A DNA stretch of 64,000 bases from contig CAWCJM010000003.1 of the NCBI GenBank assembly GCA_963795875.1, positions 662,574-726,573 on the forward strand. The letters run 5' to 3'. Below the pieces are notes generated by a model, which was given only the letters and a program-made list of their open reading frames with translations, was not told the DNA's origin and did not search any database. Both the position numbers and the translations under genes were made by a program. Positions 1-64,000 of this stretch are shown here, one piece after another. This DNA is from an uncultured Acidobacteriaceae bacterium (lineage in GTDB: Bacteria > Acidobacteriota > Terriglobia > Terriglobales > Acidobacteriaceae). Within the stretch, counting starts at the first letter, position 1. Every line of letters starts with the position of its first letter.

Positions 1-550
1 GCCCGCCAGCGCAATGTGATTATTCTTGATGAGCACGCCGTCGGAAAGATCGAGCCGGTGATTCTGCCCGCCGCCGCAGCGCACGGCATTCTTGTCGATC
101 ACGCGCAGGCCGGGAGCGGTCTTGCGCGTGTCGAGAATGCGCGCCTTGGTGCCGGACACGGCTTCCACGAACTTGCGCGTCAGGGTCGCGATGCCGCTCA
201 TGCGCTGCAGGAAATTCAGGATGACGCGCTCGCAGGAAAGAATCACGCGCGCATTGTGGCGGATCACCGCGACGGACTGTCCTTTGTGCAGGCGCACGCC
301 ATCGAAAATTTCGGGATGCGTGGTGACTTCGTAGTGCGCGGTGACGGCGCCGTCGAGCGCGGCATACACATCGAGAATGCGCGCCACGCAGCCGATTCCG
401 GCGAGAATGCAATCCTGCTTGGCAGATGATGGTCGCCGACGCCCGCTGGTTGGGATCGATGCAGGCGTAGCTGGTCGCATCGCGCGTCGCCCGGTCTTCG
501 AGCAGCGCGTTCTCCAGAATTGCGGTGAGGCGTCTTGAATTCCAGTCCAT
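1..550 (-). CDS. nadC: Quinolinate (nicotinate-nucleotide) phosphoribosyltransferase NadC, N-terminal part; 3' end runs off the window; one apparent 1-nt indel near 425
   Basis: Minus-strand translation MDWNSRRLTAILENALLEDRATRDATSYACIDPNQRASATII. After a 1-nt shift it continues KQDCILAGIGCVARILDVY...RILDTRKTAPGLRVIDKNAVRCGGGQNHRLDLSDGVLIKNNHIALAG, a classic QPRTase signature. ATG at 548-550. Confidence 0.8.
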
Positions 551-616
551 AAAGTGTAGCGACGGACGCATTCGTCCGTCCGCAGCCAGCCCCGAGTCGC
601 GATTAGTCACGCCCGA

Positions 617-662
617 GGCAAAACCCATCGAGCTTCGCTCGACCCCGGACGACTGCGTCCGG
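617..662 (-). terminator. Putative intrinsic terminator downstream of valS (two hairpins plus T-run)
   Basis: On the minus strand, directly after the valS stop: hairpin ccggacg-cagtc-gtccgg, then cgagc-gaa-gctcg followed by atgggttttgcc. Confidence 0.45.
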
Positions 663-668
663 ACTGAT

Positions 669-3458
669 TCAACATCCTAATTCTTTCAGCTTGCTCTTCG
701 TCTTCTCTTGCAGGACCAGGAGTTCCTGCCCTCGCCTGCGCAGGCCTTCGACCACTTTCTCCGGAGCCTTGGCCAGAAACTGCTCGTTTCCCAAGTTGCT
801 TCTGATTGTTGGCCAACTCTTTTTCGATCTTCTCCAGTTCCTTCTTCAGGCGCTCGCATTCGGCGGCGACGTCGATCTTTCTTTCGTAGATCACGTGCAC
901 GTCGAAGCGTGCGGTGCCGCGGGCTCCAGCCCGGTTGGCGAGAGAAGTTTCCACGAATGTAATCTTCTCCACATTCCCCAGGCGCTCGACCGCGCCGTGA
1001 TTCTGCTCGATCATCTTGCGAATCGCCGGCTCATGCGCGAAGACCTCAATGGGCACCTTCACCTTGGGTTCGACTTTCAATTCTGCGCGCAGGTTGCGCA
1101 CGCTGACGATCAAGTCCTGCAGGATCGCCATCTCGGTCTCGGCGGCGAGATCGAATTGCTTCTCATCCGCCTGCGGATATGCCGCCAGCGCAATCGATTT
1201 GAGCGGAGGCTTGCCTTCGTAGATCGCCTGCCAGATTTCTTCCGTGATAAACGGCATCACCGGATGCAGCAGGCGCAGCGAGCGTCGAACAGATTGACCA
1301 GGTTCGCGCAGGCCGCTCGCGCCGCGGTCTTGTCGGCGCCCTCTTCGAAATTCAGCCGCGGCTTGATCAGTTCCAGATACCAGTCGCAGAATTCTCCCCA
1401 GAAAAAATCGTAGATGCGGTTCGCCGCTTCGTGGAAGCGATAGGTCGCGAGCGCATCGTTCACGTCGGCCACAACGCGGTTGAAGCGCGAAAGAATCCAG
1501 CGATCTTCGAGACGTCGCAGTCTGAAATCCAGCAACACCGGCAGTTGCAGTGCTTGTGTGGGACCGGGTCTCAGACCCGGTCCCCGGCCGCAGGCCGGGC
1601 TCGATTCTGTCCACGTTCATGAACATGAAGCGCGCGGCATTCCAGATTTTGTTGGCGAAGGCGCGGTAGCCGTCGGTGCGGCTTTCGTTGAAGGCAATGT
1701 CGGTTCCGGGCGCGGCCATGGCCGCGAGCGTGAAGCGCGTGGCATCGGTGCCGAAGCGCTCGATGATCTCCAGCGGATCGATCACGTTGCCCTTGGTCTT
1801 CGACATCTTCTGCCGGTCGGCATCGCGCACCAGCGCGTGGATGTACACCTGGCGGAAGGGCACGCTGTCGTTCTTCTTGTCGCCCCAGCCGCTGGCTTTC
1901 TTGATCGCCGGATCCTGCTCGTGTCCCTGCATGAAGTGGCAGCCGAACATGATCATGCGCGCCACCCAGAAGAACAGAATTTCGTAGGCCGTGATCAGCA
2001 GCGTCGTGGGATAGAACACTGCCTGGTCCCGCGTCTTCTCCGGCCAGCCCAGCGTGGTGAACGGCAGCAGCCCCGACGAGAACCAGGTGTCGAGCACATC
2101 GGTGACCTGCTCCAGCTTCGCGCCGCCGCACTTCGTGCACTTGGTCGGAGCTTCGCGGGCCACGATCACTTCCTTGCAGCCATCATTGCTACAGGTCCAC
2201 GCCGGAATGCGATGTCCCCACCACAACTGCCGCGACACGCACCAGTCGTGGATGTTGTTCATCCAGTTCAAATAAATCTGGCGGTAATTGTCGGGGACGA
2301 TCGTGATCTCGCCGCTCTCGACGGCCTCGTATGGCGCGATCGGCCAGCGGCTTGATCTTGATGAACCATTGCTCCGACAGCCGCGGCTCGACGATGGTTC
2401 CGCAGCGCTCGCACTTGCCGATCGAGAGCGCGTGATCTTTTTCGCCGACCAGAAATCCCTGCTCCTGCAAATCGGCCAGCACGCGCTTGCGCGCTTCGAA
2501 CCGATCGAGCCCGGCATACGCGCCCGCGTTCTGGTTCATGTGCGCGTGCTCGTCCATCACGTCGATCTGCGGCAGGTTGTGGCGCAGGCCGGCCTGAAAA
2601 TCGTTGGGATCGTGCGCCGGCGTCACCTTCACCGCGCCGGTGCCGAACTCCGGCTGCGCGAGTTCGTCGGTGATGATGGGAATCTCGCGCTTCATCAGCG
2701 GCAGCAGAACATGCTTCCCGTGCAGATGCGTGTAGCGCTCGTCTTTCGCGTTCACGGCGATGGCCGTATCGCCCAGCATCGTCTCGGGCCGCGTGGTCGC
2801 CACCGTGATGAACTCGTTCGTGCCAACGACCGGATAGCGAATCTCCCACAGCTTTCCGGCGACGTCTTCGTGCTTCACTTCGAGATCGGAGATCGCGGTC
2901 TCGTGCCACGGGCACCAGTTCACGATGTAATTCCCGCGATAGATCAGCCCTTCTTCATACAGGCGGACGAACACTTCGCGCACGGCGTGCGAAAGATTCT
3001 TCGTCCATGGTGAAGTACTCGCGGTCCCAGTCGACGGAGGCGCCCAGGCGCTTCATCTGGTCGAGAATCGCGCCGCCGTAGAGCTTCTTCCATTCCCAGA
3101 CGCGCTCAATGAATTTCTCGCGGCCCAGGTCGCGGCGCTTCTTGCCTTCTTTGGCGAGGTCGCGCTCCACCATCATCTGCGTGGCGATGCCGGCATGATC
3201 GGTGCCGGGCAGCCACAGCGTGATGAAGCCGCGCATGCGATGCCAGCGCACGATGATGTCCATCTGCGTCTGGTTGAGCATGTGCCCCATGTGCAGCTGC
3301 CCGGTGACGTTCGGCGGCGGCAGCAGCAGCGTGAACACAGGGCGCGTCTCGCCGGGCGGCGGCGTGGGGACGGAGAAAAGCTTTTCTTTGATCCAGTAGT
3401 CGGCCCAGCGCGTTTCAATCGCGCCCGGCTCGTAAGATTTTGGCAGTTCGTGCGGCAT
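669..3458 (-). CDS. valS: Valyl-tRNA synthetase, split by at least 5 apparent frameshifts
   Basis: HIGH-type motif [14 protein letters not shown] motif KMSKTKGN, and typical ValRS blocks ([36 protein letters not shown]). Pieces lie in ORFs 2955-3458, 2189-2983, 607-2517 and 1257-1538. After a shift near 770 the C-terminal coiled coil reads [39 protein letters not shown], with the stop at 669-671. Confidence 0.9.
1558..1602. repeat. GC-rich double-hairpin (REP-like) element lying inside the valS coding sequence
   Basis: The reverse complement 'gagcccggcctgcggccggggaccgggtctgagacccggtcccac' shares an identical 23-nt core 'ccgggtctgagacccggtcccac' with intergenic 47521-47568. It contains palindromes cccggcc/ggccggg and accgggtc/gacccggt. 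Confidence 0.7.
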
Positions 3459-3599
3459 GAATGTGTGCTATCGAGATTCGTGTGGGAACAGTCCACTCCT
3501 ACGGCTTAAGGACAGGTCCCGGCTGTCCTGCCGGAAGTCAGCCGGCAGTTGCGCACCAGAAGGAGGAACTTTTGATCTTACAGGTCAGAGAAAAGGGGG

Positions 3600-3613
3600 G
3601 TCAAACGGGGAGA
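3600..3613 (+). repeat. 14-nt direct repeat copy 1 'gtcaaacggggaga' (candidate target-site duplication, left)
   Basis: Identical 14-mer at 19128-19141 and 21592-21605, all in the same orientation. This copy lies immediately outside the left inverted repeat. Confidence 0.7.
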
Positions 3614-3645
3614 GGGGTGAGAACAGGACGGGATGGAATATGCAC
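3614..3645 (+). repeat. Left terminal inverted repeat (TIR arm A) of the casposon-like element
   Basis: 'ggggtgagaacaggacgggatggaatatgcac' versus the reverse complement of 19097-19127, 'ggggtgagaacaggacgggatcaatatgcac'. 30 matching positions, differing only by gg versus c. Confidence 0.7.
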
Positions 3646-3741
3646 TCCTTCTCTGTACCTTCGTGCCGAAACCAAGAAGTTGAGCTCGGCATCCAATGCA
3701 GTAGGAGGATTTAACGCTTATGTCGTGGAAATTACGGAAAG

Positions 3742-3798
3742 ACCTAAACGGACCGCTGAGCCTGCCGAAGCTACCTAAACCACCGAGCTTACCTAAAC
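3742..3798 (+). repeat. Subterminal direct repeats 'acctaaac' x3, about 100-150 nt inside the left TIR
   Basis: 'acctaaac' at 3742-3749, 3773-3780 and 3791-3798, each followed by a (c/g/t)(a/g)(c)cg context. A related 'gaaactaaag' lies at 3821-3830. Confidence 0.5.
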
Positions 3799-3851
3799 TA
3801 CCGAAACCGCCGTCTTTGCCGAAACTAAAGACGCCTCCCGAGCTACGGCCT

Positions 3852-4284
3852 CTAAAGCCACTCGCACCGGTCGGGCTCATGATGCGTTAAGCATTTCGCA
3901 GCTACCGAGACCAGCTTGTGGCGTGTGGCGGCAGGATCGACGGTGGCGGCGCGAGTTTCGATCTTAAGTATCCGCTGATATTCAGCGTCCGTAGGCTCGG
4001 GAGTCGGACTTGCGGAGTCTGGACTTGTATCCTCATGCGCTTGCTTCAGACGCTGAACCACGGGAAGATCTTTTGCTTCCGGCAATGGAATCTTCATTTA
4101 CTGGTTTGCCGAATTCTCTTTTGGCCGAATAGCCTCGCCCTGGTCGAGGAATTTGCAATTTGCGACACACCTTACCGAGCATGACTGACGAAATGCCGTA
4201 CTTCGCTGCTACCTTTGTTGCTGGTTCTTCCCAAATCTCTGCATAAAGTTCTTCACGGTTCCAAGCCTCCATATCGATCTCCAA
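3852..4284 (-). CDS. Hypothetical HTH-like protein (WNREELYAEIWEEP...AAKYGISSVMLGKVCRKLQIPRPGRGY motif); one apparent frameshift near 4090
   Basis: ORFs 4033-4284 and 3852-4097 join into one protein. The N-terminal motif resembles a widespread uncharacterized family with a GYWxK-type motif; this family assignment is from memory, not searched. Confidence 0.5.
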
Positions 4285-4313
4285 TCAAGTTCTGAACCAT
4301 GAATTGTACGAGA

Positions 4314-4790
4314 TCATTTTCGAACTGGCACTCGGCGGACAACATTCTTAAGAAGCTGCAGTGATCGCGCGTGAACTGGTTGGCCTCGTCGTGCTCGCAC
4401 GATTGTATGACGACTCAATCCGGTTTCGAATTCCAAAAAGGCTAGCGGTATTTCAAGTAGCCGTTTTCTGAGTTGCTCATCGGCAATACCCGTATCAGAA
4501 CCGTATCGCACTAGCGAAGGCATCAGCGTACTCACATCGTCGCTCTGCTCCCAGCCTCGCTCCGTTTCTTTGCCGATCAAATGAAAACTCGTTGCTGTCA
4601 CCGGATATCGCTTGAGCAGACCAGCCGTATCGGGTTTGCAACGGCTTCCATCCGGCGCGGAACTCTTGGCTTCGCGGTGGCCATGATACTGCTTGAATAC
4701 CATTGCAAAGGTTTGCACCACGATCGGTACGATCGGCTTTTCCAAACTGTGAGTTGTGCCGTCATGAATCTTCACATGAGGCAATTTCAT
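4314..4790 (-). CDS. 158-aa hypothetical protein, translationally coupled to PolB, with a C-terminal HTH-like segment; paralog at 21979-22371
   Basis: The ATG (4788-4790) overlaps the PolB TGA (4787-4789) as ATGA. The motif QYHGHREAKSSAPDG..DTAGLLKR...IGKETERGWEQSDDVS is repeated in ORF 21910-22371. Confidence 0.65.
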   Translation of the reverse strand: MKLPHVKIHDGTTHSLEKPIVPIVVQTFAMVFKQYHGHREAKSSAPDGSRCKPDTAGLLKRYPVTATSFHLIGKETERGWEQSDDVSTLMPSLVRYGSDTGIADEQLRKRLLEIPLAFLEFETGLSRHTIVRARRGQPVHARSLQLLKNVVRRVPVRK

Positions 4791-7198
4791 CCATTGCGAT
4801 GAGTCTTTTTGAATGGAGCCAAGAGAGTGAGCGGAACGTTGGTCAGGTTCACCAGGACTGGAGACAGTGCAAAATTGTAGGGTCTGGCCTGATCGCGTCG
4901 TAAACGACGCAGTGCTGCCATGACGTTGGGTGTGCTGATAGCGATCCGTCTCATAACCGGAAGACGAAACCACTTCGGCTTGTGACTGCGGAATCGGAGA
5001 GCCTGGTTCAACATCCATTGCCAGCCCTCCTTGATCCAGGTTGCCACCTCACACTCTGCATCGCGACCCTCTTTTGGTCGATAGTAGAGGCCGAGTCCGT
5101 GCTCACTCACTTTGATGAGGTGAATTCCAGATTTCTCCCGGGTGTACAGAGCGTAGCGTTTCGCGGAAATACCGTAGCCGTACAGTTGTCGTTGGCCACC
5201 TTCCGAATCGAAATTGAGCTCTTGGACAATGTTCAGGATTGAGCCTGGAATCACTCTCTTGTCATAAGGATTCAAAACCTCGAATCGATTGACTATTTCC
5301 CGAACCTGCTTCCATGGCAGAGCTTTGATGGCATCACTTCCATCCGGCATCCGATGCGACCCGCCAGTGCACCGTACGAGACCGCCTTGTTCCGACGAGG
5401 CGATAGCCATGGAATCGGTGTCGCACATGAGATAACTTCCGCCGGCATCTGCGACCATCCGTTCCAACATGGTCAGAAGCAATCTTCCGCCTGCTGTAAT
5501 CAAAGAGGCCACAGGTGGGAAATACCAGGGGCCCGGCACTTCCATGACGCAGGTTCGTTCAGTCCCGCTCAGTTCTCCCGAAAAGATTCCGATTTTCTTT
5601 GCCTTGTTCTTCCCAACTTGGAGCTTGTTGACTTCGGCATAGATTCCATAGCACCCGGCGTTCGCCAGGATTTTGAGGAAATAATAGAGCGGATCGCTCT
5701 TCTGTTTTCCCTTCCGTTCTTCAATGACTTTGCGAAAGAAATCATCCACATACGGATCGATCGAGCCTGTCCCCAACGTAACGGAGTTCATCCCCTTCTG
5801 AACGCCTACCGGTTCGATCCGAATTGCTCGCAAAATCTTCGATGGTCTCCCCGTTAGTAGTGCTGATCCGACCACGTCGGGACCCGCGAGCCAAACTGGC
5901 GCATCTGACGTGAGAGGATTCAGTCCGATGTTCGTTTGGCCAACTGTCTGACCATCTCCATAGACCGTTCGAACCGGGACGATATCGCCTTCGGGCTGGA
6001 CCAAGGCAAAGAAGGCGAGCTTGGGCCATGTCCTCTGATCAAGCAGACTATCGACCGTGAGTGATTGCAAAAGAGCTCGGATCTCGTCACTGGCGTCTCG
6101 CACTTGTACTCGATCTGCCGTTAGGACTCGCCATAGACCCAAAAGGGTGTTTACCGTCGGGTATTGGCTTGTGAAATCTGTATACACAACCGGGACAGGA
6201 GTGTGACGGATGCGAATTTCCGCGCGTCCACCGTAGTACGCCTGCATGCAGATGCCGTTCGTCTGGTTGTCGAGCTGGAATTTCTGCTGTGGCGAGATAA
6301 CCCCCATCGTTTTCAGAAAGGCTTTGGCGATGGAAGCAGCTGAGTAGGCTCTTTCCGGTGGAAGGTCGCCCAGAGGATAGTTTTTGAATTCGGCGATTAG
6401 TGCGTTCAGCAATCCGACGGTCGCACGAACGTCTTGCCTGCAATACTTGATCTCTTCGGGCGTGACTCTTCCACTTGGAACGTAGTTGTCAAGTTTGCCC
6501 GGCACCTTGAATTCGCGACACGCACTATCAAGACTGAGACTCTTGTTTCGGAGGGCCCAGACTAACGTCTTGAGATCGAGGAACCGACCGACTCGATACG
6601 GTTGGTTCATGTCGCCTCCGGCCAAGCGAATGAAGGCAGCTTTCGAGTCTTTCGGGCGAAGTTGGATGCGAGGGCGGAACGTGTTCGGCAACCACTCGCC
6701 TTTTGCCTTGTTCTTGTAGCGAAAGACAACAAAGCTCCAACCTCGTCCTCCAGCTCCGCGCGCTACGCGATACTCGACCGCGAGCCGCGACAGATCGAAA
6801 GGCAAGTTGAAAGCGACAATCGCTGCTCCAGCCTGGACCGCCGTATACATCACTTTCTCGACGAATATCCGGCGCTCGTAAAGCCTGAGTTTCAACTCAC
6901 CTTTAGCCCGTTTCTCGTTTTGCTCAGTGACGTAGGCGCGGAATACGCTCTGCTGTCCTGGTGCTAGTTCGTCGCCATAGAAGATTCCTTCCTCCGGGCA
7001 CCGATACTTGCCCTCGGTCGTCAATTCACAAAACTGATAAACACCGAAATTTAACGTCTGGAGGGCATCGGTAGTAGTCTCGGTATCGACAACGAGAACA
7101 TACTTCGGAAGCGGGTCTTGTTTGCGTTTTCCGCTCTTTTCTAAGGTTTCCTCCTCCAGGATGCAGGTATGACAGCGGAGAAAAATTTCGTGATTCAT
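4787..7198 (-). CDS. polB: Family-B DNA polymerase (803 aa, intact)
   Basis: Motifs in canonical order: Exo I VLVVDTETT, Exo II AFNLPFDLSRL, Exo III YCRQDVRAT, motif A VVYTDFTSQYPTV, motif B KILANAGCYGIYAE, motif C YLMCDTDSMAI, KxY ISAKRYALY. Confidence 0.9.
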   Translation of the reverse strand: MNHEIFLRCHTCILEEETLEKSGKRKQDPLPKYVLVVDTETTTDALQTLNFGVYQFCELTTEGKYRCPEEGIFYGDELAPGQQSVFRAYVTEQNEKRAKGELKLRLYERRIFVEKVMYTAVQAGAAIVAFNLPFDLSRLAVEYRVARGAGGRGWSFVVFRYKNKAKGEWLPNTFRPRIQLRPKDSKAAFIRLAGGDMNQPYRVGRFLDLKTLVWALRNKSLSLDSACREFKVPGKLDNYVPSGRVTPEEIKYCRQDVRATVGLLNALIAEFKNYPLGDLPPERAYSAASIAKAFLKTMGVISPQQKFQLDNQTNGICMQAYYGGRAEIRIRHTPVPVVYTDFTSQYPTVNTLLGLWRVLTADRVQVRDASDEIRALLQSLTVDSLLDQRTWPKLAFFALVQPEGDIVPVRTVYGDGQTVGQTNIGLNPLTSDAPVWLAGPDVVGSALLTGRPSKILRAIRIEPVGVQKGMNSVTLGTGSIDPYVDDFFRKVIEERKGKQKSDPLYYFLKILANAGCYGIYAEVNKLQVGKNKAKKIGIFSGELSGTERTCVMEVPGPWYFPPVASLITAGGRLLLTMLERMVADAGGSYLMCDTDSMAIASSEQGGLVRCTGGSHRMPDGSDAIKALPWKQVREIVNRFEVLNPYDKRVIPGSILNIVQELNFDSEGGQRQLYGYGISAKRYALYTREKSGIHLIKVSEHGLGLYYRPKEGRDAECEVATWIKEGWQWMLNQALRFRSHKPKWFRLPVMRRIAISTPNVMAALRRLRRDQARPYNFALSPVLVNLTNVPLTLLAPFKKTHRNG

Positions 7199-7530
7199 GG
7201 CAAGCTCTCCTCTTCAGAAAGAAGTTGGGCGCATCGATGCATTGCATCGGCGAGCATTCGAAGGAACACCGCTGTAGCGTTGAGCGCACACTTGACGGTC
7301 AGCCTAAGGTTAAGCTGAGCACGCATATCAGCGTCTGCTCGGCGGCGAAGTTCCGTCACCATTGCATGGCATGCTAGGCAGAGTGGAGCCGTAAGAAACT
7401 CATCGTGGTTCTGACCAGCGGTATGGTCTTGCTCGATAAGGAAACCTGTTCTCCCACAAAGCAAGCACCTTCCTTGCTCCAAGCGCCGAGCTCTTCTACG
7501 CGCAGTCTCGATCGGCTTTTCGTTCATCAT
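7195..7530 (-). CDS. HNH-type endonuclease-like protein (111 aa)
   Basis: CLLCG...EQDHTAGQNHD...LCLACH arrangement (CxxC...DH...N...CxxCH). 4-nt overlaps with both neighbours (7527-7530, 7195-7198). Confidence 0.65.
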   Translation of the reverse strand: MMNEKPIETARRRARRLEQGRCLLCGRTGFLIEQDHTAGQNHDEFLTAPLCLACHAMVTELRRRADADMRAQLNLRLTVKCALNATAVFLRMLADAMHRCAQLLSEEESLP

Positions 7531-7988
7531 GACGACGCCTCCGGGAGGGCGTAGATTTCATCCAGCGTTAACGCACCCGCTTGGGCCAGGGAACTCAGAA
7601 GATCGGGGTCGGTGATCAGCGCGTGTCCACCAATCGACTTTCCTTCGAACTTCCCTAAGCCTTCAACATCACCCGTTCGGAGGTACTTGCCGACCGCCGC
7701 CATGTATTTACCCAGCTCCGACGCTTGCTTCGAACCGCGTACCGTGACTGGAGCGTTTCCAACGGCCGTCGGTACCAGCATGTCGCGCTTTCGGCGATCC
7801 CCTCTCGTGCTCTTTCCGTGCTCCCGTAATTCGGTCGAAAGGTATCTCCGGACAGTGCGAGGATCGATTTCTTCCTCTCGTGCCGCGACGGTTAAGCTCG
7901 AACCCGTCCGGCGCATCCGCGCGAGTACATGAAGTGCGCGGTTGTACGTTTTCTGCCTTTTTCCACGTCGTTTTTTACCGTTTCGCAT
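7527..7988 (-). CDS. Hypothetical DNA-binding (HTH) protein, first gene of the polB operon
   Basis: Basic N-terminus followed by ALHVLARMRRTGSSLTVAAREEEIDPRTVRRYL (HTH-like). Stop overlaps the HNH start. Confidence 0.55.
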   Translation of the reverse strand: MRNGKKRRGKRQKTYNRALHVLARMRRTGSSLTVAAREEEIDPRTVRRYLSTELREHGKSTRGDRRKRDMLVPTAVGNAPVTVRGSKQASELGKYMAAVGKYLRTGDVEGLGKFEGKSIGGHALITDPDLLSSLAQAGALTLDEIYALPEASS

Positions 7989-8122
7989 TCCTCAGCTCCC
8001 TTCTGCTACTGCTTGATGGAAGCTAACATGTGCTATATCATTGGTTTACGTCGACTCGCTGAGGACGTTTAAGCTTAATACGGCAATAATGATGTTTTAA
8101 GTATTATTAACTTGGCAAGTGC
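7989..8122. promoter_or_regulatory. AT-rich divergent intergenic region between the polB operon (-) and the cas1 operon (+)
   Basis: Locally very AT-rich: ...ttaagcttaatacggcaataatgatgttttaagtattattaacttggcaagtg. It sits between two divergently transcribed gene sets. No specific promoter boxes are asserted. Confidence 0.45.
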
Positions 8123-9124
8123 ATGGAACTCGATGACTTTAATTTGGCGGAAAAAATCTTGTCGGCGCTCGACGAGCACAAGCCCCTACGAGGTTATCCG
8201 TCACAAATTGACAAAGATCGGTTGTGGAACATGCGCCAGCACCTTCGTTTTTTTTTAGAGACCACTTGGGACGAGGTTGGCTGCCGGTTTCAAACTTTCC
8301 GAAAGATGGCGGATCTGCGAGCTGTTATGAAGCCCTGGGAAAAACGAATAGAGCAGGAAGAGCATGTTGTAAGAGCCTTACTCTGGAATGGCGAACGGCC
8401 AGCTACATCGAGATCGCTGTATCGCCAGCGCAAGCAGCTTGGCAAGTTGCGTGACCGTTACATGAGCGCGATAGAGTTGATCGATCAGTGTCGGGATTTC
8501 CTGGAGCGCTTCATGGTCATTCCCGCTCAACACCTATCCCTTGCAGAACAGGACGTCATCCGCGACGCGATTTGCGAAAGAGCACGAAAGCTGGCTCATG
8601 CTGGAGAGGAGTGCATTGCTCTGAGGGAACAAGAAAAAGAGTTGGAAATATTGATAAAAGACGGCGAGGCTTACTTTGCTCGAAATGAACTGTTCGATTT
8701 CTACCGTAGTAAGCGCTACAGACTGACACCCCTCGACGTTGCGAATGCTCTTGCGGGCCTTCCATTCATAGGTTGGAGACGTTCTGCTGACAGATGTCGA
8801 AAATGGAAGGAAGAGCCAGAAGGTATAAGCTTCGGGATTTTTCGCATTCTTCTGCGAATTGTAAGAGCCAATGTACGCCGATCGGATTTGATGAGAGATG
8901 CGGATAAGTTCATCGAAGCCAAGAGCCCTATAGGGAACAAATTTGCTCTCGCTGATTTGCGCGAAAATCGTTATTACCTTCGAAGGTCGATAGCCGCCGT
9001 GTTGGAGCAAGGAACGAAGCGGGTTGACCTAACGGCTGCGATTTCCAGAGAGTACTGGAAACGCAAGTCACACCCCACTGCTGTAGACCGTGCATTTGCA
9101 GAGGAAGAAAGAATCGTAAAGTGA
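8123..9124 (+). CDS. 333-aa hypothetical protein, no recognisable domain, translationally coupled to cas1
   Basis: Long intact ORF. Its TGA (9122-9124) overlaps the GTG (9121-9123) of the cas1 ORF. Confidence 0.6.
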   Translation: MELDDFNLAEKILSALDEHKPLRGYPSQIDKDRLWNMRQHLRFFLETTWDEVGCRFQTFRKMADLRAVMKPWEKRIEQEEHVVRALLWNGERPATSRSLYRQRKQLGKLRDRYMSAIELIDQCRDFLERFMVIPAQHLSLAEQDVIRDAICERARKLAHAGEECIALREQEKELEILIKDGEAYFARNELFDFYRSKRYRLTPLDVANALAGLPFIGWRRSADRCRKWKEEPEGISFGIFRILLRIVRANVRRSDLMRDADKFIEAKSPIGNKFALADLRENRYYLRRSIAAVLEQGTKRVDLTAAISREYWKRKSHPTAVDRAFAEEERIVK

Positions 9125-10572
9125 TCGCGTTTCCTCAGAATGGAGATCCAATGGCCTCGACTTCGTTTTCTCAAACAAATATTCAGCCTCGACAAGGAGT
9201 AGTCACACTTTTTGGATACGGGACGAGCGTGCGCGTCGATCGAGGACACTTGGTCCTCGAAGATGGAATTGCAAACAATCGTCATCAGGGGCGTTTCCCG
9301 AGAGTTGGACACGGTCTTCGACGGGTTGTCGTCATTGGCGCAGACGGGATGGTTTCGCTCGCTGCTCTCCGTTGGTTAGCGGACCAAGACGCAAGCTTTG
9401 TGATGCTTGATCGGGATGGCTCAATGCTGGCGACAACGGGCCCGGTTCGATCTTGGGATTCCAAACTTCGGCGTTCTCAAAGTCTTTCAATTTAAAATGG
9501 TGCAGGTCTGCGGATCGCGCGGGATTTGATCAGCAAGAAGCTTTCCGGACAAGAACAAGTCTCACGCAACAAGCTTCTGGATTCCTCAACTGCCGACAAA
9601 ATCGCTCGTTACAAATTCGAACTGCCTCATGCTGACTCCATTTTTACAATTCGGTTGATTGAGTCGCAAGCTGCACGCGCCTATTGGTCTGCGTGGAGCA
9701 CGTTGCCAGTGAATTTCCCGAAGAGCGACTTACCACGAGTTCCCGATCATTGGCGCAGCTTTGGAGCACGTGTTTCTCCCCTTACCGGATCGCCTCGACT
9801 TGCCGCCAATCCAGCCAATGCAATACTGAACTATCTTTATTGCGTTCTAGAATCTGAATACCGGTTAGCGGCTACTGCGCTGGGGCTGGACCCTGGTTTA
9901 GGTGTCCTGCACGTCGATACTCCATCTCGGGACAGTATGGCGTGCGACGTAGTGGAGCCGGTTCGCTCTGCCGTAGATTCGTATGTTCTCGATTGGATCA
10001 CCCGACAGCCATTAAAGCGTGAATGGTTTTTCGAACAGCGGGACGGCAATTGTCGATTGATGGCTCCGTTCGCCGTCCGTCTGTCTGAAACAGCGACGAC
10101 TTGGAGACGAGCGGTCGCTCCGGTGGCGGAATGGATAATGAAACAATTCTGGTCGACGACGCAGAAGCGAACGCAGACTCCCCAAGCACCTACGCACTTG
10201 ACTCAGGCACACCGACGCGCAGCTAAGGGTACTTCATCTGAAACAAGCATGCGCGCAGCACAGCAGAGCGATAACCTCTGTCCAGGATGTGGAAAAACAA
10301 TTCGGAGTAACAGCAGGACCTGTGTCCAATGCGGCATCCCGACCTCGACGAAGAACATGTTGAGTGCAGCCCGAGTCGGACGTTTGACGGCAAATGGACC
10401 CGAGGCCCAAGCTAAGCGAGCGACAAAAGCTCGGACGAACACACTAGCAAAACATTCGTGGAAGGATTCCGATCAACCAGCTTGGCTAACACCTGAATTG
10501 TTAGCGGGAACAATCCAGCCTTTGCTGGCTAGCGTTTCGATGTCAGCCATCCGATTGACACTTGGAGTTTGA
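9121..10572 (+). CDS. cas1: Cas1-family integrase (casposase-like) with C-terminal Zn-ribbon and HTH. Disrupted by one frameshift near 9490 and two in-frame stops (10570, 10579); homology continues to about 10650.
   Basis: N-terminal domain: GHLVLEDG...LRRVVVIGADGMVSLAALRWLADQDASFVMLDRDGS. Catalytic domain: ANPANAILNYLYCVLESEYRLAATALGLDPGLGVLHVDTPSRDSMACDVVEPVRSAVDSYVLDWI (E, H and D/E residues present). Zn-ribbon CPGCGKTIRSNSRTCVQCG. After GV-TGA-NW-TAA the same frame reads GSKIRQGYRPHPRHWQNCAALVG. Confidence 0.85.
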
Positions 10573-10675
10573 AACTGGTAAGGAAGCAAGATTCGACAAG
10601 GGTATCGCCCACACCCGAGGCACTGGCAGAACTGCGCTGCACTTGTTGGGAACGCTTCTGGTGCAGTCCCAGCTT

Positions 10676-11600
10676 CTAATCGCGGTTTCCCGATTTCACA
10701 ATCCAGGTCCAAACGACTACGACGGTGGAGGCAGCGACAATAAGTTCCGCCCAAGTGAAGGAAACGTAATCGCCAAACACCCCGACCGGAGGCACGCCTG
10801 GCTCCACATTGCGCAGGGCCGGCAAGCCAAAGATGAGAGACACCGACAATGAGAGCGGCAACAAGGTGGATTGCCCCTTGACTGCCGTCGCCGCAGAACC
10901 ATGGCGAGCAGGCTCAGCGCCAGGCACATCATAGTGAGCATCACGACAATCGTGACACCTATCACATTGTCGGCTCGTCTTATGGACAGGTCGATTCCGG
11001 TGACTTCGTGGCTCTGGGCCCTTGAAATTTGCCCACGGAACTTGACTCCCGGGATGGACGCTGTCAGATCAATAGAAATGGGAACGTGATCTTGCTCCAA
11101 CGCTGCCGGGTCGATCGCGAGATTGGGGATCGAGGGCGCGGTCAGTGCATGTGATGAGGGCGGAGGAGCCGATCAAGTAGTCCGGACGCAGTTAGCAGGA
11201 AGCCCAAGGTCGTCTGATGACGGTCAAAGGGGTATCGATTCGTATCTCCGTCAAGGGAAAATTCCGCCTCAAAAGGTCTCATAATTTCTCCGACGGGAAA
11301 ATCGATCTCCTGAGACCCCTGAGAAGCGTTGAGAAACAACTTCAAATTACGTGCCGGAGTTACTCCATCCTTTGTAAGATTTCCGACTGGCCGAAGGCGT
11401 ATCTGTACTCTGAGTTCTGAACGGTTCAGATTCGCTTCCATCACTCTGATACTCACACCGACACGGTCTCCGTCTTTCGCCTCCCGAAGGCGCAAAGAGC
11501 GCCTTTCGCTTTCATGTAGATTGAAAATCAGGATCGCAACGTAAAGAAAACCAACTAACGGCATGATCAAGATTCGAAATCTTGACCCTGGAATGTGCAT
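10676..11600 (-). CDS. Membrane protein (DUF4436-like, from memory), split by about 2 frameshifts
   Basis: ORFs 11142-11600, 10717-11100 and 10676-10927 join into one protein. N-terminal TM ILIMPLVGFLYVAILIF, then ...NRYPFDRHQTTLGFLL, and C-terminal TM segments. Confidence 0.45.
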
Positions 11601-11924
11601 ATTGAACCCCGCGCGGGCTCAGGCGGCTATGGTTGGGCATCCTATGAAGTTCAGGGATTGTTTCCTACTGGCACAAGTGACAGGGGCGAGTCTTCGGAAA
11701 AACATCTATTGATCTGGCCATGCCTCCCCACGCAGACGATTTCCGCGGACGACTGGCAATTCTGTCAGTTGTCGGGTTCGACAGCGCGCGATATTTTCGC
11801 GCACAAGCGGAATCATCTTTCGGTGATGGGGAAAAACAATGAGCGCCGACGACAGAGCGGTCAAGCATGATTCACAAACAAACAAATCAAAGGCCCAAAC
11901 CGGCGCGCCGGCAGGGCCGCGTCC

Positions 11925-14253
11925 ATGGACCGTACCGTGCTGCCCGTTCCCGAGCCTCAGTATCCGCCGATCACCGAGCTTGATGTGCACAATGCGCAAG
12001 CCCCGCCACGGTTCCAGGTGAAAGCGCCGAAAGGCGCGCCCAACGTGGTGGTCATCCTTCTCGACAACTTCGGCTTCGGCGATGGATCGACGTTCGGGGG
12101 ACCAATCCAGATGCCGACGCTGGACCGATTAGCCGAGACCGGGCTGCGCTACAACAATTTCAAAGTCCCTCCGTTGTGTTCGCCCAGCCGCGTGGCTTGC
12201 CTTACCGGCCGCAATAGCCATAGCGCAAACTTCGGCGTGATCTCGGAAATTGCCACTGCTTTTCCGGGATACACCGCGATGCGTCCCGCCAGCGTTACGA
12301 TGCTGCCCGAGATCTTGCGGCTGAACGGCTATAACACCGCCATGTTCGGCAAATGTCACGAGCTGGGCCCTTGGGAAGCCAGCGTTGTCGGACCGTTCGA
12401 CCGCTGGCCGATGAATAGCGGGTTTGAGAGGTTCTACGGCTTCATGGCTGGCGAGGCTGACCTGTTTCATCCGGTCATTTACGACAACATGAACAGGGTG
12501 GATATGCATCCCGAGCCCCGGTTACTACGCCAGCTCTGACATCACAGACAAGGCCATCGAATGGGTGCGATCCCAGCATTCACTGGTCCCCGACAAGCCA
12601 TTTTTCGTCTACTACTCCGCCATTGGCACTCACGGCCCGTTCCAAGTGCCCGAGAACGTGGCGCGACCGGTACAAGGGCAAGTTTGACCGCGGATGGGAC
12701 CAAGTGCGAAAGGAAACGCTGGCCCGCCAACTCGAAATGGGAGTCGTGCCGCCGGGCACGGAGCTCGCCCCCAAGCCGCCTGGGATTCAGGAATGGGAGG
12801 ACTTGACGGCCGATGAGAAAAAGGTCTTTGCCAGGTACATGGAAATCTATGCCGCCTTTGGCGAGGTGACCGACTACGAAATCGGGCGGTTCTGGACGCG
12901 ATCGAGAACCTGGACCTGATGGATAACACGCTGATCTTCTACATTACCGGCGACAATGGCTCGGTTTTCCAGGGCGGCCCCATCGGCGCGTTCAATGAGC
13001 TATCTGTGTTCAACGGACTGCCAGAACCGCTTGAGGTGGCGCTGAAAAACCTCGACAAGTTCGGCGGACCCCAATCCCACATTTTGTATCCCAATGGTTG
13101 GGCTTTCGCCGGCGCCACGCCTTTTGCCTGGGGCCACCAGGTGGCCTCCTACGGCGGCATCTGCCAACCAATTGTGATCCATTGGCCGAAAGGCATCAAG
13201 GAGAAGGGCGGCCTGCGCACGCAGTGGTACCACATGATTGACATCGTCCCAACGGTGTTGGAGGCAGTTGGGGTGCCCCAGCCAGATGTCGTCTATGGCG
13301 TCAAGCAGAAACCTATCGAAGGCGTGAGCATGCTCGATACTCTTAATAACGCCCAGGCCAAGTCGCGCCACACCACGCAATACTTCGAGATGGCAGGCAA
13401 CCGTGGCATCTACCAGGACGGCTGGTTCGCCACCACGGTGCACCGTCCGCCATGGGAGGCTAAGGCGCGGGCTACATTTGAAAACGACAAGTGGGAGCTT
13501 TACGACGTGGAGAAAGATTTCAGTTGCGCGCATGACCTTGCCGCCAAGTATCCCGACAAGCTTGAAAAGCTGAAAAAAGTTTTCCTGGAGGAGGCCGTAA
13601 AGTACAACGTGCTTCCGCTCGACGACCGCGCCTGGGAGCGCTTCAACGCCGCCTTGGCGGGCCGTCCGGATCTGATGGAAGGTCGCACCGAGATGACGGT
13701 CTATGAAGGAATGAAAGGAATACCCGAGAATGGGTTCATCAACGTCAAGAACCGCTCCTTTGTGCTTGCGGCCGATATCGAAATTCCTAAGGCGGGCGCT
13801 GAAGGCGTGGTCATCGCCCAGGGCGGGGAAATGGGCGGCTGGAGTCTCTATGTGAAGGACGGCGCACCCAGGTTTGCCTACAACTTTCTCGGTCGCGAGA
13901 CCTACAAGATCGTTGGCCCCGCTCCCCTCCCGGCCGGGAAGGTGATACTCCGCTTCGAGTTTGCCTACGATGGTGGTAGGCCCGGCGCGGGAGGCAACGG
14001 TTCGCTTTTCGTCAACGGCGAAAAGGTCGCCACGGGGCGGATCGAGCACACTCATCCGAACGCGTTTGGCGCGGAAACAACGGACGTCGGCGAAAACCTC
14101 TATACCGCCGTCAGCGACGACTACAAGGTGGGCGATAACAAGTTCACCGGCAAGATTAACAAGGTGACCATCCAGGTCGGCAAATCCAACCTCAGCGAGG
14201 AGGCACAGAATGCTATCCAAGAAATGCGTGGAAGGAGAGCGATGGCCGGCTAA
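11925..14253 (+). CDS. Arylsulfatase (formylglycine-dependent), at least 3 apparent frameshifts
   Basis: APNVVVILLDNFGFGD, sulfatase CxPxR motif PLCSPSRVACLTGR, and a downstream large C-terminal domain. Pieces 11925-12539, about 12540-12690, 12623-12919 and 12919-14253. Confidence 0.85.
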
Positions 14254-14264
14254 TTGTACCCGTG

Positions 14265-14295
14265 AGGAACGCTTCGTCCGCGGGCTAGCGTTCCT
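14265..14295 (+). terminator. Perfect 9-bp hairpin just downstream of the sulfatase
   Basis: aggaacgct (14265-14273), 13-nt loop, agcgttcct (14287-14295). No clear T-run. Confidence 0.35.
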
Positions 14296-14386
14296 GTGAG
14301 AGTGCCGCTAGCGTTTACGGCAAGCGGGTGTCTTGAGTACGGCTATCGCTGGGAAAGTCTGTTCGACATGTTTGGAGGACAGAAAC

Positions 14387-14696
14387 ATGAAATATGCATT
14401 GATTACAGGGTTGATGTTGTTAGCGACATCGCCTTACGGGAGCGCCCAACAAAGCGAGTATCCGATGATGGAGAAGGTCGCTCAAAAAGTCATCGAGAAA
14501 TACCAGAAGTCCAGTTGCGAAGATCTGAAAGCCGAGAAAGCGCAACCGCCAAAAGCGCCAAACCCCCAGCAGGCCGCGATGAAGCAGAAAGCTGTCGCAG
14601 CCCTGAAGAACGAATCCGAAGATGCGCGAGCAGTTCCTTAACAAAATCGCAGGGCCCATTGCCAACAAAATGTTCGAATGCGGCGTGGTTCCCTGA
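14387..14696 (+). CDS. Small secreted protein, one frameshift near 14620
   Basis: Signal peptide MKYALITGLMLLATSPYGSAQQ. The C-terminus in a shifted frame reads MREQFLNKIAGPIANKMFECGVVP*. Confidence 0.45.
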
Positions 14697-14861
14697 TCAC
14701 CGAATTACGGCGTGAACAGGAACATCGCAAGAACCTGAAGAACTGCCAAAAACAAACGTCAAGTTTCTTGATAAAACCAGCGTTCTCTAAGCTCGCGGCA
14801 CATAAACAAAGAAGCAATGACAAGACTTGCGTGGAACACACTATCCTCAAAGGAGAACTCT

Positions 14862-15290
14862 ATGAGGCAAAACCATCTCACGATCGACTTCCCGATTAAA
14901 TCGCCTTCCAACGTGAAGGCGCTGACCGAAGAGCTGCCCTCGTTGATGCCCGATTTCGCGAAAACGCAGGATAGCCTCGGTACCGTGCATTTCTCCCGTT
15001 TCGCGGTCCACGGCGACGAGAAGCTTCTCTTCCTTGCGGACGTTGACGGCGAGGTAAATAAATATTGAACGACTCGTGGAGAATGCAGGAGCCGTTTTGA
15101 AGCCATCTTCAAACACTGGAAAACCCTCCGGTTACGCCCGTGGCGAGTAACTCAGCGGCGGCCATTGAAATGGCTGAAGAATCATAACCACCGGCCTATC
15201 ACGCCGTATAGCGCTTTCGAGGACACTTCGTTAAGGACATCAGGGCGGCCGCGTGCGGCGGGCTTTACGGGCAACACCCACAGAGCACTT
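14862..15290 (+). pseudogene. Small conserved protein usually found next to DyP-like peroxidases (family from memory); multiple frameshifts
   Basis: MRQNHLTIDFPIKSPSNVKALTEELPSLMPDFAKTQDSLGTVHFSRFAVHGDEKLLFLADVDGEVNKY, then shifted frames IERLVENAGAV..., ...NPPVTPVASNSAAAIE..., ...LKNHNHRPITPYSAFEDTS. Confidence 0.35.
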
Positions 15291-15319
15291 GGCTGATCTG
15301 CGCCCGCCATTCAAGTTCA

Positions 15320-17290
15320 GGTATTTAAAGCCTTTATCTTGGAGAAGGTGGTCTTGAAGGCTATAGAGGGCAAGGGTAGGAAAGGTGGATTTATTAGGGA
15401 CGCTGCACTACGACTGCTCCGTGCCTTTCAAGCGCCGCTTTTGGAATTATCACAATCTACGACGGTTCTTTCGCGCGATACATCCAAAGATTCGCAGATC
15501 AACTCGGCACGCGTTCAATGTCTGGTTTCAATTTATTAGTGGGGCGCCTCCGAGCCAGTAGCGAAGGCCCGCCCAGGCGTTCCTTACATGGGCAGATGAA
15601 AACGACCGCCCGGCCATCGGGTTTTGCAGCGCCTATCAAGCCCCTCGGGGTTGGATTCTGGGGCAGCCTGGCCGATCGCAAGACACAGGACAGCGCTGCA
15701 TAGCAGTTGTCACATTGGTCACCAAACCAGGACCAATAGGGGAGCCGTGTGACGACGGGGAACACACCACATACGGCACCGGCGAAGGACGGCGTTGGGT
15801 ACCGGCCGTTCTTGGTCGCGGGCGGCACGAAGCCCCAGAGACGGATGGCCACTGGGAGGCAAGGGAAAGTCGGCGCTCGCCCTCGCGGACATCGGCTTTA
15901 TTCTCCGCGCTTACAAGAATGCCGACGCTGCGACACTTCTTATTGACGGTAGTAAATCCTGCACAGGCGCGCCGGCAACTTGGACGGCTGGTATGCGGCG
16001 ACGAATCTGACGTCCCGCAAATCACTACTGCCGAGGATTGGCACGTGGGGTTCGGGCCCGGACCGGGAGACGATCCGACGGATGTACCCGCGTCGCAAGC
16101 CCGATCTGCCTCAACATCGGTATCACGTGGCCCGGACTGGTTGCGCTGGAGATAAAAGAACGTGTCCCAACGCTATCCTTCAAGTCATTTGGTGCATTCA
16201 TCGAAGGAGCCGCGCAACGAGCCGAGTTAGTCGGGGACACGGGGGCAGACTGGCCGGAACTCGATTGGCGGTTTTGGAAAAGGACACGACCACGTGATGG
16301 TGACGCTCACCATGGCCGGAAGCGGATCGACTACACCGACAGATTGTGTCGCTGGTTCGCCGAAGGAAATGCCTTTCAAGAATGACACCGAGCGGGATGG
16401 CGTTAATGGAGATGCAAAATGGCCAACCCGTTTTTACCGGCGAAGATCCGCTTTGGTAATACCGACGGCGTGGGTTCCGCCCACAATTCGCGGCGGACCG
16501 GAAATTTATCATCCTGATCATCAGCAGCCGTGCGGCGTTGCTTTTGGTTTTACGGGAAGACGTCAATTACATGTTTACCGGAACCGCGAACACTTGGTCT
16601 AAACGGCAGCTTTGCAGTTTTCAAGAAAGCTCGAGACTGATGTCATTCCATTGAAAGGTTTCTGCAGTCGAACAAGAACAAAATAGATCCTGAACTGCTC
16701 GCCGCAAAGATGTGCGGGCGATGGCGCAACGGTGTTCCTCTTGCCTTGTCGCCGGACACGGATCACCCACGGGAGGTATTTAGCCCCCGCAGTTGAACAA
16801 TTTCGAATACGTGAATCCCGACGGGTCGGGGCAATCCGAAGGGAATTCGCTGTCCTGTTGGAGCTCACGGTAGGCACACTCAATCCCGCGAGGTCAGCGA
16901 GTTGCCAGGGGCTACCCGGAGGTAGCAATAATTCTCACCGGCTGATTCGTCGCGGTCTGCCTTACGGACCGACCTATGCATCCCAAGCAACCTTTCGCGG
17001 TCACTGACGTCGGGTGCTTCTTCTTATTAACTCTAATATCGAAAACCAATATGAGTTTGTACTGCGACGTTGGGTAAATGACAGCGAATTCGCTGGAGCC
17101 GTCAGGCTGAACCCAAAGTCCAAAGATCCCCTAATGGGCACCCAGGATCCAGCGGAAAGCATTTTCGTGATACCGCAGGCAAATGGGGAGCCGCCGGTCG
17201 AGGTGACAGGTCTGTCAAGCTTCGCTACCACCAAAGCCGCTGCCTACGTTTTTCTGCCGAGCATCACAGCTATCAAATTGATCGCTAACT
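15320..17290 (+). pseudogene. DyP-type peroxidase-like gene, heavily fragmented (many frame changes and stops); boundaries approximate
   Basis: Fragments CLNIGITWPGLVALEIKERVPTLSFKSFGAFIEGAAQRAELVGDTG and the C-terminal block LLLINSNIENQYEFVLRRWVNDSEFAGAVRLNPKSKDPLMG...AAAYVFLPSITAIKLIA, typical of the DyP family C-terminus. Confidence 0.5.
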
Positions 17291-17373
17291 CGGAAAACGA
17301 GATTAAGAGAGAGAAAAGAGTTAAAAGAGAAGTGGACTTAAAAACGAAGAACCGAGAAGGGATGGAGAACTCA

Positions 17374-17715
17374 ATGAAAAGAATGTCGCAGAAAGCATTG
17401 CTGGTCATAACCTTGCTATCGTTGGCGATTAGCCTAGGGCTGCCCCCCAGAGCGGCATCACAGAATCAAGGAACAGCTAATCAAGACAAAGCTAAGGCTT
17501 GTAACGCTCAAGCCGACAGTAAGAGTCTAGAGGAAGATGAACGCAAGACGTTCGTGCAGGATTGCCTCAGCAAAGCCGGTGTTCAGCAGCCCAGCGAGAT
17601 GAGTCAGAAGGACAAGATGAATGCCTGCAAGGAGATCGCTGACAAGAAGAACCTCACGGGAAGCGACCGCAAGTCGTTCATCAAGGACTGCATGAATAAA
17701 GCTAACCCAAAATAA
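17374..17715 (+). CDS. PsiF-repeat secreted protein
   Basis: Signal peptide MKRMSQKALLVITLLSLAISLG, then two repeats of the type K..CN/K..A..K.L.G..RK.F..DC (KAKACNAQADSKSLEEDERKTFVQDCL; KMNACKEIADKKNLTGSDRKSFIKDCM). Confidence 0.65.
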   Translation: MKRMSQKALLVITLLSLAISLGLPPRAASQNQGTANQDKAKACNAQADSKSLEEDERKTFVQDCLSKAGVQQPSEMSQKDKMNACKEIADKKNLTGSDRKSFIKDCMNKANPK

Positions 17716-18057
17716 CAGGCGCAGTTCTATGGCAATCCCGTATGCCCTCCCGGAACGGCATCTTGGGCGTCCGGAGTGCCTGTAAATGTGGCGAGTACAT
17801 TGGACGTTCGCCGCCTTTATTCCGCAGGGTTGAAGCCTTGTCACAACAGTTATCGTTCGGGACCAACTGTGAGAAAAATACCACTTCCATAACCTTAAGT
17901 TTACCCCTACTTGCGAAATGAGCCTAGGGCGAGGAATGGCACAATAACGGCTTACTCCCGGAGGATGTAATGTAATCGCGAATCAAACTTCTGTATTCTT
18001 TGTACTGATCGTCATTGGATTCATGTCGCCACTTTTGGCCAACAAAAGGGGCAGTGG

Positions 18058-18981
18058 GTGCCGGGACAGTTTGGTCTCAATGCGGGTGTGATTCCAGACC
18101 CCGGAGTAACATATGCCAACTTGGCAGTGAATTACTCCGCGGGTCAATTGAATGACTCCAATGGGAACAACATTCTTCAGAATGTTACGGGGAATTACTC
18201 CTTCTGGGTAGACGAAAACATCTTTTATTATGTCCCGAACCACAAGGTGCTGGGCGGCTATTTCATGCCCTATGTCGCGCTAAGTTATGCAAACGGGGAG
18301 TTGGTGGCGAATATCACCGGCACGAATCTCAACAGCGGCGGAGGTGGGTCGGGTTTTGCCGACCTGTTTGTCGAGCCGTTGCTTTTTGGCTGGCATTTCG
18401 GCAAACGAGTCGACTTTAATGCCGGATACGGATTCGTTGCTCCAACCGGCCGCTACACTGCGGGAGCGAGCGATAACGTGGGTTCCGGATATTGGGGGAA
18501 CAATATCACGTCAGGCACCACCCTCTATATCACCAAGAACCAGGGGACCACCGCAAACCTTGCCACCAACTGGGAAATCCACGGCCAAAAGAGCGTGGCC
18601 AACGTGCTGAGCGGTCAAAATAGCAAAATCACCCCCGGCCAGGCTTTCACCGCTGAGTGGGGAATTGGCCAGGTTCTTCCCTTGAAGAAGAATATGAGCC
18701 AACTGGCCCAACTTGGATTAGTTGGATATGACCAATGGCAGGTTTCGGCTAACGGCGGCAATTACTTGGTAGCCGGAATACCCGTTGCGGCGAGCAGGGT
18801 ACCGTACTACTCAGTTCACGGAATCGGTTTCCAGGCCAATTACATTCTGCCTGCGAAGAATCTGGTAGCCTTCTTCAAGTACTACGATGAGTATTCAGCG
18901 AAAGCTCGTCCGAAAGGACGCACGATCGTGTTCGGATTTTCATGGACGCTGAAGATTCCGAAATCGACGCCAGCAAAGTAA
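18058..18981 (+). CDS. Outer-membrane beta-barrel channel of the MetA-pathway/phenol-degradation-like family; the N-terminus with signal peptide probably lies upstream, frameshifted
   Basis: Alternating beta-strand pattern, aromatic-rich, with terminal ...TIVFGFSWTLKI. Family assignment is from memory of the Phenol_MetA_deg-like family. Confidence 0.55.
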   Translation: MPGQFGLNAGVIPDPGVTYANLAVNYSAGQLNDSNGNNILQNVTGNYSFWVDENIFYYVPNHKVLGGYFMPYVALSYANGELVANITGTNLNSGGGGSGFADLFVEPLLFGWHFGKRVDFNAGYGFVAPTGRYTAGASDNVGSGYWGNNITSGTTLYITKNQGTTANLATNWEIHGQKSVANVLSGQNSKITPGQAFTAEWGIGQVLPLKKNMSQLAQLGLVGYDQWQVSANGGNYLVAGIPVAASRVPYYSVHGIGFQANYILPAKNLVAFFKYYDEYSAKARPKGRTIVFGFSWTLKIPKSTPAK

Positions 18982-19096
18982 GCATCTTCGCTTGGACAGG
19001 CGCGCCGTCGGTTAATTGAAGCTCTGCAGTGTAAGGAACGTGGTGAAGCGTCCTCGGCTTGCAATCGATTCCTTTATTTCGCAGCCCAAGACGGGG

Positions 19097-19127
19097 GTGC
19101 ATATTGATCCCGTCCTGTTCTCACCCC
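19097..19127 (-). repeat. Right terminal inverted repeat (arm A') matching 3614-3645
   Basis: 'gtgcatattgatcccgtcctgttctcacccc' is the reverse complement of the left TIR except for 1 substitution and a 1-nt indel. Confidence 0.7.
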
Positions 19128-19141
19128 GTCAAACGGGGAGA
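19128..19141 (+). repeat. 14-nt direct repeat copy 2 'gtcaaacggggaga'
   Basis: Identical to 3600-3613 and 21592-21605. Lies immediately outside arm A' and immediately before arm B. Confidence 0.7.
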
Positions 19142-19180
19142 GGGAGAAGGGAAGGAAGGGTTCAAATCGAGCCCCCCTCT
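19142..19180 (+). repeat. Inverted-repeat arm B (pairs with 21553-21591)
   Basis: 'gggagaagggaaggaagggttcaaatcgagcccccctct' versus the reverse complement of 21553-21591, 'gggagaagggaaagagacccccaaatcgcgcccccctat'. 30 of 39 positions identical, with identical 12-nt outer ends. Confidence 0.6.
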
Positions 19181-19183
19181 GCG

Positions 19184-19273
19184 AAAAAAAAACAAAAAAG
19201 GGGGAGGGAAGGAAAGAGTAAAAAAGGAGGGGCAGAAAAGGATGGGGTGGAAAAGGAAAAGGAAGGACAAAGA
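19184..19273 (+). repeat. About 90-nt polypurine (GA-rich) low-complexity tract
   Basis: aaaaaaaaacaaaaaagggggagggaaggaaagagtaaaaaaggaggggcagaaaaggatggggtggaaaaggaaaaggaaggacaaaga, with only about 6 pyrimidines. Confidence 0.8.
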
Positions 19274-19291
19274 TGTGTCGATTTTCATTTT

Positions 19292-19330
19292 GGGGGCGTG
19301 GTGCACGGGTGGGCGTGCGGGGTTGGGGGG
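19292..19330 (+). other. G-quadruplex-type motif (5 runs of at least 3 G)
   Basis: ggggg cgtggtgcac ggg t ggg cgtgc gggg tt gggggg. Confidence 0.5.
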
Positions 19331-19463
19331 CAGGCAATGGCGACGTGATGGTATTGTCAAGTCATGGGCAGCAACATATTGATGTCATATCGCGCGAGCA
19401 TAGAAGACCGAAAATGGAAGGCGAGCCCCTCGGCAAACTCGAATCCTTATGCCGGCTATTCGT

Positions 19464-20458
19464 CTATTTGGATTTTCGTGGACGCGAAAACGGACGCAAT
19501 TCCTCTGGATGCTCGCGAAGGTAGGCAAGCAGGTGCTGTTTTTTTTCCTTTCCTCTCCCTTGAGCCATGTTGAGTCCATCCTCGTCGGTCGAAAGAAGTT
19601 GCGGAAAACACGTTTGGACACGGTCATAGATGGAGCGCCAAGTTTTCTTGACGGCAAAAAGTGATATCCCAATGTGGTCACTGATCTCCTCGTCCGTTCC
19701 ACCCGGCGCGATAGCCGCCCGCAACAGGCGTTGCTCGCTCAAACTAAACCCTATTTGCGGCCGGTCGCTGATGAAGAGGGAGCCGACCCAAGATCCTGGA
19801 TGAGCCAACGCCAGTTCACGCGTGACCCCAAAGTCTCGCGGCTCATCTGAGAAAGTCTGTTGATCGACGGCGGGAAAACTCGCGCTGTAGATTCCCGTGT
19901 TGCGGTCGAAGAAAAATCCACCGGCCTGGGGGGCATTGGATAACATTTGAGGAGAGTCCGCCTCGGCGAATATCTCTTTGAGGTGAAACCCACGAAAAGT
20001 TGTACGAATGCGCGCGTTACTTCCGCCGCGACCTCCGGACGGGCAGCTTCCTCTGGCGGGCAAGTGTCGTGCCAAACCACAAGGGTCAGCCCGGCGCCAG
20101 AATTCCCATCTCGAACTTCGGCTGCAGAAAGCAGCGGTGACTTCCCATTGACGAGTCGTTTGACCAACTCCGGCGCAATCCAGAGTGACGGCGTTCTCTG
20201 AATGTCGCGCAGAAAATCATCGTAAACAAAAACCGCCATGCCAATCCCAATAAGGCGGGCGGTCCCGGCGTGAGTTTCCTCAAATAGATTAACGGTCGTG
20301 TAGTCGTCGCGTAAAACACGCCTGATTGCAATTGGAACTTGCTCGATGAGGGTTCCGTATCGCGGACCAAGAATGGGATTCCGGGCAAGATGCGCGACAC
20401 AGGTGCTGATATCCCTCGGCTGCGCAGGTCGGTGCGTTACGCTCACGGAAAGCCCCAA
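19464..20458 (-). CDS. LuxR-family (HTH) transcriptional regulator, one frameshift near 20000-20075
   Basis: C-terminal LSEQRLLRAAIAPGGTDEEISDHIGISLFAVKKTWRSIYDRV is a LuxR/GerE-type HTH. ORFs 19751-20458 and 19464-20075 overlap in different frames. Confidence 0.65.
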
Positions 20459-20668
20459 AAAATTATAGTTGCAAAATCTTTCAGCCCTCTTTTAGAGACT
20501 TGCATATAGCACATTTTTCTTTAGACTGCCAACCTAGTTCGTTCCATGAAGCAACTTCAGGGATCTCGAACTCAACCAGTGGAACTGATTCACTTAGCAA
20601 CCGTAAGATTTTCGCGTCACACAAACGGGCCTCAGACTCGCTGGACAAGAAGTTTCTCAGGAGGACGT

Positions 20669-21142
20669 ATGAAACACAATATTGCGAGAACAACGGTCGT
20701 ACAAATCGCATTGGCCATGGCTGTGGTGAGTATCGCGCCATCAGCCTACGCTCAACATTGCTCATTCGCCGGGGCAGCTGGGAGTTATGGGTTCTCCGAC
20801 AGTGGAACAGTTGTTGGTGTCGGGCCGAGAGCGGCTGTGGGCTTACTGACCTTTAACGCGGCTGGGCAGGTCCAAGGCCCGGTGACGGCGAGCTTGGCCG
20901 GTGGCATCACGCAGACATCGCTCTTTGGGACGTATACGGTGAATCCTGACTGCAGTGGTACAGCCAGCTTTGCCGAGCTCGATCAGAACGGAAACCCCGT
21001 GCTTACGGCAACTGTCGTTGTCGTATGGGACGACAACATGCGCGAGGCCCGATTCATCTTCACATCGGTTGTTCTGGCCAATGGCACACCCCTTGCCACC
21101 GCGGTTAATGGCGAGGCAAAAAAGCTAATGCACTCACATTGA
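20669..21142 (+). CDS. Secreted hypothetical protein
   Basis: Signal peptide MKHNIARTTVVQIALAMAVVSIAPSAYAQ. About 157 aa, beta-rich. Confidence 0.5.
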   Translation: MKHNIARTTVVQIALAMAVVSIAPSAYAQHCSFAGAAGSYGFSDSGTVVGVGPRAAVGLLTFNAAGQVQGPVTASLAGGITQTSLFGTYTVNPDCSGTASFAELDQNGNPVLTATVVVVWDDNMREARFIFTSVVLANGTPLATAVNGEAKKLMHSH

Positions 21143-21166
21143 TCCCCGGCGTTACTAACTCACCCA

Positions 21167-21454
21167 TTGTGTGGTCAGCGACCTCGTCAAACACAAATGG
21201 GCTGCTGCGCGAAGGTTACCGAGAGTCGGCTAAAGAAGGAGCGTTGGCTGACTCTGGACATCAGTCAGACCGCAGTTTCTGATCCGCTGGGGGAAAACTG
21301 GAACTTCCACTGTGACGTTACGAAAACAGTCCTTTGTGATGGTACCGATCTGATTAACGTTGGTCTGCTTTGGTACCCAGGCGGCATGGCAACCATGCCG
21401 ACTCTAGGTGGAAACAACAGTCAGGCATGGGGCGCGAACAATTTAGTCAAGTAG
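21167..21454 (+). pseudogene. Fragment of a HAF-family extracellular repeat protein
   Basis: ...VGLLWYPGGMATMPTLGGNNSQAWGANNLVK*, with VVGVAET continuing after the stop. This resembles the LGTLGG..S.A.GIN..GQVVG repeat; only about 1 repeat is present. Confidence 0.35.
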
Positions 21455-21552
21455 TAGGTGTCGCCGAGACTACAATCAAGATGTGAATTGTGTAGCGCCT
21501 CAAGTCCTGGGCCTAGTCAGAGACCAGTCCCAGTCCAAACATGATCACATGG

Positions 21553-21591
21553 ATAGGGGGGCGCGATTTGGGGGTCTCTTTCCCTTCTCCC
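21553..21591 (-). repeat. Inverted-repeat arm B' (pairs with 19142-19180)
   Basis: See arm B. Lies immediately before the third copy of the 14-mer. Confidence 0.6.
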
Positions 21592-21605
21592 GTCAAACGG
21601 GGAGA
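21592..21605 (+). repeat. 14-nt direct repeat copy 3 'gtcaaacggggaga'
   Basis: Identical to copies at 3600 and 19128. Confidence 0.7.
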
Positions 21606-21637
21606 GGGGTGGAAGGAAGGGACGGCAAAACTGCCAC
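21606..21637 (+). repeat. TIR-like arm C (about 70% similar to left TIR A), no partner found in the window
   Basis: 'ggggtggaaggaagggacggcaaaactgccac' versus A 'ggggtgagaacaggacgggatggaatatgcac'. The first 6 nt are identical, as are the 7 nt preceding them. Confidence 0.45.
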
Positions 21638-21909
21638 ACCCCCTCCGACCGCCACAGAGCTTCCGTTTTTGACTTGACCAAGGCCTCGCGACGCCGTGCG
21701 CAAGAAGAACAAACGAGCAAACCTGAAAAGGACACTAAACCGTGCCTCAATGGTCGAGTCCAAAAGAACAAGATCCGATCAAGATCAATGACGGCGACAG
21801 ATGCTTTCAATTTCATCTCTCGTTATGATCCACTCTTCTCGCGGTAGCGCGAGCTCCGACTGCACCTGATCGAGAACCCGATGTCCATTTTCAATAAGTC
21901 GGTCCGCCA

Positions 21910-22371
21910 ATGCCTTCAGCGTTTCGGCATTTGCCTTCAAAATCTCGGAAGCGTGAGGCAAGAAGTCTTGCATCGTGTCAGTATCACGGTGCCTCGCCTC
22001 TCTTTCTCTACACCAAGCATCCCGAGGCCAAGTCTCTAGCGCCTGACGGAACTTCCGGCGTATGTGACACTCGCGGATTGTTGCAACGGTCTTCCGTAAT
22101 TGCAGCATCACGTCGATACGTGGGAAAAGAAACCGACCGCCGATGGGAACAAGGCGAGGATTTGAGTCTCGTTGAATTCACGTCGTTCGAATATCAACAA
22201 TCAAAACAAGTGGTTGCTGGAGAAGATATCAAACAAGACATTCTCAAGACCGCAATTCGCAAGCTGGAACGCAGTACAGACATCAGTCATCACACGCTTG
22301 AGAAGATTCCGCGAGGCGAACCAGTTCGTCGCAAGACGTTGGACAAGATAGTGAAGCTGACTCGATACTGA
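21910..22371 (+). CDS. Paralog of the PolB-coupled 158-aa protein (homology from about 21979). Possibly the remnant of a second casposon-like element.
   Basis: QYHG...HPEAKSLAPDGTSGVCDTRGLLQRSSVIAASRRYVGKETDRRWEQGEDLS and C-terminal ISHHTLEKIPRGEPVRRKTLDKIVKL align with HREAKSSAPDGSRCKPDTAGLLKR...IGKETERGWEQSDDVS and LSRHTIVRARRGQPVHARSLQLLKNVV of 4314-4790. Confidence 0.55.
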   Translation: MPSAFRHLPSKSRKREARSLASCQYHGASPLFLYTKHPEAKSLAPDGTSGVCDTRGLLQRSSVIAASRRYVGKETDRRWEQGEDLSLVEFTSFEYQQSKQVVAGEDIKQDILKTAIRKLERSTDISHHTLEKIPRGEPVRRKTLDKIVKLTRY

Positions 22372-22431
22372 AGACTCGGAAATGGTCCTTCAGTGATTCT
22401 AGCTGCCGCCGCCGGACCGTTGAACGAATTC

Positions 22432-24861
22432 TTACTCGGCTCGAAGGGCTTCATTAGGGTTTACCGATGCTGCTCGAGTTGCCGGTATGATCACCGCCAG
22501 TGCAGCAGCCAAAACCAGTGCGCTGATAGCGATCCACACCGATAGTGGATCGACCGTGCTCGTATTAAAGAGCAACCCGCTTATCAAGCGTGCTCCGGCG
22601 AGCCCAGCAGCAAGCCCAACAACAATTCCAATTGCGGTGAATTTCCCCGCCTGGCTCAACACAAGATGCAGAATATCAGTACGGTTTGCGCCCACTGCCA
22701 TCCTCACGCCAATTTCCCGCGTGCGTTGTGCGACAGAGTAGGAGAGGACTCCGTAGATTCCAATACCAGCGAGCGCCAATGCCACGATTGAAAATATGCC
22801 AAGCAGCCTGGCAGTCATCTGTTGCCGTGCCAGTGTGTCGGATAGCAACGCATCGACCGTCTGCGGCCGGTAAATGGGCTGAGCCGGATCCAGCGCATGG
22901 ACTGCATTTCTGACAATCGGCCCCGTATTCTGCGGATCGATGGCAGAGCGCACAAGCAGCACTTCATGGAGTCCAAAGCCGGGAAGGTAGATTTCCGGTT
23001 GCGCTTCGGTATCGACTCCGAGGTCGTGGGCGTTGGCGACGACTCCAATCACTGGAATCCTGTCCGGGTGCGCGGTAAGTACTCCGAGCAGGATGTTGGC
23101 GCCTATAGGATTCCTTGCTGACAGAAATCGCTGAGCGAAAGCACGATTCACGACGAAGGAATTGGATTTGTTCTCAATGTCCTTTTGCTCGAATATCCTG
23201 CCTTCTTCCAACCGAAGGCCCAACGTCTGGAAAAAACTGGGGCTGACATAGCGAATTTGCGCCACAGGAAACGTTCCGGGAGCCAAGGGCGCCGCGCCTT
23301 CGACCAGGAATCGCGTCATCACCTCAGAAGGCTTGAGCGGAAGAACGCTTGTAGTGCCGGCGGAAAGAATTCCGGGCGATTGCACAATATTATCGAGAAG
23401 ATGCTCGAAGAAGTGGTTGGTTGTGGGACTCTCGTCGCCATACCGCGGTTCAGGAAGCGTGATTTCGACACTGAGAAGATGGTCTGTGCGGAACCCGGGA
23501 TCAACGGCAAGCAGCTTTTGAAAGCTTCGAATGACCAATGTGCTGAGAAACAGCACCACGACCGCAATAGCGATTTCCGCTGCAACCAGCGTTCCTCGTG
23601 CTCGCGCTCGGCCATGTCCGCCAGTATTGCTGCGATCTCCCGGGCGCAGCGTCTCCGTAAGACTCGCTGGATTCTTTATGACCGGCAGCAGGCCAAACAG
23701 AACTGCGGTGAGCGTGCATATCCCTAATGTGAACAACAGCACAGGAATGCTGAGGCTGATGGACTCAATCATCGATCGGTCAAGACCGGCAGCGTGGGCA
23801 AGAGTGAGACGCAACAAGGGAACAGCTCCGGCCGCGAGCAAGATTCCCAGCGCACCTCCCAGTAGACAAAGCACCAGCGTTTGAGCGAGAAACTCAGAAA
23901 AAAGTCGAAAGCGGTCCGCGCCGAGCGCCTGACGAACCGCAACTTCACGCCGCTTCGCTGTGGCTCTTACCATCAGAAGATTGGCGACATTGGCACACGC
24001 GATCAGCAGTACCAACACGACCGCGCCCAGAAGGCTGATAATGGCTGGCCGCAACGTCCCCACGAGTTGTTCGCGCAGCGGCTTGAGAAGCACCCTCCAG
24101 TTGCGGTTCGTCGCAGGATATTCGGCTGCGAGCCGCACAGCAACCATCTGCATGTCAGAGTTCGCACTTGTCAAACCGGTGCCCGGACGTAGCCGGCCCA
24201 GGACATTCACGGAGTGCCATATGCGAGAGACGCGAGTGTCCTGATCCAACAGCGACAGCGGTAGCCAAATCTCGCCCCCCGTTGGATAAGCGGCGCCTGG
24301 CGGCAACACACCCACGACGGTATAGTCGGCTCCGTTCAGTTCGACGTTGCGTCCCAGGACGCCCGGATCTCTGCCAAAGTAGCGATCCCATGCAGAAGCG
24401 CTCAATACGGCAACATGATCGTTTGCTGGAGTGTCATCCTGTTCGTTGATCAGTCGGCCGATCAGAGGAGAGATCCCCAGTAGTGAGAAGAAATTGCCGG
24501 ACACGATCACGCGATGTACCTGCTCGGATTGTCCATCCATCACGAGCGAAACCGTATCTGGGTTGATCGTGGAATATGCGGCGATTTGTGAAAAGCTGCT
24601 CTGCTGCGACTTCCAATCCTCATAATCCGGATAGGTAGCCTCGATGCCATTCTGAACCTGGGGGTTAGTCTCAGACAAGGCGACAATGCTGCTCGCATCC
24701 TCGAAGGGAAGCGATTTCAGGAGCAGCCCATAAACGCAACTGAAAATGGCCGTGGTCGCCCCAACGCCCAGCGCCAGGGTCAAGACCGCGGCAACGGTGA
24801 ACCCTGGAGACTTACGCAGTTGGCGCACGGAGTAACGTAGATCTCGCAATAAAGTCTGCAT
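22432..24861 (-). CDS. ADOP-family duplicated ABC-type permease (MacB-like FtsX domains), intact
   Basis: N-terminus MQTLLRDLRYSVRQLRKSPGFTVAAVLTLALGVGATTAIFS, two MacB_PCD/FtsX halves, about 810 aa. Typical of Acidobacteria. Confidence 0.85.
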   Translation of the reverse strand: MQTLLRDLRYSVRQLRKSPGFTVAAVLTLALGVGATTAIFSCVYGLLLKSLPFEDASSIVALSETNPQVQNGIEATYPDYEDWKSQQSSFSQIAAYSTINPDTVSLVMDGQSEQVHRVIVSGNFFSLLGISPLIGRLINEQDDTPANDHVAVLSASAWDRYFGRDPGVLGRNVELNGADYTVVGVLPPGAAYPTGGEIWLPLSLLDQDTRVSRIWHSVNVLGRLRPGTGLTSANSDMQMVAVRLAAEYPATNRNWRVLLKPLREQLVGTLRPAIISLLGAVVLVLLIACANVANLLMVRATAKRREVAVRQALGADRFRLFSEFLAQTLVLCLLGGALGILLAAGAVPLLRLTLAHAAGLDRSMIESISLSIPVLLFTLGICTLTAVLFGLLPVIKNPASLTETLRPGDRSNTGGHGRARARGTLVAAEIAIAVVVLFLSTLVIRSFQKLLAVDPGFRTDHLLSVEITLPEPRYGDESPTTNHFFEHLLDNIVQSPGILSAGTTSVLPLKPSEVMTRFLVEGAAPLAPGTFPVAQIRYVSPSFFQTLGLRLEEGRIFEQKDIENKSNSFVVNRAFAQRFLSARNPIGANILLGVLTAHPDRIPVIGVVANAHDLGVDTEAQPEIYLPGFGLHEVLLVRSAIDPQNTGPIVRNAVHALDPAQPIYRPQTVDALLSDTLARQQMTARLLGIFSIVALALAGIGIYGVLSYSVAQRTREIGVRMAVGANRTDILHLVLSQAGKFTAIGIVVGLAAGLAGARLISGLLFNTSTVDPLSVWIAISALVLAAALAVIIPATRAASVNPNEALRAE

Positions 24862-24969
24862 TGATCCCCACCTCGTGGCAGGAGGATGGCGAAAGGAGCG
24901 ATGTTGCTGACTTGCCAAAAATATAGCACTGCTTGCAGAGGCAAGCTTGCGCTAAATTCAATGCGATCT

Positions 24970-25200
24970 TCAGCATCGCAGCGTCGCCCAGCGGATCGGG
25001 CGGGACTTGCGCAAAACTTTCCACGCTGTAACTAGGCGTTGGATCGCCTTTGTACCCGGTTTTCGTTCGACGGAACACGTCTCGTGGGCGTCGCGGTATA
25101 AGTCGACGACACTTGGCCCACTCAGCAGCGAGAGGCTTCGCCGCAGCTCCGCACGTTCTGATTCGGTGAAAGCATCCCTCTCATCCTGAGGGTGAGCCAC
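24970..25200 (-). CDS. Hypothetical 76-aa protein
   Basis: ORF only; no recognisable motif. Confidence 0.25.
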   Translation of the reverse strand: MAHPQDERDAFTESERAELRRSLSLLSGPSVVDLYRDAHETCSVERKPGTKAIQRLVTAWKVLRKSRPIRWATLRC

Positions 25201-25302
25201 GACGAATGATCACGGGCAGGGGCCGACGGCGTCGGACCCCGACATAGGGTTTGCCAAGAGGCCACCCTCGGCGTAGACTCGCGGCTCACAAGGAGTTGGA
25301 TC

Positions 25303-27108
25303 GTGTCCGGAACTCCTCAACCCTATTCGGACGAAAACATCGCTTCATCCGACCGGCTGGATTCCTGGAAAGAGATCGCCGTCTATCTCAAGCGGGACGT
25401 CCGCACCGTACAGCGCTGGGAAAAGACTGAGAAACTTCCGGTCCGCCGCCATCTCCACGAAAAGCAAGGTACGATCTACGCCTTCAAATCGGAGATCGAT
25501 GCCTGGAGTCATGACCGTCAACCCCAGGACGACGACGAAGAACCTGCCGACTACAGTGCGTCAAACGTCGCGACCGATACTGACGCAACTCGGACGGACC
25601 CCGAGCAGGAATCTACGAAGCCTGAGCCCGGGCCGGTTCACCGGTGGTTCACGCCAGTAGTCAAACGTTCTCTGGTGATCTTGGCTGTGGCCGCCGCTGG
25701 CGCGTTGGCGGCACATCTGCTCTGGCCCCAGCACCCCATGGTTCTGGCCGTTCTACCCTTTAAGAACCTTGGAGCATCTGACCGCGAAGCTATGGTTGAC
25801 GGTTTCACCGCCGAGACCAAGACCCGGCTGGAACAGGTCCAACCGGAGCGAATGGGCGTTCTGCTGCTCACCAAGAGATACGCGGATCTTCCCGTCGACA
25901 AGGTTGCAGCCGAATTCAACGCCGCCTATGTTCTGCAGGGCGATGCCAGAATCGTAGGCCAGAAGGTCTCCATCACCGCCCGCCTCCTCCGATCGGGCGC
26001 GCGCGGCAGCACTCCTCTCTGGAACGATCAGTACGAAGGCGACCTGCAGGACATCCAGCGAATTCAGAGGGACGTATCGGCGGCGATCGCTCGGGCGGTA
26101 CTCCACGAGTTCCCCGGCGCCCAGCCGACCCAGCAACTGAATACCGAGGCTTATGAGGCCTATCAATGGGGAAACTACTTCCTCAACAAGAGGACCACTC
26201 CCGACCTGCTAAAGGGATTGGATTACTTTCAAAGAGCCGCGCAAGTCGATCCGCACTACGCCCCGGCCTACGCCGGCCTGGCAGCCTCTTATTCTCTGCT
26301 CGGTTCCGCTCCCTACACGCAGCTTCCTCCGAAAGAGAGCTATTCGAAAGCGGAAGCGGCATCCCGCCGGGCGCTCGCCCTCGACGAATCTTTGGCCGAG
26401 GCCCATCTTTCGTTGGGTTACTCGTTGCTGGTGTATGAACGTAACTATGAAGATGCCCGGCGAGAGTTTGAGCGGGCCATCCAATTGCGTCCCGGATACG
26501 CCACCGCCCACGACTATTACGCGTACTACCTGACGGCCATGGGCGAAATGAATAAAGCCATTGCCGAGCGGGAAACCGCCCGCCGCCTGGATCCGGTTTC
26601 ACCGTTGCTCACCACCGCCCTGGGCGAGGCCTATTTTCAAAACCGGCAATTCGATTTAGCCATCCGGATGGACCAGAAGTCTCTCGAACTCGACCCCTCC
26701 TACCCCGTCACCATGATCAATCTCGCCCGCGGCTACGAACAAGTCGGTATGTATCCCCAGGCACGCGACATCTACCAGAAGCTGCTGGGGTTTGCGCCGG
26801 ACGATCCCGGCGTGCTGGCCCTGGCGGGCCACGAGTACGCCGTTTCCGGCGATGCGCCAGCGGCTCGCAAGATCGAGGCTCAGTTGGAGAGCATGCGCAG
26901 CCAACGTTACGTCGCTGCGCTCTATATCGCCCTCGTATGGACGGGCCTGGGCGATCGCGATCGAGCCTTCCAATGGCTGAATCAAGCCTACGACGAAGAC
27001 TGCGAATATCTGGTCTACTTGTCCACGGAGCCCATGGCGGATCCTCTGCGCAGCGACCCCCGCTTCTCCCAGCTCCTTCAAAAGCTGGGACTTACTTCCC
27101 GACGCTGA
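25303..27108 (+). CDS. Membrane-anchored HTH plus TPR-repeat regulator
   Basis: N-terminus LDSWKEIAVYLKRDVRTVQRWEKTEKLPVRRH (excisionase-like HTH), one TM (LVILAVAAAGALAAHLLW), and C-terminal TPR repeats (PHYAPAYAGLA..., LGEAYFQNRQFDLAI...). Confidence 0.75.
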   Translation: MSGTPQPYSDENIASSDRLDSWKEIAVYLKRDVRTVQRWEKTEKLPVRRHLHEKQGTIYAFKSEIDAWSHDRQPQDDDEEPADYSASNVATDTDATRTDPEQESTKPEPGPVHRWFTPVVKRSLVILAVAAAGALAAHLLWPQHPMVLAVLPFKNLGASDREAMVDGFTAETKTRLEQVQPERMGVLLLTKRYADLPVDKVAAEFNAAYVLQGDARIVGQKVSITARLLRSGARGSTPLWNDQYEGDLQDIQRIQRDVSAAIARAVLHEFPGAQPTQQLNTEAYEAYQWGNYFLNKRTTPDLLKGLDYFQRAAQVDPHYAPAYAGLAASYSLLGSAPYTQLPPKESYSKAEAASRRALALDESLAEAHLSLGYSLLVYERNYEDARREFERAIQLRPGYATAHDYYAYYLTAMGEMNKAIAERETARRLDPVSPLLTTALGEAYFQNRQFDLAIRMDQKSLELDPSYPVTMINLARGYEQVGMYPQARDIYQKLLGFAPDDPGVLALAGHEYAVSGDAPAARKIEAQLESMRSQRYVAALYIALVWTGLGDRDRAFQWLNQAYDEDCEYLVYLSTEPMADPLRSDPRFSQLLQKLGLTSRR

Positions 27109-27390
27109 AGGGTCATCTCCTCCACAAATTTCAGGCTCGCGCAAGCCCGGAATCGTGACAGCGGTTTCGAAAATCTCCCCCGAGCCCTTCTCGCCGGCAC
27201 GGCGTAGTGCGACATTCCCTGACACCGCATCTTGCCGCTTGCCCATTCGCGACCTCGCAGCTAGTTTCCGGCCCATGGCAAACGGATCGCAATCGCCGCT
27301 CGCCGCTGTCCGCGATTCTCGTAGCCAACGCGATTTCCGCGCATGAATGGGGACCAGTTCCAAACTTTCAAGATACAGAGGAGACCAAGC

Positions 27391-27822
27391 ATGAGGAAAA
27401 CAACACTGTCACCTTATCTATTTCTGGCGGTTGCCGCAGCAGCTCTGACGTCGGCCCGTCCGACGATGTTTGCCCAAACGTCCACAACCCCCGCCCCTGA
27501 GACCCGCGCTCCTGCTGCTCAGGTCTTTCTGACCAACTCGCAACTCGATCCCAACGAGAACTACCAAGTCGTCCGGGCATTCGTTAAGACCGGCAGCCTG
27601 GATCCGAATTGTCTCGTAACCCTGGGGGACACAACCTTCGTCGTTAACGGCACGCTCGTTTTCTGCGCGCCTCGCCAACCCGACAACTTGGGGAAGGGCA
27701 TCATGATCTCGATCTTTTACCCAGTACCCCCGCCGGACGGGTTCTCTGTCAGCGCGACTCTGTTTCAACAGAGCGCCAAGAAGTATGGCCCTCCCGTTCT
27801 TTGTGATGTGAGCGGCTGCTGA
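27391..27822 (+). CDS. Small secreted hypothetical protein
   Basis: Signal peptide MRKTTLSPYLFLAVAAAALTSARPTMFAQ. Confidence 0.45.
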   Translation: MRKTTLSPYLFLAVAAAALTSARPTMFAQTSTTPAPETRAPAAQVFLTNSQLDPNENYQVVRAFVKTGSLDPNCLVTLGDTTFVVNGTLVFCAPRQPDNLGKGIMISIFYPVPPPDGFSVSATLFQQSAKKYGPPVLCDVSGC

Positions 27823-28020
27823 CTTCGGTGGCATGCCTCTGAAACACGTTGTTATTGGGACCTTGATGTCGTGGGCATTCGGGGGAAGTCCCACGCGCCT
27901 TGCTTCGGGATGGGTTGGACCCCCTCTGATCCACTCCCGGGCAAGGCTTTTCAGGACGCTTCTTAGCTCAGTTGGGGGCAATCCAATGCTCGGCTTCAAA
28001 ACTTAATTCAGGAGAACTCC

Positions 28021-29115
28021 ATGAAACGCAACATGACACAGGCCTCGCTGATCACTATTTCCATCGCGGCGATTTTCTCAGCCATCGCCGTCCCCGCCGT
28101 GGCCCAATCTTTCCCCGGCATCGGCACCGTGATGACCTACAACGTGAACGAAGGAACCGATCTCTTGCAGGTGGTAGGCGCCCAAACTCCGACGCAATTC
28201 CTGATCGGCGTCGGCCAGGTGCTTACCCAAGTCCAAGGGACCAATCCTCCAGAACGGATGCAGGCTGTGGCTCGAGAAATCCTCGAAGCACAGCCGGAGT
28301 TGGTAAGCCTGCAGGAAGTAGACCAATGGTCAACAGGGTCCTTTGATCCGATTGCCGGCACCTGTGGAACCACGACCCTGCAATATGACATGTTGCAGGA
28401 ACTTCTCAGTGCGTTGGCTGCGCAGGGAGGGCACTACGAAGTTGCCGTGCAAGTCACCCAAAATGCGTTTCCGCCTACCCCTGGACTGATTCCACCCTCA
28501 ACTTACTTTTGCGTTGCCGTAACCGACTACAACGTTATCCTGGCTCGCACGGATCTTCCTTCCTGGGTCTTCCATTGGAGTAACCCGGAATCCGGACAAT
28601 TTGAGAATGAGCTTGTTCTGCCAACTCCGGTTGGACCATTTCCGTATCCAAGGGCGTGGGCCTCCGTCGATGGGGAGTTCTTCGGACACACCTTCCACTA
28701 CATCAACACTCACCTGGAGTCCTTCGACGCGAATATTCGCGAATTGCAGGGCGGTGAACTGCGTGCCGGGCCGGCCAACACGCCTCTGCCGCTGATTATC
28801 GCGATGGATTCAAACGCGCAGGCGTTCCCACTCCCACAAGACCCGACATATACCGATTTCATCTCTGCGGGCTACAACGACGTTTGGTCTGAAATATTTC
28901 CCAAGCGCGCAGGATTGACCTGCTGTCAGGCCGAATCAGACAACAATCCCGTATCGCAACTCTATCAGCGCATCGACCTGGTTTTGAGTCACGGCAAGGT
29001 GACTCCGTGGGGAATTCAGTTGATCGGCACCAATCCCTCAAGCCGCCTCCCAGACGGGCTCTGGCCCTCCGATCACGCCGCCGTCGCTGCCGGTGTGCTT
29101 GTCGGAAGCGAGTAG
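28021..29115 (+). CDS. Secreted endonuclease/exonuclease/phosphatase (EEP) family protein
   Basis: Signal peptide, then VMTYNVNEG..., ...LVSLQEVD..., ...WPSDHAAV (EEP catalytic blocks). Confidence 0.75.
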   Translation: MKRNMTQASLITISIAAIFSAIAVPAVAQSFPGIGTVMTYNVNEGTDLLQVVGAQTPTQFLIGVGQVLTQVQGTNPPERMQAVAREILEAQPELVSLQEVDQWSTGSFDPIAGTCGTTTLQYDMLQELLSALAAQGGHYEVAVQVTQNAFPPTPGLIPPSTYFCVAVTDYNVILARTDLPSWVFHWSNPESGQFENELVLPTPVGPFPYPRAWASVDGEFFGHTFHYINTHLESFDANIRELQGGELRAGPANTPLPLIIAMDSNAQAFPLPQDPTYTDFISAGYNDVWSEIFPKRAGLTCCQAESDNNPVSQLYQRIDLVLSHGKVTPWGIQLIGTNPSSRLPDGLWPSDHAAVAAGVLVGSE

Positions 29116-29242
29116 GAAGACTGCGCTCGGTCATCCACGATGGAAATCGCGGATGACCTGGGCTCGGGAGTGGCTTCAACACAGCAAACCGGCCCACAAC
29201 GACAACATCCATAACTTGTTTGCACCTAGCGAGAGGAGATTT

Positions 29243-30052
29243 ATGAAACGGAACAGCTTGATCTTGATTACTGGTGTCTGCATGTTGGCCATGGCGAGTG
29301 CCCAGGACGTAACTAGCGGAAAAGCCCACACTGTGCCGCCGTTCACCACGAAGCTCTACGACAACTTCAACCATGAATTTCTCAGCCCCGCGCTATGGAA
29401 TACATTTTGCTACGCCAGCAACGTTTCGCTGGAATGCGCGGTTGAGATACAAGACGGTCAACTCCGCCTGGCTCGTCGTGCTCCCGGACAAAGAAACAGT
29501 AACGCTGGCTTCCAGGTTGGCGTCACGACCGCATCCTTTTCTAACCCTGCGTCGATCAAAAGTATCACCACCGACTTGGTCGTCCGAGATATTCGGGAGT
29601 TGCCCTGCACCGCCAATCCGTCCTACGGTGGGAATGCGGGAATCGTGGCCACATTCTTCAACGCAGGTTCCGGCGATCCGAGCGACGACGTGGGAGCCCA
29701 GTTGCTTCTGGGGCGTGCCTTTTCCGATCCGCCCGGACAACTCGCGGTGTTGGGTCAGTTCTTCCAAAACGGTGTCTATACCAACTTTTTTCTCGGTAAC
29801 GTTTCGCTCGGCACGCCCGTCACCCTGACGTTGACGTGGGACAAGCCCAATCACCAATTCCTCACGAACTGGACCAACGACTTGACTCACGTCACGAGCC
29901 AGGGAACGATGCCTTACGGCTTTTCCGACACAACCCCTGCAGCGAACCCCGCGAAAAACCTGCAGGTCGATACTCTGCCCTCGAACTGCACGGCGGCTCA
30001 AACATGGGTCTACGTGGAATCAGTATTCGACAATGTCTATGTCGGCAGGTAG
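29243..30052 (+). CDS. Secreted hypothetical protein (beta-sandwich/LamG-like guess)
   Basis: Signal peptide MKRNSLILITGVCMLAMASAQ. 269 aa. No firm motif. Confidence 0.45.
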   Translation: MKRNSLILITGVCMLAMASAQDVTSGKAHTVPPFTTKLYDNFNHEFLSPALWNTFCYASNVSLECAVEIQDGQLRLARRAPGQRNSNAGFQVGVTTASFSNPASIKSITTDLVVRDIRELPCTANPSYGGNAGIVATFFNAGSGDPSDDVGAQLLLGRAFSDPPGQLAVLGQFFQNGVYTNFFLGNVSLGTPVTLTLTWDKPNHQFLTNWTNDLTHVTSQGTMPYGFSDTTPAANPAKNLQVDTLPSNCTAAQTWVYVESVFDNVYVGR

Positions 30053-30190
30053 CGTTTTTGTAGACGCCGGGCCCCATTTCTCGCGTTCGCTCCGAAGTCT
30101 GTGACCGAGCAGGGCACCTGTCCTAACGCTTGGTTGCGTCAATTCATTACGGGAGTGGGGTTCGAATCCCAGTCGTCGCGGTGCTTTCGG

Positions 30191-33100
30191 CTAGAAGAGT
30201 AGTTTGAGAGTGAACTGCGCCGATCGCGGTCCGCCGGGCGCGTACAGTGCACTCTGTCCGCTTCCGCCATTGCCGCCGCCTTCGTCGAGGTTCGCTGTGG
30301 AACACACCTTCCCAAAGTCTGGATTGATCGAGCCGCCCCCATAGGACCATTGATCATCGGGTGCGCACTGCGATCCGGGGAGTCCGAACATCGGGTGGTT
30401 GAAAACGTTGAAATATTCCGCGCGCACGTCGAGCTTGACTCGCTCACTAAAGTTAAAACGGCGACGCAGCGCGATATCGGTCTGGTTGATCGAGTAGGGA
30501 CTGCGCAGCCCGTTCCTGGGAAAGTCTCCCGCCTGCCCGGCCGGTGGTAGCGAAAAAGCAGCCGGATTCAGCGCTTTGCCGCTCGGCTGGCTCCGATCAG
30601 GAATCCAGAAAGATTTCCCCGGTACGATTTCAGCCTGCGTGCTATAGAAGCCGGCTGTGGGCGACAACCGCGCCGACGGTTACATTGATGGGCGGCGCCG
30701 ACCACACGCGCACCAGGCCGTCCACCGCCCAGCCTCTCAGAATGGTGTTGCCAGCGCGGCCCCAGGAAGGTGCGGGCACTTCATACGAGACGGCGGCGCC
30801 AAACGATTGCCTTACGTCGTAGTCGGAGGGCGTCAACGGAGGCAGCACAATGTGCGCTCAGGCTCTGTGCGCGCAGGCCGCTCGCGTCGCTGGAACCCAG
30901 GTCGCTTGACTTCGCGAGATTGTAGGACACGAGCGCCTGCAGGCCGTGCGACATGCGGCGCTGGAACTGAAGCTGAAACGCATTGTAGTGCGAGTACCCG
31001 GCGTTCCGGATTGCGGTGACGGTGACATGGCCGATGGAAGTCATGAGCGCCGGAGGAACGACGGAATCCCCCCGCAGCAGTCGTCTGCCATCGGACCCAA
31101 GATAGGTTGCCGTCAGCGTCTGTTTCGCGCCGAGCTCCCGCTGAGTAGCCGCATTCCACTGGAGGTGTAACTGGAAGTTGCAGGTGCGGATCAAACGCGG
31201 TTGTATAAAGCACGTTCGCGTTGAATGTGGTTGAGAATGGCGGAGGTTGGAACGCCGGCTGGGTGACATCGAAGGGAAGGCTCAGTGTTAATGAATTCGT
31301 CGCGCTGATAAGGAAACCCAACGGTAGCAGATGCCCGGCGTTTCCGTAGCCCAAGTCATAGAAGAGGCCAAAGCCACCTCGCACCACCGTCTTGGCGGTA
31401 ATTTGATACGCGGCTCCAATGCGAGGGGCAAAATTGCCATACCTGGTGTGCCAGAGTGCTCCCGGCACCACGGCGATGGGCTTCGTGTCGAAGAGTCCTT
31501 GCAACACGTAAAGCGGTTGGTTTGCGCTGGTCGAAACCGGCGGGGTATTGATCTCCCAGCGCAACCCATACGTCAGTGTCAAATGATTCTTCACCCTCCA
31601 TGTGTCCTGACGTAAAGAGCGCGTAGTTATTCATCCTCAACAGAAAAAGGGTCGGCCGCACTGAGCAGGATCTCAGCCAGTAGTCCCCGCCACTAAGTCT
31701 GTGTACGCCGGAAAGACTGCATATCCTGTCTCGTTCGATCGCACTGGGGCTCAACCGGCGGTAATCGATGCCGAACTTGAGTTGGTGCACACCGACCGCC
31801 CACGAAAATGTGTCCACAAAATTGAGTTGCCGTTGAGCGTTCGAATAATAAAGTCCCATCCCGAACCTCTTCAGCGGAGAAGAACACCAGAGCTTGTCCC
31901 TTATTCGGGCTATAGGGGGACGCGGGCGGAAATAGCGCAGAGGCGGGCGGAATTTCGCTACCATGAAAGTCTGTTAGGGAGGTGCTATGGCTGCCTGTGT
32001 TTCGGCTCCAGTTTGCCCGGAAGTCGTTCACTTTCGTGGGAGCGATCAGAGTGGTGGCTCCCACTGTGAACGCGTCTGCATTCAAATGGTTATAACCCAA
32101 TTCCTCCAAAAATCGTGTCGCGTCATACGACGGCGCGTGATTATAGCGGGCGAACAGAGTGACCTTGCTCGACAGGTTGTGGTCGACGCGAAGGCTGGTT
32201 GCATTGAGAGAGGAAGGATTGGAGTAGGCTATGGTGAGGTTCGACTGGCATGGATTCTGGATGTTGTCGCAGGTCGGATCAACCACCGGGGCACCCGGGT
32301 CCGGAAGCGGTACGGCTTGCACAATCGGTCGATAGACTGGAGCGACCGCCTCCCGCGCGGAAGCCGTCAGGACTTCTTCTGTGTCCGTCTGCGGCTGCCG
32401 CAGCCGCAACCCTTCGTAAGACAAGAAGAAGAAAGGTCTTGTCTTTGAGGATGGGTCCGCCCAACGTCCCGCCAAAGTCATTCTGCCGCAGCGGCGGCTT
32501 GGGTAACGGGGGGCGGTCAAAATAGTTGCGCGCATCGAAAATATCGTTTCGCAGATAATCAAAAGCACTGCCGTGAAATTGATTGGTGCCGGATTTCGTG
32601 ACGATCGAGATCTGGGCCCCGGGCGTGCGTCCGTACTCAGCTGCATACGACGATGTCTGTATGCGGAACTCCTGCATGGCATCGACGGAAACCAGTCCGT
32701 TCGTCCCACCCTGCGCCGTAAACGCAGGGAGCGCGCCACCCAATGATTGCGCGAGGACGAAGGTTGTCGTGGCAAAGTTGGCACTTACACCATCGACCAT
32801 GAAATAGTTCGAGTCCACGTATTGTCCGTTCGCGCTGAACTGCCCTTGCCCGAGATTCTGCGAGGTAAATATCACCCCCGGGGTCAGTCCGATTAACGAC
32901 TGGAAGCTGCGGCCGTTCAGCGGCATGTTGCTCACGACCCGCTGGTCCACCACGGTACTCACCGCGGCAGAATCGGTCTGCAGCAGCGGCGCAGTTACGG
33001 TAGAGATTTCTGAAACGGAACCGAGGGCTAGCTTGAAATTCTCATTGACCGCGTCCTGCACGTATAGCTGCAGGCTGGGCTGGACGACGGTACGGAATCC

Positions 33101-33343
33101 CTCCTTCTGAATGGCTAGCCGATAGGTAGCGGGACGCAGGTCGGGGATGACGTAGATCCCGTCCTGATTCGTGGTGGTGACGATCGAGACATTCGTCTCA
33201 AGGTTGGTGATCGTGCACTCGGCACCGGCGATCACGGCGTCTGTCGGGTCTGTTACCCGGCCCGAGATCCGGGCACTCTCTGTCTGTGCGGAGGCAATGA
33301 CGGAGGCGAACAGCACCATCGCGACGAATACCCGGGCTTTCAC
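30191..33343 (-). CDS. TonB-dependent receptor with N-terminal carboxypeptidase-regulatory-like domain; at least 6 apparent frameshifts
   Basis: GTG start with signal VKARVFVAMVLFASVIASAQ. ARISGRVTDPTDAVIAGAECTITNLETN...DGIYVIPDLRPATYRL, plug VVSNMPLNGRSFQSL, ...FFFLSYEGLRLRQ..., and terminal ...AQFTLKLLF*. Pieces span 7 ORFs between 30191 and 33505. Confidence 0.85.
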
Positions 33344-33769
33344 TAAAATCTCCCCCGCATGTCTCCTTACTAGGACCTCCGAAGGATACTCAGGCGCGAG
33401 GGCAGGGCCACTGGGAAAACTGACAGTTTTGCGCCCGGCTCGGCAATTTGTTGCGAAATCACCGCAGCGCAGTTTAACTTGTTGCGTTTCTTGATATTGC
33501 AACAACTGATCCAGCGAACAAACTCGGTGTGCGTTTTACTGGCGTATCACAAATCAATTTCCTGACGAGTTCTTGCTATCGAATCCGCTCTCCCGAGCGC
33601 ATTTCTTGATTCCAATGCTGCAGATTTGCGCCTCCGTCGGCACGCTTTTCCCGGTGATGGACGACGGCAGCGATGATCGCAGCTAAGAGACAAGCCGGGT
33701 GAGGGCGCTGAGTGAAGATGGGTGGATTTTGAGCTGGCGGAGTTTGCGGGGGCGGCAGACGTGACTGTA

Positions 33770-34195
33770 TTACGGTTTCCGTATGTGTTTCAATAACCGC
33801 ACGACGGCACAGAAGGCCGTGAACGCACAGGCAAACGGCAAGTACAGGCTCATCCAGTACCAGGTAAAGGGCAGCATCCGGAGCACGATACCGGCAAGAG
33901 TCAAGTCAACGCTGCCGTATACCTTGGACTTCTCGAAGACTAGAGAATAGATCGCACCAAGCAATGCCGGTGCAAAGAACAAGACAACAATCGACAGCGC
34001 TCGGCTTAACGGGATCCGTTGCGCGCCGAACAATTCGGCAGCCCGAATCGTCAGGACACCCGAGACAATCGAACCCAGAGCGGCGACCCCTATCGGTGCG
34101 TCACGCAGTTGTAGAGAGAGCCACTTGTTCCTGTTGAATATGGGCGCGACCAAACTCTGTGGCAAAGACTGACCTCGCCGTGCCTTAGTCAACAT
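33770..34195 (-). CDS. Small polytopic membrane protein; its start overlaps the end of the RND gene by 11 nt
   Basis: MLTKARRGQSL..., then about 4 hydrophobic segments. Confidence 0.45.
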   Translation of the reverse strand: MLTKARRGQSLPQSLVAPIFNRNKWLSLQLRDAPIGVAALGSIVSGVLTIRAAELFGAQRIPLSRALSIVVLFFAPALLGAIYSLVFEKSKVYGSVDLTLAGIVLRMLPFTWYWMSLYLPFACAFTAFCAVVRLLKHIRKP

Positions 34196-37100
34196 GTTCG
34201 CCTTCCTCCAGGAACCGCGCCTCCGCGGGGGGGAGCCGGTCCCCGGGACCAGCAACGCAGCAGTACAACGCCGGCAAGAGGAATACGCTGATCAGCAATT
34301 CGAAGGTGAGGCCGCCGACGATGACGATCGCGAAAGGCCGCTGGGAATCCGAGCCAATATCGTGCGACATGGCTGCTGGCAAAAGACCAAGCGTGGCGAC
34401 CAGCATCGTCATCATGATGGGACGAAGCCGGAGACTTGCACCTTCTTCGGCCGCCTGGCGAACGGTCCGGCCTCGTACTCTTAGCTGGTTGATGTACTCC
34501 ACCATGATGACGCCCGTTTGAACGGAGACGCCAATCAGCGCTAGAAATCCCAGCCCGGATGAAACGCTGAAATGCGTTCCGGTGATGAGCAGACTGAGAA
34601 ATCCTCCCATGGGCGAAAGAGACACGACAGCGAGAATCAGGAAGACCCACTTCCACGAACTGAAGGCCGAATAGAGGATGAACGCCATTAAGAGCAACGT
34701 GATTGGCACGATAAACGCCAGCCGTCGGTTCGCGCGCTGCTGACTCTCATACTCGCCGGTCCAGTCGAGGTGATAACCCTCGGGAAACGAGACTTTGTGA
34801 GCGACCTCGTCAATGGCCTGGCGGACGGTGCTGCCGAGGTCGCGGCCGCGCACGCTGTACTTGATGGCAATGTAGCGGGAGTTTCCTTCGCGATAGATGG
34901 TGGAAGCACCGTCGTCAAGGCTGATGTGAGTGATCTGGCTCAAGGCCACGCGCTCACCGGAAGGAGCGAGAATCCGAATGCTGCCGATGTCTTCCACGGA
35001 CGTGCGGTACTGGGGCTGGTAACGGACCGTCAAGTCGAAGCGTTGTTCGCCGATCAGGATCTGGCTGACGGCCTTGCCGCCGACCGCACCTTCGACGGCA
35101 TCCTGAATATCGGTGACGTTGATGCCGAAGCGATCGGCAGCGGCGCGATCCACAACCAGATTCACGTTGGGCTGGCCGCGCACCTCGAATGTGCCCAGGT
35201 CGGCGATGCCTGGAATCTGGCTCATCACGTTTTGCATTTCTTCGGCCTTCTGCTCGAGCGTTTTCAAGTCGCGGCCGAACAGCTTGACGGCTAGTTCGCC
35301 TTTCACACCGCTGACGGCTTCTTCCACGTTGTCGGAGATGGGCTGGGAGAAATTCCAGATGACGCCCGGCAGTTTGCTCAGAGCCTCATCCATGGCAGCG
35401 ATCAGCTCATCTTTCGTATGGAATTCCTTTCGCCACTGGTTGCGCGAGCGCAGGTCGACGAAGAATTCCGTGTTGTAGAAGCCGCTGGCGTCGCTACCGT
35501 CATCGGGTCTGCCCACCTGGCTTACAACCTGGGTGACCTCAGGAAAGCCGGCCATGATCAGGCGCGCCTTGTTGGCAAGCTCAATGCCGGCGGAAGGGCC
35601 GGTGCTCGGTGCGAGCGTGCCCCGCACCCAGATGGCTCCTTCATCCAGGTGGGGAAGGAACTCGGAGCCGATGAGTCCGCCGAAACCAAGAAACAACATG
35701 ACAAGGACCAGCGCGCCCCCGGCCATCACCGTGGCGTTGGCGTGGTCGAGGCAAAATTCCAGGCCTCGCCGGTACTGCTCTAGCAGCCATGCGAATACGG
35801 GATTGCGCATTTCCTTGAGCTGGCGGCGGAACAGAAAACTGCTGAGCACCGGCGCAATCAACAGGGAGAACAGTAACGCCCCGAGGAGGGCAAATGAGAC
35901 TGTCCATGCCATGGGATGGAACAGCCTGCCTTCTACCCGCTGCAAGGTAAAGATCGGGAGATACGCAGTGATGATGACAAGGATGGCGAAGAAGACTGGA
36001 CGCTGCACTTCATGCGCGGCATCGCCGATGACTTGCATCAGAGTGCGGTGTTCATCGACATGCGACTCGATGTGGCGCAAGATGTTCTCGACCATCACGA
36101 CGGCGCCGTCGACAATCATGCCGAAATCGAGCGCGCCCAGAGACAGCAGGTTTGCAGGGATATGGTTCAGGTCCAGCAGAATGGAAGCGAACAGGAGGGA
36201 GAACGGAATCGTGATAGCGACCACGAGCGCGCCGCGCACGTTTCCGAGGAACAGGAAGAGGATCAACGTAACGAGAAGCACGCCGTGCGTAAGGTTTCGC
36301 AGAACCGTGTTGCTGGTGTATTTCACCAGGTCGCTGCGATCCAGATGAGGTACGAATTTCACTCCCGGGGGCAACAGGCCGTGGTTGAGTTGATCGATTT
36401 TCTGGTGGAGGGCTGCAAGAGTGGCCTGGGCCTCGGCTCCCTTCCGGAGAAGCACAATCCCCTCCACCACGTCTTCATCGTTGATGACACTCCCGTCTTC
36501 GTGACGGATGGCCTTTCCCAGCTGTCCGAGACGTACTTTCGGAGCTTGCACGACGGTTCCGAGGTCGCGGACCCGAACAGGAGTGCCGTTCGAAACTTTC
36601 ACGACGGTGGCCGCGATGTCATCCGTGGTCTGCATTAATCCGACGGCGCGGACATTCAACGCCTGCTGACCTCGCTGGATGAATCCCCCGCCGGCATTGG
36701 TATTGTTGTTAATGAGCGCCTGCTCCACCTGGCTTAAGGACAGGCCAAACGACACCAGCTTTCCAGGATCGATTTGCACTTGGTATTCACGTGTGGGCCC
36801 GCCAAAGATGTTCACATCCACGACGTTGGGTACGGATTTGAGCTGGTTGAGCACAAACCAGTCCTGCAGGGCCTTCAACTCCATGGTGTCGATTTGGGGG
36901 TTGGTGCTCTGGAGCGTGTAAAACATGATCTGGCCCGTGGGGCTATAGTCGGGACCGAGACCGGGGTTGACGCCGGGTGGCGTGGTGGCTTGGGCGAGGC
37001 GGTCGAGCACTTCCTGGCGCGCCGTGAACGTTGCGATGTCATCGTCGTAAATGATGGTGATCACAGAGAGCCCCGCCAGCGAGACTGAGCGGAGATGAGT

Positions 37101-37337
37101 CAGGTGGGATACGCCGTTGAGTTGGACCTCGAGCGGGACCGTGATCTGTTGTTCCACCTCTTCGGCGGCATGGCCGGGCCACTGCGAAATGATTTGGACG
37201 TAGGTGTCGGCAACATCCGGATAGGCCTCAATGGGAAGATTGTGGAAAGAGATGATGCCCCATATAAAGAGGACCACTGCGAGGCTGAGCACAAGAATGC
37301 GATTGTTCAGCGCCAGATCAACCAGGTAACGGATCAT
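34185..37337 (-). CDS. czcA: CusA/CzcA-family heavy-metal efflux RND transporter (1050 aa, intact)
   Basis: MIRYLVDLALNNRILVLSLAVVLFIWGIISFHNLPIEAYPDVADTYVQIISQWPGHAAEEVEQQITVPLE..., 12-TM RND architecture. Confidence 0.9.
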   Translation of the reverse strand: MIRYLVDLALNNRILVLSLAVVLFIWGIISFHNLPIEAYPDVADTYVQIISQWPGHAAEEVEQQITVPLEVQLNGVSHLTHLRSVSLAGLSVITIIYDDDIATFTARQEVLDRLAQATTPPGVNPGLGPDYSPTGQIMFYTLQSTNPQIDTMELKALQDWFVLNQLKSVPNVVDVNIFGGPTREYQVQIDPGKLVSFGLSLSQVEQALINNNTNAGGGFIQRGQQALNVRAVGLMQTTDDIAATVVKVSNGTPVRVRDLGTVVQAPKVRLGQLGKAIRHEDGSVINDEDVVEGIVLLRKGAEAQATLAALHQKIDQLNHGLLPPGVKFVPHLDRSDLVKYTSNTVLRNLTHGVLLVTLILFLFLGNVRGALVVAITIPFSLLFASILLDLNHIPANLLSLGALDFGMIVDGAVVMVENILRHIESHVDEHRTLMQVIGDAAHEVQRPVFFAILVIITAYLPIFTLQRVEGRLFHPMAWTVSFALLGALLFSLLIAPVLSSFLFRRQLKEMRNPVFAWLLEQYRRGLEFCLDHANATVMAGGALVLVMLFLGFGGLIGSEFLPHLDEGAIWVRGTLAPSTGPSAGIELANKARLIMAGFPEVTQVVSQVGRPDDGSDASGFYNTEFFVDLRSRNQWRKEFHTKDELIAAMDEALSKLPGVIWNFSQPISDNVEEAVSGVKGELAVKLFGRDLKTLEQKAEEMQNVMSQIPGIADLGTFEVRGQPNVNLVVDRAAADRFGINVTDIQDAVEGAVGGKAVSQILIGEQRFDLTVRYQPQYRTSVEDIGSIRILAPSGERVALSQITHISLDDGASTIYREGNSRYIAIKYSVRGRDLGSTVRQAIDEVAHKVSFPEGYHLDWTGEYESQQRANRRLAFIVPITLLLMAFILYSAFSSWKWVFLILAVVSLSPMGGFLSLLITGTHFSVSSGLGFLALIGVSVQTGVIMVEYINQLRVRGRTVRQAAEEGASLRLRPIMMTMLVATLGLLPAAMSHDIGSDSQRPFAIVIVGGLTFELLISVFLLPALYCCVAGPGDRLPPAEARFLEEGEHVD

Positions 37338-37579
37338 CTTCTTGCGTCGCCTCGGAGTCGAAGAACTCAGTCATGGCACCCCGGAGGGGCATAAGTTCTT
37401 CTATCGCGGCGCGGCGACGACGACGAGGCACTCAAACGTCTCGGCGGGGAAATATTTCGATAACGAGGAAAGCTTCCAAATTGTTGGCCCTGTGGATCAA
37501 ATCTTGCGGACAAATCGTTTGATTGGTGCCTTGGTCAATCGAAACAATGAAATAATGCGGCCACATCCGAACGATCGTT

Positions 37580-38497
37580 ATGTTTGAACAGATCTGGGAA
37601 CAGAAGAGCCGGACTGCCGTTTTGGCCGCCAGCGGGGTTGCCGTCCTTGCGATTGCTGCCCTGGACTGGTGGACGAAGCCTTATTTCTCTTTGGGGTTTC
37701 TCTACCTGTTTCCCATCATGCTGGCGGCAGGGTTCCTGCCGCGCTGGGCTATTGTTGTGTTGGGGATTGGCTGTGCGCTCCTCAGCGAGCGTTTTAGCAA
37801 CCTGGACCCCTCGGATTCGACGGTCCGGCTGACTTTTGAAACTCTGGCGCTCTGCGGCTGCGGTCTATTTACGTCGGAGGTCCTGCGAAACCGGCGGTTG
37901 AGTTTGTCATCGCAGGAGCGGCTGCGTGTGTTGGTGGAAACCAGCCCGGCGGCGATCGTGACCGTCGACGAGCGCGGCTTCATCGAATTGGCCAACCGGG
38001 CTGCGATCGAACTGATGGCACCACGCGACGGCCATCTGATCGGCTACCCAATCGCTGCCTTCCTGCCCGAACTGCATCACGCTTTGCGGTGGGAGGACCG
38101 ACCGCAGTTCCGGACATCGATGCAGTGCCGAGGGCATCGCGGCAACGGGGAAACGTTCCTGGCGGATGTGTGGTTCTCCAGTTATAAGGATGGGGCCAGA
38201 CCCAAACTCGCGGCCATCATCGCGGACGTCAGTGAAGAGCAGTCGCACCCGCCGGGTGGTTCCTCTTCTAACTCGGTTGCAACGGACCAGCATGAGCGGG
38301 CTGCATTGAGCAATCGCGAACTGGAAGCACTCCGGCTCGTAGTTCAGGGTCTGGCCAACAAAGAAATAGCGTCGCGCATGGAGATCTCAGAAAGCGCAGT
38401 CAAAAATACCCTGCAGCAGCTGTTCGCCAAGACCGAAGTGCGCACTCGCGGCCAGCTCGTTCGGGTTGCATTGGAACGATATCGAGACCTCCTGTAA
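37580..38497 (+). CDS. Membrane-associated PAS plus LuxR-type HTH transcriptional regulator
   Basis: N-terminal TM segments, PAS-like LRVLVETSPAAIVTVDERGFIELANRAAIELM, and C-terminal LSNRELEALRLVVQGLANKEIASRMEISESAVKNTLQQLFAK. Confidence 0.75.
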   Translation: MFEQIWEQKSRTAVLAASGVAVLAIAALDWWTKPYFSLGFLYLFPIMLAAGFLPRWAIVVLGIGCALLSERFSNLDPSDSTVRLTFETLALCGCGLFTSEVLRNRRLSLSSQERLRVLVETSPAAIVTVDERGFIELANRAAIELMAPRDGHLIGYPIAAFLPELHHALRWEDRPQFRTSMQCRGHRGNGETFLADVWFSSYKDGARPKLAAIIADVSEEQSHPPGGSSSNSVATDQHERAALSNRELEALRLVVQGLANKEIASRMEISESAVKNTLQQLFAKTEVRTRGQLVRVALERYRDLL

Positions 38498-38647
38498 ACG
38501 AGTAGCCGTGCACCTAATGATTTCCGCGAGTTGTCAATGGTCATGTTCAAATGACGGCAAGTGGCTATTGCTTCCGACCATTTTCCGAACAAATCTAGAT
38601 CTGGTTCCCACGCAGCATGATTTTTCGGTGGAATACACGCTCTAGTA

Positions 38648-39634
38648 TTGCGGCAGAGGATTACCGCGAGCGAGGTTCTGATGCTTTCATCTATCAATTT
38701 CTGGATGTGTCTCTCCGGGCTCATCTGTCTTGTCGCCGCAGTTCCCGTACTTCGAAACGAGGTCAGCGCGACTCGCGGCTGGGACAAACTCGTTGTTTGG
38801 GGCTGTGTCTTCATCGCCGTTCCACTCGCGGTATTCGCGCCCGAACATTTCGGCGGCCCGATGAAAGTCTCGGACATGGTCCCGTCCTGGATTCCGGCGC
38901 ACGTCTTCTGGGCGTATTTTGTCGGATGCTCGCTGTTCGCAGCCGCTACCAGTCTTACTCTGGGGAAGTTCGTGCGCTTGTCGTCCACCCTGCTGGGATT
39001 GATGTTCTTCCTATTTGTCTGCCTGATGCATATACCGAATGCACTCGCGGATCCCAAAAATCGATTCGCGTGGGCTTACATGCTCAGAGATCTCTCTCTT
39101 GCCGGAGGCGCATGGGCTCTCGCTGGACTGCATAGCCGAGATTCCTCACCGCAACTATCGAAATGGATGATCTCATTTGGGCGCATAGTGATCGGGATTG
39201 CGGCCATCTTTTTTGCCGTGGAATTCTTTCTTCATCCCGAGTTTGCGCCCGGCTTTCCTTTGGAAGAGATGACGCCTTCGTGGGTCCCATTCCCTCGCGT
39301 GTGGGGCTACCTCACCGGAGTGATACTACTGGCCGCTGGAATCGGCTTGGCCCTGAACAAGAAATCTCGGAGCGCCGCAACCGCAATTGGCGCGCTAATG
39401 ACCATCCTCACCGTATGCCTATATCTACCGATTTGGATCCTCGCCCGCGGACGAACGACGCCGGAGATCATGGAAGCGATCAATTACGCCTTCGACACTC
39501 TGATCTACGCTGGAGCAGCACTCGTCCTTGCGTCGGCATTGCCTCGCGATCCCGAGCGCGTGGAGAAAATGCAACCGCTCGACGCTCCCACAAGAATCAG
39601 CAGGATCTCAGCCATGCCAAACGAGGACTTGTAA
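38648..39634 (+). CDS. Polytopic integral membrane protein, function unknown
   Basis: About 8 hydrophobic segments with internal duplication. No catalytic motif recognised. Confidence 0.5.
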   Translation: MRQRITASEVLMLSSINFWMCLSGLICLVAAVPVLRNEVSATRGWDKLVVWGCVFIAVPLAVFAPEHFGGPMKVSDMVPSWIPAHVFWAYFVGCSLFAAATSLTLGKFVRLSSTLLGLMFFLFVCLMHIPNALADPKNRFAWAYMLRDLSLAGGAWALAGLHSRDSSPQLSKWMISFGRIVIGIAAIFFAVEFFLHPEFAPGFPLEEMTPSWVPFPRVWGYLTGVILLAAGIGLALNKKSRSAATAIGALMTILTVCLYLPIWILARGRTTPEIMEAINYAFDTLIYAGAALVLASALPRDPERVEKMQPLDAPTRISRISAMPNEDL

Positions 39635-39654
39635 CGAATCGCATCGTCTGCGCG

Positions 39655-41877
39655 CTAGTGTTGCCCCTCACCGAACCGGCGCCAAACTCTTTGCCAGAAG
39701 TCCGGATCGCGAAGGCCGCGAAGGACAAAGTATTCGTTGAATGGGCGATCATCCACAAGGGCCGGTGCCAGGGGGGAAGCTGCAATCATGGAGTCCAGCG
39801 ATATCTCGCGGCTCATCACAGTCCCAAACTGCGCTTCGGCAGTGGAACTCGGACCCCATTCCAGAAGGTCAGTGACGGCAAGTGGAGGCAAACGGCTGGC
39901 CAAGACGGACGGGGGTGTAGGAAGGATCGGGCGATCGCTGGCGAGGAAGTGAGTGCCCCAGCCGTCGATTGATCCAAACGCGCGGACGTAAGGGAAGCTC
40001 TCTTGCAGAGCGCGAGCCATTGAGGCAGTCACGTCCGCATCGGCTCCTGGCAGCCATTGCTGGAGGATGCCACCCGGACGCAGATGCTTGCTGGCCAGAG
40101 CGTAAAACTCCTTGGAATACAGGAGGCTGGAAGCAGCAGCGGCGACGGGCGGAGGCGGATCGATCGTGATGACATCGTACTGCGTCGGCGAACTCTCCAG
40201 GTAAAAGCGTCCGTCACCGATCACCACTTCTGATTGCGGCGACTTCAGGAGCGTGGGAGCATCCGGGTGGAAGAAATAGAAAACCGACGGCACGCTGGGC
40301 ACTAGTTCGACCGCAGTGGAGTGAATGCCCCAGGAGAGCATCGATCGGTGTGTGGTTCCCATTCCAAAACAGATGACCAGCGCGTTTTCCGGGGGCCGGC
40401 CCAGGAAAGCAAGGGGCAAGTGAGCCATCATTTTTGTGATTGGAGTGAGAGACGTTATTCCGACGCCGTTAATCAGCAGTCTCTTCCAATGTGGGCCACC
40501 AATGGCAACCACGGTTGCTGTGTGATCTCTCTTCACAATCCGCGATTTATATTGCTGCTCGTATCCCTTCGCATGCGCGACCAAGGCTACTGAGACCAAT
40601 ACGAGAAGAGAAGAGAACGCAAGCGAGCGGGGCTTGAAGGCATTCCGCACGGCGGAGTGGCGCGAAAAGCTAATCACCACTGCAATCACGAACCAAGGCA
40701 GAGCGAGCACGCACACAGCGAGGCGTTCGCCGACGAGAGGCAGCAATACAAATCCAGACAGCAGCGGCCCGAGAACGCAGCCGATCACATTCACTGCATA
40801 TCCATTGCCCGCCCGATCCGGATCGCCCCCGGAGTACCGATCCATCACCATGGGCGTTATGAAACCAACGAGCCCTGAAAACGGAGTGATTCCAATCACG
40901 ACTCGAAGGGCGGACGGCAACGGGACCAGCGGGTCGGCGGTCAAAAAGGGCAGTACGACCGAGAATCCAAGCATGGCCCAAAGAACACTGCCTTCCAGGC
41001 AGGTGTACTCGCGTCTCCGTCGGTATATCCAAGAGCCCAGGTAAGTTGCCGCAAGGTACAACGCCAGGATCGCAGCGAAGGCGTAGACCACGGTCCCGAG
41101 GGACGTAGTGTAGAGCCGTATCCAGACCACTTCCGCCCCCATGCTCGTCAGGCCCGTGCCGAACAGAAGCCATAACAATTGCGCATCACGCCGTGTCCGC
41201 GTCGAGGATGGCGGTGTTAGTTCCTTGGCGAGACTTGGCTCTGCTGTGAGGCGATCGTGTGAAGTGCTGAGCGTCAGCGCGACAGCGGAGGATGCCAGAA
41301 GCAAGTTCAAGACCGCGCCCACGCGAAGAGTTCCGCGAAATCCGAGCGCCTCGATCAACAACAGAGGAATGGTCGCGCCCAGTACTGCCCCCAGAACGTT
41401 GGCAAGATACAGATAGCTGAATGAGCGCTGGCTGTCGGGCGCATTGAGTTTCTTGATGGCGAACATCACAAGCGGGAAAGTCGCTCCCATGCATACGCAC
41501 CAGGGGATTAACGCAAGAGAAATCCAGGCACCCGAAAAGAGGTAGTACGTCAAAGCTGCGTTGGCCGTCGTCCGTAGGAGCAGTTCTCGTCCCCACAATA
41601 ATTCGTAAGGAACACTGACGGCGGAGATGGCAATCAACAGTTCCGCCAGGGCGTACAGGCGAAGGGGCGGAAAGGTTATGCCGTCTCCATACTTTCGCAC
41701 TAACAGGCCAGCTCCCCAAGAACCAACACCGATCCCGATCATGAATACCGAGAGAACAATGGAGACCAGACCCGTGGTCACGCCGAATTGCGCCATTGCC
41801 AAACGCAGCCACACTACTTCATAAAGAACACTGCAGAAACCGGAGACGACAAAGAACCCGAAACACCAACGATTCAT
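39655..41877 (-). CDS. Fused multi-TM domain plus spermidine-synthase-like (SAM-dependent) protein. An alternative TTG start at 42030 would overlap the upstream gene.
   Basis: MNRWCFGFFVVSGFCSVLYEVVWLRLAMAQFG..., many TM segments, and a C-terminal block ...ALVICFGMGTTHRSML...YDVITIDPPPP...LYSKEFYALASKHLRPGGILQQW, typical of spermidine synthase-like folds. Confidence 0.75.
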   Translation of the reverse strand: MNRWCFGFFVVSGFCSVLYEVVWLRLAMAQFGVTTGLVSIVLSVFMIGIGVGSWGAGLLVRKYGDGITFPPLRLYALAELLIAISAVSVPYELLWGRELLLRTTANAALTYYLFSGAWISLALIPWCVCMGATFPLVMFAIKKLNAPDSQRSFSYLYLANVLGAVLGATIPLLLIEALGFRGTLRVGAVLNLLLASSAVALTLSTSHDRLTAEPSLAKELTPPSSTRTRRDAQLLWLLFGTGLTSMGAEVVWIRLYTTSLGTVVYAFAAILALYLAATYLGSWIYRRRREYTCLEGSVLWAMLGFSVVLPFLTADPLVPLPSALRVVIGITPFSGLVGFITPMVMDRYSGGDPDRAGNGYAVNVIGCVLGPLLSGFVLLPLVGERLAVCVLALPWFVIAVVISFSRHSAVRNAFKPRSLAFSSLLVLVSVALVAHAKGYEQQYKSRIVKRDHTATVVAIGGPHWKRLLINGVGITSLTPITKMMAHLPLAFLGRPPENALVICFGMGTTHRSMLSWGIHSTAVELVPSVPSVFYFFHPDAPTLLKSPQSEVVIGDGRFYLESSPTQYDVITIDPPPPVAAAASSLLYSKEFYALASKHLRPGGILQQWLPGADADVTASMARALQESFPYVRAFGSIDGWGTHFLASDRPILPTPPSVLASRLPPLAVTDLLEWGPSSTAEAQFGTVMSREISLDSMIAASPLAPALVDDRPFNEYFVLRGLRDPDFWQRVWRRFGEGQH

Positions 41878-42022
41878 AGATTTCCCTGAGCCCTTCCAAG
41901 CTCGACAATCCATTCCTGAGTGAGAAATCACACTATAACAAAACAGTAGCCCCGGACTCTCCGCCTGCGAGCTCAAGTTCGCGAGAGAAGCCGCAATCCA
42001 CTTGCGGGTTGAGAAGTTCGAG

Positions 42023-43438
42023 TTACACAAAGTCGACGACGATCAGGGTGATGTCATCCTGCTGGTGGACGGAAGGGGTTCGCCACTTTGCGAGTTCGGA
42101 GAGCAGTTGCCGTGAGAGATCCGAGGCGGGCTCCGAACGATGATCGCGGACGACCTGCTCGAGTTGCCGGTCGCCGAACGCCTCCCCGGTGCCATTTTCC
42201 GGTTCGGTCACGCCGTCGGTATACAGCAGGATGCGGTCCTGGGGCTCAATCGGCACCGTACATACAGGGTACTGAGAATCAGACGTGATGCCGAACAACA
42301 GCCCGTTGCTCTCGATCCGCTGCATTTCATTCGTCGCGTTTCGCCAGCAGAAGAGCGGGGGATGCCCGGCAGCTGAGTACAGCGCCCTGCGGTTGACCAG
42401 ATCGATCCAAAGATAAGCGGCTGAGGCAAGTTGGCCGTGTGCTTCGTTGGACAAGATGCGATTCAATCCGCCAAGCACCTGCGCGGGATCATCCGCAAAA
42501 CTCGCTACGGCCTGCATGGCCACTTTGATCATCGAAGAAATAAGTGCGGCTGGGATGCCGTGCCCGGAAACGTCGGCAACAAGAATGCCCAGATGAGTAC
42601 TGTCAGTGCGGACGAACTGGTAGAAATCGCCCGCGACCGCAGTCATGGGAAGGTAAGAAGCCGCGATCCGCAAGTTCTTCAGGTCGGGAATACTCGCGGG
42701 AAGAATGGAAGACTGTATCTGCCGCGCTGTTTCCAGTTCCGTCTCGATGGAAAGCAGACGACGCTCGTTGGTAAACACGATCTGAAGAGCCACATATCCC
42801 AGCGAAAACAGAAGAACGACAAAGCCCAACGAGTCTAATAAAGGCAGCGCGCGATAGTTCAGCACAGTCCCCAAGTTGGTGTACAGCACCTCCAACGCAA
42901 AAATGAGCCCACCAAGCGCCAGAACTCGGTGATTCGGTATCACGAGTAACGTGGAGAATCTTGGAACCAGCACAACAGCTAACAGGACAGGCGTGCCGAG
43001 AACTGCGAGCAGGTTGTTGTAGAACATCCATTTGTCGGCTGCGCCACCGAGGACGAACGTGCCAATACCCAGCAGAGCAATTGCCGACCCCACGAAGATT
43101 TCCAGTTGGATGAGAATCCTGAGTTTGCCGAGGGTCAGCTCGCGCCAGGCGAACAAAGCGGAAACCAGGAGCAGGTACCTGACCGCCGTCTGGACATAAG
43201 GAGCGACAGGCATGAGGGAGTGCGGCAGAACCGTCAACATGGTGGTCGTCTGCCCCAGGGTTTGAAGGCCGTACATCGCGCTGAAGATTCCCCACCATGT
43301 CAGGATGCCAAAGCCCCTTCGCCAACGGATCGTTGCGATGGCGCAGGCGGTTACTCCAACGGTCAGGAAAGCCGTTCCCAGGACGATATCGATCACATCG
43401 CCGCGTAGCGTCGCTAAGGCTGTATCTGCTGCGTTCAT
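42023..43438 (-). CDS. PP2C/SpoIIE-family serine phosphatase with N-terminal multi-TM sensor domain
   Basis: ARQIQSSILPASIPDLKNLRIAASYLPMTAVAGDFYQF...LGILVADVSGHGIPAALISSMIK...RILLYTDGVTE. Confidence 0.8.
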   Translation of the reverse strand: MNAADTALATLRGDVIDIVLGTAFLTVGVTACAIATIRWRRGFGILTWWGIFSAMYGLQTLGQTTTMLTVLPHSLMPVAPYVQTAVRYLLLVSALFAWRELTLGKLRILIQLEIFVGSAIALLGIGTFVLGGAADKWMFYNNLLAVLGTPVLLAVVLVPRFSTLLVIPNHRVLALGGLIFALEVLYTNLGTVLNYRALPLLDSLGFVVLLFSLGYVALQIVFTNERRLLSIETELETARQIQSSILPASIPDLKNLRIAASYLPMTAVAGDFYQFVRTDSTHLGILVADVSGHGIPAALISSMIKVAMQAVASFADDPAQVLGGLNRILSNEAHGQLASAAYLWIDLVNRRALYSAAGHPPLFCWRNATNEMQRIESNGLLFGITSDSQYPVCTVPIEPQDRILLYTDGVTEPENGTGEAFGDRQLEQVVRDHRSEPASDLSRQLLSELAKWRTPSVHQQDDITLIVVDFV

Positions 43439-43615
43439 GTCTACGAGTCGAATAATAGGGGAGTCGCGGCTGTAGTTGCGTGATGCAAATCACACTCGCG
43501 GGGATGTGCAGAGGGCATGTGGCGAGGGGTGTGGAGAGGGTGCACAGGGGACGTGCACAATGGCGCCCTCGCTCGAGCCGATTTTCGCAGGGGATTACAG
43601 CGGGAGGCGGGAAGC

Positions 43616-45710
43616 TTACTTCTTCTTTCCCATCTTGCGGGAAATCTCTTCGTAGATCTTGGGGCGCATTTCGGCGAGCACGCTGTCCACAATGCTGGCG
43701 ATGCCGGCATCGGGATCGGAGGTCGCAGATGCTGCCTCGGGAGTCTTCTCGGCTCCCGCAGCCACTGCGAGAGCGGCCGCGTCCTCAGGGGGAGAGGCCG
43801 GGACAGACGCTTCTTCCGCGCTTTTCGGCGCCGGTTCTGCCGACGCTGAGGGCGCGCCCGTTTCACGAGTGCGATGCCAACTGGCCCATGCCGCCGCGGT
43901 CGATTCGGTCGCGTCGGATTCGCCGTTGACTACATCCGCCGAGGTTGCTGATGCTGGTTCGCTAGTCGACGGCGCAGCTCACTTCTGAAACCTGGGCCGC
44001 AGCCGATTCTTCGGCACGAACTTCTTCGACGGGAGTGGACACCGTCGGAGCAGGCGTCTCTGCTTTTGATTCTTCGTGCGCGATTTCCGCGACTTCCGGT
44101 TGCGCTGCTTCCGCTTTCGGAGCCTCCGCCTCTTCGACGGTAGGGACGGGACTGGCCTCAACGGTCGCTTCGGCGACTGCTTCTGAGATCTCAGGCGCTT
44201 TGGCCTCAGCTTCAATGGCCTTTTCGGTGGGAGTCGGCTCCTGTGCCGCTGGAGCGGGAGTCATCTGCTGCTCGTACGATGCAGCGACAGCTTCCAGTTC
44301 TTTCACGGCGGCGCTGATCGCGTCGGTGGCAGCGTGGGCCACCTCGGTCAATGTCTGCACTGCTTCTGGCGCTGGCGTCGCGGGTACTTCAGCAACGGGT
44401 TCGGTCGGAGCGATGGCGGCCGGCGATGAAGTTTCGACTGCCGCTGGCTGGGTTTCTGGCACAGCCGTGGTGCTGCCCGCGTGGCCACTTTCGGCTGCGG
44501 CGAAGGCAGCGTACGCCTTCTGCATTTCGTGTTCGAGTGAAATCGCAGCTTCCTCGGGCGCAAGCGCAACTGATACAGCGGTCCAACGCGAGACCGCGGC
44601 AGAGGACTGCGCTCCTGCAGCTGCGGCCGCTGCCAGGGTGACCGGCTCGTCGGCGGTGTGGCCGGAGGCGCGGTGCAACCACGACCCGTTCCCCGAACCA
44701 GCAGCGTGCGCGGCGCTAGCCTCTGCTTCCAGGCTAGAGATCGCTGCCATCACATCGGCTGGGTTGGGAGCGGAGATGCCGGCCGCTTCCTTCGGAGACT
44801 CGCTGGCTTTTTCCGCAGCGGCTTCGATCTTTTCTTCGGATTTCTGTTCCGCGAAAGTCGCTACTGGCTGGCTTGCGGGAACGTCGTGAGGAGTTTCAAC
44901 CACGGCGGACGGCACTGCTTCCGCTTTCTGTTCCGTATTGAATTCCGGTTCAGACTTATCTTCTGCGATTTTGCCCTTCACCTGTGCAGCGGCCGCCGCC
45001 AGCGCGGCAATCTCTTCGGGAGTCACGTCCTTGGGCAGGCCTTCGGGCGCGAGCGCGCCAAGATCGACCTTTGTCTCCTCCGCCTTGGGCTCCTGCGGTT
45101 GCTCCGCCGTCTTGCGCTCGACGACCGTGCGCAAGTCCTTGTTCATGGCGTTGTAAATCGCGGAATCGTCGCCATCCTCTTGCGCGGCTGCTTCTTTTTT
45201 CTTGGGAGGAAATGCGATCCGGTTCTTCCATCCCGAATCTTCGTCTCGATCGCGACGCGTCTTGTCGTAACGGCCTTCGTCGAGCGCGGCGGTTGGCGCG
45301 CGCAAAGCGGCCCGGCTTGGAGGGTTCGGCACGGGGCACAATCTTGTCTTCGAGCTTGCTGAGTGCGCTCAGCAACTCGCTGGCTTCAAAGGGCTTAACG
45401 ATGAAGCCATCGGCGCGCACGCGCTTGGCTTCTTCCGGCTTGAAGGGCTCCAGTTTGCCCACCGTCAGCAGGACCGGGAACACGCGCGGTTTCCTGCGCT
45501 TCCTTGAGGCGCTGGCACACTTCCAGCCCGCTGTAGCCGGGCATGTAGACGTCGAGGACGATGAGGTCGGGCTTCTGTCTCGGCGATCTTCTTCAGCGCC
45601 GCGGACCCGTTGTTGACCGTGATGACTTCGTATCCCGCATCCGCGAGGATCTTCCGCCCCATGTTCTGAGCGGTCACGCTGTCATCGGCGAGCAGTATCT
45701 TCCGGGCCAA
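43616..45710 (-). CDS. Response-regulator receiver domain fused to about 500 aa of Ala/Glu/Pro-rich low-complexity region and a short conserved C-terminus; at least 3 apparent frameshifts
   Basis: TTG start after a GAGG; KILLADDSVTAQNMGRKILADAGYEVITVNNGSAALKKIAE. After a shift: PVLLTVGKLEPFKPEEAKRVRADGFIVKPFEASELLSAL. ORF 43962-45341 is the low-complexity part. The end reads GIASIVDSVLAEMRPKIYEEISRKMGKKK* (stop 43616-43618). Confidence 0.7.
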
Positions 45711-45930
45711 AGGTTTCCTCTGATGAGGGGAGATAGCGCGAAGGTAACCCGAGCCACAACCTAAGTCAATGATCCAGAAGGGAAGTAACCGGTTACCAGT
45801 GGTCAGCACCTAGTGCGTAAGGGCTGGACAGCCATGGCTCGGACTCGCCTCGATAGAGCCAGCTCCGGCTCGCAGAAATCAGGTTCGGGCCGGGCTGACA
45901 GGCTGACGGCTGATAGCTGTCGAGCGGGTT

Positions 45931-47404
45931 CTAGAACGGAACGATCTTCTTCAGTCCCTTCTTTTTCTTCTTCTTGCTGCTGGAAATATCCTTGTCGCTG
46001 GCAGGGCGTATTGTCGGCACTCGCGGTCGCGGAGAGACGAAGACGACTGGCCCTGAATGGATCTCATTCACCTGCGCCGGCGGAGGCAGAGCCTGATCGG
46101 TTCCGCTGTCGACCGGCTTCAGTTCGTTGGGATCGGGCTGAGCATTCGGCTTCAGTTCATTGGGATCAGGTCCGGCTGGCGGTGTAGCCGCCGCGGCAGG
46201 AGGTGCTCCGAAAGGCAGAGCCTCCCGGCGGAGTCGCGTCAGAAGGCGGAGTGCTCCCATCGGCTGATTGGGCTTTACGATTTCCACGCCCGCGACATTG
46301 TTGCCGGGCATGCCCATGCGCCACCGCCATCGTCTCTTGGTGGATGACCTCGTTCGCGGCGATCGCGGCTCGGATCCACCAGCGGCGGATCGCCCACCTT
46401 CGCCGCCTGGGCCACGTCGGGGCCTTTCTTCATCAGGCCCATCAACTTCTGCACCGTGGTCGATTCGCTGCGGCTGTCGATTTCGGCCCGGTTCTGCGCG
46501 ACCTCTGCCTTGGTCGGCCGCGGGAATCGGCTGGTGCAGAGCGGCCAGGCGATTCTTGGCATCATCGGAACGATCCATCAGCGGATAGCGCGTGAGAATC
46601 TTGTCGTAGGCCTTCGCAGCCTGCTTTGGTGAACTCGTCCGATGTAGGCGGCTTTGACCGCTTCGGTGGCGCAACCTCGCGGCATGCCGTGTACGTCGCA
46701 CGTGGGCGTGATCCGCATGCGCGCAATCTGTCCTTCGTAGTTCTGTCCCAGCAGATACAGCGCCTCATCGGCGCGGCTGTACAGCGGATATCTTTTCCAC
46801 CAGCGATTGCAGACGCGCGATCGATGCCGGATAAGACTGGCGCAGGTAGTAGAAGCGTCCAATTTCAAATTCGCGATCGGCCAGCACTTCCTGCACTTCC
46901 AGCAGGCGCTGCTTGGCTTCAGGCACCAGCTTGCTGTCGGGATACTGCAGAATCAATTTGCGGTATTCATCCTCGGCGCGCTTGGCGTTGGTGTAGTCGC
47001 GATCGGCCTTTTCCATCTGCTGGTAATGGATGTTGGCGATCTTCAGCTGCGCTTCGGCCGCTTCCGGCATGTTGGGGAAGAAGATCTCGAAATCGTTGTA
47101 TTCCTGCTCGGCCTGGGCCAGAGCAGCCGTGCCGCCTTCGGCGTACCACGAGTCGCCGACTGCCAGTTTGGCGCGGGCAATGTACTCGGAGTCCGGATAA
47201 GTATTGATCAGGGTCTGCAGCGTGAGGCGCGCCACGTCAAAGCGGTTGTGCCGCATGGCGTCCATGGCCTTGTCGAACAGGACTTTGTCGGGCTGCTTCG
47301 ATCCGACACCGGCCAGCGGGTTCACCGACTTCTTGTTGGTGCAGGCGATGGTGAGTCACCAGCAGCATGCCCAACACGATCATCAACGGAATTCGACGTG
47401 ACAT
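45931..47404 (-). CDS. bamD: Outer-membrane assembly lipoprotein BamD-like (TPR) with an extended Pro/Lys-rich C-terminus; at least 4 apparent frameshifts
   Basis: MSRRIPLMIVLGMLLV, then after a shift the lipobox LTIAC-TNKK. KVLFDKAMDAMRHNRFDVARLTLQTLINTYPDSEYIARAKLAVGDSWY..., ...RYPLYSRADEALYLLGQNYE..., and the end ...KKKKKGLKKIVPF*. Confidence 0.7.
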
Positions 47405-47421
47405 TAAGACCTCGATGTTCA

Positions 47422-47464
47422 GGTGTGGGGCCGGGTCCTCGCCCGTCCGCCGAGCGAAGCTCGG
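47422..47464 (-). repeat. Hairpin-repeat family copy (reverse complement 'gccgagcttcgctcggcggacgggcgaggacccggccccacacc')
   Basis: About 85% identical to 60856-60900. Shares the cgagc-ttc-gctcg hairpin with 629-641. Confidence 0.6.
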
Positions 47465-47520
47465 CTCTTTCTCGTCGTGCCTTCGATCGTGCGGCTGGCT
47501 GCCTTGATCTGGTCCGCAGC

Positions 47521-47568
47521 GAGCGGCCGGGCCTTGCCCGGACTGCCGGGTCTGAGACCCGGTCCCAC
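47521..47568 (+). repeat. GC-rich double-hairpin (REP-like) element, intergenic copy (downstream of rpe)
   Basis: 'gagcggccgggccttgcccggactgccgggtctgagacccggtcccac'. The 23-nt core is identical to the copy inside valS (1558-1602, opposite strand). Confidence 0.7.
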
Positions 47569-47587
47569 TAAAAGAAGAACTAAACTT

Positions 47588-48253
47588 TCAGCATGCAGCT
47601 TCTGTCGCCGCCTTCAGCAGAGCCTGCGCATTCTTGCTTGGATCACCATTCCCGAACACGGCGTTGCCCGCCACCAGAATTTCTGCTCCGGCCCGCACCA
47701 CATCGGCGACGGTATCGAGTGCCACGCCGCCATCCACTTCGATGCGGTAATGCAGGCCGCGTTGTCTGCGAATCTCAGCTAAGCGCCGCATTTTGTGCAG
47801 AGTGGACGGAATAAACTTCTGCGCCCCAAACCCCGGATTCACCGACATCACCAGCACATAGTCCACAATGTCGAGCACTTCCGAAAGCGTATCGACCGGC
47901 GTCGCCGGATTGATCACCACGCCCGCCAGGCAATCGTGACTCTTGATCAGATGCAGAGTTCGGTTCAGGTGCCGGCAGGCTTCCTGATGCACGGAAATCC
48001 AGTCCGCGCCCGCCTCGGCAAACGCGGGAATGAATTCGTCCGGATTCTCGATCATCAGGTGGCAGTCGAGCGGCAACTTCGTCGCCTTGCGCAGCGACTT
48101 TACGACCGGCGGACCGATGGTAAGGTTCGGAACGAAGTGGCCATCCATGATATCGACGTGGATGACACTGCCGCCGCCTTCGCCCGCGGCGCGCACCTGC
48201 TCGCCCAGCCGGGCAAAATCAGCCGAAAGAATCGACGGTGCCAGTTCGATCAA
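47588..48253 (-). CDS. rpe: Ribulose-phosphate 3-epimerase (start codon uncertain; TTG at 48253 proposed)
   Basis: [17 protein letters not shown]...[25 protein letters not shown]...DCHLMI...[12 protein letters not shown]...IEVDGGV. Confidence 0.9.
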
Positions 48254-48399
48254 ACCTGAGCTCTCAGAACCTGATTTCTCAGACCATTTGCAAGGAAGAC
48301 GGCGTGTGGAAATTCTAACACGTGGGAACCCGGGACCGACTACCAAGTGCCGGCCGTAAAATAGGGCCAATAGTGCCCCGACTCAAACAACCGCCATGC

Positions 48400-48937
48400 T
48401 TAGTTCTGCCCGGGAGCTGCGCTTTCCGGCTTCTTAGGAGCTGGCTTTCCATCTCCCTCATCTCTTGTTCCATGCGATCTTTCCACTCCCCCAGGTATTT
48501 GCTCATGATCGGCATGGCAGCCTGCGATCCCTCCTGCATCACCGCGGGCAACTGTTGCAGAACTTTCTGGCCAACCGGCGAAGAATAGAACGCATTCATC
48601 GCCTCGATGTCGCTCTTGCTGAAATGTTGCTGGTAGGCAGGAATCATGGCCTGCGTGATCTCATCGATCGGCATGCCCTTGACCAGGTCGTCCATCGCTT
48701 TCTTAAATGCGCGTCGAAATCCGGAGGAACGCTGCCTTTATCCTTGATGATCTGATCGTGAAACAACTGCTGCATGTTCTGGGATTGAATCTCCATGATC
48801 TGCTGAATCATGTCGTGAGTGTGCATGGTGCGGAGGTAGAGAATGACGTCATCTTTGGAGGCCGGTTCATCCGCAGTTTGCGCCAGAACAGGAACAGCGA
48901 AAGCGAGGCAGGCAAGAGCGATCCGCAAACGCTTCAT
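48400..48937 (-). CDS. Secreted DUF2059-like protein; about 2 apparent frameshifts
   Basis: Signal MKRLRIALACLAFAVPVLAQ. ...DDLVKGMPIDEITQAMIPAYQQHFSKSDIEAMNAFYSSPVGQKVLQQLPAVMQE. The shifted C-terminus reads ...GKPAPKKPESAAPGQN* (stop 48400-48402). Confidence 0.6.
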
Positions 48938-49050
48938 AAATCCTCCGAGGACTTCAAAACAGCCTATCCCAAGCGATGTGCGCGATCCAACGATTTCGCT
49001 GTTTGTAGCCTTTGTTCACCCGCGTGTTACCCTCGTCCGGCGTGTCCTCC

Positions 49051-49905
49051 ATGACACAATTCGCTCCCGCTGCCTACAGCGTGGCCGCGGTATTTCTCTG
49101 GGGCGCCGCCGATTTTGCGGGTGGATACGGATCGCGCCGCGCCAACGCCTTCGTGCTGACGGCGTTTTCGCATGTCTGCGCGATTCGCCCTGATGTTCGC
49201 GATTGCGCTCGCGCAGCATGGGGCATTCCCTTCCCGCGCGAGCATCGTCTGGGCGTTGATCGCCGGGGCGTCGGGAGGATTCTCGCTCGCTGTTTTCTAT
49301 CGCGCGCTGGCTTCCGGGCAAATGGGCTTGACGGCGCCCATCGCAGCCTTGGTGGGTGCGGCCATACCCACCATGGTGGACATCGCGATGGAAGGCGCGC
49401 CCAGCCGCTGGACGATCGGCGGCTTCGTGCTCGCCATGCTGGCGATCTGGCTGATCACGCGGCCGGAACCTTCGAGGCGAAGAAAGATCCTGCTGGGCCG
49501 GCCGGCAGGTGTCGGCATGGCTGCGCTCGCCGGAGTCGGATTCGCCGGCTTCTATCTGTGCATCCACCAGGCCAGCGGCTCGCCGGTCTGGATCGCGGCC
49601 ATTTCGCGCATCGGATCGTTCACCGCCACGCAGTCGCGGTGATTGCGACCCGCGCGCCGCTCACGCTGGATCGTCCCCGCGCCGCGCTCGGCATGGTGGC
49701 CGGATTCTTCGACATCACCGCCAGCGCCCTGTTCATTTACGCCAGCCAGCACGGGCGGCTGGATGAAGCAGTGGTGATCACTTCTCTGTACCCGGCCGTG
49801 ACCGTGCTGCTGGCCCGTCTGGTCCTGAAAGAGCACTTCAGCCGATGGAAGTTCGTGGGCTTGCTGGCGGCGCTGGCCGCGGTGCCGTTGATCGCGGCTG
49901 GGTAG
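49051..49905 (+). CDS. EamA/DMT-family transporter; at least 2 apparent frameshifts
   Basis: MTQFAPAAYSVAAVFLWGAADFAGG..., ...ALIAGASGGFSLAVFYRALASGQMGLTAPI..., ...ITSLYPAVTVLLARLVLKEHFSRWKFVGLLAALAAVPLIA. Confidence 0.7.
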   Translation: MTQFAPAAYSVAAVFLWGAADFAGGYGSRRANAFVLTAFSHVCAIRPDVRDCARAAWGIPFPREHRLGVDRRGVGRILARCFLSRAGFRANGLDGAHRSLGGCGHTHHGGHRDGRRAQPLDDRRLRARHAGDLADHAAGTFEAKKDPAGPAGRCRHGCARRSRIRRLLSVHPPGQRLAGLDRGHFAHRIVHRHAVAVIATRAPLTLDRPRAALGMVAGFFDITASALFIYASQHGRLDEAVVITSLYPAVTVLLARLVLKEHFSRWKFVGLLAALAAVPLIAAG

Positions 49906-50018
49906 CGGCATTCCATATTCCAGAATATGGAATAGCAATGCCTCATGGAGTCGACTGCTGCCAATGGAGACCGACTCGGCATTCGCAAGCCGGCGACTGC
50001 TGCTGCTAGCATCGCAAT

Positions 50019-50837
50019 GTGCCGCTGCTCGAAATCCGTAACCTGACGAAAGTCTTTCCGCATGGCGAATCGCCATTTGGCGGGAAATCGCGCGGAGAAG
50101 TGCGCGCGGTCGATGACGTTTCGCTCGACATTCATGCTGGCGAGACGCTTGGCCTCGTCGGGGAATCCGGTTCGGGCAAGAGCACGCTGGGGCGCCTGAT
50201 TCTGCGTCTGATCGAGCCGACTTCGGGTCGCGTGCAGTTCGAGGGCCGCGATCTGCTGGCCGCCGGCCGAGGCGAAATGCGGCGGCCTGCGCCGCGACAT
50301 GCAGATTATTTTTCAGGATCCGTTTGCCTCGCTCGATCCGCGCTTTCGCGTGGAAGACGTCATTGCCGAGCCGCTGATCATTCATGGGGGCACGTCGGAA
50401 CGCGCTCGAAGTAGTCGGGAAGCTCGAAATTCGCGACCCGAGTTGGTCGCGAACTGCTGCGCGCCGTGGGGCTCGACGAATCGGCGCGCACGCGCTATCC
50501 GCACGAATTTTCCGGGGGACAGCGCCAGCGCATCGGAATCGCCCGCGCGCTGGCGCTGCGGCCGAAGTTCATGGTGTGCGACGAGCCGGTCTCGGCGCTC
50601 GACGTCAGCGTGGGCGCGCAGATCGTCAACCTGCTGGCGCAATTGCAGCGCGACTTCGGCTTGACTTATTTGTTCATCTCGCACTCGATGCCGGTGGTGC
50701 GCTATCTCTCGACGCGCATCGCGGTGATGTACCGGGGAAAGATTGTCGAAGTCGGCGACACCGCGCAGATCACCGAGCGGCCTGCGCACGCTTATACGCG
50801 CAGCCTGCTCGAGGCCACGCCGGAGTTGCTCGCGTAG
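50019..50837 (+). CDS. ABC transporter ATP-binding protein (DppF/OppF-like), orphan; about 3 apparent frameshifts
   Basis: Walker [22 protein letters not shown], signature [15 protein letters not shown], Walker [18 protein letters not shown]. Confidence 0.8.
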
Positions 50838-50934
50838 AATCCCAACTCTCTAACCACTAAGGACGCTAAGGTTCACGAAGGAAAGGCAAATCATAGGGTT
50901 CTTCATAACCGCAGCGAAGATCAGCCGTGCCATA

Positions 50935-51623
50935 CTCTCCTGATGGCCCGCTCCAGAGCCCGGTTCTACTCGCGATCTGATTGAACTGATGGTCGGCTAC
51001 GGGCTGATCCTGTTCGTGCTGTGGATGCCGGAGTTTCCGCAGCGCATTCTTTCTCCCGTCGCGCTGGTGGTGACACTGACGATCGTGCTTGGCGCGGCGG
51101 CCAAGTCTGGACGACCTCGGCATCGGCCTGCCGCGGGCTGGTGCCGTCGTTCTGGATTCTTCCCGCTGCGATCGTCGCTCGCGTCGTGAGCGTGCTGGTG
51201 GCCAAGCAAATCGGCACGTTGCATCCGCTGTACAAAGGCGACTTCAAGCACATCTGCCGGCTACGTCCTGTGGACGCTCTACCAGCAGTTCCTGCATGAA
51301 CGATTGTTCATGCCGCGCCTCACGCGGCTTCTGGCGAGCGAAGCGCTGCCGTAGGTCTAGCCGCGGTGTTGTTCGCGGCGGCGCATCTGCCGAATCTGCC
51401 GCTCACGGCGGCGACGCTGGTTTGGGGAGCGATCTCGTGCGCGCTGTTCCGGCGCTACCGCAACCTCTATGCTCTCGGCCTCGCCCAGGGACTGCTCGGG
51501 CTTTGCTTCGCCGTCTGCGTGCCAGATTCGCTGCATCACCATCTGCGCGTGGGGCTGGGATATCTGCGTTATTCCGCGACTGCAGCCTCGTCCGTAGTGG
51601 TTGCGCGGAGCGAGCCTCCTTAG
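50935..51623 (+). CDS. CPBP-family intramembrane protease-like protein; start uncertain; 2-3 apparent frameshifts
   Basis: ...LIELMVGYGLILFVLWMP..., ...YQQFLHERLFMPRL..., ...AAVLFAAAHLPNLPLTAATLVWGAISCALFRRYRNLYALGLAQGLLG. Confidence 0.5.
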
Positions 51624-51910
51624 CAACTCTGCGCTCGTCTAATTTCTGCAATAAGTCGTTGAGTCTTCGTGTAAGTGATTGAAAAGTCGTAGGAGGGCTC
51701 TGGCGACCTCAGGACGCGCGCTTCTCGCGCGAACGAAGATTACCTCATCCGCATGGTCGATCGTCGCTGCCAGGGTCGTTTCCGGCCCGGGGAAGGGCAT
51801 TCTAAGTGATCTGGAGGATAGCTTTCTGGCCAAGAAGGAATCGATTCGTCATTTGTATGTACAGTTCTGTACGGAAGCGGCTCCTGCGATCACTTTTCCA
51901 CTCGTCGGCT

Positions 51911-52789
51911 CTAAAACCACCAGGACCACAACCAATCCACGCAGGTATGCGTGATGGCTGACGCCGGCACGCGGCGGTTCTCACGCCAGGCACGGCCGTA
52001 GAAAATCCCTGCGATTGTGGCCAGAAGAACATAGCGCCAATTGAATTGTGCGGAGCGCTTGTTGAAGTGCGACAGGCCGAACAGCACCGAGGCGATCACG
52101 AGAGCGGCATTGCGTCCGACTCGGCGCTCGAGCAGGTTTTGAACCCAGGCGCGGAAGAAGAGTTCTTCCAGGACGGCGACGAAGATGAAAATTCCCGCCC
52201 ACGAGAGGATCGCTTTGCCGAAAGAAGGGAGGTTGGCGTGGGGATGGAGGAAGCCGAGCGCAAGCCCCAGCGCGATCACTACGGGAGCGAAGAGCAGGAG
52301 TTCGCGCAAGCCAGACTTCCAATCGCTCAGGCGCAGATGAAAATCAAAGCCAGTGCCGTCGAGACGGCGAATGGCAAGAAAGCCGTAGAGGCCCGCGTCC
52401 AGGAGAAGCAGGTTGTTCAAGCCGCGCAAGCCGGGCGGCCAGGCCGCGTCGAACCAGCGCAAATCGACGGCCAGACCCAGGGTGAGAAGAATGACAGCGT
52501 CGCGCCAGTTGCCTCGCTGTTCGGGATCGGCCGTTGCCGCACGCGCCAGCAGCCACGCGATCACGACGGGCAAAGCGGCGTATAGAACGAACCATTGCCA
52601 ACGAAATAGATGCTGCGTCGCCGCGATGACGAGGTACGGCAGAGCCAGCATCGCGGGCAGCGCCAGTTGCACGGCACGCGGCCAGCGAGCGACGGCCGTT
52701 GCCACGCTCTCGGCCGCAAATCCAAAGGCCGCCGCAGGCGCTAATTCGGCGATCAGGACCGTAATTACGACCGGCGTTGCATTCGACAT
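51911..52789 (-). CDS. CPBP-family intramembrane glutamic endopeptidase (CAAX protease-like)
   Basis: VAVLEELFFRAWVQNLL...ASVLFGLSHFN...IAGIFYGRAWR...ITHTCVDW. Confidence 0.75.
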   Translation of the reverse strand: MSNATPVVITVLIAELAPAAAFGFAAESVATAVARWPRAVQLALPAMLALPYLVIAATQHLFRWQWFVLYAALPVVIAWLLARAATADPEQRGNWRDAVILLTLGLAVDLRWFDAAWPPGLRGLNNLLLLDAGLYGFLAIRRLDGTGFDFHLRLSDWKSGLRELLLFAPVVIALGLALGFLHPHANLPSFGKAILSWAGIFIFVAVLEELFFRAWVQNLLERRVGRNAALVIASVLFGLSHFNKRSAQFNWRYVLLATIAGIFYGRAWRENRRVPASAITHTCVDWLWSWWF

Positions 52790-52879
52790 TCGCACTATCT
52801 TATCCGGGCCTGGTAACCGCCCGGCAAGTGCACGATTTCGATGCAACGCCGGTGTTCCCTCAAGTCGTGAGTGGCAATC

Positions 52880-53299
52880 CTATTTCCTGGGATGCGAATC
52901 CTCCGGACGAACGATGGCCAGTTCCATCTCGGCCTTGTGGGTCGCCAACTCCCGCTCGGCTGGCGAGCGGAACAGTTCCCGCCCGGTCGTATTGCCGGTC
53001 ACCCACACCGCGGAGAGGAAGTAAGTGTCTCCATAGCGATGGAACACCAACTTGCTGCCGTCGCTCGTGGTTCTCGTGCCAGCGTGGGTGGGGACGAAGA
53101 TACCGCGGGCCTGGTAATTGGAGATTCGGAGCGCATCGCCCAAGGCCGCGAGAATGTAATGGCCCGGTGGCAGGGCCTGTCCCCCGACGTTGAAAGTGAA
53201 GGGTACATCGACGACCATATCCCCGGGGTTGGTTTGCCCCATGAGGGATGACGCGACCGCGAACAGAGCCCCGAACAAACCGATCTGAAAGAGTCGCAT
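52880..53299 (-). CDS. Small secreted hypothetical protein
   Basis: Signal peptide MRLFQIGLFGALFAVASSLMGQ. Confidence 0.45.
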   Translation of the reverse strand: MRLFQIGLFGALFAVASSLMGQTNPGDMVVDVPFTFNVGGQALPPGHYILAALGDALRISNYQARGIFVPTHAGTRTTSDGSKLVFHRYGDTYFLSAVWVTGNTTGRELFRSPAERELATHKAEMELAIVRPEDSHPRK

Positions 53300-53603
53300 A
53301 ATTCTTCTCCTTTGAAATGGATTGGAACTGAACTGGCCCACTTTCCCAGCCTTGGAAGACTCGCCGGATCTGTTGCGGAGTGCGCATGCAGGAGGGGAAT
53401 CGCTTCAGCGCCGGACCGCACCGGCCGTGATTCACTTCCGGCGGCTCAGTGATTCGACCGCCGGCTTCGTCGTTAATCGGATAGTGACGTGAGGGGGATT
53501 TTCGTTACACGGAGTTGGTCAGGTTCTGCTTTAGATGACTGATGGCTTGTGCGAGGGGCTGCCTCGGGCTAGAATTCCGTGGAATCTTTGTAAGGAGGCA
53601 TTC

Positions 53604-54368
53604 ATGGCCGCTGCTCCGGTCTTACCCTCATCGCCGTCAACCCCCGAACCCGCGCCTCTTTCCGAGGGAGCGCGCATCGTTGACACCTTCATCGCACCCT
53701 CGAAAACATTCACCGACCTGAGGCGTAATGCAAGCTGGTGGGCGCCGTTTCTTCTGATGGTGCTGGTTTCGACGGTGTTCGTTTACACTGCAGGGCAGAA
53801 AATTGGATTCCGCAAGATCATGGAAAACCAGATGCAGGCGCAGCCCAAGGCGCAAGCGCGTCTGGAGAACCTCCCGGCCGATCAGCGCGAACAACAGATG
53901 GCGGGCGGAGCCAAGTTTACGGGAATCATTTCCTACGCCTTTCCGGTGATCACACTGATCATCTGGCTCATCATCGCGGGCGCTTTGTTTGGGACCTTCA
54001 AGTTCGCTGCCGGGGCAGACATCACGTTCAAGGTTTCGCTCGCGATTGTCATTTATGCCGCCCTGCCGCTAATGGTGAAGTCGTTATTGGCCCTATTGTC
54101 GGTAGTGGCGGGGATGAGTCCGGACTCGTTTTCATTTCAGAACCCGGTGGCCACCAATCCCGGCTATTTCATGAGTCCTTCGGACAACGTGTTCCTGTAC
54201 AGCCTGGCATCCGCGCTGGATATTTTCATGATCTGGACGCTGGCACTGACGGCGATCGGTTTTACATGTGTCAGCAAGGTGAAACGAGGTACGTCGTTCG
54301 CCATTGTTTTTGGATGGTGGGCGTTTTTCTCGTTGGCTGGTGCTGCGCTTGCCAGTGCGTTCTCGTAG
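53604..54368 (+). CDS. Yip1-domain membrane protein
   Basis: ...RIVDTFIAPSKTFTDLRRNASWWAPFLLMVLVS..., then 5 TM segments. Layout matches the YIP1 family. Confidence 0.6.
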   Translation: MAAAPVLPSSPSTPEPAPLSEGARIVDTFIAPSKTFTDLRRNASWWAPFLLMVLVSTVFVYTAGQKIGFRKIMENQMQAQPKAQARLENLPADQREQQMAGGAKFTGIISYAFPVITLIIWLIIAGALFGTFKFAAGADITFKVSLAIVIYAALPLMVKSLLALLSVVAGMSPDSFSFQNPVATNPGYFMSPSDNVFLYSLASALDIFMIWTLALTAIGFTCVSKVKRGTSFAIVFGWWAFFSLAGAALASAFS

Positions 54369-54378
54369 AGTCTTGCGG

Positions 54379-55203
54379 TTAGGCCGCAATCGATTCAATC
54401 ACCTGCACCCCGTCGGGCGGAAGTGTCACTTCGAGGCTGTCGAGATCTTCCCTCATGTGATCGGTGCTGGAAGTCCCGGTCAACGGCAAGATTCCGACTT
54501 CGCGGGCAAAGCTGAAGATGACCTGCGCCGGCGTTGCGTGCAGCTGCTGCGCGAGCGCGATGAGCTGAGCGTTCTTCAGAATTTCTCGGTTCGCGGTGAG
54601 CAGCGAGAATCCCTGGTAGAAGATCTTGCGCTGGTCGCAGAAGGATCGCACCTCGCGATCCCATCCCAGGCGGGCGAAGCAGCGGTTCTGGACGAACGTC
54701 GGGAGTTCCGCGTGGGCGGCCTCCATTTGCTCCAGGTGCTGCAACGAGACGTTACTGACGCCGAGATGCCGCGCGCGTCCAGCGTCGCGCTCTTTCCGCA
54801 TCGCCTCCCAGACCTCGGTGTCTGCATCGGTCCACGCCTCATGGGATGAGGGCCCGTGCAGCAGGTAGCTCTCGACGTGGTCGGTGCCGAGATGCTCGAG
54901 CGAACTGGCCAACGACTGCGCGACCTGGGCTGAGAAGCTTGCTTCGGGATCGTAGGGCAGGCGGTGGTCCTGTCCGCGCTGGTAGGTGAATTTGGTTTGC
55001 AGAAAAAGATCGGCGCGGGTCACGATGCCGTTGCGATAGGCCGCGGCCAGACCTTCGCCGACTCCAGCTTCGAAGTAGTGCTTGCGTTGGTTCGCCGTGT
55101 CGATGGCCAGAAAGCCCATGCACAGTGCGCGCTCGGTGAGAGCTGCGGTGCGCTCTTCCTTCCAGGCGGTGCCGTAAAGAAAATCTGGGAGGGATGAGGG
55201 CAT
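54379..55203 (-). CDS. Aldo/keto reductase
   Basis: FLYGTAWKEERT...AIDTANQRKHY...DLFLQTKF...LEHLGTDHVESYLLHGP...HLGVSN. Confidence 0.8.
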   Translation of the reverse strand: MPSSLPDFLYGTAWKEERTAALTERALCMGFLAIDTANQRKHYFEAGVGEGLAAAYRNGIVTRADLFLQTKFTYQRGQDHRLPYDPEASFSAQVAQSLASSLEHLGTDHVESYLLHGPSSHEAWTDADTEVWEAMRKERDAGRARHLGVSNVSLQHLEQMEAAHAELPTFVQNRCFARLGWDREVRSFCDQRKIFYQGFSLLTANREILKNAQLIALAQQLHATPAQVIFSFAREVGILPLTGTSSTDHMREDLDSLEVTLPPDGVQVIESIAA

Positions 55204-55374
55204 TTGGCCATTGTGCCATGAAAAGCGTTGAACCACGGAGGACACGGAGGTTCACAGAACAGCTCTCGAACTCTGTCTCCCCCTGTGCTCCCTGCGGTTG
55301 AAGTTTTTTGCACCGAAATGAATGACGGGGCAATCAGTGCGGGGTATATTCTTTAGTGCCTTTAGGAGGCCTCT

Positions 55375-55950
55375 GTGAAACGCACTCTCGCTGTTGTCTG
55401 TCTCCTCGTTTGCGTAACGCTTGCCCAAGCTCAAAATGCCACGAAGGCTGCACCAGCCGCGTCTGCAGCATCGACAGCCGCGCCGACCAAAGACCCGGTC
55501 GCTGCCGCTGCTCGACTGATTCTGCAACGCTTCCAAAACAACACAATCGGCGCCATCGAGGCGATGCCCGCCGACAAGTTCACCTACAAGCCCACAGCCG
55601 ATCAGATGACCTTTGGCCATCTGGCCGCGCACATCGCCAGTTCGAACGATCTCTTCTGTTCGAAAGCGGCCGATGTCCCGGCGCCCAAAGTCGACGAGCC
55701 CAAAGAAACCGATTCCAAGGATCAGCTCGTGGCTGCGGTAAAAGCGTCGTTCACCTTCTGCAGCGACGCGTTGGGCAAGATGGACGACTCAAAGCTGGGC
55801 GACACGATCGAACTGTTTCCAGGACGCCAATTCCCTCGCTCCCTCGCGGTGCTGGCAATCGCCAGCAGCATGTCGGACCATTACGCGGCAGCGGCGATGT
55901 ATTTGCGGCTGAACAACATTCTGCCGCCGTCGGCACAGCCGAAGAAGTAG
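55375..55950 (+). CDS. DinB-family protein with signal peptide
   Basis: MKRTLAVVCLLVCVTLAQAQ...MPADKFTYKPTADQMTFGHLAAHIASSN...SSMSDHYAAAAMYLRLNNILPP. Confidence 0.7.
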   Translation: MKRTLAVVCLLVCVTLAQAQNATKAAPAASAASTAAPTKDPVAAAARLILQRFQNNTIGAIEAMPADKFTYKPTADQMTFGHLAAHIASSNDLFCSKAADVPAPKVDEPKETDSKDQLVAAVKASFTFCSDALGKMDDSKLGDTIELFPGRQFPRSLAVLAIASSMSDHYAAAAMYLRLNNILPPSAQPKK

Positions 55951-56019
55951 CTTCCATACGAAGTGCGACCTGCCTTCGCTGCGAGGCGGCTGGGAATACA
56001 GCCGCCTCGTCTTCCCGCG

Positions 56020-56181
56020 AGTGGAGCTCGGCGATGAACTCGAACTTTTCGGCGGGCGCAAAGGATCGCGAGCGTTTGACCGATCGCGCTTACCAATGAT
56101 TGGGCCGACCACTACAGCTCGGCGGCGATGTATCTTCGCGTGAATCGCTTGCTGCCGCCGACGGCACGGCCGAAGAAGTAG
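56020..56181 (+). pseudogene. 3' remnant of a second DinB-family gene
   Basis: VELGDELELFGGRKGSRA..., then after a shift DHYSSAAMYLRVNRLLPPTARPKK*. This parallels KLGDTIELFPGRQFPRS...DHYAAAAMYLRLNNILPPSAQPKK* of 55375-55950. Confidence 0.6.
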
Positions 56182-56540
56182 GCAGCAGTCAGCACTCGGG
56201 CATATCGAACTGGTGTCGAGTAGGGCGCGGCGCTAGTTTTAGCGGCGTCCTGGACCGCTTTTCGGGTCAATAAGCGTAATCGGGATGCTACGCCAACGAC
56301 GTGCCACACTTGCATTCAGTTTAGGTCTTTGATCGCCCAGAGGAATACTCTATTCTTCCCATGGTCAGACATCTTCTGACCAGTTTCATCATCTACGGTT
56401 TCAAAAGCCATCTGTTCGCGACATGTAACCCGCTGCTCGGAATAATTCAGGTTCAACGGTCAAACGATTAGATTTAGAGCGCCTTACTGCTCGATGATAA
56501 TCGCGGTAGAACCTCCCGACCGTGGGGAGCGGAGGAACCT

Positions 56541-58267
56541 ATGAACAGAGTGCGCATTGGTACACTTGCGAGGTGGACAGCATGGAGTTTTTCTGCGGCT
56601 TTCGTCGCCTTGCTACTGCTCACGTTCGCAGCTTGTGGTGGTGGCGGGGTGACACAGCAGCAACAAGGCTCGTCGTATCCGTTTCTCCTCCAAGCGCCGG
56701 GCACTCTTAGACCTCTCGTGACGGTTGGGAGTTCGCTCTCGTACGCGATCAGTGCTAGTCCCGGTTCCGCCGGTTCCCCGCCCGGAGTAATTGCCGTCAC
56801 GATGTCCGGGATACCCTCAGGCCTGACCGTCGCCCCCGACTCCTTCTCAATGGATACAGCTAACAATGTTTGGTCGATGCCCGTAACGATTACGGCTTCT
56901 AGTTCGTTGCAGCCCGGGACTTATCCCATCACGGTCACGGGGACGAATCCAAGCGGGAGCTACTCAATAACGATCACGGTTGGCATCGTGGAACAGACAC
57001 AGCCACCCGCATCCTTGCACGCGAACGTGATGTATAGCTTTGGCGGCTCGCCGGATGCCTCCTCGGCAGCTGGTCCATTGATCTCGGACAACGTCGGCAA
57101 TCTTTATGGCGTAACACCCGATGGCGGTACGTATGAGTTAGGAGGAACGGTCTTCGAGCTTTCGTTTTCAAATGGTACCTGGCAAAAAACGGTTCTTTAC
57201 AGTTTTGATGACGGGCAGCCTATGGGTGTTCTGGTCTTCGACGGCACGGGAAATCTGTACGGAGTAACTGGGGAAACCGGCAATTTGTGCAACCCAAACG
57301 GCTGTAGCGGTTCAAGCATGGGAACCGTTTACGAGCTTACAGATACAGGATCGGGATGGCAGAGAACGGTGTTGCATACCTTTAGCGGCTCCCCAGACGG
57401 CGAGCAGCCGGGCGCTGGCTTGGTGATGGACAAAGCGGGGAACCTGTATGGAACTACGATGTATGGAGGCGATTATAACGCTGCTTGCGGTGGAGGGTGC
57501 GGCACGGTCTTCACCTTACAGCGCTCCGGAAGTGCCTGGGCCTACTCAGTCATCCACAAGTTTGGGTATTCGGATGGATCCAGCCCCCAATCACAATTGA
57601 TCTTTGATCCACAAGGAAATCTCTATGGCACCGCCTTCCTGGGGGGGGACACGAATTGTCCGTGGTTCCTGCGATTTTCGGTCGGCGTTCTTTCCGGTCC
57701 CGCATGCGGAACAGTCTTTCAGATGACTTTGTCGGGCGGTGTATGGCAAGAAAGCACGATTTACACGTTTCGCACAAGCGCTGAAGGCGCTGGTCCAACC
57801 GGGCTTGTGCTCGACTCGGCAGGCAATCTGTATGGATTCACCACTTTCGGCGGCTTCGATACCTCCCAATGTGCTCAGTGCGGAAATTTTTTTAAGCTGA
57901 CCCCCAGTGGTAGCGGTTGGACACTCACGCAACTCTATGATTCCTGGGTGATGACGATGGCATGCAGCCCTTCCACAATCTGGTTAGCGATCAAGCGGGG
58001 AATGTTTATGGCGTGACCCCAAATGGCGGCCCTCCGAATTGTGGTGATTCCAGTATCGGATATTACGGTTGCGGGAGTGTTGTTCGCCTTTCTCAAATTG
58101 GAGGACTAGGCCAGACCGGGCAGGGCTGGGTAGCAACCGCCTATTATGATTTTCCCGGCGGCGCCGTCGGTTCGTTGCCTAGTTCACTTACTTTAGTCGG
58201 GGGGCATCTCTACGTCACGACCCAGGGAGGCTCACCTGCTGGGCTCATCTTCGAGATGAGTCCATGA
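56541..58267 (+). CDS. Large secreted repeat protein (choice-of-anchor/GloVer-type tandem repeats, beta-propeller-like); one frameshift near 57950
   Basis: Repeats of the form LxSFxGxPDGxxPxAGLxxDxAGNLYGTTxxGG...CGTVFEL (for example VLHTFSGSPDGEQPGAGLVMDKAGNLYGTTMYGG). ORFs 56541-58016 and 57962-58267. Confidence 0.7.
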
Positions 58268-58409
58268 CAGACGGACGAGCATCTGCGCTTCCGTCAATTT
58301 CGTCCCTTCCATCTAGGTTCCCGGAACTAAGATGGCGCAATCAGGCCATTTTGCTCATTGAGAATTTCCGGCTCGCGCCGAGGTTGCGGAGTCACGCCTG
58401 GCCAAACTG

Positions 58410-59438
58410 CTATTTAATCTGCACCAGTTCGTGGGACGCGGGCGCCTCGGGCGTCGATGGGGCTGGATACTGCGGGGCGCGCCAGGAATCGAAGATCGAA
58501 ACCTGGTGCACGCACGACACCGTGCAGTGCGGGGCGCAGGATTTTTCGGTGAGATATTCGCGGCGCAGGTCGTCGCGGGTGTAGGTGGCGAGGGGAACTC
58601 CAGGATATCCGCGCTGCTGCGAGCAGTAGTGCACGAGCCCGTCTTCGCAGATGTAGAGATAGCGGCCGCCGGCCCGGCAACGCCAGTCGTTGGGCTGGCC
58701 TTTCGCAATGTTGTCCTGAAACGAGTTGATGCGGGTGAAGCTGCTTTTCTCGAGCGCCTGCATTTCGTGGTAGATGCGGCGCTCTTCGTCGCCCAGCGGC
58801 TGCAGCTGTCCGCTGCCGTCGTGAATAATTCCAATCGTTGACGTGAAGCCGAGTTCAATCGCGCGCTTGCCGATCACGAGCGCGTCCTGCGGGTGGGTGA
58901 TGCCGCCGCCAACTACGGAATTGATGTTCACGTGAAAGTCGGCGTGCTCGGCGAGCAACTGCAGTTTCTTGTCGAGAACCTTCAGGCTCTTCTTCGAGAC
59001 TTCGTCGGGATTCACGTTGTCGATGGAAATCTGCAGCCACTCGAGGCCGGCGCGGTTCAGGCGCTGGATGCGCTCGGCGACCAGCAGATACCCGTTGGTG
59101 ATGAGGCCGGCGATCATGCCGTTGGCGCGGATGCGGCGGATCACGTCGTCGAGTTCGGGATGCATGAGCGGCTCGCCGCCGGAGATGGTCACGACAGCGG
59201 TGCCCAGCGAGCCCAGCTTGTCGATGCGGCGGTACATTTCGTCGATCGGCACGGGCTTGGAGACGTCGTCGAACTCGTTGCAGTAGGTGCAGGCCAGGTT
59301 GCACCGGCGCATGGGGATGATGTGCGCCAGCAGCGGGTGGTCGGTGGAGGCAAGCGCGCGGACGGCCATGTTGGCCCCGCGCAGGTTGCGGTGCAGGGCT
59401 TTAGCGCGTCGACGCAAGGTTGTAAGTACAGATGGCAT
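58410..59438 (-). CDS. Radical SAM protein with a Cys-rich (SPASM-like) C-terminus
   Basis: [11 protein letters not shown] (CxxxCxxC), GGEPLMHP, and C-terminal [21 protein letters not shown]...CAPHCTVSC. Confidence 0.8.
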
Positions 59439-59556
59439 GAGGGTTATCCTCTATTACAGCACAGGCAGGGGCTTTCGCGCATGCGTGACCACAGTGTTTG
59501 GTAAGAAATCGGCAGCGAACGGCGCTGCACGCGCGCAGAAAGCGCTGGCGTGAGGC

Positions 59557-60333
59557 TCATGGGTGCAAATGCTTGAACTGCTCGAGCTCCAGCAACCGCG
59601 CACGGTAAAGAATCTCCAGACAGTCGAAGGTCTCCGGATCGTCGCCGCAGATCACATTGCGTTTCCGCAACCACTCTCGCTGTTCCTTCATGAGGATGTC
59701 GCTGTCCCCGTCGTTCAGATGGTCGAGCCATGATTTATAGCGCTCATTCAAACGCAGATCGAGGGCGGCTGCGGTGGACGAGCTGCAGATGGCATTCTCC
59801 ACTGCGGTCTTCGCCCGGTCGCAATCGAAGCTGGCCTTGTACTGCGGGGCGGCTTGGACTTCGGCCGTCTGAAATTCTTTGTGTTGGGAGTTCCACCGGA
59901 ACCGAATCACCAGTGGGTCGTCGCGGCCGGACTGATCGTGATAGGTTTCAACGAGCAATCCTTTCTCCACGCTGAGGTCATAGAAAGTGCGGCCGAAGAG
60001 CCTGGCTTGCTGTTGCTCGGCCGCGTCAGGGATCTTGAGCTCGGTGAGTGAACCGTCCAGCTGACGGACTAGCACCGCGTAGACATCAGGGCCCGCGGTG
60101 CCGGTCGCGCACGTGGACGCCACCACGACGGCCTCCTCATTTCCGTCTCCCGCAAAATCGAAATACTCCAGGTTGTTGATATCAACCCCCTCACAGTCGG
60201 GGGCTTTGCTGAAGTGTTTCTTGATATCGTCCTCGGAAATCTGCGGTTGGCGCTGCTGTGCGAGCGAGATGTAAGGGACAACCAAAAGCAGCAGGGTTGC
60301 GAAGCTCGATACGTGTCTGCCGTAGCTCGGCAT
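59557..60333 (-). CDS. Secreted protein with C-terminal LprI/DUF1311-like domain
   Basis: Signal peptide. C-terminal FDCDRAKTAVENAICSSSTAAALDLRLNERYKSWL...EQREWLKRNVIC-type motif (EQREWLRKRNVICG). Confidence 0.6.
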   Translation of the reverse strand: MPSYGRHVSSFATLLLLVVPYISLAQQRQPQISEDDIKKHFSKAPDCEGVDINNLEYFDFAGDGNEEAVVVASTCATGTAGPDVYAVLVRQLDGSLTELKIPDAAEQQQARLFGRTFYDLSVEKGLLVETYHDQSGRDDPLVIRFRWNSQHKEFQTAEVQAAPQYKASFDCDRAKTAVENAICSSSTAAALDLRLNERYKSWLDHLNDGDSDILMKEQREWLRKRNVICGDDPETFDCLEILYRARLLELEQFKHLHP

Positions 60334-60363
60334 GAGCTGAGTTTGACCCAGCCAGCACCGATG

Positions 60364-60765
60364 TCAAGAGGCAAGTTGGTGACCAGCTTCGCGCAGGATA
60401 TCCATGACGTTTCCCATGTGATCCTCCTGGAGCAACACGTAGTCTGTATCAAAGGTCGAGATGGCAAAGATCGGCACGCCATTTTTTGACAACGGTTCGA
60501 TGAAGGACAGGAGCACTCCGGTCAGCTCAAAGGGGAACGGGCCTTCAAGTTTCAGGCAGATCCAGCGGTGTGGGGAGTCAACGTCCGGCGGAACATTGTC
60601 TGCCGGGCAGACGATGGAGAGTTCGTCGGCGGTGCGGGTGATTGAGGTGAAGTCTCCTCTTGTTGCCCAGTCGGGGACGGGCGCGTCGGCGGCGAGGCGC
60701 ACGATGACGTAGGGGCCGGGGAGTTGGCGGAATTTGAGTCGGTGTTCATGATTCGCGGCCGTCAT
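60364..60765 (-). CDS. ACT-domain-containing protein
   Basis: ...YVIVRL...FTSITRTADELSIVC...WICLKLEGPFPFELTGVLLSFIEPLSKNGVPIFAISTFDTDYVLL. Confidence 0.65.
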   Translation of the reverse strand: MTAANHEHRLKFRQLPGPYVIVRLAADAPVPDWATRGDFTSITRTADELSIVCPADNVPPDVDSPHRWICLKLEGPFPFELTGVLLSFIEPLSKNGVPIFAISTFDTDYVLLQEDHMGNVMDILREAGHQLAS

Positions 60766-60855
60766 AAGCTGAAGCTAGAACAGCAGGTTTCTCGACTCGC
60801 CGTCGCAGTCGCTCCGGCTCGCTCGAAATGACAACTTACTTTATACCCCGAAGGT

Positions 60856-60900
60856 GCCGAGCTTCGCTCGGCGGACGGCCGAGGGCGGCTGTCCCCACAT
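60856..60900 (+). repeat. Hairpin-repeat family copy 'gccgagcttcgctcggcggacggccgagggcggctgtccccacat'
   Basis: Matches 47422-47464 (reverse complement) and partially matches 62843-62868 and 629-662. Confidence 0.6.
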
Positions 60901-60916
60901 AACCCCCACAGAACCG

Positions 60917-61606
60917 CTAACCTTCCACCGCTTTGCGCAGCGCGGCTCTGGCTAGAATGCGGGTGGAATCCAGCATGGGCAGCGGCGATTGTTCTTGTGT
61001 CATCAGCAGCGGGATTTCAGTGCAGGCCAAGGCGACGGCGTCGCAGCCTTCATCTTTCAAACCGCGGATGACTTCTGTGAAATAGGCTTGCGTGCGCGGC
61101 AGGAAAGTTCCCTGGACCAGTTCGTTGAAGATGATCTGGTGGATACGCTCGCGCTGGTCTGCGGCAGGTATGCGATGCTCGATGCCCGCTGCCTTCAACG
61201 TGTCGCGGTAGACCGGGCCGTCCATCAGCGAGCGGGTGCCGAGGATTCCGAGGCGTTTGTAATTGTGGCGCTTGGCTTCATTGGCAACCTCAACCGCGAT
61301 GTGAAGCCAGGGGCGGGGAGAGCGATGCTCGACCAGGTCGAAGGCCTGATGCACCGTGTTGACGGGGGCGATGAGGAAGTCCGCGCCAGCTTTCGCGAGC
61401 TTCTCGGCGGAAGAGAGCATGAGTTCCGCGACACCGGCCCAATCGTTGACGTCGATGCAATTCTTGTATTGAATGAAGGGATGTCCGTGCATCGACACTT
61501 CGGGATGGTTGTAGGCGCCGAGCAGGTCCGCGCCTTCAACGCAGATGGTGCGATAACAGAGCGCGGCGCCTTCCGCGCTGGATGCGACGATGCCAATGTG
61601 TAACAT
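60917..61606 (-). CDS. Aspartate/glutamate racemase-family protein
   Basis: MLHIGIVASSAEGAALCY...ADFLIAPVNTVH...LGILGTR...DAVALACTEIPLL. Confidence 0.8.
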   Translation of the reverse strand: MLHIGIVASSAEGAALCYRTICVEGADLLGAYNHPEVSMHGHPFIQYKNCIDVNDWAGVAELMLSSAEKLAKAGADFLIAPVNTVHQAFDLVEHRSPRPWLHIAVEVANEAKRHNYKRLGILGTRSLMDGPVYRDTLKAAGIEHRIPAADQRERIHQIIFNELVQGTFLPRTQAYFTEVIRGLKDEGCDAVALACTEIPLLMTQEQSPLPMLDSTRILARAALRKAVEG

Positions 61607-61665
61607 CAGTACTCAGTACGCGGTACTCGGTACCCAGTTCGAACCTCAGTCTCAGGTCTCACGTC

Positions 61666-61935
61666 TCAGCTAACTTCCTTCGCGTTACGTCTTCCGATCA
61701 AATAACGAGCGAATGACAAAAGTCCTGTGAAGCGGTAGGTCGGATCTATGTAGTGTTCGATTACGTAGAAAGCAAAATAGTAAAAACGACAAAACGCCCA
61801 GATTGCGATCACCAACAGAGTGGCTACTTGCAGTGTGGGACGCTGGATGAATGTCAGCGCGGCCGCCAACAATCCCAGGAGCAGGAAGAGCGCGCCCTTT
61901 GCTTTGATCCATGCCGGGTTGGTTAGATTCCGCAT
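61666..61935 (-). CDS. Small 2-3 TM membrane protein
   Basis: Hydrophobic segments GALFLLLGLLAAALTFI and ATLLVIAIWAFCRFYYFAFYVI. Confidence 0.45.
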   Translation of the reverse strand: MRNLTNPAWIKAKGALFLLLGLLAAALTFIQRPTLQVATLLVIAIWAFCRFYYFAFYVIEHYIDPTYRFTGLLSFARYLIGRRNAKEVS

Positions 61936-61969
61936 GTTGGGGCCGCTTTGGCGGCAGACCTTGCCCAGC

Positions 61970-62528
61970 TCAGGGCTTGATTGTAGCTGGAGTGACTGCG
62001 TATGGGCTCGAATCGCGGTAGCGCTTTTCGAATTCTTCGCGGGTACAGATGGTCTTTACGTCGGTAACCCGGTCGATGGCGAGGATGCCGTCGAGGTGGT
62101 CGATTTCGTGTTGCAGGAGTTCTGAAAGATTGCGGTCGTCGCCGGCTTCGAACTCGAGGGTCTTGCCGTCGAGATTCTGATAGCGAACCGTGATCTGCGC
62201 GGTGGCGTTCGACCTGCATGAAGATCGAGAGGAAGCTGAGGCAGGCGTCCCAGACGATGATTTTTTCTTCGCTGTGGTTGATGATTTCGGGATTCATCAG
62301 GGGCCACGGGTTGGCGTCGGGGAGCTTTAGAAAAATGACGCGCTGCAGGATGCCGAGTTGGGGTGCGGCGATGCCGCGTCCATAGCCGGTTTGTGCGCGC
62401 CAGTGGGCGAGGGTGTCGGCGAGGTCGCGGACTAGGGCGTCGATTTCGGGTGCGGTCGAATCGACGACTGGGAGAGCTTTCTGCCGCAGGAGCGGGTCAC
62501 CGAGTTGGAGGACAGGACGGATCGGCAT
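61970..62528 (-). CDS. def: Peptide deformylase; 1-2 apparent frameshifts
   Basis: GIAAPQLG, DACLS (EGCLS position) and, after a shift, LLQHEIDHLDGIL. Ends ...TPATIKP* at 61970-61972. Confidence 0.8.
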
Positions 62529-62557
62529 CTGCAGTTTCCAAGTTCATTGTCACAATT

Positions 62558-62743
62558 TTATCCTTTGGGCTTTGAGACGGGATCGGACCAGGCGAACTGA
62601 AGGACGATACACAGGATTAGAGCCATAAAAAAGTCCGCGAGCGCAGGATGGGCGGGCCAGATCTTGTGGGCGAAGCCAATCCACCAGGCCAGCATAGCTG
62701 CGATCGTCGCTACCGCGGAAATCTTCAGGGTTTTCATGGCCAC
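62558..62743 (-). CDS. Small membrane protein (61 aa)
   Basis: Two hydrophobic segments. ORF only. Confidence 0.3.
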   Translation of the reverse strand: MAMKTLKISAVATIAAMLAWWIGFAHKIWPAHPALADFFMALILCIVLQFAWSDPVSKPKG

Positions 62744-62842
62744 ACGAACGTTCAGCTGCAGAGCATGCGCTGATTCTACAACGTCCTTGGATTCAGCAGC
62801 CGCGCTCGCCCTCGTACTTCGCTATGGGCAGTATCAAAACCA

Positions 62843-62868
62843 GACAGCCAGGGCGGCTGTCTCCACAT
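62843..62868 (+). repeat. Partial hairpin-repeat copy 'gacagccagggcggctgtctccacat'
   Basis: Perfect 7-bp stem gacagcc/ggctgtc. Matches the 3' half of 60856-60900. Confidence 0.5.
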
Positions 62869-62907
62869 GGTTCGTTCTTTCTCCACAAGGGGCATTCTTG
62901 AGAACGG

Positions 62908-63924
62908 TTATCTGGCTGCGGCGGCGTCGAAGAGGCTTAGGAGTTCTAACTTCTTTTCTGCTGGCAGGAAAGAGGCTTCGAAGGAGTTGCGGGCTAGTTC
63001 GCGGAGGTGCTCGTCAGTGAAGCCAAAGGTCTCCTGGGCAAGTTGGTATTCACGCGATAGCGTGGTTCCGAACAAGGCTGGGTCGTCTGTGTTGAGCGTG
63101 ATCATGACGCCATGGTCGAAATAGTTCTTCGTAGGATGGTCGGCGACGGCCTTACATATTCCGGTGCGAAGATTGCTGGTGATGCAGAGTTCGACGGGGA
63201 TCTGGCGCTGGGCTAGCTCTTCGATCAGGTCTGTGTCCTGGGCGGCGGTGAAGCCATGGCCGATGCGCTCGGCACGCAGGTTGAGCGCTCCCCAGATGGA
63301 TTCTGGAGGGCCTGTCTCGCCGGCGTGCGCGGTCAGCCGCAGTCCTTGTTCGGCGGCGTAGGCATAGACGCCGCGGAAAAGTTCCGGTGGCGCTTTCAGT
63401 TCATCGCCGCCAATGCCGACGCCAACGACATGGCGGTCGCGGTAGCGTGCGGCGAGTTCGAAAACTTTCTGCGCTTCCTCGACTCCGAAGTGGCGAGTGG
63501 CGTCGAAGATCCAAAGTAATGACACGCCGAAATCGCGGGCGCCGCGGGCGCGTCCACGTTCCAGACCTTCGAAGATTTTGGGGAAATCCTGCTTGCGGTA
63601 GAGGCAGACGCCGACTGCAACATAGACCTCTGCGTGCAGTACGTTCTCTTCCTTCAGGCGCTGCATGAGGCGGTAGGTGATGAGTTCGTAATCATCGGGG
63701 CCGCGCAGGTGCGCGCTCACGGCCTTGAAGGCCATCAGGAAGCTCTGGAAATCGGTGTACCCGTAGAGGCTCTGGACCTCGGCGAGTGAGGAGTGATCGC
63801 CGTGGAGCTTACGGAGTTCGAGCAGGGTCGCGGGTTCGACTGCGCCTTCGAGGTGGAGATGCAATTCTGCTTTGGGAAGCTGACGGATGAAAGCATTCGG
63901 GGGACGGTCGACTGCTGCGGTCAT
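62908..63924 (-). CDS. add: Adenosine deaminase
   Basis: LPKAELHLHLEGAVEP...TAHAGE...RIGHG...ELCITSNLRT...ITLNTDDP. Confidence 0.85.
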   Translation of the reverse strand: MTAAVDRPPNAFIRQLPKAELHLHLEGAVEPATLLELRKLHGDHSSLAEVQSLYGYTDFQSFLMAFKAVSAHLRGPDDYELITYRLMQRLKEENVLHAEVYVAVGVCLYRKQDFPKIFEGLERGRARGARDFGVSLLWIFDATRHFGVEEAQKVFELAARYRDRHVVGVGIGGDELKAPPELFRGVYAYAAEQGLRLTAHAGETGPPESIWGALNLRAERIGHGFTAAQDTDLIEELAQRQIPVELCITSNLRTGICKAVADHPTKNYFDHGVMITLNTDDPALFGTTLSREYQLAQETFGFTDEHLRELARNSFEASFLPAEKKLELLSLFDAAAAR

Positions 63925-64000
63925 GCATCTGATTGTAGATTCTTGAGGGGAGATTTGCGAGGGAGCGGGTGAGCCCTCGGTGTTCTCAAAACGTTTACCA

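Follow-up and report, generated by a model that had tools for sequence, protein, structure and literature searches.

The segment at positions 3614-19127 of the 64,000-nucleotide stretch of Acidobacteriaceae DNA analysed here (the window) is, with high confidence, a casposon of the family 3 type, put in place by a Cas1-family integrase at a fixed target of 14 bp, part of which lies in the putative −35 hexamer of the valS promoter. Casposons are self-replicating transposons inserted by a CRISPR-type Cas1, and it has been proposed that the CRISPR adaptation machinery descends from them. Three elements are lined up at a single conserved position, this casposon (element 1) being the first, in the order: promoter, 14-mer, casposon, 14-mer, a 2.45-kb non-autonomous element, 14-mer, and the truncated remnant of a third element. 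A preliminary description of the sequence had proposed a 15.5-kb element upstream of valS; its repeats are real and delimit the casposon. Of the 14-mer, that description had recognized two copies, both of which are real, but had overlooked a third exact copy at 21592-21605. The evidence consists of the anatomy of the element, homologous sites with and without insertions, the conservation of the site, and family affinities.

Terminal repeats and duplication

Element 1 is bounded by the following features:

3600-3613, + strand: target-site duplication copy 1, nearest valS, exact 14-mer
3614-3645, + strand: left terminal inverted repeat of element 1, type A, terminus GGGGT
19097-19127, − strand: right terminal inverted repeat of element 1
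19128-19141, + strand: target-site duplication copy 2, common to elements 1 and 2

The two 14-mers are identical (GTCAAACGGGGAGA) and in direct orientation, and each is adjoined by one of a pair of inverted repeats of 32 and 31 nt. The left arm is GGGGTGAGAACAGGACGGGATGGAATATGCAC and the reverse complement of the right arm is GGGGTGAGAACAGGACGGGATCAATATGCAC; when these are aligned, the 21 terminal bases match perfectly, GG then stands opposite C, and nine further bases are identical, giving the 30 matched positions that had been claimed. The right arm and the 14-mer together fold as a short hairpin (CCCCGT caa ACGGGG). Since the arm opens with GGG, as many as 17 nt could be assigned to the direct repeat; comparison with related elements places the terminus of the arm at GGGGT and limits the duplication to 14 bp.

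When up to three mismatches are permitted, the 21-nt arm has only two sites in the 64 kb (shuffled sequences lead one to expect 0.00). The 14-mer has exactly three exact copies in the 64 kb and no further match at up to two mismatches, a threshold at which 0.54 matches are expected. Comparison of these recurrences with the shuffled expectation excludes chance.

Genes of element 1

The casposon reading, which the preliminary description had drawn from the length and geometry of the repeats, is supported by what lies between them: a Cas1, a family B DNA polymerase, and weakly HNH-like and HTH-like genes. The genes are:

4314-7198, − strand: family B DNA polymerase with a C-terminal HTH-like tail (PF03175, 35 bits)
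7195-7530, − strand: 111-aa protein, weakly HNH-nuclease-like (NCBIfam HlpB, E=0.003; phrog_333 HNH, E=0.006)
7527-7988, − strand: 153-aa protein with a weak N-terminal HTH match (transposase-type)
8123-9124, + strand: conserved 333-aa all-helical coiled-coil protein, function unassigned, directly 5′ of Cas1
9151-10665 (end approximate), + strand: casposase, with Cas1 domain and C-terminal zinc ribbon and HTH (PF01867, TIGR00287)
10700-19096, mixed strands: variable cargo, mostly broken host-like genes, including the next four
10717-11600, − strand: DUF4436 fragments
11925-14253, + strand: arylsulfatase fragments
17014-17715, + strand: PsiF-repeat protein
18058-18981, + strand: MetA-type outer-membrane protein

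The casposase matches PF01867 (E=2.5e-26 for the fragment in the window, 1.2e-41 for its homologue P0001) and, above cut-off, TIGR00287, and the active-site motifs can be read in the translation: E (LIESQAARAYW), H (GVLHVD) and D..E (CDVVEP). It has 87% identity, with zero indels, to the Cas1 of L001, a sister element in another genome, and is interrupted by three nonsense codons: 9493-9495 (TAA), 10570-10572 (TGA) and 10579-10581 (TAA). The Cas1 copies of L001 and L194 are uninterrupted. Judged from its sequence, the casposase gene of the window copy is a pseudogene. The preliminary description had missed that Cas1 carries three nonsense codons, not one, and that the polymerase has a frameshift, which is due to a 1-nt deletion near 4810 detected by comparison with L001. 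Given these disruptions, the copy in the window has probably lost its autonomy, although the sequence of the window is indel-noisy (valS is broken too), so that some of them could be assembly errors. The Cas1 is “solo”: there is no CRISPR array in the 64 kb, and a scan of the ORFs within 1-25 kb gave no match to cas2, effector or other cas genes among those of the element.

Once the deletion is repaired, the polymerase is about 961 aa long, and it has 93% identity to an intact homologue (P0121). Its motifs are complete (Exo I-III, A, B and C), motif C being CDTDS; its HTH-like tail was recognized by inspection, and PF03175, above cut-off, is its sole Pfam match. No useful match to the polymerase emerged when its sequence was searched against the PDB. 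The AlphaFold model is poor (pLDDT 57), and a fold search with this poor model matched family B polymerases at E of about 1e-5; among the matches listed were the primer-dependent ASFV, E. coli Pol II, Pol alpha and Pyrococcus polymerases, and the best 50 held no phi29-type enzyme.

The 111-aa HNH-like protein is kept in L001, L051 and L194, and the 153-aa protein, whose HTH matches are weak (E=0.001-0.004), is kept in these three and in L021. The 333-aa protein has 60 homologues, none of them with a Pfam domain; one homologue bears the only source name (“prefoldin subunit 5”). P0241 is a 100% identical copy of the protein. A fold search of the PDB with its AlphaFold model (pLDDT 86) gave no significant match. 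No similarity was found between the cargo of element 1 and that of L001.

Family affinity

In the casposon literature searched, four families are described, and the experiments cited were performed on archaeal enzymes. Against the references from Additional file 2 of PMC4046053, Cas1 of element 1 gave BLASTP scores of 119-200 bits for family 3, 89 for family 2, 61-79 for family 1, and at most 61 for CRISPR Cas1. By this ranking of sequence similarity, as distinct from a tree, it is closest to the bacterial casposases of family 3, not to those of family 1.

The family 3 casposons include NitAL212-C1, StrAlb-C1, HenMar-C1 and AceAut-C1 [Krupovic et al. 2014, PMC4046053]. Element 1 resembles them in having a bacterial host, a Cas1 with 31-38% identity, a size in the range of 14-20 kb, and a polymerase that adjoins weakly HNH-like and HTH-like genes. 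With AceAut-C1 it shares a Cas1 with C-terminal zinc-binding and HTH domains, and with NitAL212-C1 a 14-nt duplication and the GGGGT terminus. It differs from family 3 in that its host belongs to the Acidobacteriota (Terriglobia), to which no casposons are tied in such a manner in the literature searched; in that it targets a conserved block at valS that looks like a promoter, in place of an unspecified intergenic site; in the conserved 333-aa coiled-coil gene 5′ of Cas1; and in the very large population to which it belongs, with more than 2,400 polymerase clusters.

Family 2 comprises archaeal elements, AciBoo-C1 of Aciduliprofundum boonei and MetMaz-C1 of Methanosarcina mazei, which likewise integrate site-specifically with direct repeats of 14-16 nt and, in Methanosarcina, in tandem at a single site. 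The gene order of AciBoo-C1 (polymerase with HTH tail, HNH, HTH; supplement of PMC4046053) is also that of element 1, where the matches of the HNH-like and HTH-like genes beside the polymerase are weak. However, family 2 elements target tRNA genes and their Cas1 has 25% identity to that of element 1; they have been proven in vitro (A. boonei) and in vivo (M. mazei), whereas element 1 is known from sequence alone.

Family 1 (NitAR1-C1 and others, from Thaumarchaeota) has in common with element 1 the combination of Cas1 and polymerase, terminal repeats, duplications, tandem insertion at one gene (ef-2) and a polymerase matching PF03175. Family 1 differs in its low Cas1 similarity and in its thaumarchaeal hosts, that of element 1 being bacterial, and its polymerase is plainly protein-primed, whereas that of element 1 has CDTDS as motif C. 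Element 1 could be read as a family 1-like bacterial casposon with a protein-primed polymerase, which would make it a new family that combines a bacterial casposase with a pPolB. PF03175 is named “organellar and viral” and holds protein-primed enzymes, and the termini of element 1 begin with a run of G, as is favoured by sliding-back priming. We regard this reading as unlikely, since the Cas1 is far nearer to family 3; since CDTDS as motif C is the signature of the cluster that includes the A. boonei casposon polymerase [PMC7544198]; since the fold matches, from the poor model, are to primer-dependent enzymes; and since the arrangement of polymerase with HTH, HNH and HTH belongs to families 2 and 3, family 1 being without the HNH and HTH set.

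Occupied and empty sites in relatives

The type A repeat of element 1 recurs in L001, L194, L006, L027 and others. L001 shares both the core genes and the terminal repeats of element 1 and occupies the homologous valS site, where it has its own duplication of 15 bp (CCCTCTGCGTTTGAC), about 130 nt upstream of valS. The matching empty site is L024, in which the flanks of L001 are joined through a single copy of CCCTCTGCGTTTGAC; L194 is an intact element copy at the same valS site. An empty site, as looked for in the preliminary description, is thus demonstrated for the sister element (L001 versus L024), but a metagenome scan with the window's own junction sequence found none for the lineage of the window.

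The duplicated sequence differs between genomes that carry one and the same element type, which fits a duplicated target and not an attachment site borne by the element. This bears on the possibility that the direct repeats are attL and attR of a genomic island moved by a tyrosine or serine recombinase, with Cas1 and the polymerase as passengers. Such islands do reuse one site, form tandem arrays and leave empty sites with a single core [PMC6563490]; however, a search of the ORFs of the element revealed neither kind of recombinase, the repeats directly adjoin inverted terminal repeats, their length of 14-15 bp is the value for casposons, and an attP carried by a single element type could not match the different 14-mers of its hosts, so that this possibility is very improbable. 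That the 14-mer and arms are instead a dispersed intergenic repeat (REP/BIME type), which brackets 15.5 kb of ordinary DNA, can be dismissed: the hairpin and the G-rich repeats common in the intergenic DNA of this genome would suit it, but scattered copies, a possibility raised in the preliminary description, are absent from the 64 kb, where all three 14-mers and both arms are at element boundaries, the bracketed DNA carries Cas1 and a polymerase, and in other genomes the arms accompany these genes while the 14-mer varies with the host.

The target site at valS

The casposon targets a conserved block that lies some 140 nt upstream of valS and, by its sequence, looks like the valS promoter:

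3575-3604, − strand: predicted sigma-70-type valS promoter, part of the conserved target block

The prediction comprises a −35 hexamer TTGACC (3604-3599), a spacer of 18 nt and a −10 hexamer TAAGAT (3580-3575); it is the sole promoter-like site in 3300-3800, and the assignment is based on the match to the consensus and on conservation. Across the 71 loci from Terriglobia MAGs in which the site is present, conservation is 94-100% for GTTTGAC and the CC after it and 87-96% for the TTC that comes next, none of which was required by the search pattern that collected these loci; the seven target bases distal to valS vary. In metagenomes, the motif is at exactly the 14-nt register in 78 of 125 type A ends, and many of the remaining 47 have one-base variants of it. 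A terminal repeat adjoins the valS site in at least half of 72 Terriglobia genomes. As no Rfam RNA gene was found at or near the target (1-26000) and no tRNA in the window, the target is neither a tRNA gene nor a known riboswitch.

For the chemistry of integration, the function of the promoter and the replication step, we infer the following from analogy with archaeal casposases. The casposase would hold both 3′ ends of the element (terminus ...ACCCC-3′) and attach each to one target strand, at positions 14 bp apart, after which repair of the gaps would produce the 14-bp duplication. Recognition of the site would rely on GTTTGAC, the conserved half of the target, and on the adjoining “leader-like” promoter block; the A. 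boonei casposase depends on a leader motif beside its target and on only five 3′-terminal bases of the element [PMC6614799]. The excised element would presumably be copied by its own family B polymerase. The insertion junction falls within the putative −35 hexamer, and the duplication restores it: as the copy proximal to valS rebuilds TTGACC, the promoter should survive, and as every insertion regenerates the site, it was used again.

In this respect, the situation is similar to that of Tn7 at attTn7, downstream of glmS, where a conserved safe harbour beside an essential gene is used and the gene is spared. Tn7 differs in using enzymes unrelated to Cas1 (TnsABC+D), in its 5-bp duplication, and in inserting downstream of the gene, not in its promoter.

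The locus points to a large and diverse population of bacterial casposons in soil Acidobacteria, in which several lineages compete for the single valS site and natural miniature derivatives exist. The target is sharply defined and easily cloned (a 14-bp segment beside a 30-bp conserved block), and provides material for studying the reading of a “leader” by an enzyme of the Cas1 family, whether the growth of arrays is polar, and how an element can sit in the promoter of an essential gene without harming it. For annotation, the array accounts for a low-GC insertion of 19 kb upstream of valS, and the Cas1 gene at this locus should not be counted as a CRISPR system.

The tandem array

Distal to element 1, the window contains:

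19142-21591: element 2, non-autonomous, 2,450 bp, with terminal repeats at 19142-19178 and 21555-21591
21592-21605, + strand: target-site duplication copy 3, closing element 2
21606-21642, + strand: type B terminal inverted repeat, start of truncated element 3
21979-22365, + strand: C-terminal fragment of a second, divergent casposon polymerase, remnant of element 3

The terminal repeats of element 2 are of type D, 37 nt long and 78% complementary. Besides a 198-aa ORF, it contains a pair of frameshifted ORFs that ends in what looks, by eye and without a database match, like an HTH tail; no Cas1, polymerase or any family match was found in it. The type D repeat adjoins the same valS site in L022 and L031, and similar-looking ends are present in L029 and L052.

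For element 3, neither a partner arm nor a fourth 14-mer was found in the window, and the far side of the array is truncated. The reverse complement of its type B repeat adjoins the valS site in five loci (L002, L008, L034, L035 and L050), and its first bases (21606-21685) have 81-86% identity to L008, L050 and L034. The polymerase fragment was detected by tblastn with residues 834-952 of the L001 polymerase (36% identity, E=1e-15), and 22179-22355 has 80% DNA identity to L050.

It is conceivable, and we propose it tentatively, that the valS-promoter locus of Terriglobia is a natural leader-directed array of the repeat-insert-repeat kind, built by a Cas1-family integrase. CRISPR adaptation (Cas1-Cas2 at the leader-proximal repeat) likewise employs an integrase of the Cas1 fold, whose staggered attack duplicates a segment of fixed length beside a conserved leader, with a repeat-insert-repeat outcome. 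The differences are that here no Cas2, CRISPR array or effectors were found, that the “repeat” is 14 bp, and that the inserts are selfish and kilobase-sized as opposed to spacers of about 30 bp. Since only the promoter-proximal 14-mer has the “leader”, new casposons and derivatives of several lineages would always be added there, and, if so, the array would be chronologically ordered, as in CRISPR. If the locus is such an array, the thousands of polymerase and Cas1 clusters in soil data would represent a casposon population far larger than any described before, and a bacterial system for testing the proposed transition from casposon to CRISPR. The element nearest the promoter is the best preserved in the window and the farthest one is the most degraded, which fits polar growth. 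Some sites bear footprints resembling excision. At other loci, the local 14-mer is present two to three times at intervals of 1.8-5.7 kb, and terminal repeats lie in these intervals.

Terminal repeats and a tandem array

The preliminary description had placed a pair of inverted repeats flanked by identical 14-mers at 3600–19141, upstream of valS, and had read them as the ends of a casposon. The sequence is as it claimed and the interpretation was right in kind; absent from it was a third exact copy of the 14-mer, at 21592–21605. The features are as follows.

Repeats in the window
3600–3613 and 19128–19141, direct orientation: target-site duplication, 14-mer GTCAAACGGGGAGA
3614–3645: left terminal arm of element 1, GGGGTGAGAACAGGACGGGATGGAATATGCAC, directly inside the 14-mer copy
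19127–19097, other strand: right terminal arm of element 1, GGGGTGAGAACAGGACGGGATCAATATGCAC, directly inside the 14-mer copy
19142–19178 and 21555–21591: terminal repeats of element 2 (37 nt, 78% complementary), which spans the 2,450 bp between 14-mer copies 2 and 3
21606–21642: terminal repeat of element 3, GGGGTGGAAGGAAGGGACGGCAAAACTGCCACACCCC, after 14-mer copy 3

The first 21 nt of the element 1 arms are 100% complementary according to the repeat finder, and the remainder differs solely by GG versus C. The 21-nt arm occurs at its two known places, with no further match in the 64-kb window at up to 3 mismatches (expected 0.00), and the 14-mer has exactly three perfect matches there, with no others at up to 2 mismatches. 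By these counts the repeat pattern of element 1 is neither due to chance nor a dispersed repeat, the alternative that the preliminary description had named.

Element 2 contains no Cas1 and no polymerase; its coding content consists only of a frameshifted ORF pair, which by our own reading, with no database match, ends in an HTH-like tail, and a 198-aa ORF. Its left end (19142–19270) is a purine-rich tract of about 130 nt (GGGAGAAGGGAAGGAAGGG...AAAAAAAAACAAAAAAGGGGGAGGGAAGGAAAG...), which includes a 15-nt tandem repeat at 19222–19257. The terminal repeat of element 3 is the one adjoining the valS site in five other loci (L002, L008, L034, L035, and L050), and 21979–22365 codes for the C-terminal end of another casposon polymerase, which shows 36% identity (E=1e-15) to that of L001, a sister casposon locus, and 80% identical at the DNA level to L050. 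No partner arm or fourth 14-mer was found for element 3, which is truncated beside a MacB-type permease gene at 22432. Thus, the three 14-mers and three elements give the structure putative promoter, 14-mer, casposon, 14-mer, mini-element, 14-mer, remnant.

Gene content and classification of element 1

At position 3500, G+C falls from 0.62 to about 0.52. The core genes are as follows.

Core genes of element 1
4314–7198, minus strand: family B DNA polymerase, Pfam PF03175 above cut-off
8123–9124: conserved 333-aa gene
About 9151–10665: Cas1 gene (PF01867 and TIGR00287), with a C-terminal zinc ribbon and a weak HTH match

The polymerase has the exonuclease motifs Exo I (VVDTETT), Exo II (NLPFD), and Exo III (YCRQD) and the polymerase motifs A (YTDFTSQYP), B (KILANAGCYG), and C (CDTDS), and upstream of it are two small genes with weak matches to HNH-nuclease and HTH. 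The 333-aa protein is all-helical with long coiled coils (the predicted model is confident, pLDDT 86) and is kept directly upstream of Cas1 in several lineages, with identity down to 25% in locus L021; neither a PDB fold match for the model nor a family match was found for it and its homologues (P0241–P0300), and a possible role is that of an accessory factor in recognising the target or the ends. Past 10.7 kb there are broken host-like genes: DUF4436, a three-piece arylsulfatase, a PsiF-repeat protein, and a MetA-type outer-membrane protein. No CRISPR array is present in the 64-kb window. A 27-nt tandem repeat of 2.4 copies (3763–3827) lies a short way into element 1 from its left end and falls in a small minus-strand ORF (3578–3880).

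An intact homologue of the window Cas1 (P0001) was ranked by similarity against the reference proteins in Additional file 2 of Krupovic et al. 2014 (PMC4046053).

Similarity of P0001 to reference Cas1 proteins (identity, score)
Family 3, Saccharopolyspora: 37.7%, 200 bits
Family 3, Streptomyces albulus: 33%, 161 bits
Family 3, Nitrosomonas AL212: 33%, 158 bits
Family 3, Henriciella: 31%, 119 bits
Family 2, A. boonei: 25%, 89 bits
Family 1, Nitrosopumilus: 24–26%, 61–79 bits
CRISPR Cas1: 61 bits or less

The Cas1 of AceAut-C1 (family 3), which has C-terminal zinc-binding and HTH domains, points the same way as these scores; in NitAL212-C1 the duplication is 14 nt long and the terminus is GGGGT, as in the window element, and the annotated order in AciBoo-C1 (HTH, HNH, polymerase with an HTH tail) would also match that of the window, where the HNH and HTH genes are putative. 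The casposon literature searched describes only four families, with a protein-primed polymerase confined to family 1 of Thaumarchaeota. On a first reading the polymerase here was taken to be protein-primed, its sole Pfam match, PF03175, being a family that includes protein-primed enzymes. Against this, its motif C, CDTDS, names the cluster containing the A. boonei casposon enzyme (PMC7544198), a PDB sequence search returned no match, and the 50 matches listed for a low-confidence model (pLDDT 57) include primer-dependent family B polymerases and no phi29-type enzyme. Thus, from the Cas1 ranking, the family 3-like features, and the arguments against protein priming, element 1 is filed as a family 3-type casposon. 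Such an architecture is textbook, and the element is therefore not categorically new; what it adds is the tandem array, the putative promoter target, and a large, diverse Terriglobia population using one site. No description of casposons in Acidobacteria or at valS was found in the casposon literature searched.

The target site upstream of valS

Scanning 185,579 species-representative genomes with the conserved valS-side junction sequence TTTTCTCNNNCCTGTAAGATCAAA gave 72 loci, all in Terriglobia or Acidobacteriaceae MAGs save two labelled Verrucomicrobiia. In the valS sense, the target reads [7 variable nt]GTTTGAC / CCTTCTTTTCTCGCGCCTGTAAGATCAAA, and at the window 3599/3600 junction it is adjoined by a conserved block, CCTTCTTTTCTC...TAAGAT. 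Over 71 loci, GTTTGAC and the next CC are conserved at 94–100% and the following TTC at 87–96%, none of which was demanded by the search pattern that gathered the loci, and each of the seven bases at the distal end of the duplication has an information content of 0.2–0.8 bits.

The sole sigma-70-like site in 3300–3800 consists of TTGACC (3604–3599), an 18-nt spacer, and TAAGAT. Thus, the junction between duplication and flank lies inside the putative −35 hexamer, which is restored by the valS-proximal copy of the duplication. Consensus match and conservation together suggest that the target block is the valS promoter; no known RNA family or tRNA was found at the target.

Among 125 type A ends (the terminal-repeat class of element 1) gathered from metagenomes, GTCAAAC begins exactly 14 nt outside the terminus in 51 and GTTTGAC ends at the terminus in 27, while many of the remaining 47 are one-base variants of the GTTTGAC/GTCAAAC motif. 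Elements of the same type have different flanking 14-mers in different hosts, as target duplication predicts and as would not be expected from an attachment site borne by the element. Some type A ends (L095, L119, L122, L156, L157, L179, and L188) abut GGTCAAAC, followed by flanks that are unlike the valS block, yet promoter-like in appearance at equal spacing; such places may be valS promoters that have diverged, or else secondary targets.

By analogy with the casposases of A. boonei and N. koreensis, GTTTGAC and the adjoining conserved block would guide the enzyme, which would use the 3′ ends of the element (...ACCCC) to attack both strands of the target at points 14 bp apart; repair would then duplicate the 14 bp. 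Those two casposases need a leader motif beside the target, still work when two-thirds of the duplicated segment is lost, and of the element need no more than its five 3′-terminal bases (PMC6614799), a biochemistry that the GGGGT terminus of most repeat types and a target with one conserved and one variable half would suit.

Occupied and empty sites in relatives

Database matches to the repaired window Cas1 run into the thousands. Its best 120 are all 66–88% identical, come from soil and peat assemblies, and are about 420–555 aa long (mostly about 505); a single one of these 120 bears an organism name, Candidatus Sulfotelmatobacter. The top match is L001, a 2.29-Mb contig in which the core genes common with the window have 87–97% protein identity and the terminal repeats are those of the window element (GGGGTGAGACAGGACGGGAGGGAATATGCAC...); the element there is flanked on either side by a direct repeat of its own, CCCTCTGCGTTTGAC, roughly 130 nt upstream of valS, and carries cargo unrelated to the window's. 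An IS element (DDE transposase, L001 6411–7736) interrupts the polymerase gene of this sister casposon, so that its first 67 codons are left in an ORF of their own, the “104-aa” ORF. At a further locus, L194, there is an intact copy at the same site, with a Cas1 of 505 aa and a polymerase of 961 aa that is 93% identical to the repaired window polymerase.

The empty site that the preliminary description had proposed to look for was found for the sister element and not, on searching, for the window's own lineage. In L024 both L001 flanks, including the upstream terminator hairpin, are joined via a single CCCCCTCTGCGTTTGAC; L024 is the empty site of the sister element. Three other loci (L010, L033, and L067), with a terminator hairpin directly upstream of the site, look empty, as does L018, where a single copy of the window's own 14-mer is present.

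By pattern matching, seven terminal-repeat types recur next to the site and account for 35 of the 72 loci; every type begins with GGG, and most with GGGGT. Further loci look occupied by eye. Types C and G have divergent polymerases (28–42% identity) alongside in L021, L051, L058, and L073. In eight loci the locus's own 14-mer is repeated 1.8–5.7 kb upstream (with one mismatch in three of the eight), L053 has three copies, and the pieces separating the copies bear terminal repeats, e.g. a 1,770-bp piece in L009 with a near-perfect 36-nt repeat. Pieces of 2.3–3.8 kb in L046, L050, L053, and L068 are flanked by the host 14-mer and have unlike terminal-repeat types at their two ends, looking as if neighbouring array elements had been fused by internal deletion. 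At L003 4481–4508 two copies of the host 14-mer TTGATCCGTTTGAC directly adjoin each other, and near the valS site of L034 an imperfect 14-mer doublet stands beside a type B terminal repeat (the class of element 3). Casposon excision is predicted to leave such a footprint, i.e. both copies of the duplication (PMC10359463), and these doublets look like excision footprints with the duplication left behind.

State of the window copy

Compared with L001, the window Cas1 has no indels and three nonsense codons (TAA at 9493, TGA at 10570, and TAA at 10579); in the polymerase, a single nucleotide is missing next to a T5 run near 4810. Element 1 also has the GG-to-C change in its right arm and fragmented cargo genes. 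In L002 and L052 valS is intact (931 and 948 codons); compared with these, the window gene (607–3458, minus strand) has indels of one base at no fewer than five places and is spread over three frames. The broken valS is either assembly noise or a copy itself decaying behind three promoter insertions. Because the window, valS included, is indel-noisy, frameshifts alone cannot be trusted. The casposon core has far fewer indels for its length (1 per about 5.4 kb of coding sequence). The nonsense substitutions are concentrated in Cas1, with none in valS; those in Cas1 are more likely real, and the window copy is probably a decaying element that has intact relatives elsewhere.

A further frameshifted gene is suggested at 30833–33505 (minus strand), where four ORFs of 202–408 aa overlap in different frames, in keeping with sequence quality that varies over the window. 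Finally, a pair of 35-nt inverted repeats (47437–47471 and 60850–60884; 91% complementary, 13.4 kb apart), each arm of which holds an internal palindrome, GCCGAGC..GCTCGGC, may represent either a hairpin that is repeated or the two ends of a further element.

Follow-up and report, generated by a model that had tools for sequence, protein, structure and literature searches.

The window, by which we mean the whole 64,000-nt stretch of an uncultured Acidobacteriaceae genome that was analysed, contains a cas1-like gene with an interrupted reading frame. This raises the question of whether the gene belongs to a casposon, and whether its integrase is broken in the cell or only in the assembly.

A Cas1-family gene with a zinc ribbon and an HTH tail

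At 9151 to ~10660 lies a casposase gene of the Cas1 family, with a zinc ribbon and an HTH tail in the C-terminal part of the protein. The Cas1-family ORF proposed in the preliminary description was recovered by Pfam Cas_Cas1, which matched 9121–9492 (E 1.7e-4, profile positions 3–87) and 9496–10569 (E 5.6e-29, profile positions 97–269), and by NCBIfam TIGR00287 (E 1.3e-23). The probable start is the ATG at 9151 (MASTSF..., matching the relatives, with GGAG 6 nt 5′ of it) and not the GTG at 9121; beyond the three nonsense codons described below, the next stop in the frame is at 10741–10743. The motifs LESEY, LHVD and CDVVEP, which hold the catalytic Glu/His/Asp residues, were retained and aligned with the same motifs in solved Cas1 and casposase structures. 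The best structural match to the casposase family fold in a Foldseek search was the Methanosarcina mazei casposase 6OPM (E 2e-15). The zinc ribbon, also named in that description, was found as the motif CPGCGKTIRSNSRTCVQCG (Table 1), to which the Zn_Ribbon_1/DZR matches were sub-threshold.

The C-terminal tail was predicted by AF2, in the relative P0002, to form helices at residues 446–459, 462–469, 473–480 and 487–501 (pLDDT ~90). Pfam HTH_3 was matched by 12 of 23 casposase tails, all below threshold (best E 1.4e-4). No meaningful match was obtained when only the tail was used as query in a PDB profile search, and the ‘PHPRHW’ motif was not found in a literature search.

Table 1. Positions of the casposon, its genes and its target site in the window
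Feature	Position (nt)	Strand	Remarks
Target-site duplication, copy 1	3600–3613		GTCAAACGGGGAGA; ~140 bp 5′ of the start of valS
Left terminal inverted repeat	3614–3645	+	21 nt perfect pair; ~30/32 nt match the right arm
PolB, family-B DNA polymerase	4314–7198	−	Pfam DNA_pol_B_2 (PF03175), E 7.8e-9 at 4787–7198
Putative HNH-type nuclease, 111 aa	7195–7530	−	CxxC..DH..N..CxxCH motif read directly
Small putative HTH protein, 153 aa	7527–7988	−	Conserved position in relatives
orf333, conserved 333-aa protein	8123–9124	+	Directly 5′ of cas1
Casposase (Cas1 + zinc ribbon + HTH), probable pseudogene	9151–10659	+	One reading frame
Nonsense codon 1, TAA	9493–9495	+	Codon 115 from ATG 9151; TCA (Ser) in relatives
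Zinc ribbon CPGCGKTIRSNSRTCVQCG	10279–10335	+	Four Cys, all invariant among 69 relatives
C-terminal helical (HTH-like) domain	10492–10659	+	Holds the invariant ..S..YA..IR.G..PH.RHW.. block
Nonsense codon 2, TGA	10570–10572	+	Codon 474; replaces an invariant Ser (TCA)
Nonsense codon 3, TAA	10579–10581	+	Codon 477; replaces an invariant Tyr (TAT)
Variable region, cas1 to right TIR	10660–19093		DUF4436, sulfatase, PsiF-repeat protein, MetA-type outer-membrane protein
Right terminal inverted repeat	19097–19127	−	Pairs with the left TIR
Target-site duplication, copy 2	19128–19141		Identical 14-mer
Second element in tandem, 2.45 kb	19143–21591		Own inverted termini (GGGAGAAGGGAA..CAAATCG.GCCCCCC)
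Target-site duplication, copy 3	21592–21605		Followed by native flank, as at the relatives’ empty sites

Structure of the casposon and its target site

The gene lies within a casposon, a type of self-replicating transposon, in the genome of a soil acidobacterium. This casposon of 15.5 kb is bounded by terminal inverted repeats (TIRs) at 3614 and 19127 and a 14-nt target-site duplication (TSD), and it sits ~140 bp 5′ of valS, a minus-strand gene with its start codon at 3458. The 14-mer GTCAAACGGGGAGA recurs identically at 19128 and 21592, the latter copy lying beyond a tandem 2.45-kb element that carries neither Cas1 nor PolB. The conserved target ..GAGAAAAGAAGG/GTCAAACG upstream of valS is also found in genus relatives. 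It runs directly into native flank at the empty sites of G016 (L009 at 4407) and G004 (L011 at 4354), while L002 has a casposon at the same valS-upstream site in the opposite orientation. No Rfam family was matched at the target site. The sequence features expected of a casposon were found, namely a Cas1 with its catalytic residues, PolB, TIRs with a TSD of ~14–15 bp and an empty site in relatives, and the element is a casposon integrated site-specifically upstream of valS. The casposase assignment made in the preliminary description is borne out by PolB and the putative HNH nuclease and HTH protein, which lie with cas1 between TIRs flanked by the 14-nt duplication.

The order of PolB, HNH, HTH and orf333 beside cas1 is kept in four relatives. 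Counterparts of orf333 (333–348 aa) were present in L002, L037, L039 and L040, and orf333 itself had no Pfam or NCBIfam match. The HNH protein, which adjoins PolB in relatives too, matched NCBIfam HNH-like HlpB below threshold (E 0.003), and the small HTH protein gave a weak, sub-threshold match to an IS21-transposase N-terminal HTH (E 0.0037). PolB, present as a single gene in the genome, is split by a 1-nt deletion at ~4810/4811 (CATTC-AAAAAG) into the ORFs 4787–7198 and 4314–5018, encoding 803 aa and an overlapping 234 aa, compared with 961 aa at the same position in relatives. In the variable region, 10666–14269 was 91 % identical to a two-gene block (DUF4436 and sulfatase) that lies in relative G009 just outside a solo casposon TIR with its TSD; the region 10660–19093 is either cargo or captured flank.

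The casposon cas1 is the sole Cas1 of the genome. A CRISPR adaptation module was rejected as a reading of the locus, the neighbours of cas1 being PolB, HNH, HTH and orf333; no CRISPR repeat array was detected within 1–24000, and no Cas-family Pfam match besides Cas1 among the ORFs scanned.

Three in-frame nonsense codons in cas1

A frameshift near 9490 and two downstream stops had initially been described. The frameshift is absent: positions 9121, 9526 and 10582 share frame 1, which is interrupted by an in-frame TAA at 9493–9495. The TGA and TAA further downstream are present, and the frame continues past them as GSKIRQGYRPHPRHW. The gene is thus broken by three in-frame stops (TAA 9493, TGA 10570 and TAA 10579) and by zero indels. 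The first separates the N-terminal beta domain from the catalytic helical domain, in the context ...SLSI*NGAGLRIARDL..., and a metagenome relative has the identical context but with TCA. The second is placed where the predicted recognition helix of the HTH starts, and the third lies within that helix.

More than 100 intact relatives (503–515 aa, ≤87 % identity) encode Ser, Ser and Tyr at the three positions, and the ancestral codons reconstructed from four relatives were TCA, TCA and TAT. Alignments with 14 and with 69 intact relatives were gapless across all three stops, and S472 and Y475 (P0002 numbering) were invariant in the aligned intact relatives, which read uninterrupted through this segment as ...GVS(K/R)WYASKIRQGYRPHPRHW.... 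The similarity that had been noticed after the stops is upheld by these alignments, by the AF2 helices and by the sub-threshold HTH_3 matches: as judged by alignment, the post-stop tail, including SKIRQGYRPHPRHW, is truly homologous to the intact relatives, and it is likely to be an HTH. Among the 80 best genome loci, all 77 full-length cas1 copies were uninterrupted, and in 200 genomes of the host family the same was true of ~27 full-length copies.

The casposase of the window is therefore probably a real pseudogene produced by three point substitutions, which agrees with the earlier proposal that the integrase is inactivated. We infer that the living cell carries the stops and that transposition is lost because of them; this copy would not be expected to have integrase activity.

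Nonsense codons and errors of the assembly

The genome-wide comparison of stops was based on a tblastn search with 281 ORFs from relative G009; an earlier genome-wide scan for in-frame stops by codon usage was dropped because of its low discriminating power and the atypical composition of the casposon. The assembly, with a completeness of 65 %, is rich in errors. In total, 73 of 203 orthologous genes (36 %) were frameshifted, including valS, which is frameshifted twice by two +1 insertions, and across the 252 kb of coding sequence orthologous to that of G009 at least 119 frame changes were counted. Within the element itself, the DUF4436/sulfatase block contained many 1–2 nt homopolymer deletions. 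The three stops might accordingly be errors in the consensus of a long-read assembly of low quality; the casposase would then be intact and the casposon may be active in the cell. Some substitution errors are possible in so poor an assembly, every stop is one substitution away from the sense codon of the relatives, and the near-perfect TIRs and TSD fit a recently active element.

The known errors are, however, indels, and cas1 is free of these. Stops inside the G009 alignments lay nearly all in out-of-frame stretches, and the ABC-transporter domain matches with stops inside were all double-frameshift excursions. Clean in-frame nonsense substitutions with conserved flanks were essentially absent, amounting to at most about 0–2 in the 252 kb as against three in the 1.5 kb of cas1. 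A context-specific miscall at TTTCAAA, the heptamer common to two of the stops, was rejected, since 41 of 44 such sites were conserved and the heptamer is not an error hotspot. Because the assembly is rich in indels and almost without clean nonsense substitutions, assembly error is an unlikely source of the stops, although a modest chance of it should be allowed for. Clean nonsense codons in an indel-ridden long-read metagenome-assembled genome can in this way be separated from assembly noise by comparison with relatives.

Independent copies of the allele were sought by an exact-product look-up of orf333, which found none, and by two metagenome pattern scans, which gave either no match or a relative of 80 % identity that has TCA; a second assembly of the same lineage was not found by these searches.

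Relaxed constraint on Cas1 but not on PolB

Changes private to the window sequence were compared with those of the four relatives. In Cas1, 24 synonymous and 33 nonsynonymous private changes were found, against 155 and 80 for the four relatives pooled (Fisher p=0.0013), whereas the 46 synonymous and 22 nonsynonymous changes in PolB were like those of the relatives (p=1); the test covers five sequences and is a simple count of private changes rather than a fitted codon model. Since the elements are mosaic (the nearest relative of PolB is L037 and that of Cas1 is L002), the branches of Cas1 and PolB do not correspond exactly. Taken at the level of substitution counts, the comparison shows that constraint appears relaxed on this lineage for Cas1 alone and not for PolB, whose pattern is that to be expected of a gene under purifying selection. 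PolB had a single indel and zero private stops. It had been called intact in the preliminary description; it is split in the assembly but probably intact in reality, because the 1-nt deletion is of the assembly's usual error type and the substitution pattern is one of purifying selection. The excess of missense changes at conserved positions in cas1, an excess not seen in PolB, is a further argument against assembly error, since random errors would not pick out one gene.

Relaxed constraint likewise speaks against the stops being bypassed or used, either by read-through or recoding or by separate fragments that still act as integrase or regulator. The catalytic Glu/His/Asp motifs are kept and an ORF of 348 aa, comprising the catalytic domain and zinc ribbon, is open, with re-initiation possible at TTG 9526. 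Such a fragment would, however, be without the N-terminal domain and the recognition helix of the HTH, and the M. mazei casposase without its HTH had no integration activity in vitro (PMC6977970). In addition, the stops are of two types (TAA and TGA), both ordinary terminators of neighbouring genes, and no stop was found at these sites in any of >100 relatives, which makes retained function very improbable. An alternative genetic code was rejected, given the two kinds of stop and the normal ends of neighbouring genes.

Several of the damaging changes in cas1 affect a C after T (TCA>TAA, TCA>TGA, TCG>TGG, TCC>TAC and TCT>TTT), as might result if the gene had been struck by targeted hypermutation, for example by a deaminase acting on TpC, and not by ordinary drift. 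Of 38 C:G changes, 16 were at TpC (29 % expected), and C>A/G changes fell at TpC in 7 of 15 cases compared with 10 of 44 in relatives. This enrichment was not significant and is largely forced by the genetic code, in which stops are reached in one step chiefly from Ser TCN codons; the spectrum as a whole was like that of the relatives and nothing similar was seen in the adjoining PolB. Hypermutation is thus hardly credible, and the preferred reading remains a casposase gene lost by ordinary point substitution.

Proposed history and significance

Under the preferred reading, stop codons would have arisen by substitution at Ser115, Ser474 and Tyr477; the first would truncate the casposase after its N-terminal domain, and the other two would destroy the HTH recognition helix. 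After the first stop, cas1 would have drifted, acquiring extra missense changes and further stops, while PolB would have remained under purifying selection. The result would be an element with matching TIRs and an intact TSD, yet no integrase of its own; as it could not make its own integrase, it would be immobile unless casposase were supplied in trans. The normal purifying selection on PolB might mean that the rest of the element was kept after the death of the casposase because PolB or cargo serves the host, but this seems rather doubtful; if true, the immobilized casposon would be a fixed island at the valS promoter, with its PolB on the way to being domesticated.

The element is a degraded representative of an already known type and not something new, and a nonsense-inactivated casposase by itself is ordinary transposon decay with published precedent. 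Casposons of this Cas1-ZBD-HTH family are common among soil Acidobacteriota, with thousands of Cas1-family matches in the homologue search and a copy in about one in 10 genomes of the host family, and they use one conserved valS-upstream site at which tandem arrays and relics are left. Because Tunturiibacter isolates that have intact casposase homologues are in culture, work on a bacterial casposon would be possible in a host that can be grown.

Comparison with known systems

Both Cas1+ZBD+HTH fusions and nonsense-inactivated casposons have been published already (Krupovic 2014, PMC4046053). Judged by gene content and domain fusion, the element appears to be a family-3-like bacterial casposon. 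The family 3 Cas1 clade includes NitAL212-C1, AceAut-C1, StrAlb-C1 and HenMar-C1. With AceAut-C1 of Ca. Acetothermum autotrophicum (PMC4046053) it shares a bacterial host, the fusion of a ZBD and HTH to the C-terminus of Cas1, a core of PolB with a putative HNH nuclease and a putative small HTH protein, and TIRs, a TSD and what may be variable cargo. It differs in residing in Acidobacteriota (Terriglobia), in its target, a conserved site upstream of valS, and in the conserved 333-aa gene that precedes cas1. Acidobacteriota are absent among the casposon hosts given in PMC4046053 and PMC9939771, and of the two papers in the searched library that name casposons together with Acidobacteria, the one consulted has no such element; the 80 best genome loci were nearly all labelled Acidobacteriota, one being labelled Micrarchaeota. 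The C-terminal HTH, which had been called characteristic of casposases, supports the assignment but does not define the group, as it is found in family 2 and only some family 3 casposases (PMC4046053) and is lacking in family 1 (PMC8464041).

The family 2 casposase of M. mazei (PDB 6OPM; Hickman et al. 2020) is ~24 % identical and has no zinc ribbon. The sequence match to it (E 2.3e-17) was no better than that to the CRISPR Cas1 of A. fulgidus (7.4e-19) and ended at residue 313 of 431, leaving the HTH tails outside the alignment. CRISPR-associated Cas1 has the same fold and catalytic motifs, but the window protein has the additional ZBD and HTH and is embedded between TIRs with PolB. The source databases name the casposase relatives ‘CRISPR-associated endonuclease Cas1’.

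The inactivation itself is paralleled by MetBur-C3 of Methanococcoides burtonii, an archaeal family 2 casposon in a tandem array that is amber-inactivated in two different genes (PMC4046053). Both are casposon copies in a tandem array at one target that are disabled by nonsense mutations; in the window, unlike in MetBur-C3, the stops (TAA, TGA and TAA) are all in the casposase, and PolB still looks constrained.

The casposase reading frame and its stops

Translation of positions 9121-10860 in a single frame gave a continuous Cas1-like protein with three stops, whose start, judged from relatives, was the ATG at 9151 (MASTSF...). The preliminary description had placed a frameshift near 9490, but the ORF finder showed ORFs 9121-9495 and 9526-10572 to share one frame, and the break is therefore an in-frame TAA. 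On either side of the TAA, Pfam Cas_Cas1 matched in register (profile positions 3-87 upstream, 97-269 downstream), in agreement with NCBIfam profiles. The host genome (5.73 Mb, 11 contigs, 65 % 'complete') contained no Cas1 other than this gene and no PF03175 polymerase other than the neighbouring PolB.

With the read-through translation as query, thousands of Cas1-family matches were obtained, the best 120 being 63-87 % identical and, except for a few shorter entries, 490-555 aa long. Gap-free alignment with intact relatives (alignments with 14 and 69) placed Ser, Ser and Tyr at stops 1, 2 and 3, the latter two residues being invariant (S472 and Y475 in the relative protein P0002), and the block SKIRQGYRPHPRHW downstream of the stops was kept nearly residue for residue. 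Comparison with four relatives gave TCA>TAA, TCA>TGA and TAT>TAA as the inferred codon changes. The initial observation thus stands for a Cas1 with stops and homology beyond them, and fails for the frameshift.

Features of the casposon and its surroundings (window positions)
Feature	Position	Strand	Remarks
valS	607-3458	minus	in three frames; +1 insertions at ~2999 and ~2334
Integration target	3560-3613		TGATCTTACAGGCGCGAGAAAAGAAGG/GTCAAACG
Inverted repeat	3614 and 19127		21 nt perfect, ~30 nt with two mismatches
PolB	4314-7198	minus	Cas1 neighbour
HNH protein			111 aa; CxxC..DH..N..CxxCH motif; Cas1 neighbour
HTH protein			153 aa; Cas1 neighbour
Conserved protein, function not assigned			333 aa; Cas1 neighbour
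Cas1 stop 1	9493-9495		TAA; one-frame translation
Cas1 stop 2	10570-10572		TGA; one-frame translation
Cas1 stop 3	10579-10581		TAA; one-frame translation
DUF4436 + sulfatase block	10666-14269		in relative genome G009 (locus L013, G009:C9) at 6748-10392
Second element	19143-21591		2.45 kb; own ~35-nt inverted termini; same 14-nt target, in tandem

Assembly errors

The splitting of the essential valS gene marks an indel-rich assembly and not a dead gene. Many ABC-transporter domains were also split, and the DUF4436/sulfatase block carried many 1-2 nt homopolymer deletions relative to the intact genes of G009 (99 % complete). A search of 281 long ORFs from 400 kb of G009 against the genome yielded 203 orthologues in a 252 kb alignment; 73 of these were broken, and no fewer than 119 frame changes were counted. 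Nearly all of the 82 stops inside these alignments lay in out-of-frame stretches, so that clean nonsense substitutions amounted to at most about 0.01 per kb over the 252 kb; the few stops with conserved flanks sat in arginine-rich shadow ORFs, and apparent stops inside ABC-transporter domain matches were double-frameshift excursions. Cas1 was free of indels and had three clean nonsense stops within 1.5 kb. Two of the stops share the heptamer TTTCAAA, which was ruled out as an error hotspot, since 41 of 44 such sites were conserved between the window genome and G009.

Constraint on Cas1 and PolB

Private changes were counted in five sequences as changes in one where the other four agree. The window Cas1 had 24 synonymous and 33 nonsynonymous private changes, compared with 22 and 11 in L002, 66 and 26 in L037, 34 and 25 in L039 and 33 and 18 in L040, the loci of four relatives (window versus pooled relatives, Fisher p=0.0013). 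PolB from the same five taxa (window 46 synonymous, 22 nonsynonymous) was like the others (p=1). The nonsynonymous excess appears to be an independent sign of Cas1 decay. As a rough estimate, about a third of the Cas1 terminal branch would be neutral; some one to two chance stops would then be expected, which is compatible with the three observed.

PolB is 961 aa long in relatives; the window copy, which had no private stops, lacked a single nucleotide at about 4810 (CATTC-AAAAAG). A genome-wide rate of about 0.5 frame changes per kb predicts this deletion as an assembly error, and PolB is therefore probably intact in reality, its frame being broken as assembled. The main point of the original interpretation, an inactivated integrase, is upheld at the sequence level by the three clean stops and the excess of nonsynonymous changes, whereas an intact PolB is only probable and is not what the assembled sequence contains.

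Frequency of decayed copies

The casposase was found in 18 of 200 host-family genomes, at up to six copies per genome. These 200 genomes held about 27 full-length open copies and a few fragments with stops, that of the window being the sole full-length copy with stops. Among the best 80 loci in species-representative genomes, all 77 full-length copies were uninterrupted; nearly all 80 were labelled Acidobacteriota and one Micrarchaeota, and they included the isolates Tunturiibacter lichenicola and T. psychrotolerans. G001 retained a fragmented Cas1 and G009 a solo terminal inverted repeat (TIR) as relics at the valS site. The G001 relic near valS (L014, G001:C9, 8757-10187) was cut by a casposon TIR (8800-8834) with its interior facing away, a layout suggestive of an insertion of one element into another or of recombination between two elements.

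Predicted structure and C-terminal domain

For the protein of the closest intact relative, AlphaFold (mean pLDDT 77) predicted an N-terminal Cas1 beta domain and a helical catalytic domain, followed after a disordered linker by a small beta-ribbon with four invariant Cys and, last, a confident four-helix C-terminal domain (pLDDT about 90). Stop 1 fell between the N-terminal and catalytic domains, and stops 2 and 3 at the beginning of helix three (473-480), likely the recognition helix of a helix-turn-helix (HTH). The top solved-structure match was the M. mazei casposase 6OPM (E 2e-15), with CRISPR Cas1 proteins narrowly behind; by sequence, 6OPM (2.3e-17) matched no better than A. fulgidus Cas1 (7.4e-19), and the match stopped short of the 6OPM HTH.

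HTH_3 matched the tails of 12 out of 23 family members below threshold, with a best E of 1.4e-4. The 68-aa tail alone matched 1044 proteins among 1.84 billion representatives. Of ten checked against Pfam, four had a Cas1 core and a fifth (P0126) read as a Cas1 C-terminal piece; several other short matches may likewise be Cas1 fragments. The small proteins P0157 and P0169 carried two tandem copies of the ..IR.G...PHPRHW..LA.LVG HTH module, and P0170 consisted of a ZBD (zinc-binding domain) plus HTH followed by about 290 aa without a Pfam match. The module is thus present outside Cas1 too, as the preliminary description had noted.

Casposon core, ends and target

The five-gene core was found in identical order in four relatives from metagenomes, flanked by varied cargo, e.g. 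LmuB_C, an RVT-family reverse transcriptase and a D12-class methyltransferase. Adjoining the core in L039 (8759-13888) and L040 (592-2055) were Pfam matches to LmuB_C, MC3, CTD7, RVT_1 and HD-CE, genes that look like defence-type functions.

The 14-mer GTCAAACGGGGAGA lay directly outside both inverted-repeat arms. A third copy, at 21592, was followed by the flank that directly follows the target at relatives' empty sites, and the locus thus forms a tandem array of a 15.5-kb casposon and the 2.45-kb element. Genome-wide searches gave no Cas1 or PolB match in the latter, and its three ORFs (235, 198 and 95 aa) had no Pfam match. The target, about 140 bp upstream of valS, was a conserved integration site across the genus and matched no Rfam family. 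In L002, the closest relative, the element sat at this target in reverse orientation; there (6219-7846, ENA ERZ25039458 contig_13859) a DDE_Tnp_1_4 IS element interrupted PolB and Cas1 was intact, the opposite decay pattern to that of the window.

The variable Cas1 tail ran directly into the DUF4436/sulfatase region, and 10660-19093 may be either casposon cargo or flanking DNA that was captured. Its first 3.6 kb, the DUF4436 + sulfatase block, was 91 % identical to the G009 block, compared with 86 % for valS; it lay inside the TIR pair in the window and just outside the solo casposon TIR and target-site duplication in G009. The block looks like a cassette mobile around the valS hotspot.

Comparison with known casposons

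Within the library searched, casposons and Acidobacteria were named together in only two papers, and the one of these that was checked gave no account of acidobacterial casposons. Bacterial family 3 casposons, the PolB/HNH/HTH core, tandem arrays and a Cas1 with both ZBD and HTH at the C terminus (AceAut-C1) have been described (Krupovic et al. 2014, PMC4046053), and a casposase without its HTH gave no integration (Hickman et al. 2020, PMC6977970). As far as sequence can tell, the gene is probably a real, ordinarily decayed casposase in a well-delimited casposon, of a kind already known: the MetBur-C3 casposon was inactivated by amber mutations (PMC4046053).

Follow-up and report, generated by a model that had tools for sequence, protein, structure and literature searches.

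A probable tandem array of casposon-type elements, one of them without a casposase gene, beside the predicted valS promoter of an acidobacterium

Upstream of valS, the window (the whole 64-kb stretch of DNA that was analysed) contains three exact copies of the 14-mer GTCAAACGGGGAGA, all on the plus strand, at 3600-3613, 19128-19141, and 21592-21605. There are no other matches with up to two mismatches in the window, and by chance a given 14-mer is expected to have 5e-4 further exact copies in a sequence of 64 kb. The copies are arranged as target-site duplications (TSDs) in the order leader, TSD, A, TSD, B, TSD, C, where A is a 15.5-kb casposon with PolB and Cas1, B is a 2,450-bp unit without either gene, and C has one arm only. 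Exactly one shared TSD copy lies between neighbouring units and all copies have the same orientation, as in a tandem array. Copy 1, proximal to the leader, was located by exact matching and by comparison with relatives. The junction at copy 2, common to A and B, is also present in a strain that is ~95% identical (L063), and the junction of B' (the right arm of B) with copy 3 and C is found on contigs of further samples (L064, L071, L099/L128, and L127). The third copy had been reported in an earlier note on this DNA and was recovered here by exact matching. That note had also described copy 1 as single-armed, which is borne out by inspection of the flanks and by the relatives; an arm is present on only one side of it.

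The flank next to copy 1 contains a predicted sigma-70-like promoter of valS on the minus strand (3575-3604), which consists of a -35 box (TTGACC, 3604-3599), an 18-nt spacer, and a -10 box (TAAGAT, 3580-3575). The first 5 bases of TSD copy 1 fall within the -35 box of this leader, and the conserved GTCAA of the 14-mer reads TTGAC on the opposite strand. The leader is the sole promoter-like site between 3300 and 3800 (shuffled sequences average 0.1), and the motif is also present in the orthologous occupied and empty sites. Judged from sequence, the leader probably acts as the valS promoter. Sigma-70-like leaders with the -35 box inside the TSD are found at at least eight independent housekeeping-gene targets. 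In the window and in the relatives exactly one flank, the leader, is conserved and the other is variable. No tRNA gene or Rfam family was detected in scans of the window, which means that the target is no RNA gene.

Element A (3614-19127) is bounded by terminal inverted repeats (TIRs) at 3614-3645 and 19096-19127. Its arms are complementary at 21 of 21 positions (3614-3634 versus 19107-19127), and at ~33 of 36 when extended with one indel; the same TIR type is present in L002-L009 and L046. The polB gene (4787-7198, minus strand) has homology to PF03175 (DNA_pol_B_2; 35.4 bits against a cutoff of 25.8, E = 7.8e-9) and only weak matches in NCBIfam. The cas1 gene (9121-10572, plus strand) is frameshifted in the window and intact in L063, where it encodes 530 aa. 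Its product matches PF01867 (E = 2.5e-26, plus an N-terminal fragment) and TIGR00287 (75.9 bits against a cutoff of 71.7), its PDB matches include the Methanosarcina mazei casposase 6OPM, and residues 245-276 of the C-terminal fragment in the window match a zinc ribbon. Element A also carries an HTH gene (4314-5018, minus strand). With a Cas1-family casposase, a family B DNA polymerase, TIRs, and an exact 14-bp TSD all present, A is a casposon.

Element B (19142-21591) lies between TSD copies 2 and 3. Its left arm (GGGAGAAGGGAA..., 19142-19180, plus strand) and right arm B' (21553-21591, minus strand) are inverted repeats that agree at 30 of 39 positions, including the outer 12, exactly as had been stated before our recomputation. 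The probability of at least 30 of 39 matches at fixed positions is 2.7e-11; given this value and the low expectation for extra copies of the 14-mer, the repeats and arms are not due to chance. Both arms start with GGG directly at the TSD and have a CAAATCG.GCCCCCC block in common. The best match of B' outside the window is the TIR of a full casposon, L039 (score 17; the maximum of 200 shuffles is 13), and the left arm is borderline against shuffles. A profile HMM built from 62 arms outside the window placed A, A' (the right arm of A), and C as the top three in the window and matched B weakly (E = 7.7), although at 0.57 bits per position this profile is too weak to call B; it detected no further solo arms in the window.

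Three ORFs are present in B. The first (19464-20458, minus strand) is regulator-like and frameshifted in the window; its product has 327 aa on a JGI contig, and the gene call in L063 gives 258 aa. The second (20669-21142, plus strand; 157 aa) has a signal-peptide-like N-terminus, and the third (about 21197-21454, plus strand; 85 aa) is an ORF only. No Pfam or NCBIfam matches were obtained for any of the three, even with the intact copy from L063. The secreted protein described in the earlier note has a signal-peptide-like counterpart; the LuxR and HAF-repeat labels of that note find no match in these databases, and LuxR goes back only to the JGI name of some homologues of the first ORF ("CsgD family transcriptional regulator"). 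The nearest homologue of this regulator is 61% identical, and those examined at 57-58% identity (P0003 and P0005) occur in ordinary chromosomal or other mobile contexts outside casposon arrays. The interior of B has no blastn or tblastx match to other parts of the window or to ~125 related loci, and it contains no relics of casposon genes detectable by tblastx at E <= 0.01 against A and 62 casposon loci. Since B lacks Cas1 and PolB, its ORFs have no Pfam or NCBIfam match, and it has no tblastx similarity to A or the 62 loci, it is at most a non-autonomous unit derived from casposons, as far as its sequence tells. Its genes are at the valS locus of none of the relatives, and therefore B is not ancestral there; an ancestral regulator and secreted-protein segment, which the earlier note had named as grounds for refutation, was looked for in the relatives' synteny and is absent. 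No second copy of B or its cargo was found in the window, the ~125 related loci, a metagenome pattern scan beyond the same locus, or a protein search. B resembles MITE-like elements in part, with TIRs and TSDs and no transposase gene; several copies at different sites were not found.

Arm C (21606-21642, plus strand) is the solo TIR of a distinct element family, with further arms in L066 and L018. It aligns to the two perfect TIRs of L105 with a score of 34 on 38 nt (two mismatches), and the L105 element is complete (3,958 bp), lacks Cas1, has TIRs identical at 36 of 36 positions, and is flanked by the same 14-mer with a clean flank. Similarity of about 70% between arm C and the left TIR of A had been proposed; for 21606-21637 this holds in a gapped alignment (~23 matched positions with six gaps), but only 15 of 32 positions agree without gaps. 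Next to the arm lies a casposon-type Cro/C1 HTH gene (21910-22371, plus strand), assigned to the C remnant by its similarity to casposon HTH genes. It is 38% identical to the HTH ORF of A and has a weak PF13443 match, its protein is 77% identical to the product of the TIR-adjacent gene in L105, and tblastx matches are found at the equivalent place in most of 62 casposon loci. A partner arm and a fourth or degenerate 14-mer were searched for by fuzzy matching and local alignment between 21.7 and 47 kb, and likewise in L018, with results no better than shuffles. C is thus clearly a one-ended remnant (TIR and HTH gene) that was truncated in place. We rejected the idea that arm C is merely an ancestral target flank, since the flank of the empty site in L131 is different and L105 has C-type arms as a TIR pair. 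Of the casposon genes, A has Cas1 and PolB, C keeps only the HTH gene, and B has none. The remaining DNA that is absent from L131 (22372-43615), delimited by colinearity and gene content, may belong to C as cargo or represent older insertions that have eroded; no TSD is present near 43.4-43.6 kb, at the right border of the 40-kb insert.

We compared the locus with 62 related Cas1 loci from Acidobacteriota MAGs and with metagenome contigs. Each array has its own 14-mer, GTCAA followed by a variable tail, which is identical within the array, present in two to four copies, and different between genomes. In the related Cas1 loci, GTCAA(A/G)(C/G) and N7 stand in front of every A-type TIR, although the search did not require that motif. 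Junctions of the type element/TSD/element number 22, against 11 array ends. L002 has a 13.9-kb casposon and a Cas1-less 1.3-kb unit (1,298 bp) with three TSD copies; L045 has a leader-proximal, Cas1-less 2.75-kb unit (2,754 bp, TIRs identical at 36 of 36 positions) and a 13.4-kb unit, also with three copies; and one contig carries three Cas1 casposons with four. In L016, a unit with arms of two TIR types (18 of 36 positions) is located between identical TSDs. Tight coupling of TIR type to casposase clade, which would make B an orphan at this locus, was rejected because Cas1 proteins that are 83% identical carry different TIR types (A-type in L007, F-type in L008). TIRs are near-perfect in ~15 of 17 leader-proximal units and degenerate in three of five distal units, a weak gradient of quality with rank that fits the leader-proximal insertion model (PMC5137440).

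The empty target is preserved in two close relatives, L131 and L133, as a single 14-mer without arms. L131 is colinear with positions 1-3480 and 43616-51572 of the window, and its N7 (GGGAACA) agrees with that of the window (GGGGAGA) at five of seven positions, as would follow from an origin of the TSD in the target. Presence or absence of the individual segments, which the earlier note wanted compared strain by strain, could be followed for the island as a whole, which is missing from L131, but A and B were never found apart: neither the relatives nor the metagenome contigs include a strain with A and no B, or B and no A. Independent insertion of the two is consequently deduced from structure. 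A metagenome scan for the 14-mer followed by GGGR returned 62 contigs, mostly coding matches and an unrelated perfect palindrome, and none with a leader/TSD/B or A'/TSD/C junction. Exact-protein look-ups for the genes of B and C led only to the same B'/TSD/C arrangement.

We conclude, with a probability of roughly 0.88, that casposase-integrated elements have accumulated here as a tandem array at a single chromosomal target, next to the valS promoter. The target would be a 14-bp 5'-GTCAAAC plus N7 that directly adjoins the conserved leader. A Cas1-family casposase would attach both 3' ends of an element with TIRs to the target, one on each strand and 14 bp apart, a chemistry taken from published work on casposases, and gap repair would then duplicate the 14-mer. 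The copy on the leader side would restore both promoter and target and so make the site reusable, and three or more rounds would yield leader/TSD/A/TSD/B/TSD/C. The likely order of insertion is C, then B, then A, with the newest element next to the leader. Successive integration into a regenerated target had been proposed from the layout of direct repeats and arms, and the comparison with relatives lends it support. Element B, with E-type-like TIRs and three cargo ORFs, could be moved, now or earlier, only with a casposase supplied in trans. Its description as non-autonomous holds for its present gene content, without Cas1 or PolB; B may have arrived as a small unit that never had casposon genes, or may have lost them by deletion in situ.

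The latter is nearly an even bet: B would never have moved as a 2.4-kb unit and would be the in-place remainder of one or two full E-type casposons after internal deletion. Fusion of two neighbours would also have removed the intervening TSD, and the array would still be tandem, with B non-autonomous by decay only. The arms of B agree at 30 of 39 positions, whereas the flanking 14-mers agree at 14 of 14; had the arms been identical at the start, ~3 changes would be expected in 14 nt, with a probability of ~0.04 for none. The arms therefore probably did not form an exact pair at any time, as in a fusion of two related neighbours. The unit of L016 with arms of different types between identical TSDs, the neighbouring C unit that was truncated in place, and the lack of another copy of B in any collection searched are consistent with such a deletion. 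However, no relic of casposon genes is detectable in B, although the HTH gene is retained in the C remnant. In L045 (leader-proximal) and L105, Cas1-less units of small size have perfect TIRs and TSDs, which indicates that small units do integrate, and the similar casposases of L007 and L008 with their different TIR types suggest that a unit with unequal ends could be a substrate. A further reading, in which A, its TSD, and B form one composite unit that is present, absent, or moved as a block, is unlikely. It was raised by contig_68935 (ENA; 17,991 nt, a 95%-identical copy), which ends exactly at the last base of B' and whose start extrapolates to within a few tens of bases of the left end of A (3614-21591 = 17,978 nt), as an assembler would produce from a block that is polymorphic in the population. 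In addition, A is present in every sample with B next to C in which the left side is visible. The break is explained equally well as an effect of assembly, since copies 1 and 3 with the following GGGGTG are identical over 20 nt, and the start of the contig is an extrapolated position. In such a block, the outer arms (A-type on the left, B' on the right) would be unrelated, and A-type casposons in other genomes adjoin quite different neighbours.

The earlier note had also considered a palindromic repeat family or intergenic terminators; the 14-mer and arms would then be a dispersed, REP-like repeat or a terminator with no link to transposition. Hairpins can indeed form at junction 2 (-25.8 kcal/mol; z = -1.7) and junction 3 (-30.3 kcal/mol; z = -2.1), other, different hairpin repeats exist in the window, and ~12 metagenome contigs of other organisms contain the perfect palindrome CCCTCTCCCC-GTCAAAC-GGGGAGAGGG. 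Yet the 64 kb hold only three copies, each exactly at an element border, with copy 1 not palindromic (z = 0.1) and with neither a U-tract nor a terminator call at either junction, and on these points the proposal fails. Moreover, relatives with another 14-mer tail have non-palindromic junctions while arms and architecture persist, the arms are the TIRs of Cas1-carrying casposons, and the empty site is a single 14-mer without arms. We consider this explanation very improbable.

Casposons have been proposed as the ancestors from which the machinery of CRISPR adaptation arose. To our knowledge, the only tandem casposons with a common TSD on record are pairs of related elements in Methanosarcina. 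Tandem casposon arrays are thus already known; the present ones are in soil Acidobacteriota and include a small unit without a transposase gene. Arrays of this kind are common in Acidobacteriota, a major phylum of soil; units with different ends are taken up at a single target; and some units are casposase-free (B and those of 1.3-4 kb in L002, L045, and L105, two of the latter with perfect ends and duplications). The target is promoter-like, with a -35 box that is regenerated by the duplication, and the casposon array explains a 40-kb strain-specific island beside an essential gene. TIR types, leader, and 14-mer provide concrete substrates for work on casposase end and target recognition and on mobilisation in trans. 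A broader proposal, toward which we remain tentative and slightly sceptical, is that a large clade of Acidobacteriota casposons specifically targets housekeeping-gene promoters of the sigma-70 type (at valS, thrS, tig, and others), where the -35 box lies in the duplicated 14-mer, and builds polar, CRISPR-like arrays. In addition to full casposons with several TIR types, these arrays would include natural "mini-casposons" (1.3-4 kb, without Cas1) that are mobilised in trans, one of them B. If so, non-autonomous casposons would be known from nature for the first time, and the leader-repeat logic that has been put forward for how CRISPR arrays originated would have a living example.

CRISPR arrays have repeats of 24-47 bp, spacers of 26-72 bp, and associated processing signals. 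The present locus was rejected as such an array, with its 14-bp repeats, "spacers" of 2.4-15.5 kb, and no Rfam match; the likeness (leader, repeat, polar growth) is formal only. The closest parallels are the family 2 casposons of Methanosarcina (Met2HT1A3-C1/C2 and Met2HA1B4-C1/C2), which are in tandem with one shared 14-bp TSD between them, often with one of the pair inactivated and with solo-TIR remnants at the target, and which have been read as repeated use of a sequence-specific target (Krupovic et al. 2016, PMC4779613). Adjacent units at valS are likewise parted by one shared 14-bp TSD and accompanied by a solo-TIR remnant. In contrast to Methanosarcina, the host is bacterial (Acidobacteriota/Terriglobia), different TIR types occur in one array, one unit lacks Cas1 and PolB, arrays of two to three units are the rule across many MAGs, and the target is a promoter-like site upstream of valS instead of a tRNA-Leu gene or the intergenic region IR1. 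The target of the Aciduliprofundum boonei casposon consists of a leader-like 18 bp and a 15-bp TSD segment, and in vitro work on it predicts polar arrays in which each new element enters beside the leader (Beguin et al. 2016, PMC5137440). The target at valS would likewise be bipartite, with a duplicated segment and an adjacent upstream determinant on one side only, but the leader of A. boonei is the T-psi-C part of a tRNA gene, whereas the putative leader described here resembles a -10/-35 promoter.

In gene content, element A resembles the bacterial family 3 casposons, such as AceAut-C1 and NitAL212-C1 (Krupovic et al. 2014, PMC4046053), with its PolB, its conserved HTH protein, and its Cas1 extended by a zinc-binding module; a bacterial host and intergenic insertion are further points in common. 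An analogy between repeated site use by casposons and Tn7 has been drawn (PMC4779613), and like Tn7 at attTn7 (glmS), the present elements insert site-specifically beside, and not inside, an essential housekeeping gene, where repeated use builds a genomic island. The enzymes are unrelated, however (TnsABC+D versus Cas1), and Tn7 inserts downstream of glmS, whereas insertion here is upstream, at the promoter -35 box. No description of natural Cas1-less casposon derivatives was found in the casposon literature that was searched. In M. mazei Go1, a mini-casposon integrates in vivo into the TSD of the resident casposon and forms a tandem with it (PMC10359463). Element B next to A has the same structure, Cas1-less and bounded by TIRs; the mini-casposon of M. 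mazei Go1 was built in the laboratory, whereas B occurs naturally, as do the small units in L002, L045, and L105.

The 14-mer GTCAAACGGGGAGA occurs in three exact copies on the forward strand, at 3600, 19128 and 21592, and a scan of the window allowing up to two mismatches yielded no fourth; further copies of a given 14-mer are expected at 5e-4 per 64 kb. Arms B (19142-19180) and B' (21553-21591) form an inverted pair that agrees at 30 of 39 positions (P = 2.7e-11 at fixed positions), with the first 12 positions of B identical to those of the reverse complement of B'. These two values exclude a chance origin of the repeats and arms. The arms of unit A are complementary at 21 of 21 positions (about 33 of 36 allowing one indel), and the first 14-mer copy has an arm on its right side only. 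The 14-mer positions, the arm matches and the one-armed first copy thus bear out the layout described in an earlier note, including its third 14-mer and its B/B' pair with identical outer ends: direct repeats alternate with A...A', B...B' and a single arm, C. The likeness noted there between arm C (from 21606) and the left arm of A holds if gaps are allowed (about 23 positions matched with 6 gaps), but not in an ungapped alignment (15/32).

Unit A (3614-19127) is a casposon, a Cas1-dependent transposon. It encodes a family B polymerase (4787-7198; PF03175, 35.4 bits) and a Cas1 (9121-10572) with matches to PF01867 (E = 2.5e-26), to TIGR00287 above cutoff and to a zinc ribbon; PDB matches of this Cas1 include the M. 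mazei casposase 6OPM. The essential valS gene (607-3458, reverse strand) starts at 3458, left of the first 14-mer copy. Frameshifts split valS, Cas1, a sulfatase gene (11925-14253) and a TonB-type receptor gene (30833-33505); 19464-20458 is also among the broken genes, each of which is divided into two to three ORFs. Since L063, a contig with 95% identity, has uninterrupted calls for both Cas1 (530 aa) and the sulfatase (804 aa), the frameshifts are probably read errors, like the indels of long-read assemblies, rather than signs of pseudogenes. L063 (ENA ERZ25039465 contig_68935, 17,991 nt) ends on the last base of B', and by extrapolation begins a few tens of bases from the left end of A, spanning just A, the 14-mer target-site duplication (TSD) and B. 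Either the assembly broke at the repeated 14-mer plus GGGGTG, or the A-TSD-B block is polymorphic in the sample.

The best-supported reading is that the region was built by repeated casposase-mediated integration at one bipartite target, consisting of the 14-mer and the leader, the conserved flank on its valS side. Each integration event would duplicate the 14-mer and so regenerate the target next to the leader; in a leader-proximal model, C would have arrived first, then B, then A. Such successive integration, as proposed in the earlier note, is supported by the arrays of relatives, junction counts and empty sites. A genome scan with a Cas1 fragment identified 62 loci, nearly all in Acidobacteriota MAGs, and many of these contain the A-type terminal inverted repeat (TIR; GGGGTGAGAACAGGACGGGA.GGAATATGCACCCC). 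Every A-type TIR found is preceded by GTCAA(A/G)(C/G) plus seven variable bases, a motif that the search did not require. In the junction catalogue, each genome has its own 14-mer, repeated and identical within that genome. Locus L002 consists of leader, TSD, 13.9-kb casposon, TSD, 1,298-bp unit with a CRP/FNR regulator, and TSD; L045 of leader, TSD, 2,754-bp unit with 36/36 TIRs, TSD, 13.4-kb casposon, and TSD. One contig (L030/L032/L053) holds three Cas1 casposons and four 14-mer copies. Over all arrays catalogued, 22 junctions join two elements across a TSD, versus 11 array ends. The arms belong to few types with a common plan (GGG, about 20 nt, an A-rich block, TGC and a C-run). Near-perfect TIRs are present in the leader-proximal units of about 15 of 17 arrays, and distal units are degenerate in three of five, a weak trend that agrees with the leader-proximal model. 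The Cas1 proteins of L007 (A-type TIR) and L008 (F-type TIR) are 83% identical, and TIR sequence and casposase clade appear only loosely coupled in their group. Because such similar casposases pair with different TIR types, recognition of the ends seems permissive, and units with other arms could plausibly be mobilised in trans.

A search for close homologues of the ValRS N-terminus led to L131, a close relative whose valS DNA is 91% identical to that of the window. Here the leader is followed by GTCAAACGGGAACA, and the end of a response-regulator gene comes about 130 nt later, with no element. L131 is colinear with window positions 1-3480 and, inverted, with 43616-51572; therefore, about 40 kb (3600 to ~43600) are extra in the window relative to L131. 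The site is unoccupied in L133 too, and L132 has the window's leader variant on a contig that begins inside the leader. GGGAACA, the variable seven-base part in L131, agrees with its counterpart in the window (GGGGAGA) at 5/7 positions, as expected if the duplicated 14-mer derives from the target. A homologue of window 43.6-46.9 kb follows the array at valS in L005, L008, L016 and L018. The insert (3600-43615) adjoins the putative valS promoter on one side and the response-regulator gene on the other, with no recognisable TSD at its right border. Apart from A, B and what is left of C, the insert encodes an ADOP-type permease, a TPR/HTH protein, a TonB-type receptor, AcrB, a PAS-LuxR regulator, a spermidine-synthase/MFS fusion and a SpoIIE phosphatase. 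The B'-TSD-C junction is present on contigs from further samples, and A'-TSD-B in L063. Comparing strains segment by segment thus yields the empty site (L131, L133) but no sample with A without B or B without A.

Unit C retains a TIR-type arm (21606-21642) and an ORF (21910-22371) located 270 bp inward of it. This ORF shares 38% identity with the HTH ORF of A and has a conserved counterpart at the corresponding position in most related casposons. Neither a partner arm C' nor a fourth 14-mer was found in 21.7-47 kb. Arm C aligns to the two perfect TIRs of L105 with a score of 34 on 38 nt and two mismatches. This metagenome contig contains a complete 3,958-bp element with GTCAAACGGGGAGA on both sides, a leader differing from the window's and a clean right flank, encoding only a DUF3857/transglutaminase/TPR protein and an HTH protein. 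In L018, another locus at valS, an arm of the C type seen in the window comes after a casposon. C-type arms lie beside the same GTCAAACGGGGAGA in L105 (2941-6926), L066/L120 and the window (21592-21642), at three different leaders (tig, thrS and valS, respectively), in contrast to all other arrays, whose seven variable bases differ; the search selected for GTCAAACGGGGAGA.

Three ORFs lie in unit B (19142-21591, 2,450 bp). One is regulator-like, with a length of 327 aa on a JGI contig and of 258 aa in the L063 call; the second encodes a 157-aa protein whose start resembles a signal peptide, and the third has 85 aa. The gene content given in the earlier note is only partly confirmed: none of the three ORFs has a Pfam or NCBIfam match. 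The regulator belongs to a large family (958 matches, some named 'CsgD family regulator' by JGI); its nearest non-self homologue shares 61% identity, and those that were examined, at 57-58% identity, are in ordinary contexts. No blastn or tblastx similarity links B to A, the rest of the window or any related locus. Just inside the left arm (19181-19270), also in L063, about 90 nt are rich in purines and of low complexity, with A and G runs (e.g., AAAAAAAAACAAAAAAGGGGGAGGGAAGGAAAGAG). Arm B' matches the TIR of a 14.7-kb casposon (L039) with a score of 17, against a maximum of 13 among 200 shuffles; the left arm is borderline against shuffles, and a profile HMM of the arms lacks the power to call B.

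What B was on arrival has two candidate explanations. The arms differ at 9/39 positions and the flanking 14-mers are identical; at that divergence, arms that were once identical should be accompanied by about three changes per 14 nt (P of none ~0.04). The two arms thus probably differed from the start. B may have integrated as a small chimeric unit with unequal arms, at somewhat below even odds. A fusion of two neighbouring E-type units by deletion in situ, to which we give just under even odds, fits the unequal arms equally well, and one unit in L016 bears arms of two different types. A dispersed family of palindromes or terminators, the alternative raised in the earlier note, is rejected because only three copies exist in the window, all at element borders, folding is absent at copy 1 (z = 0.1) and moderate at junctions 2 and 3 (z = -1.7 and -2.1), neither of the latter has a U-tract or terminator call, and junctions in genomes with another 14-mer tail are not palindromic.

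The perfect palindrome CCCTCTCCCC-GTCAAAC-GGGGAGAGGG has about a dozen metagenome matches without arms in other organisms and contexts (L067, L068, L076, L078, L082, L085, L090, L094, L095, L110, L114 and L125), often nested in a longer palindrome (GCCCCTCACC ... GGTGAGGGGC); the GTCAAAC loop that they have in common with the casposon target is probably a coincidence of the search pattern. Other, unrelated hairpin repeats lie in the window (1558-1600 and 47546-47568; 47437-47471 and 60850-60884), L131 (5184-5222) and L133 (~11850-11895). Among them, GTGGGACCGGGTCTCAGACCCGG is a 23-nt exact inverted match, with one copy in a part of the valS reading frame that varies (window and L133), and a second family is of the CCGAGC(GA/TT)AGCTCGG type. 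The genome therefore has REP-like elements, distinct from the 14-mer junctions.

On the valS strand, the leader contains TTGACC, 18 nt and TAAGAT, the only promoter-like site in 3300-3800; TTGAC is the reverse complement of the conserved GTCAA at the 14-mer start. Judged by motif, the casposon target (window 3575-3613) looks like it coincides with a putative sigma-70-like promoter, with TTGAC(C) as the -35 element. A -10-like hexamer (TAAGAT, TAAACT, TAGACT, TACACT or TAATAT; TAnnnT) is located 17-18 nt from TTGAC in 21/22 leader junctions, compared with 13% of 1,965 control GTCAA sites (4% at a stricter threshold). At least eight independent housekeeping-gene loci are represented among the leaders (promoter-like in L002-L009, L014, L018, L029, L030, L033, L038, L039, L045, L048, L066, L105 and L117), and in every locus with upstream sequence a gene starts 5-140 nt downstream in the correct orientation. 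These genes encode ValS, ThrS, Tig, a rhomboid protein, a GAF protein and a DUF4932/TPR protein. The unoccupied targets of L131 (9906-9945) and L133 (9862-9895) already carry the motif.

We found no description in the open-access literature of natural Cas1-less casposon derivatives or of casposon arrays in Acidobacteriota. The whole region is a tandem casposon array of a kind known from Methanosarcina, where the same arrangement has been described for casposon pairs (PMC4779613); the A. boonei target had led to its prediction (PMC5137440), and an artificial mini-casposon produced it in vivo (PMC10359463). Unlike the Methanosarcina arrays, that of the window resides in a bacterial host, mixes unrelated TIR types in one array, includes a unit without any casposon gene and has a promoter-like target.
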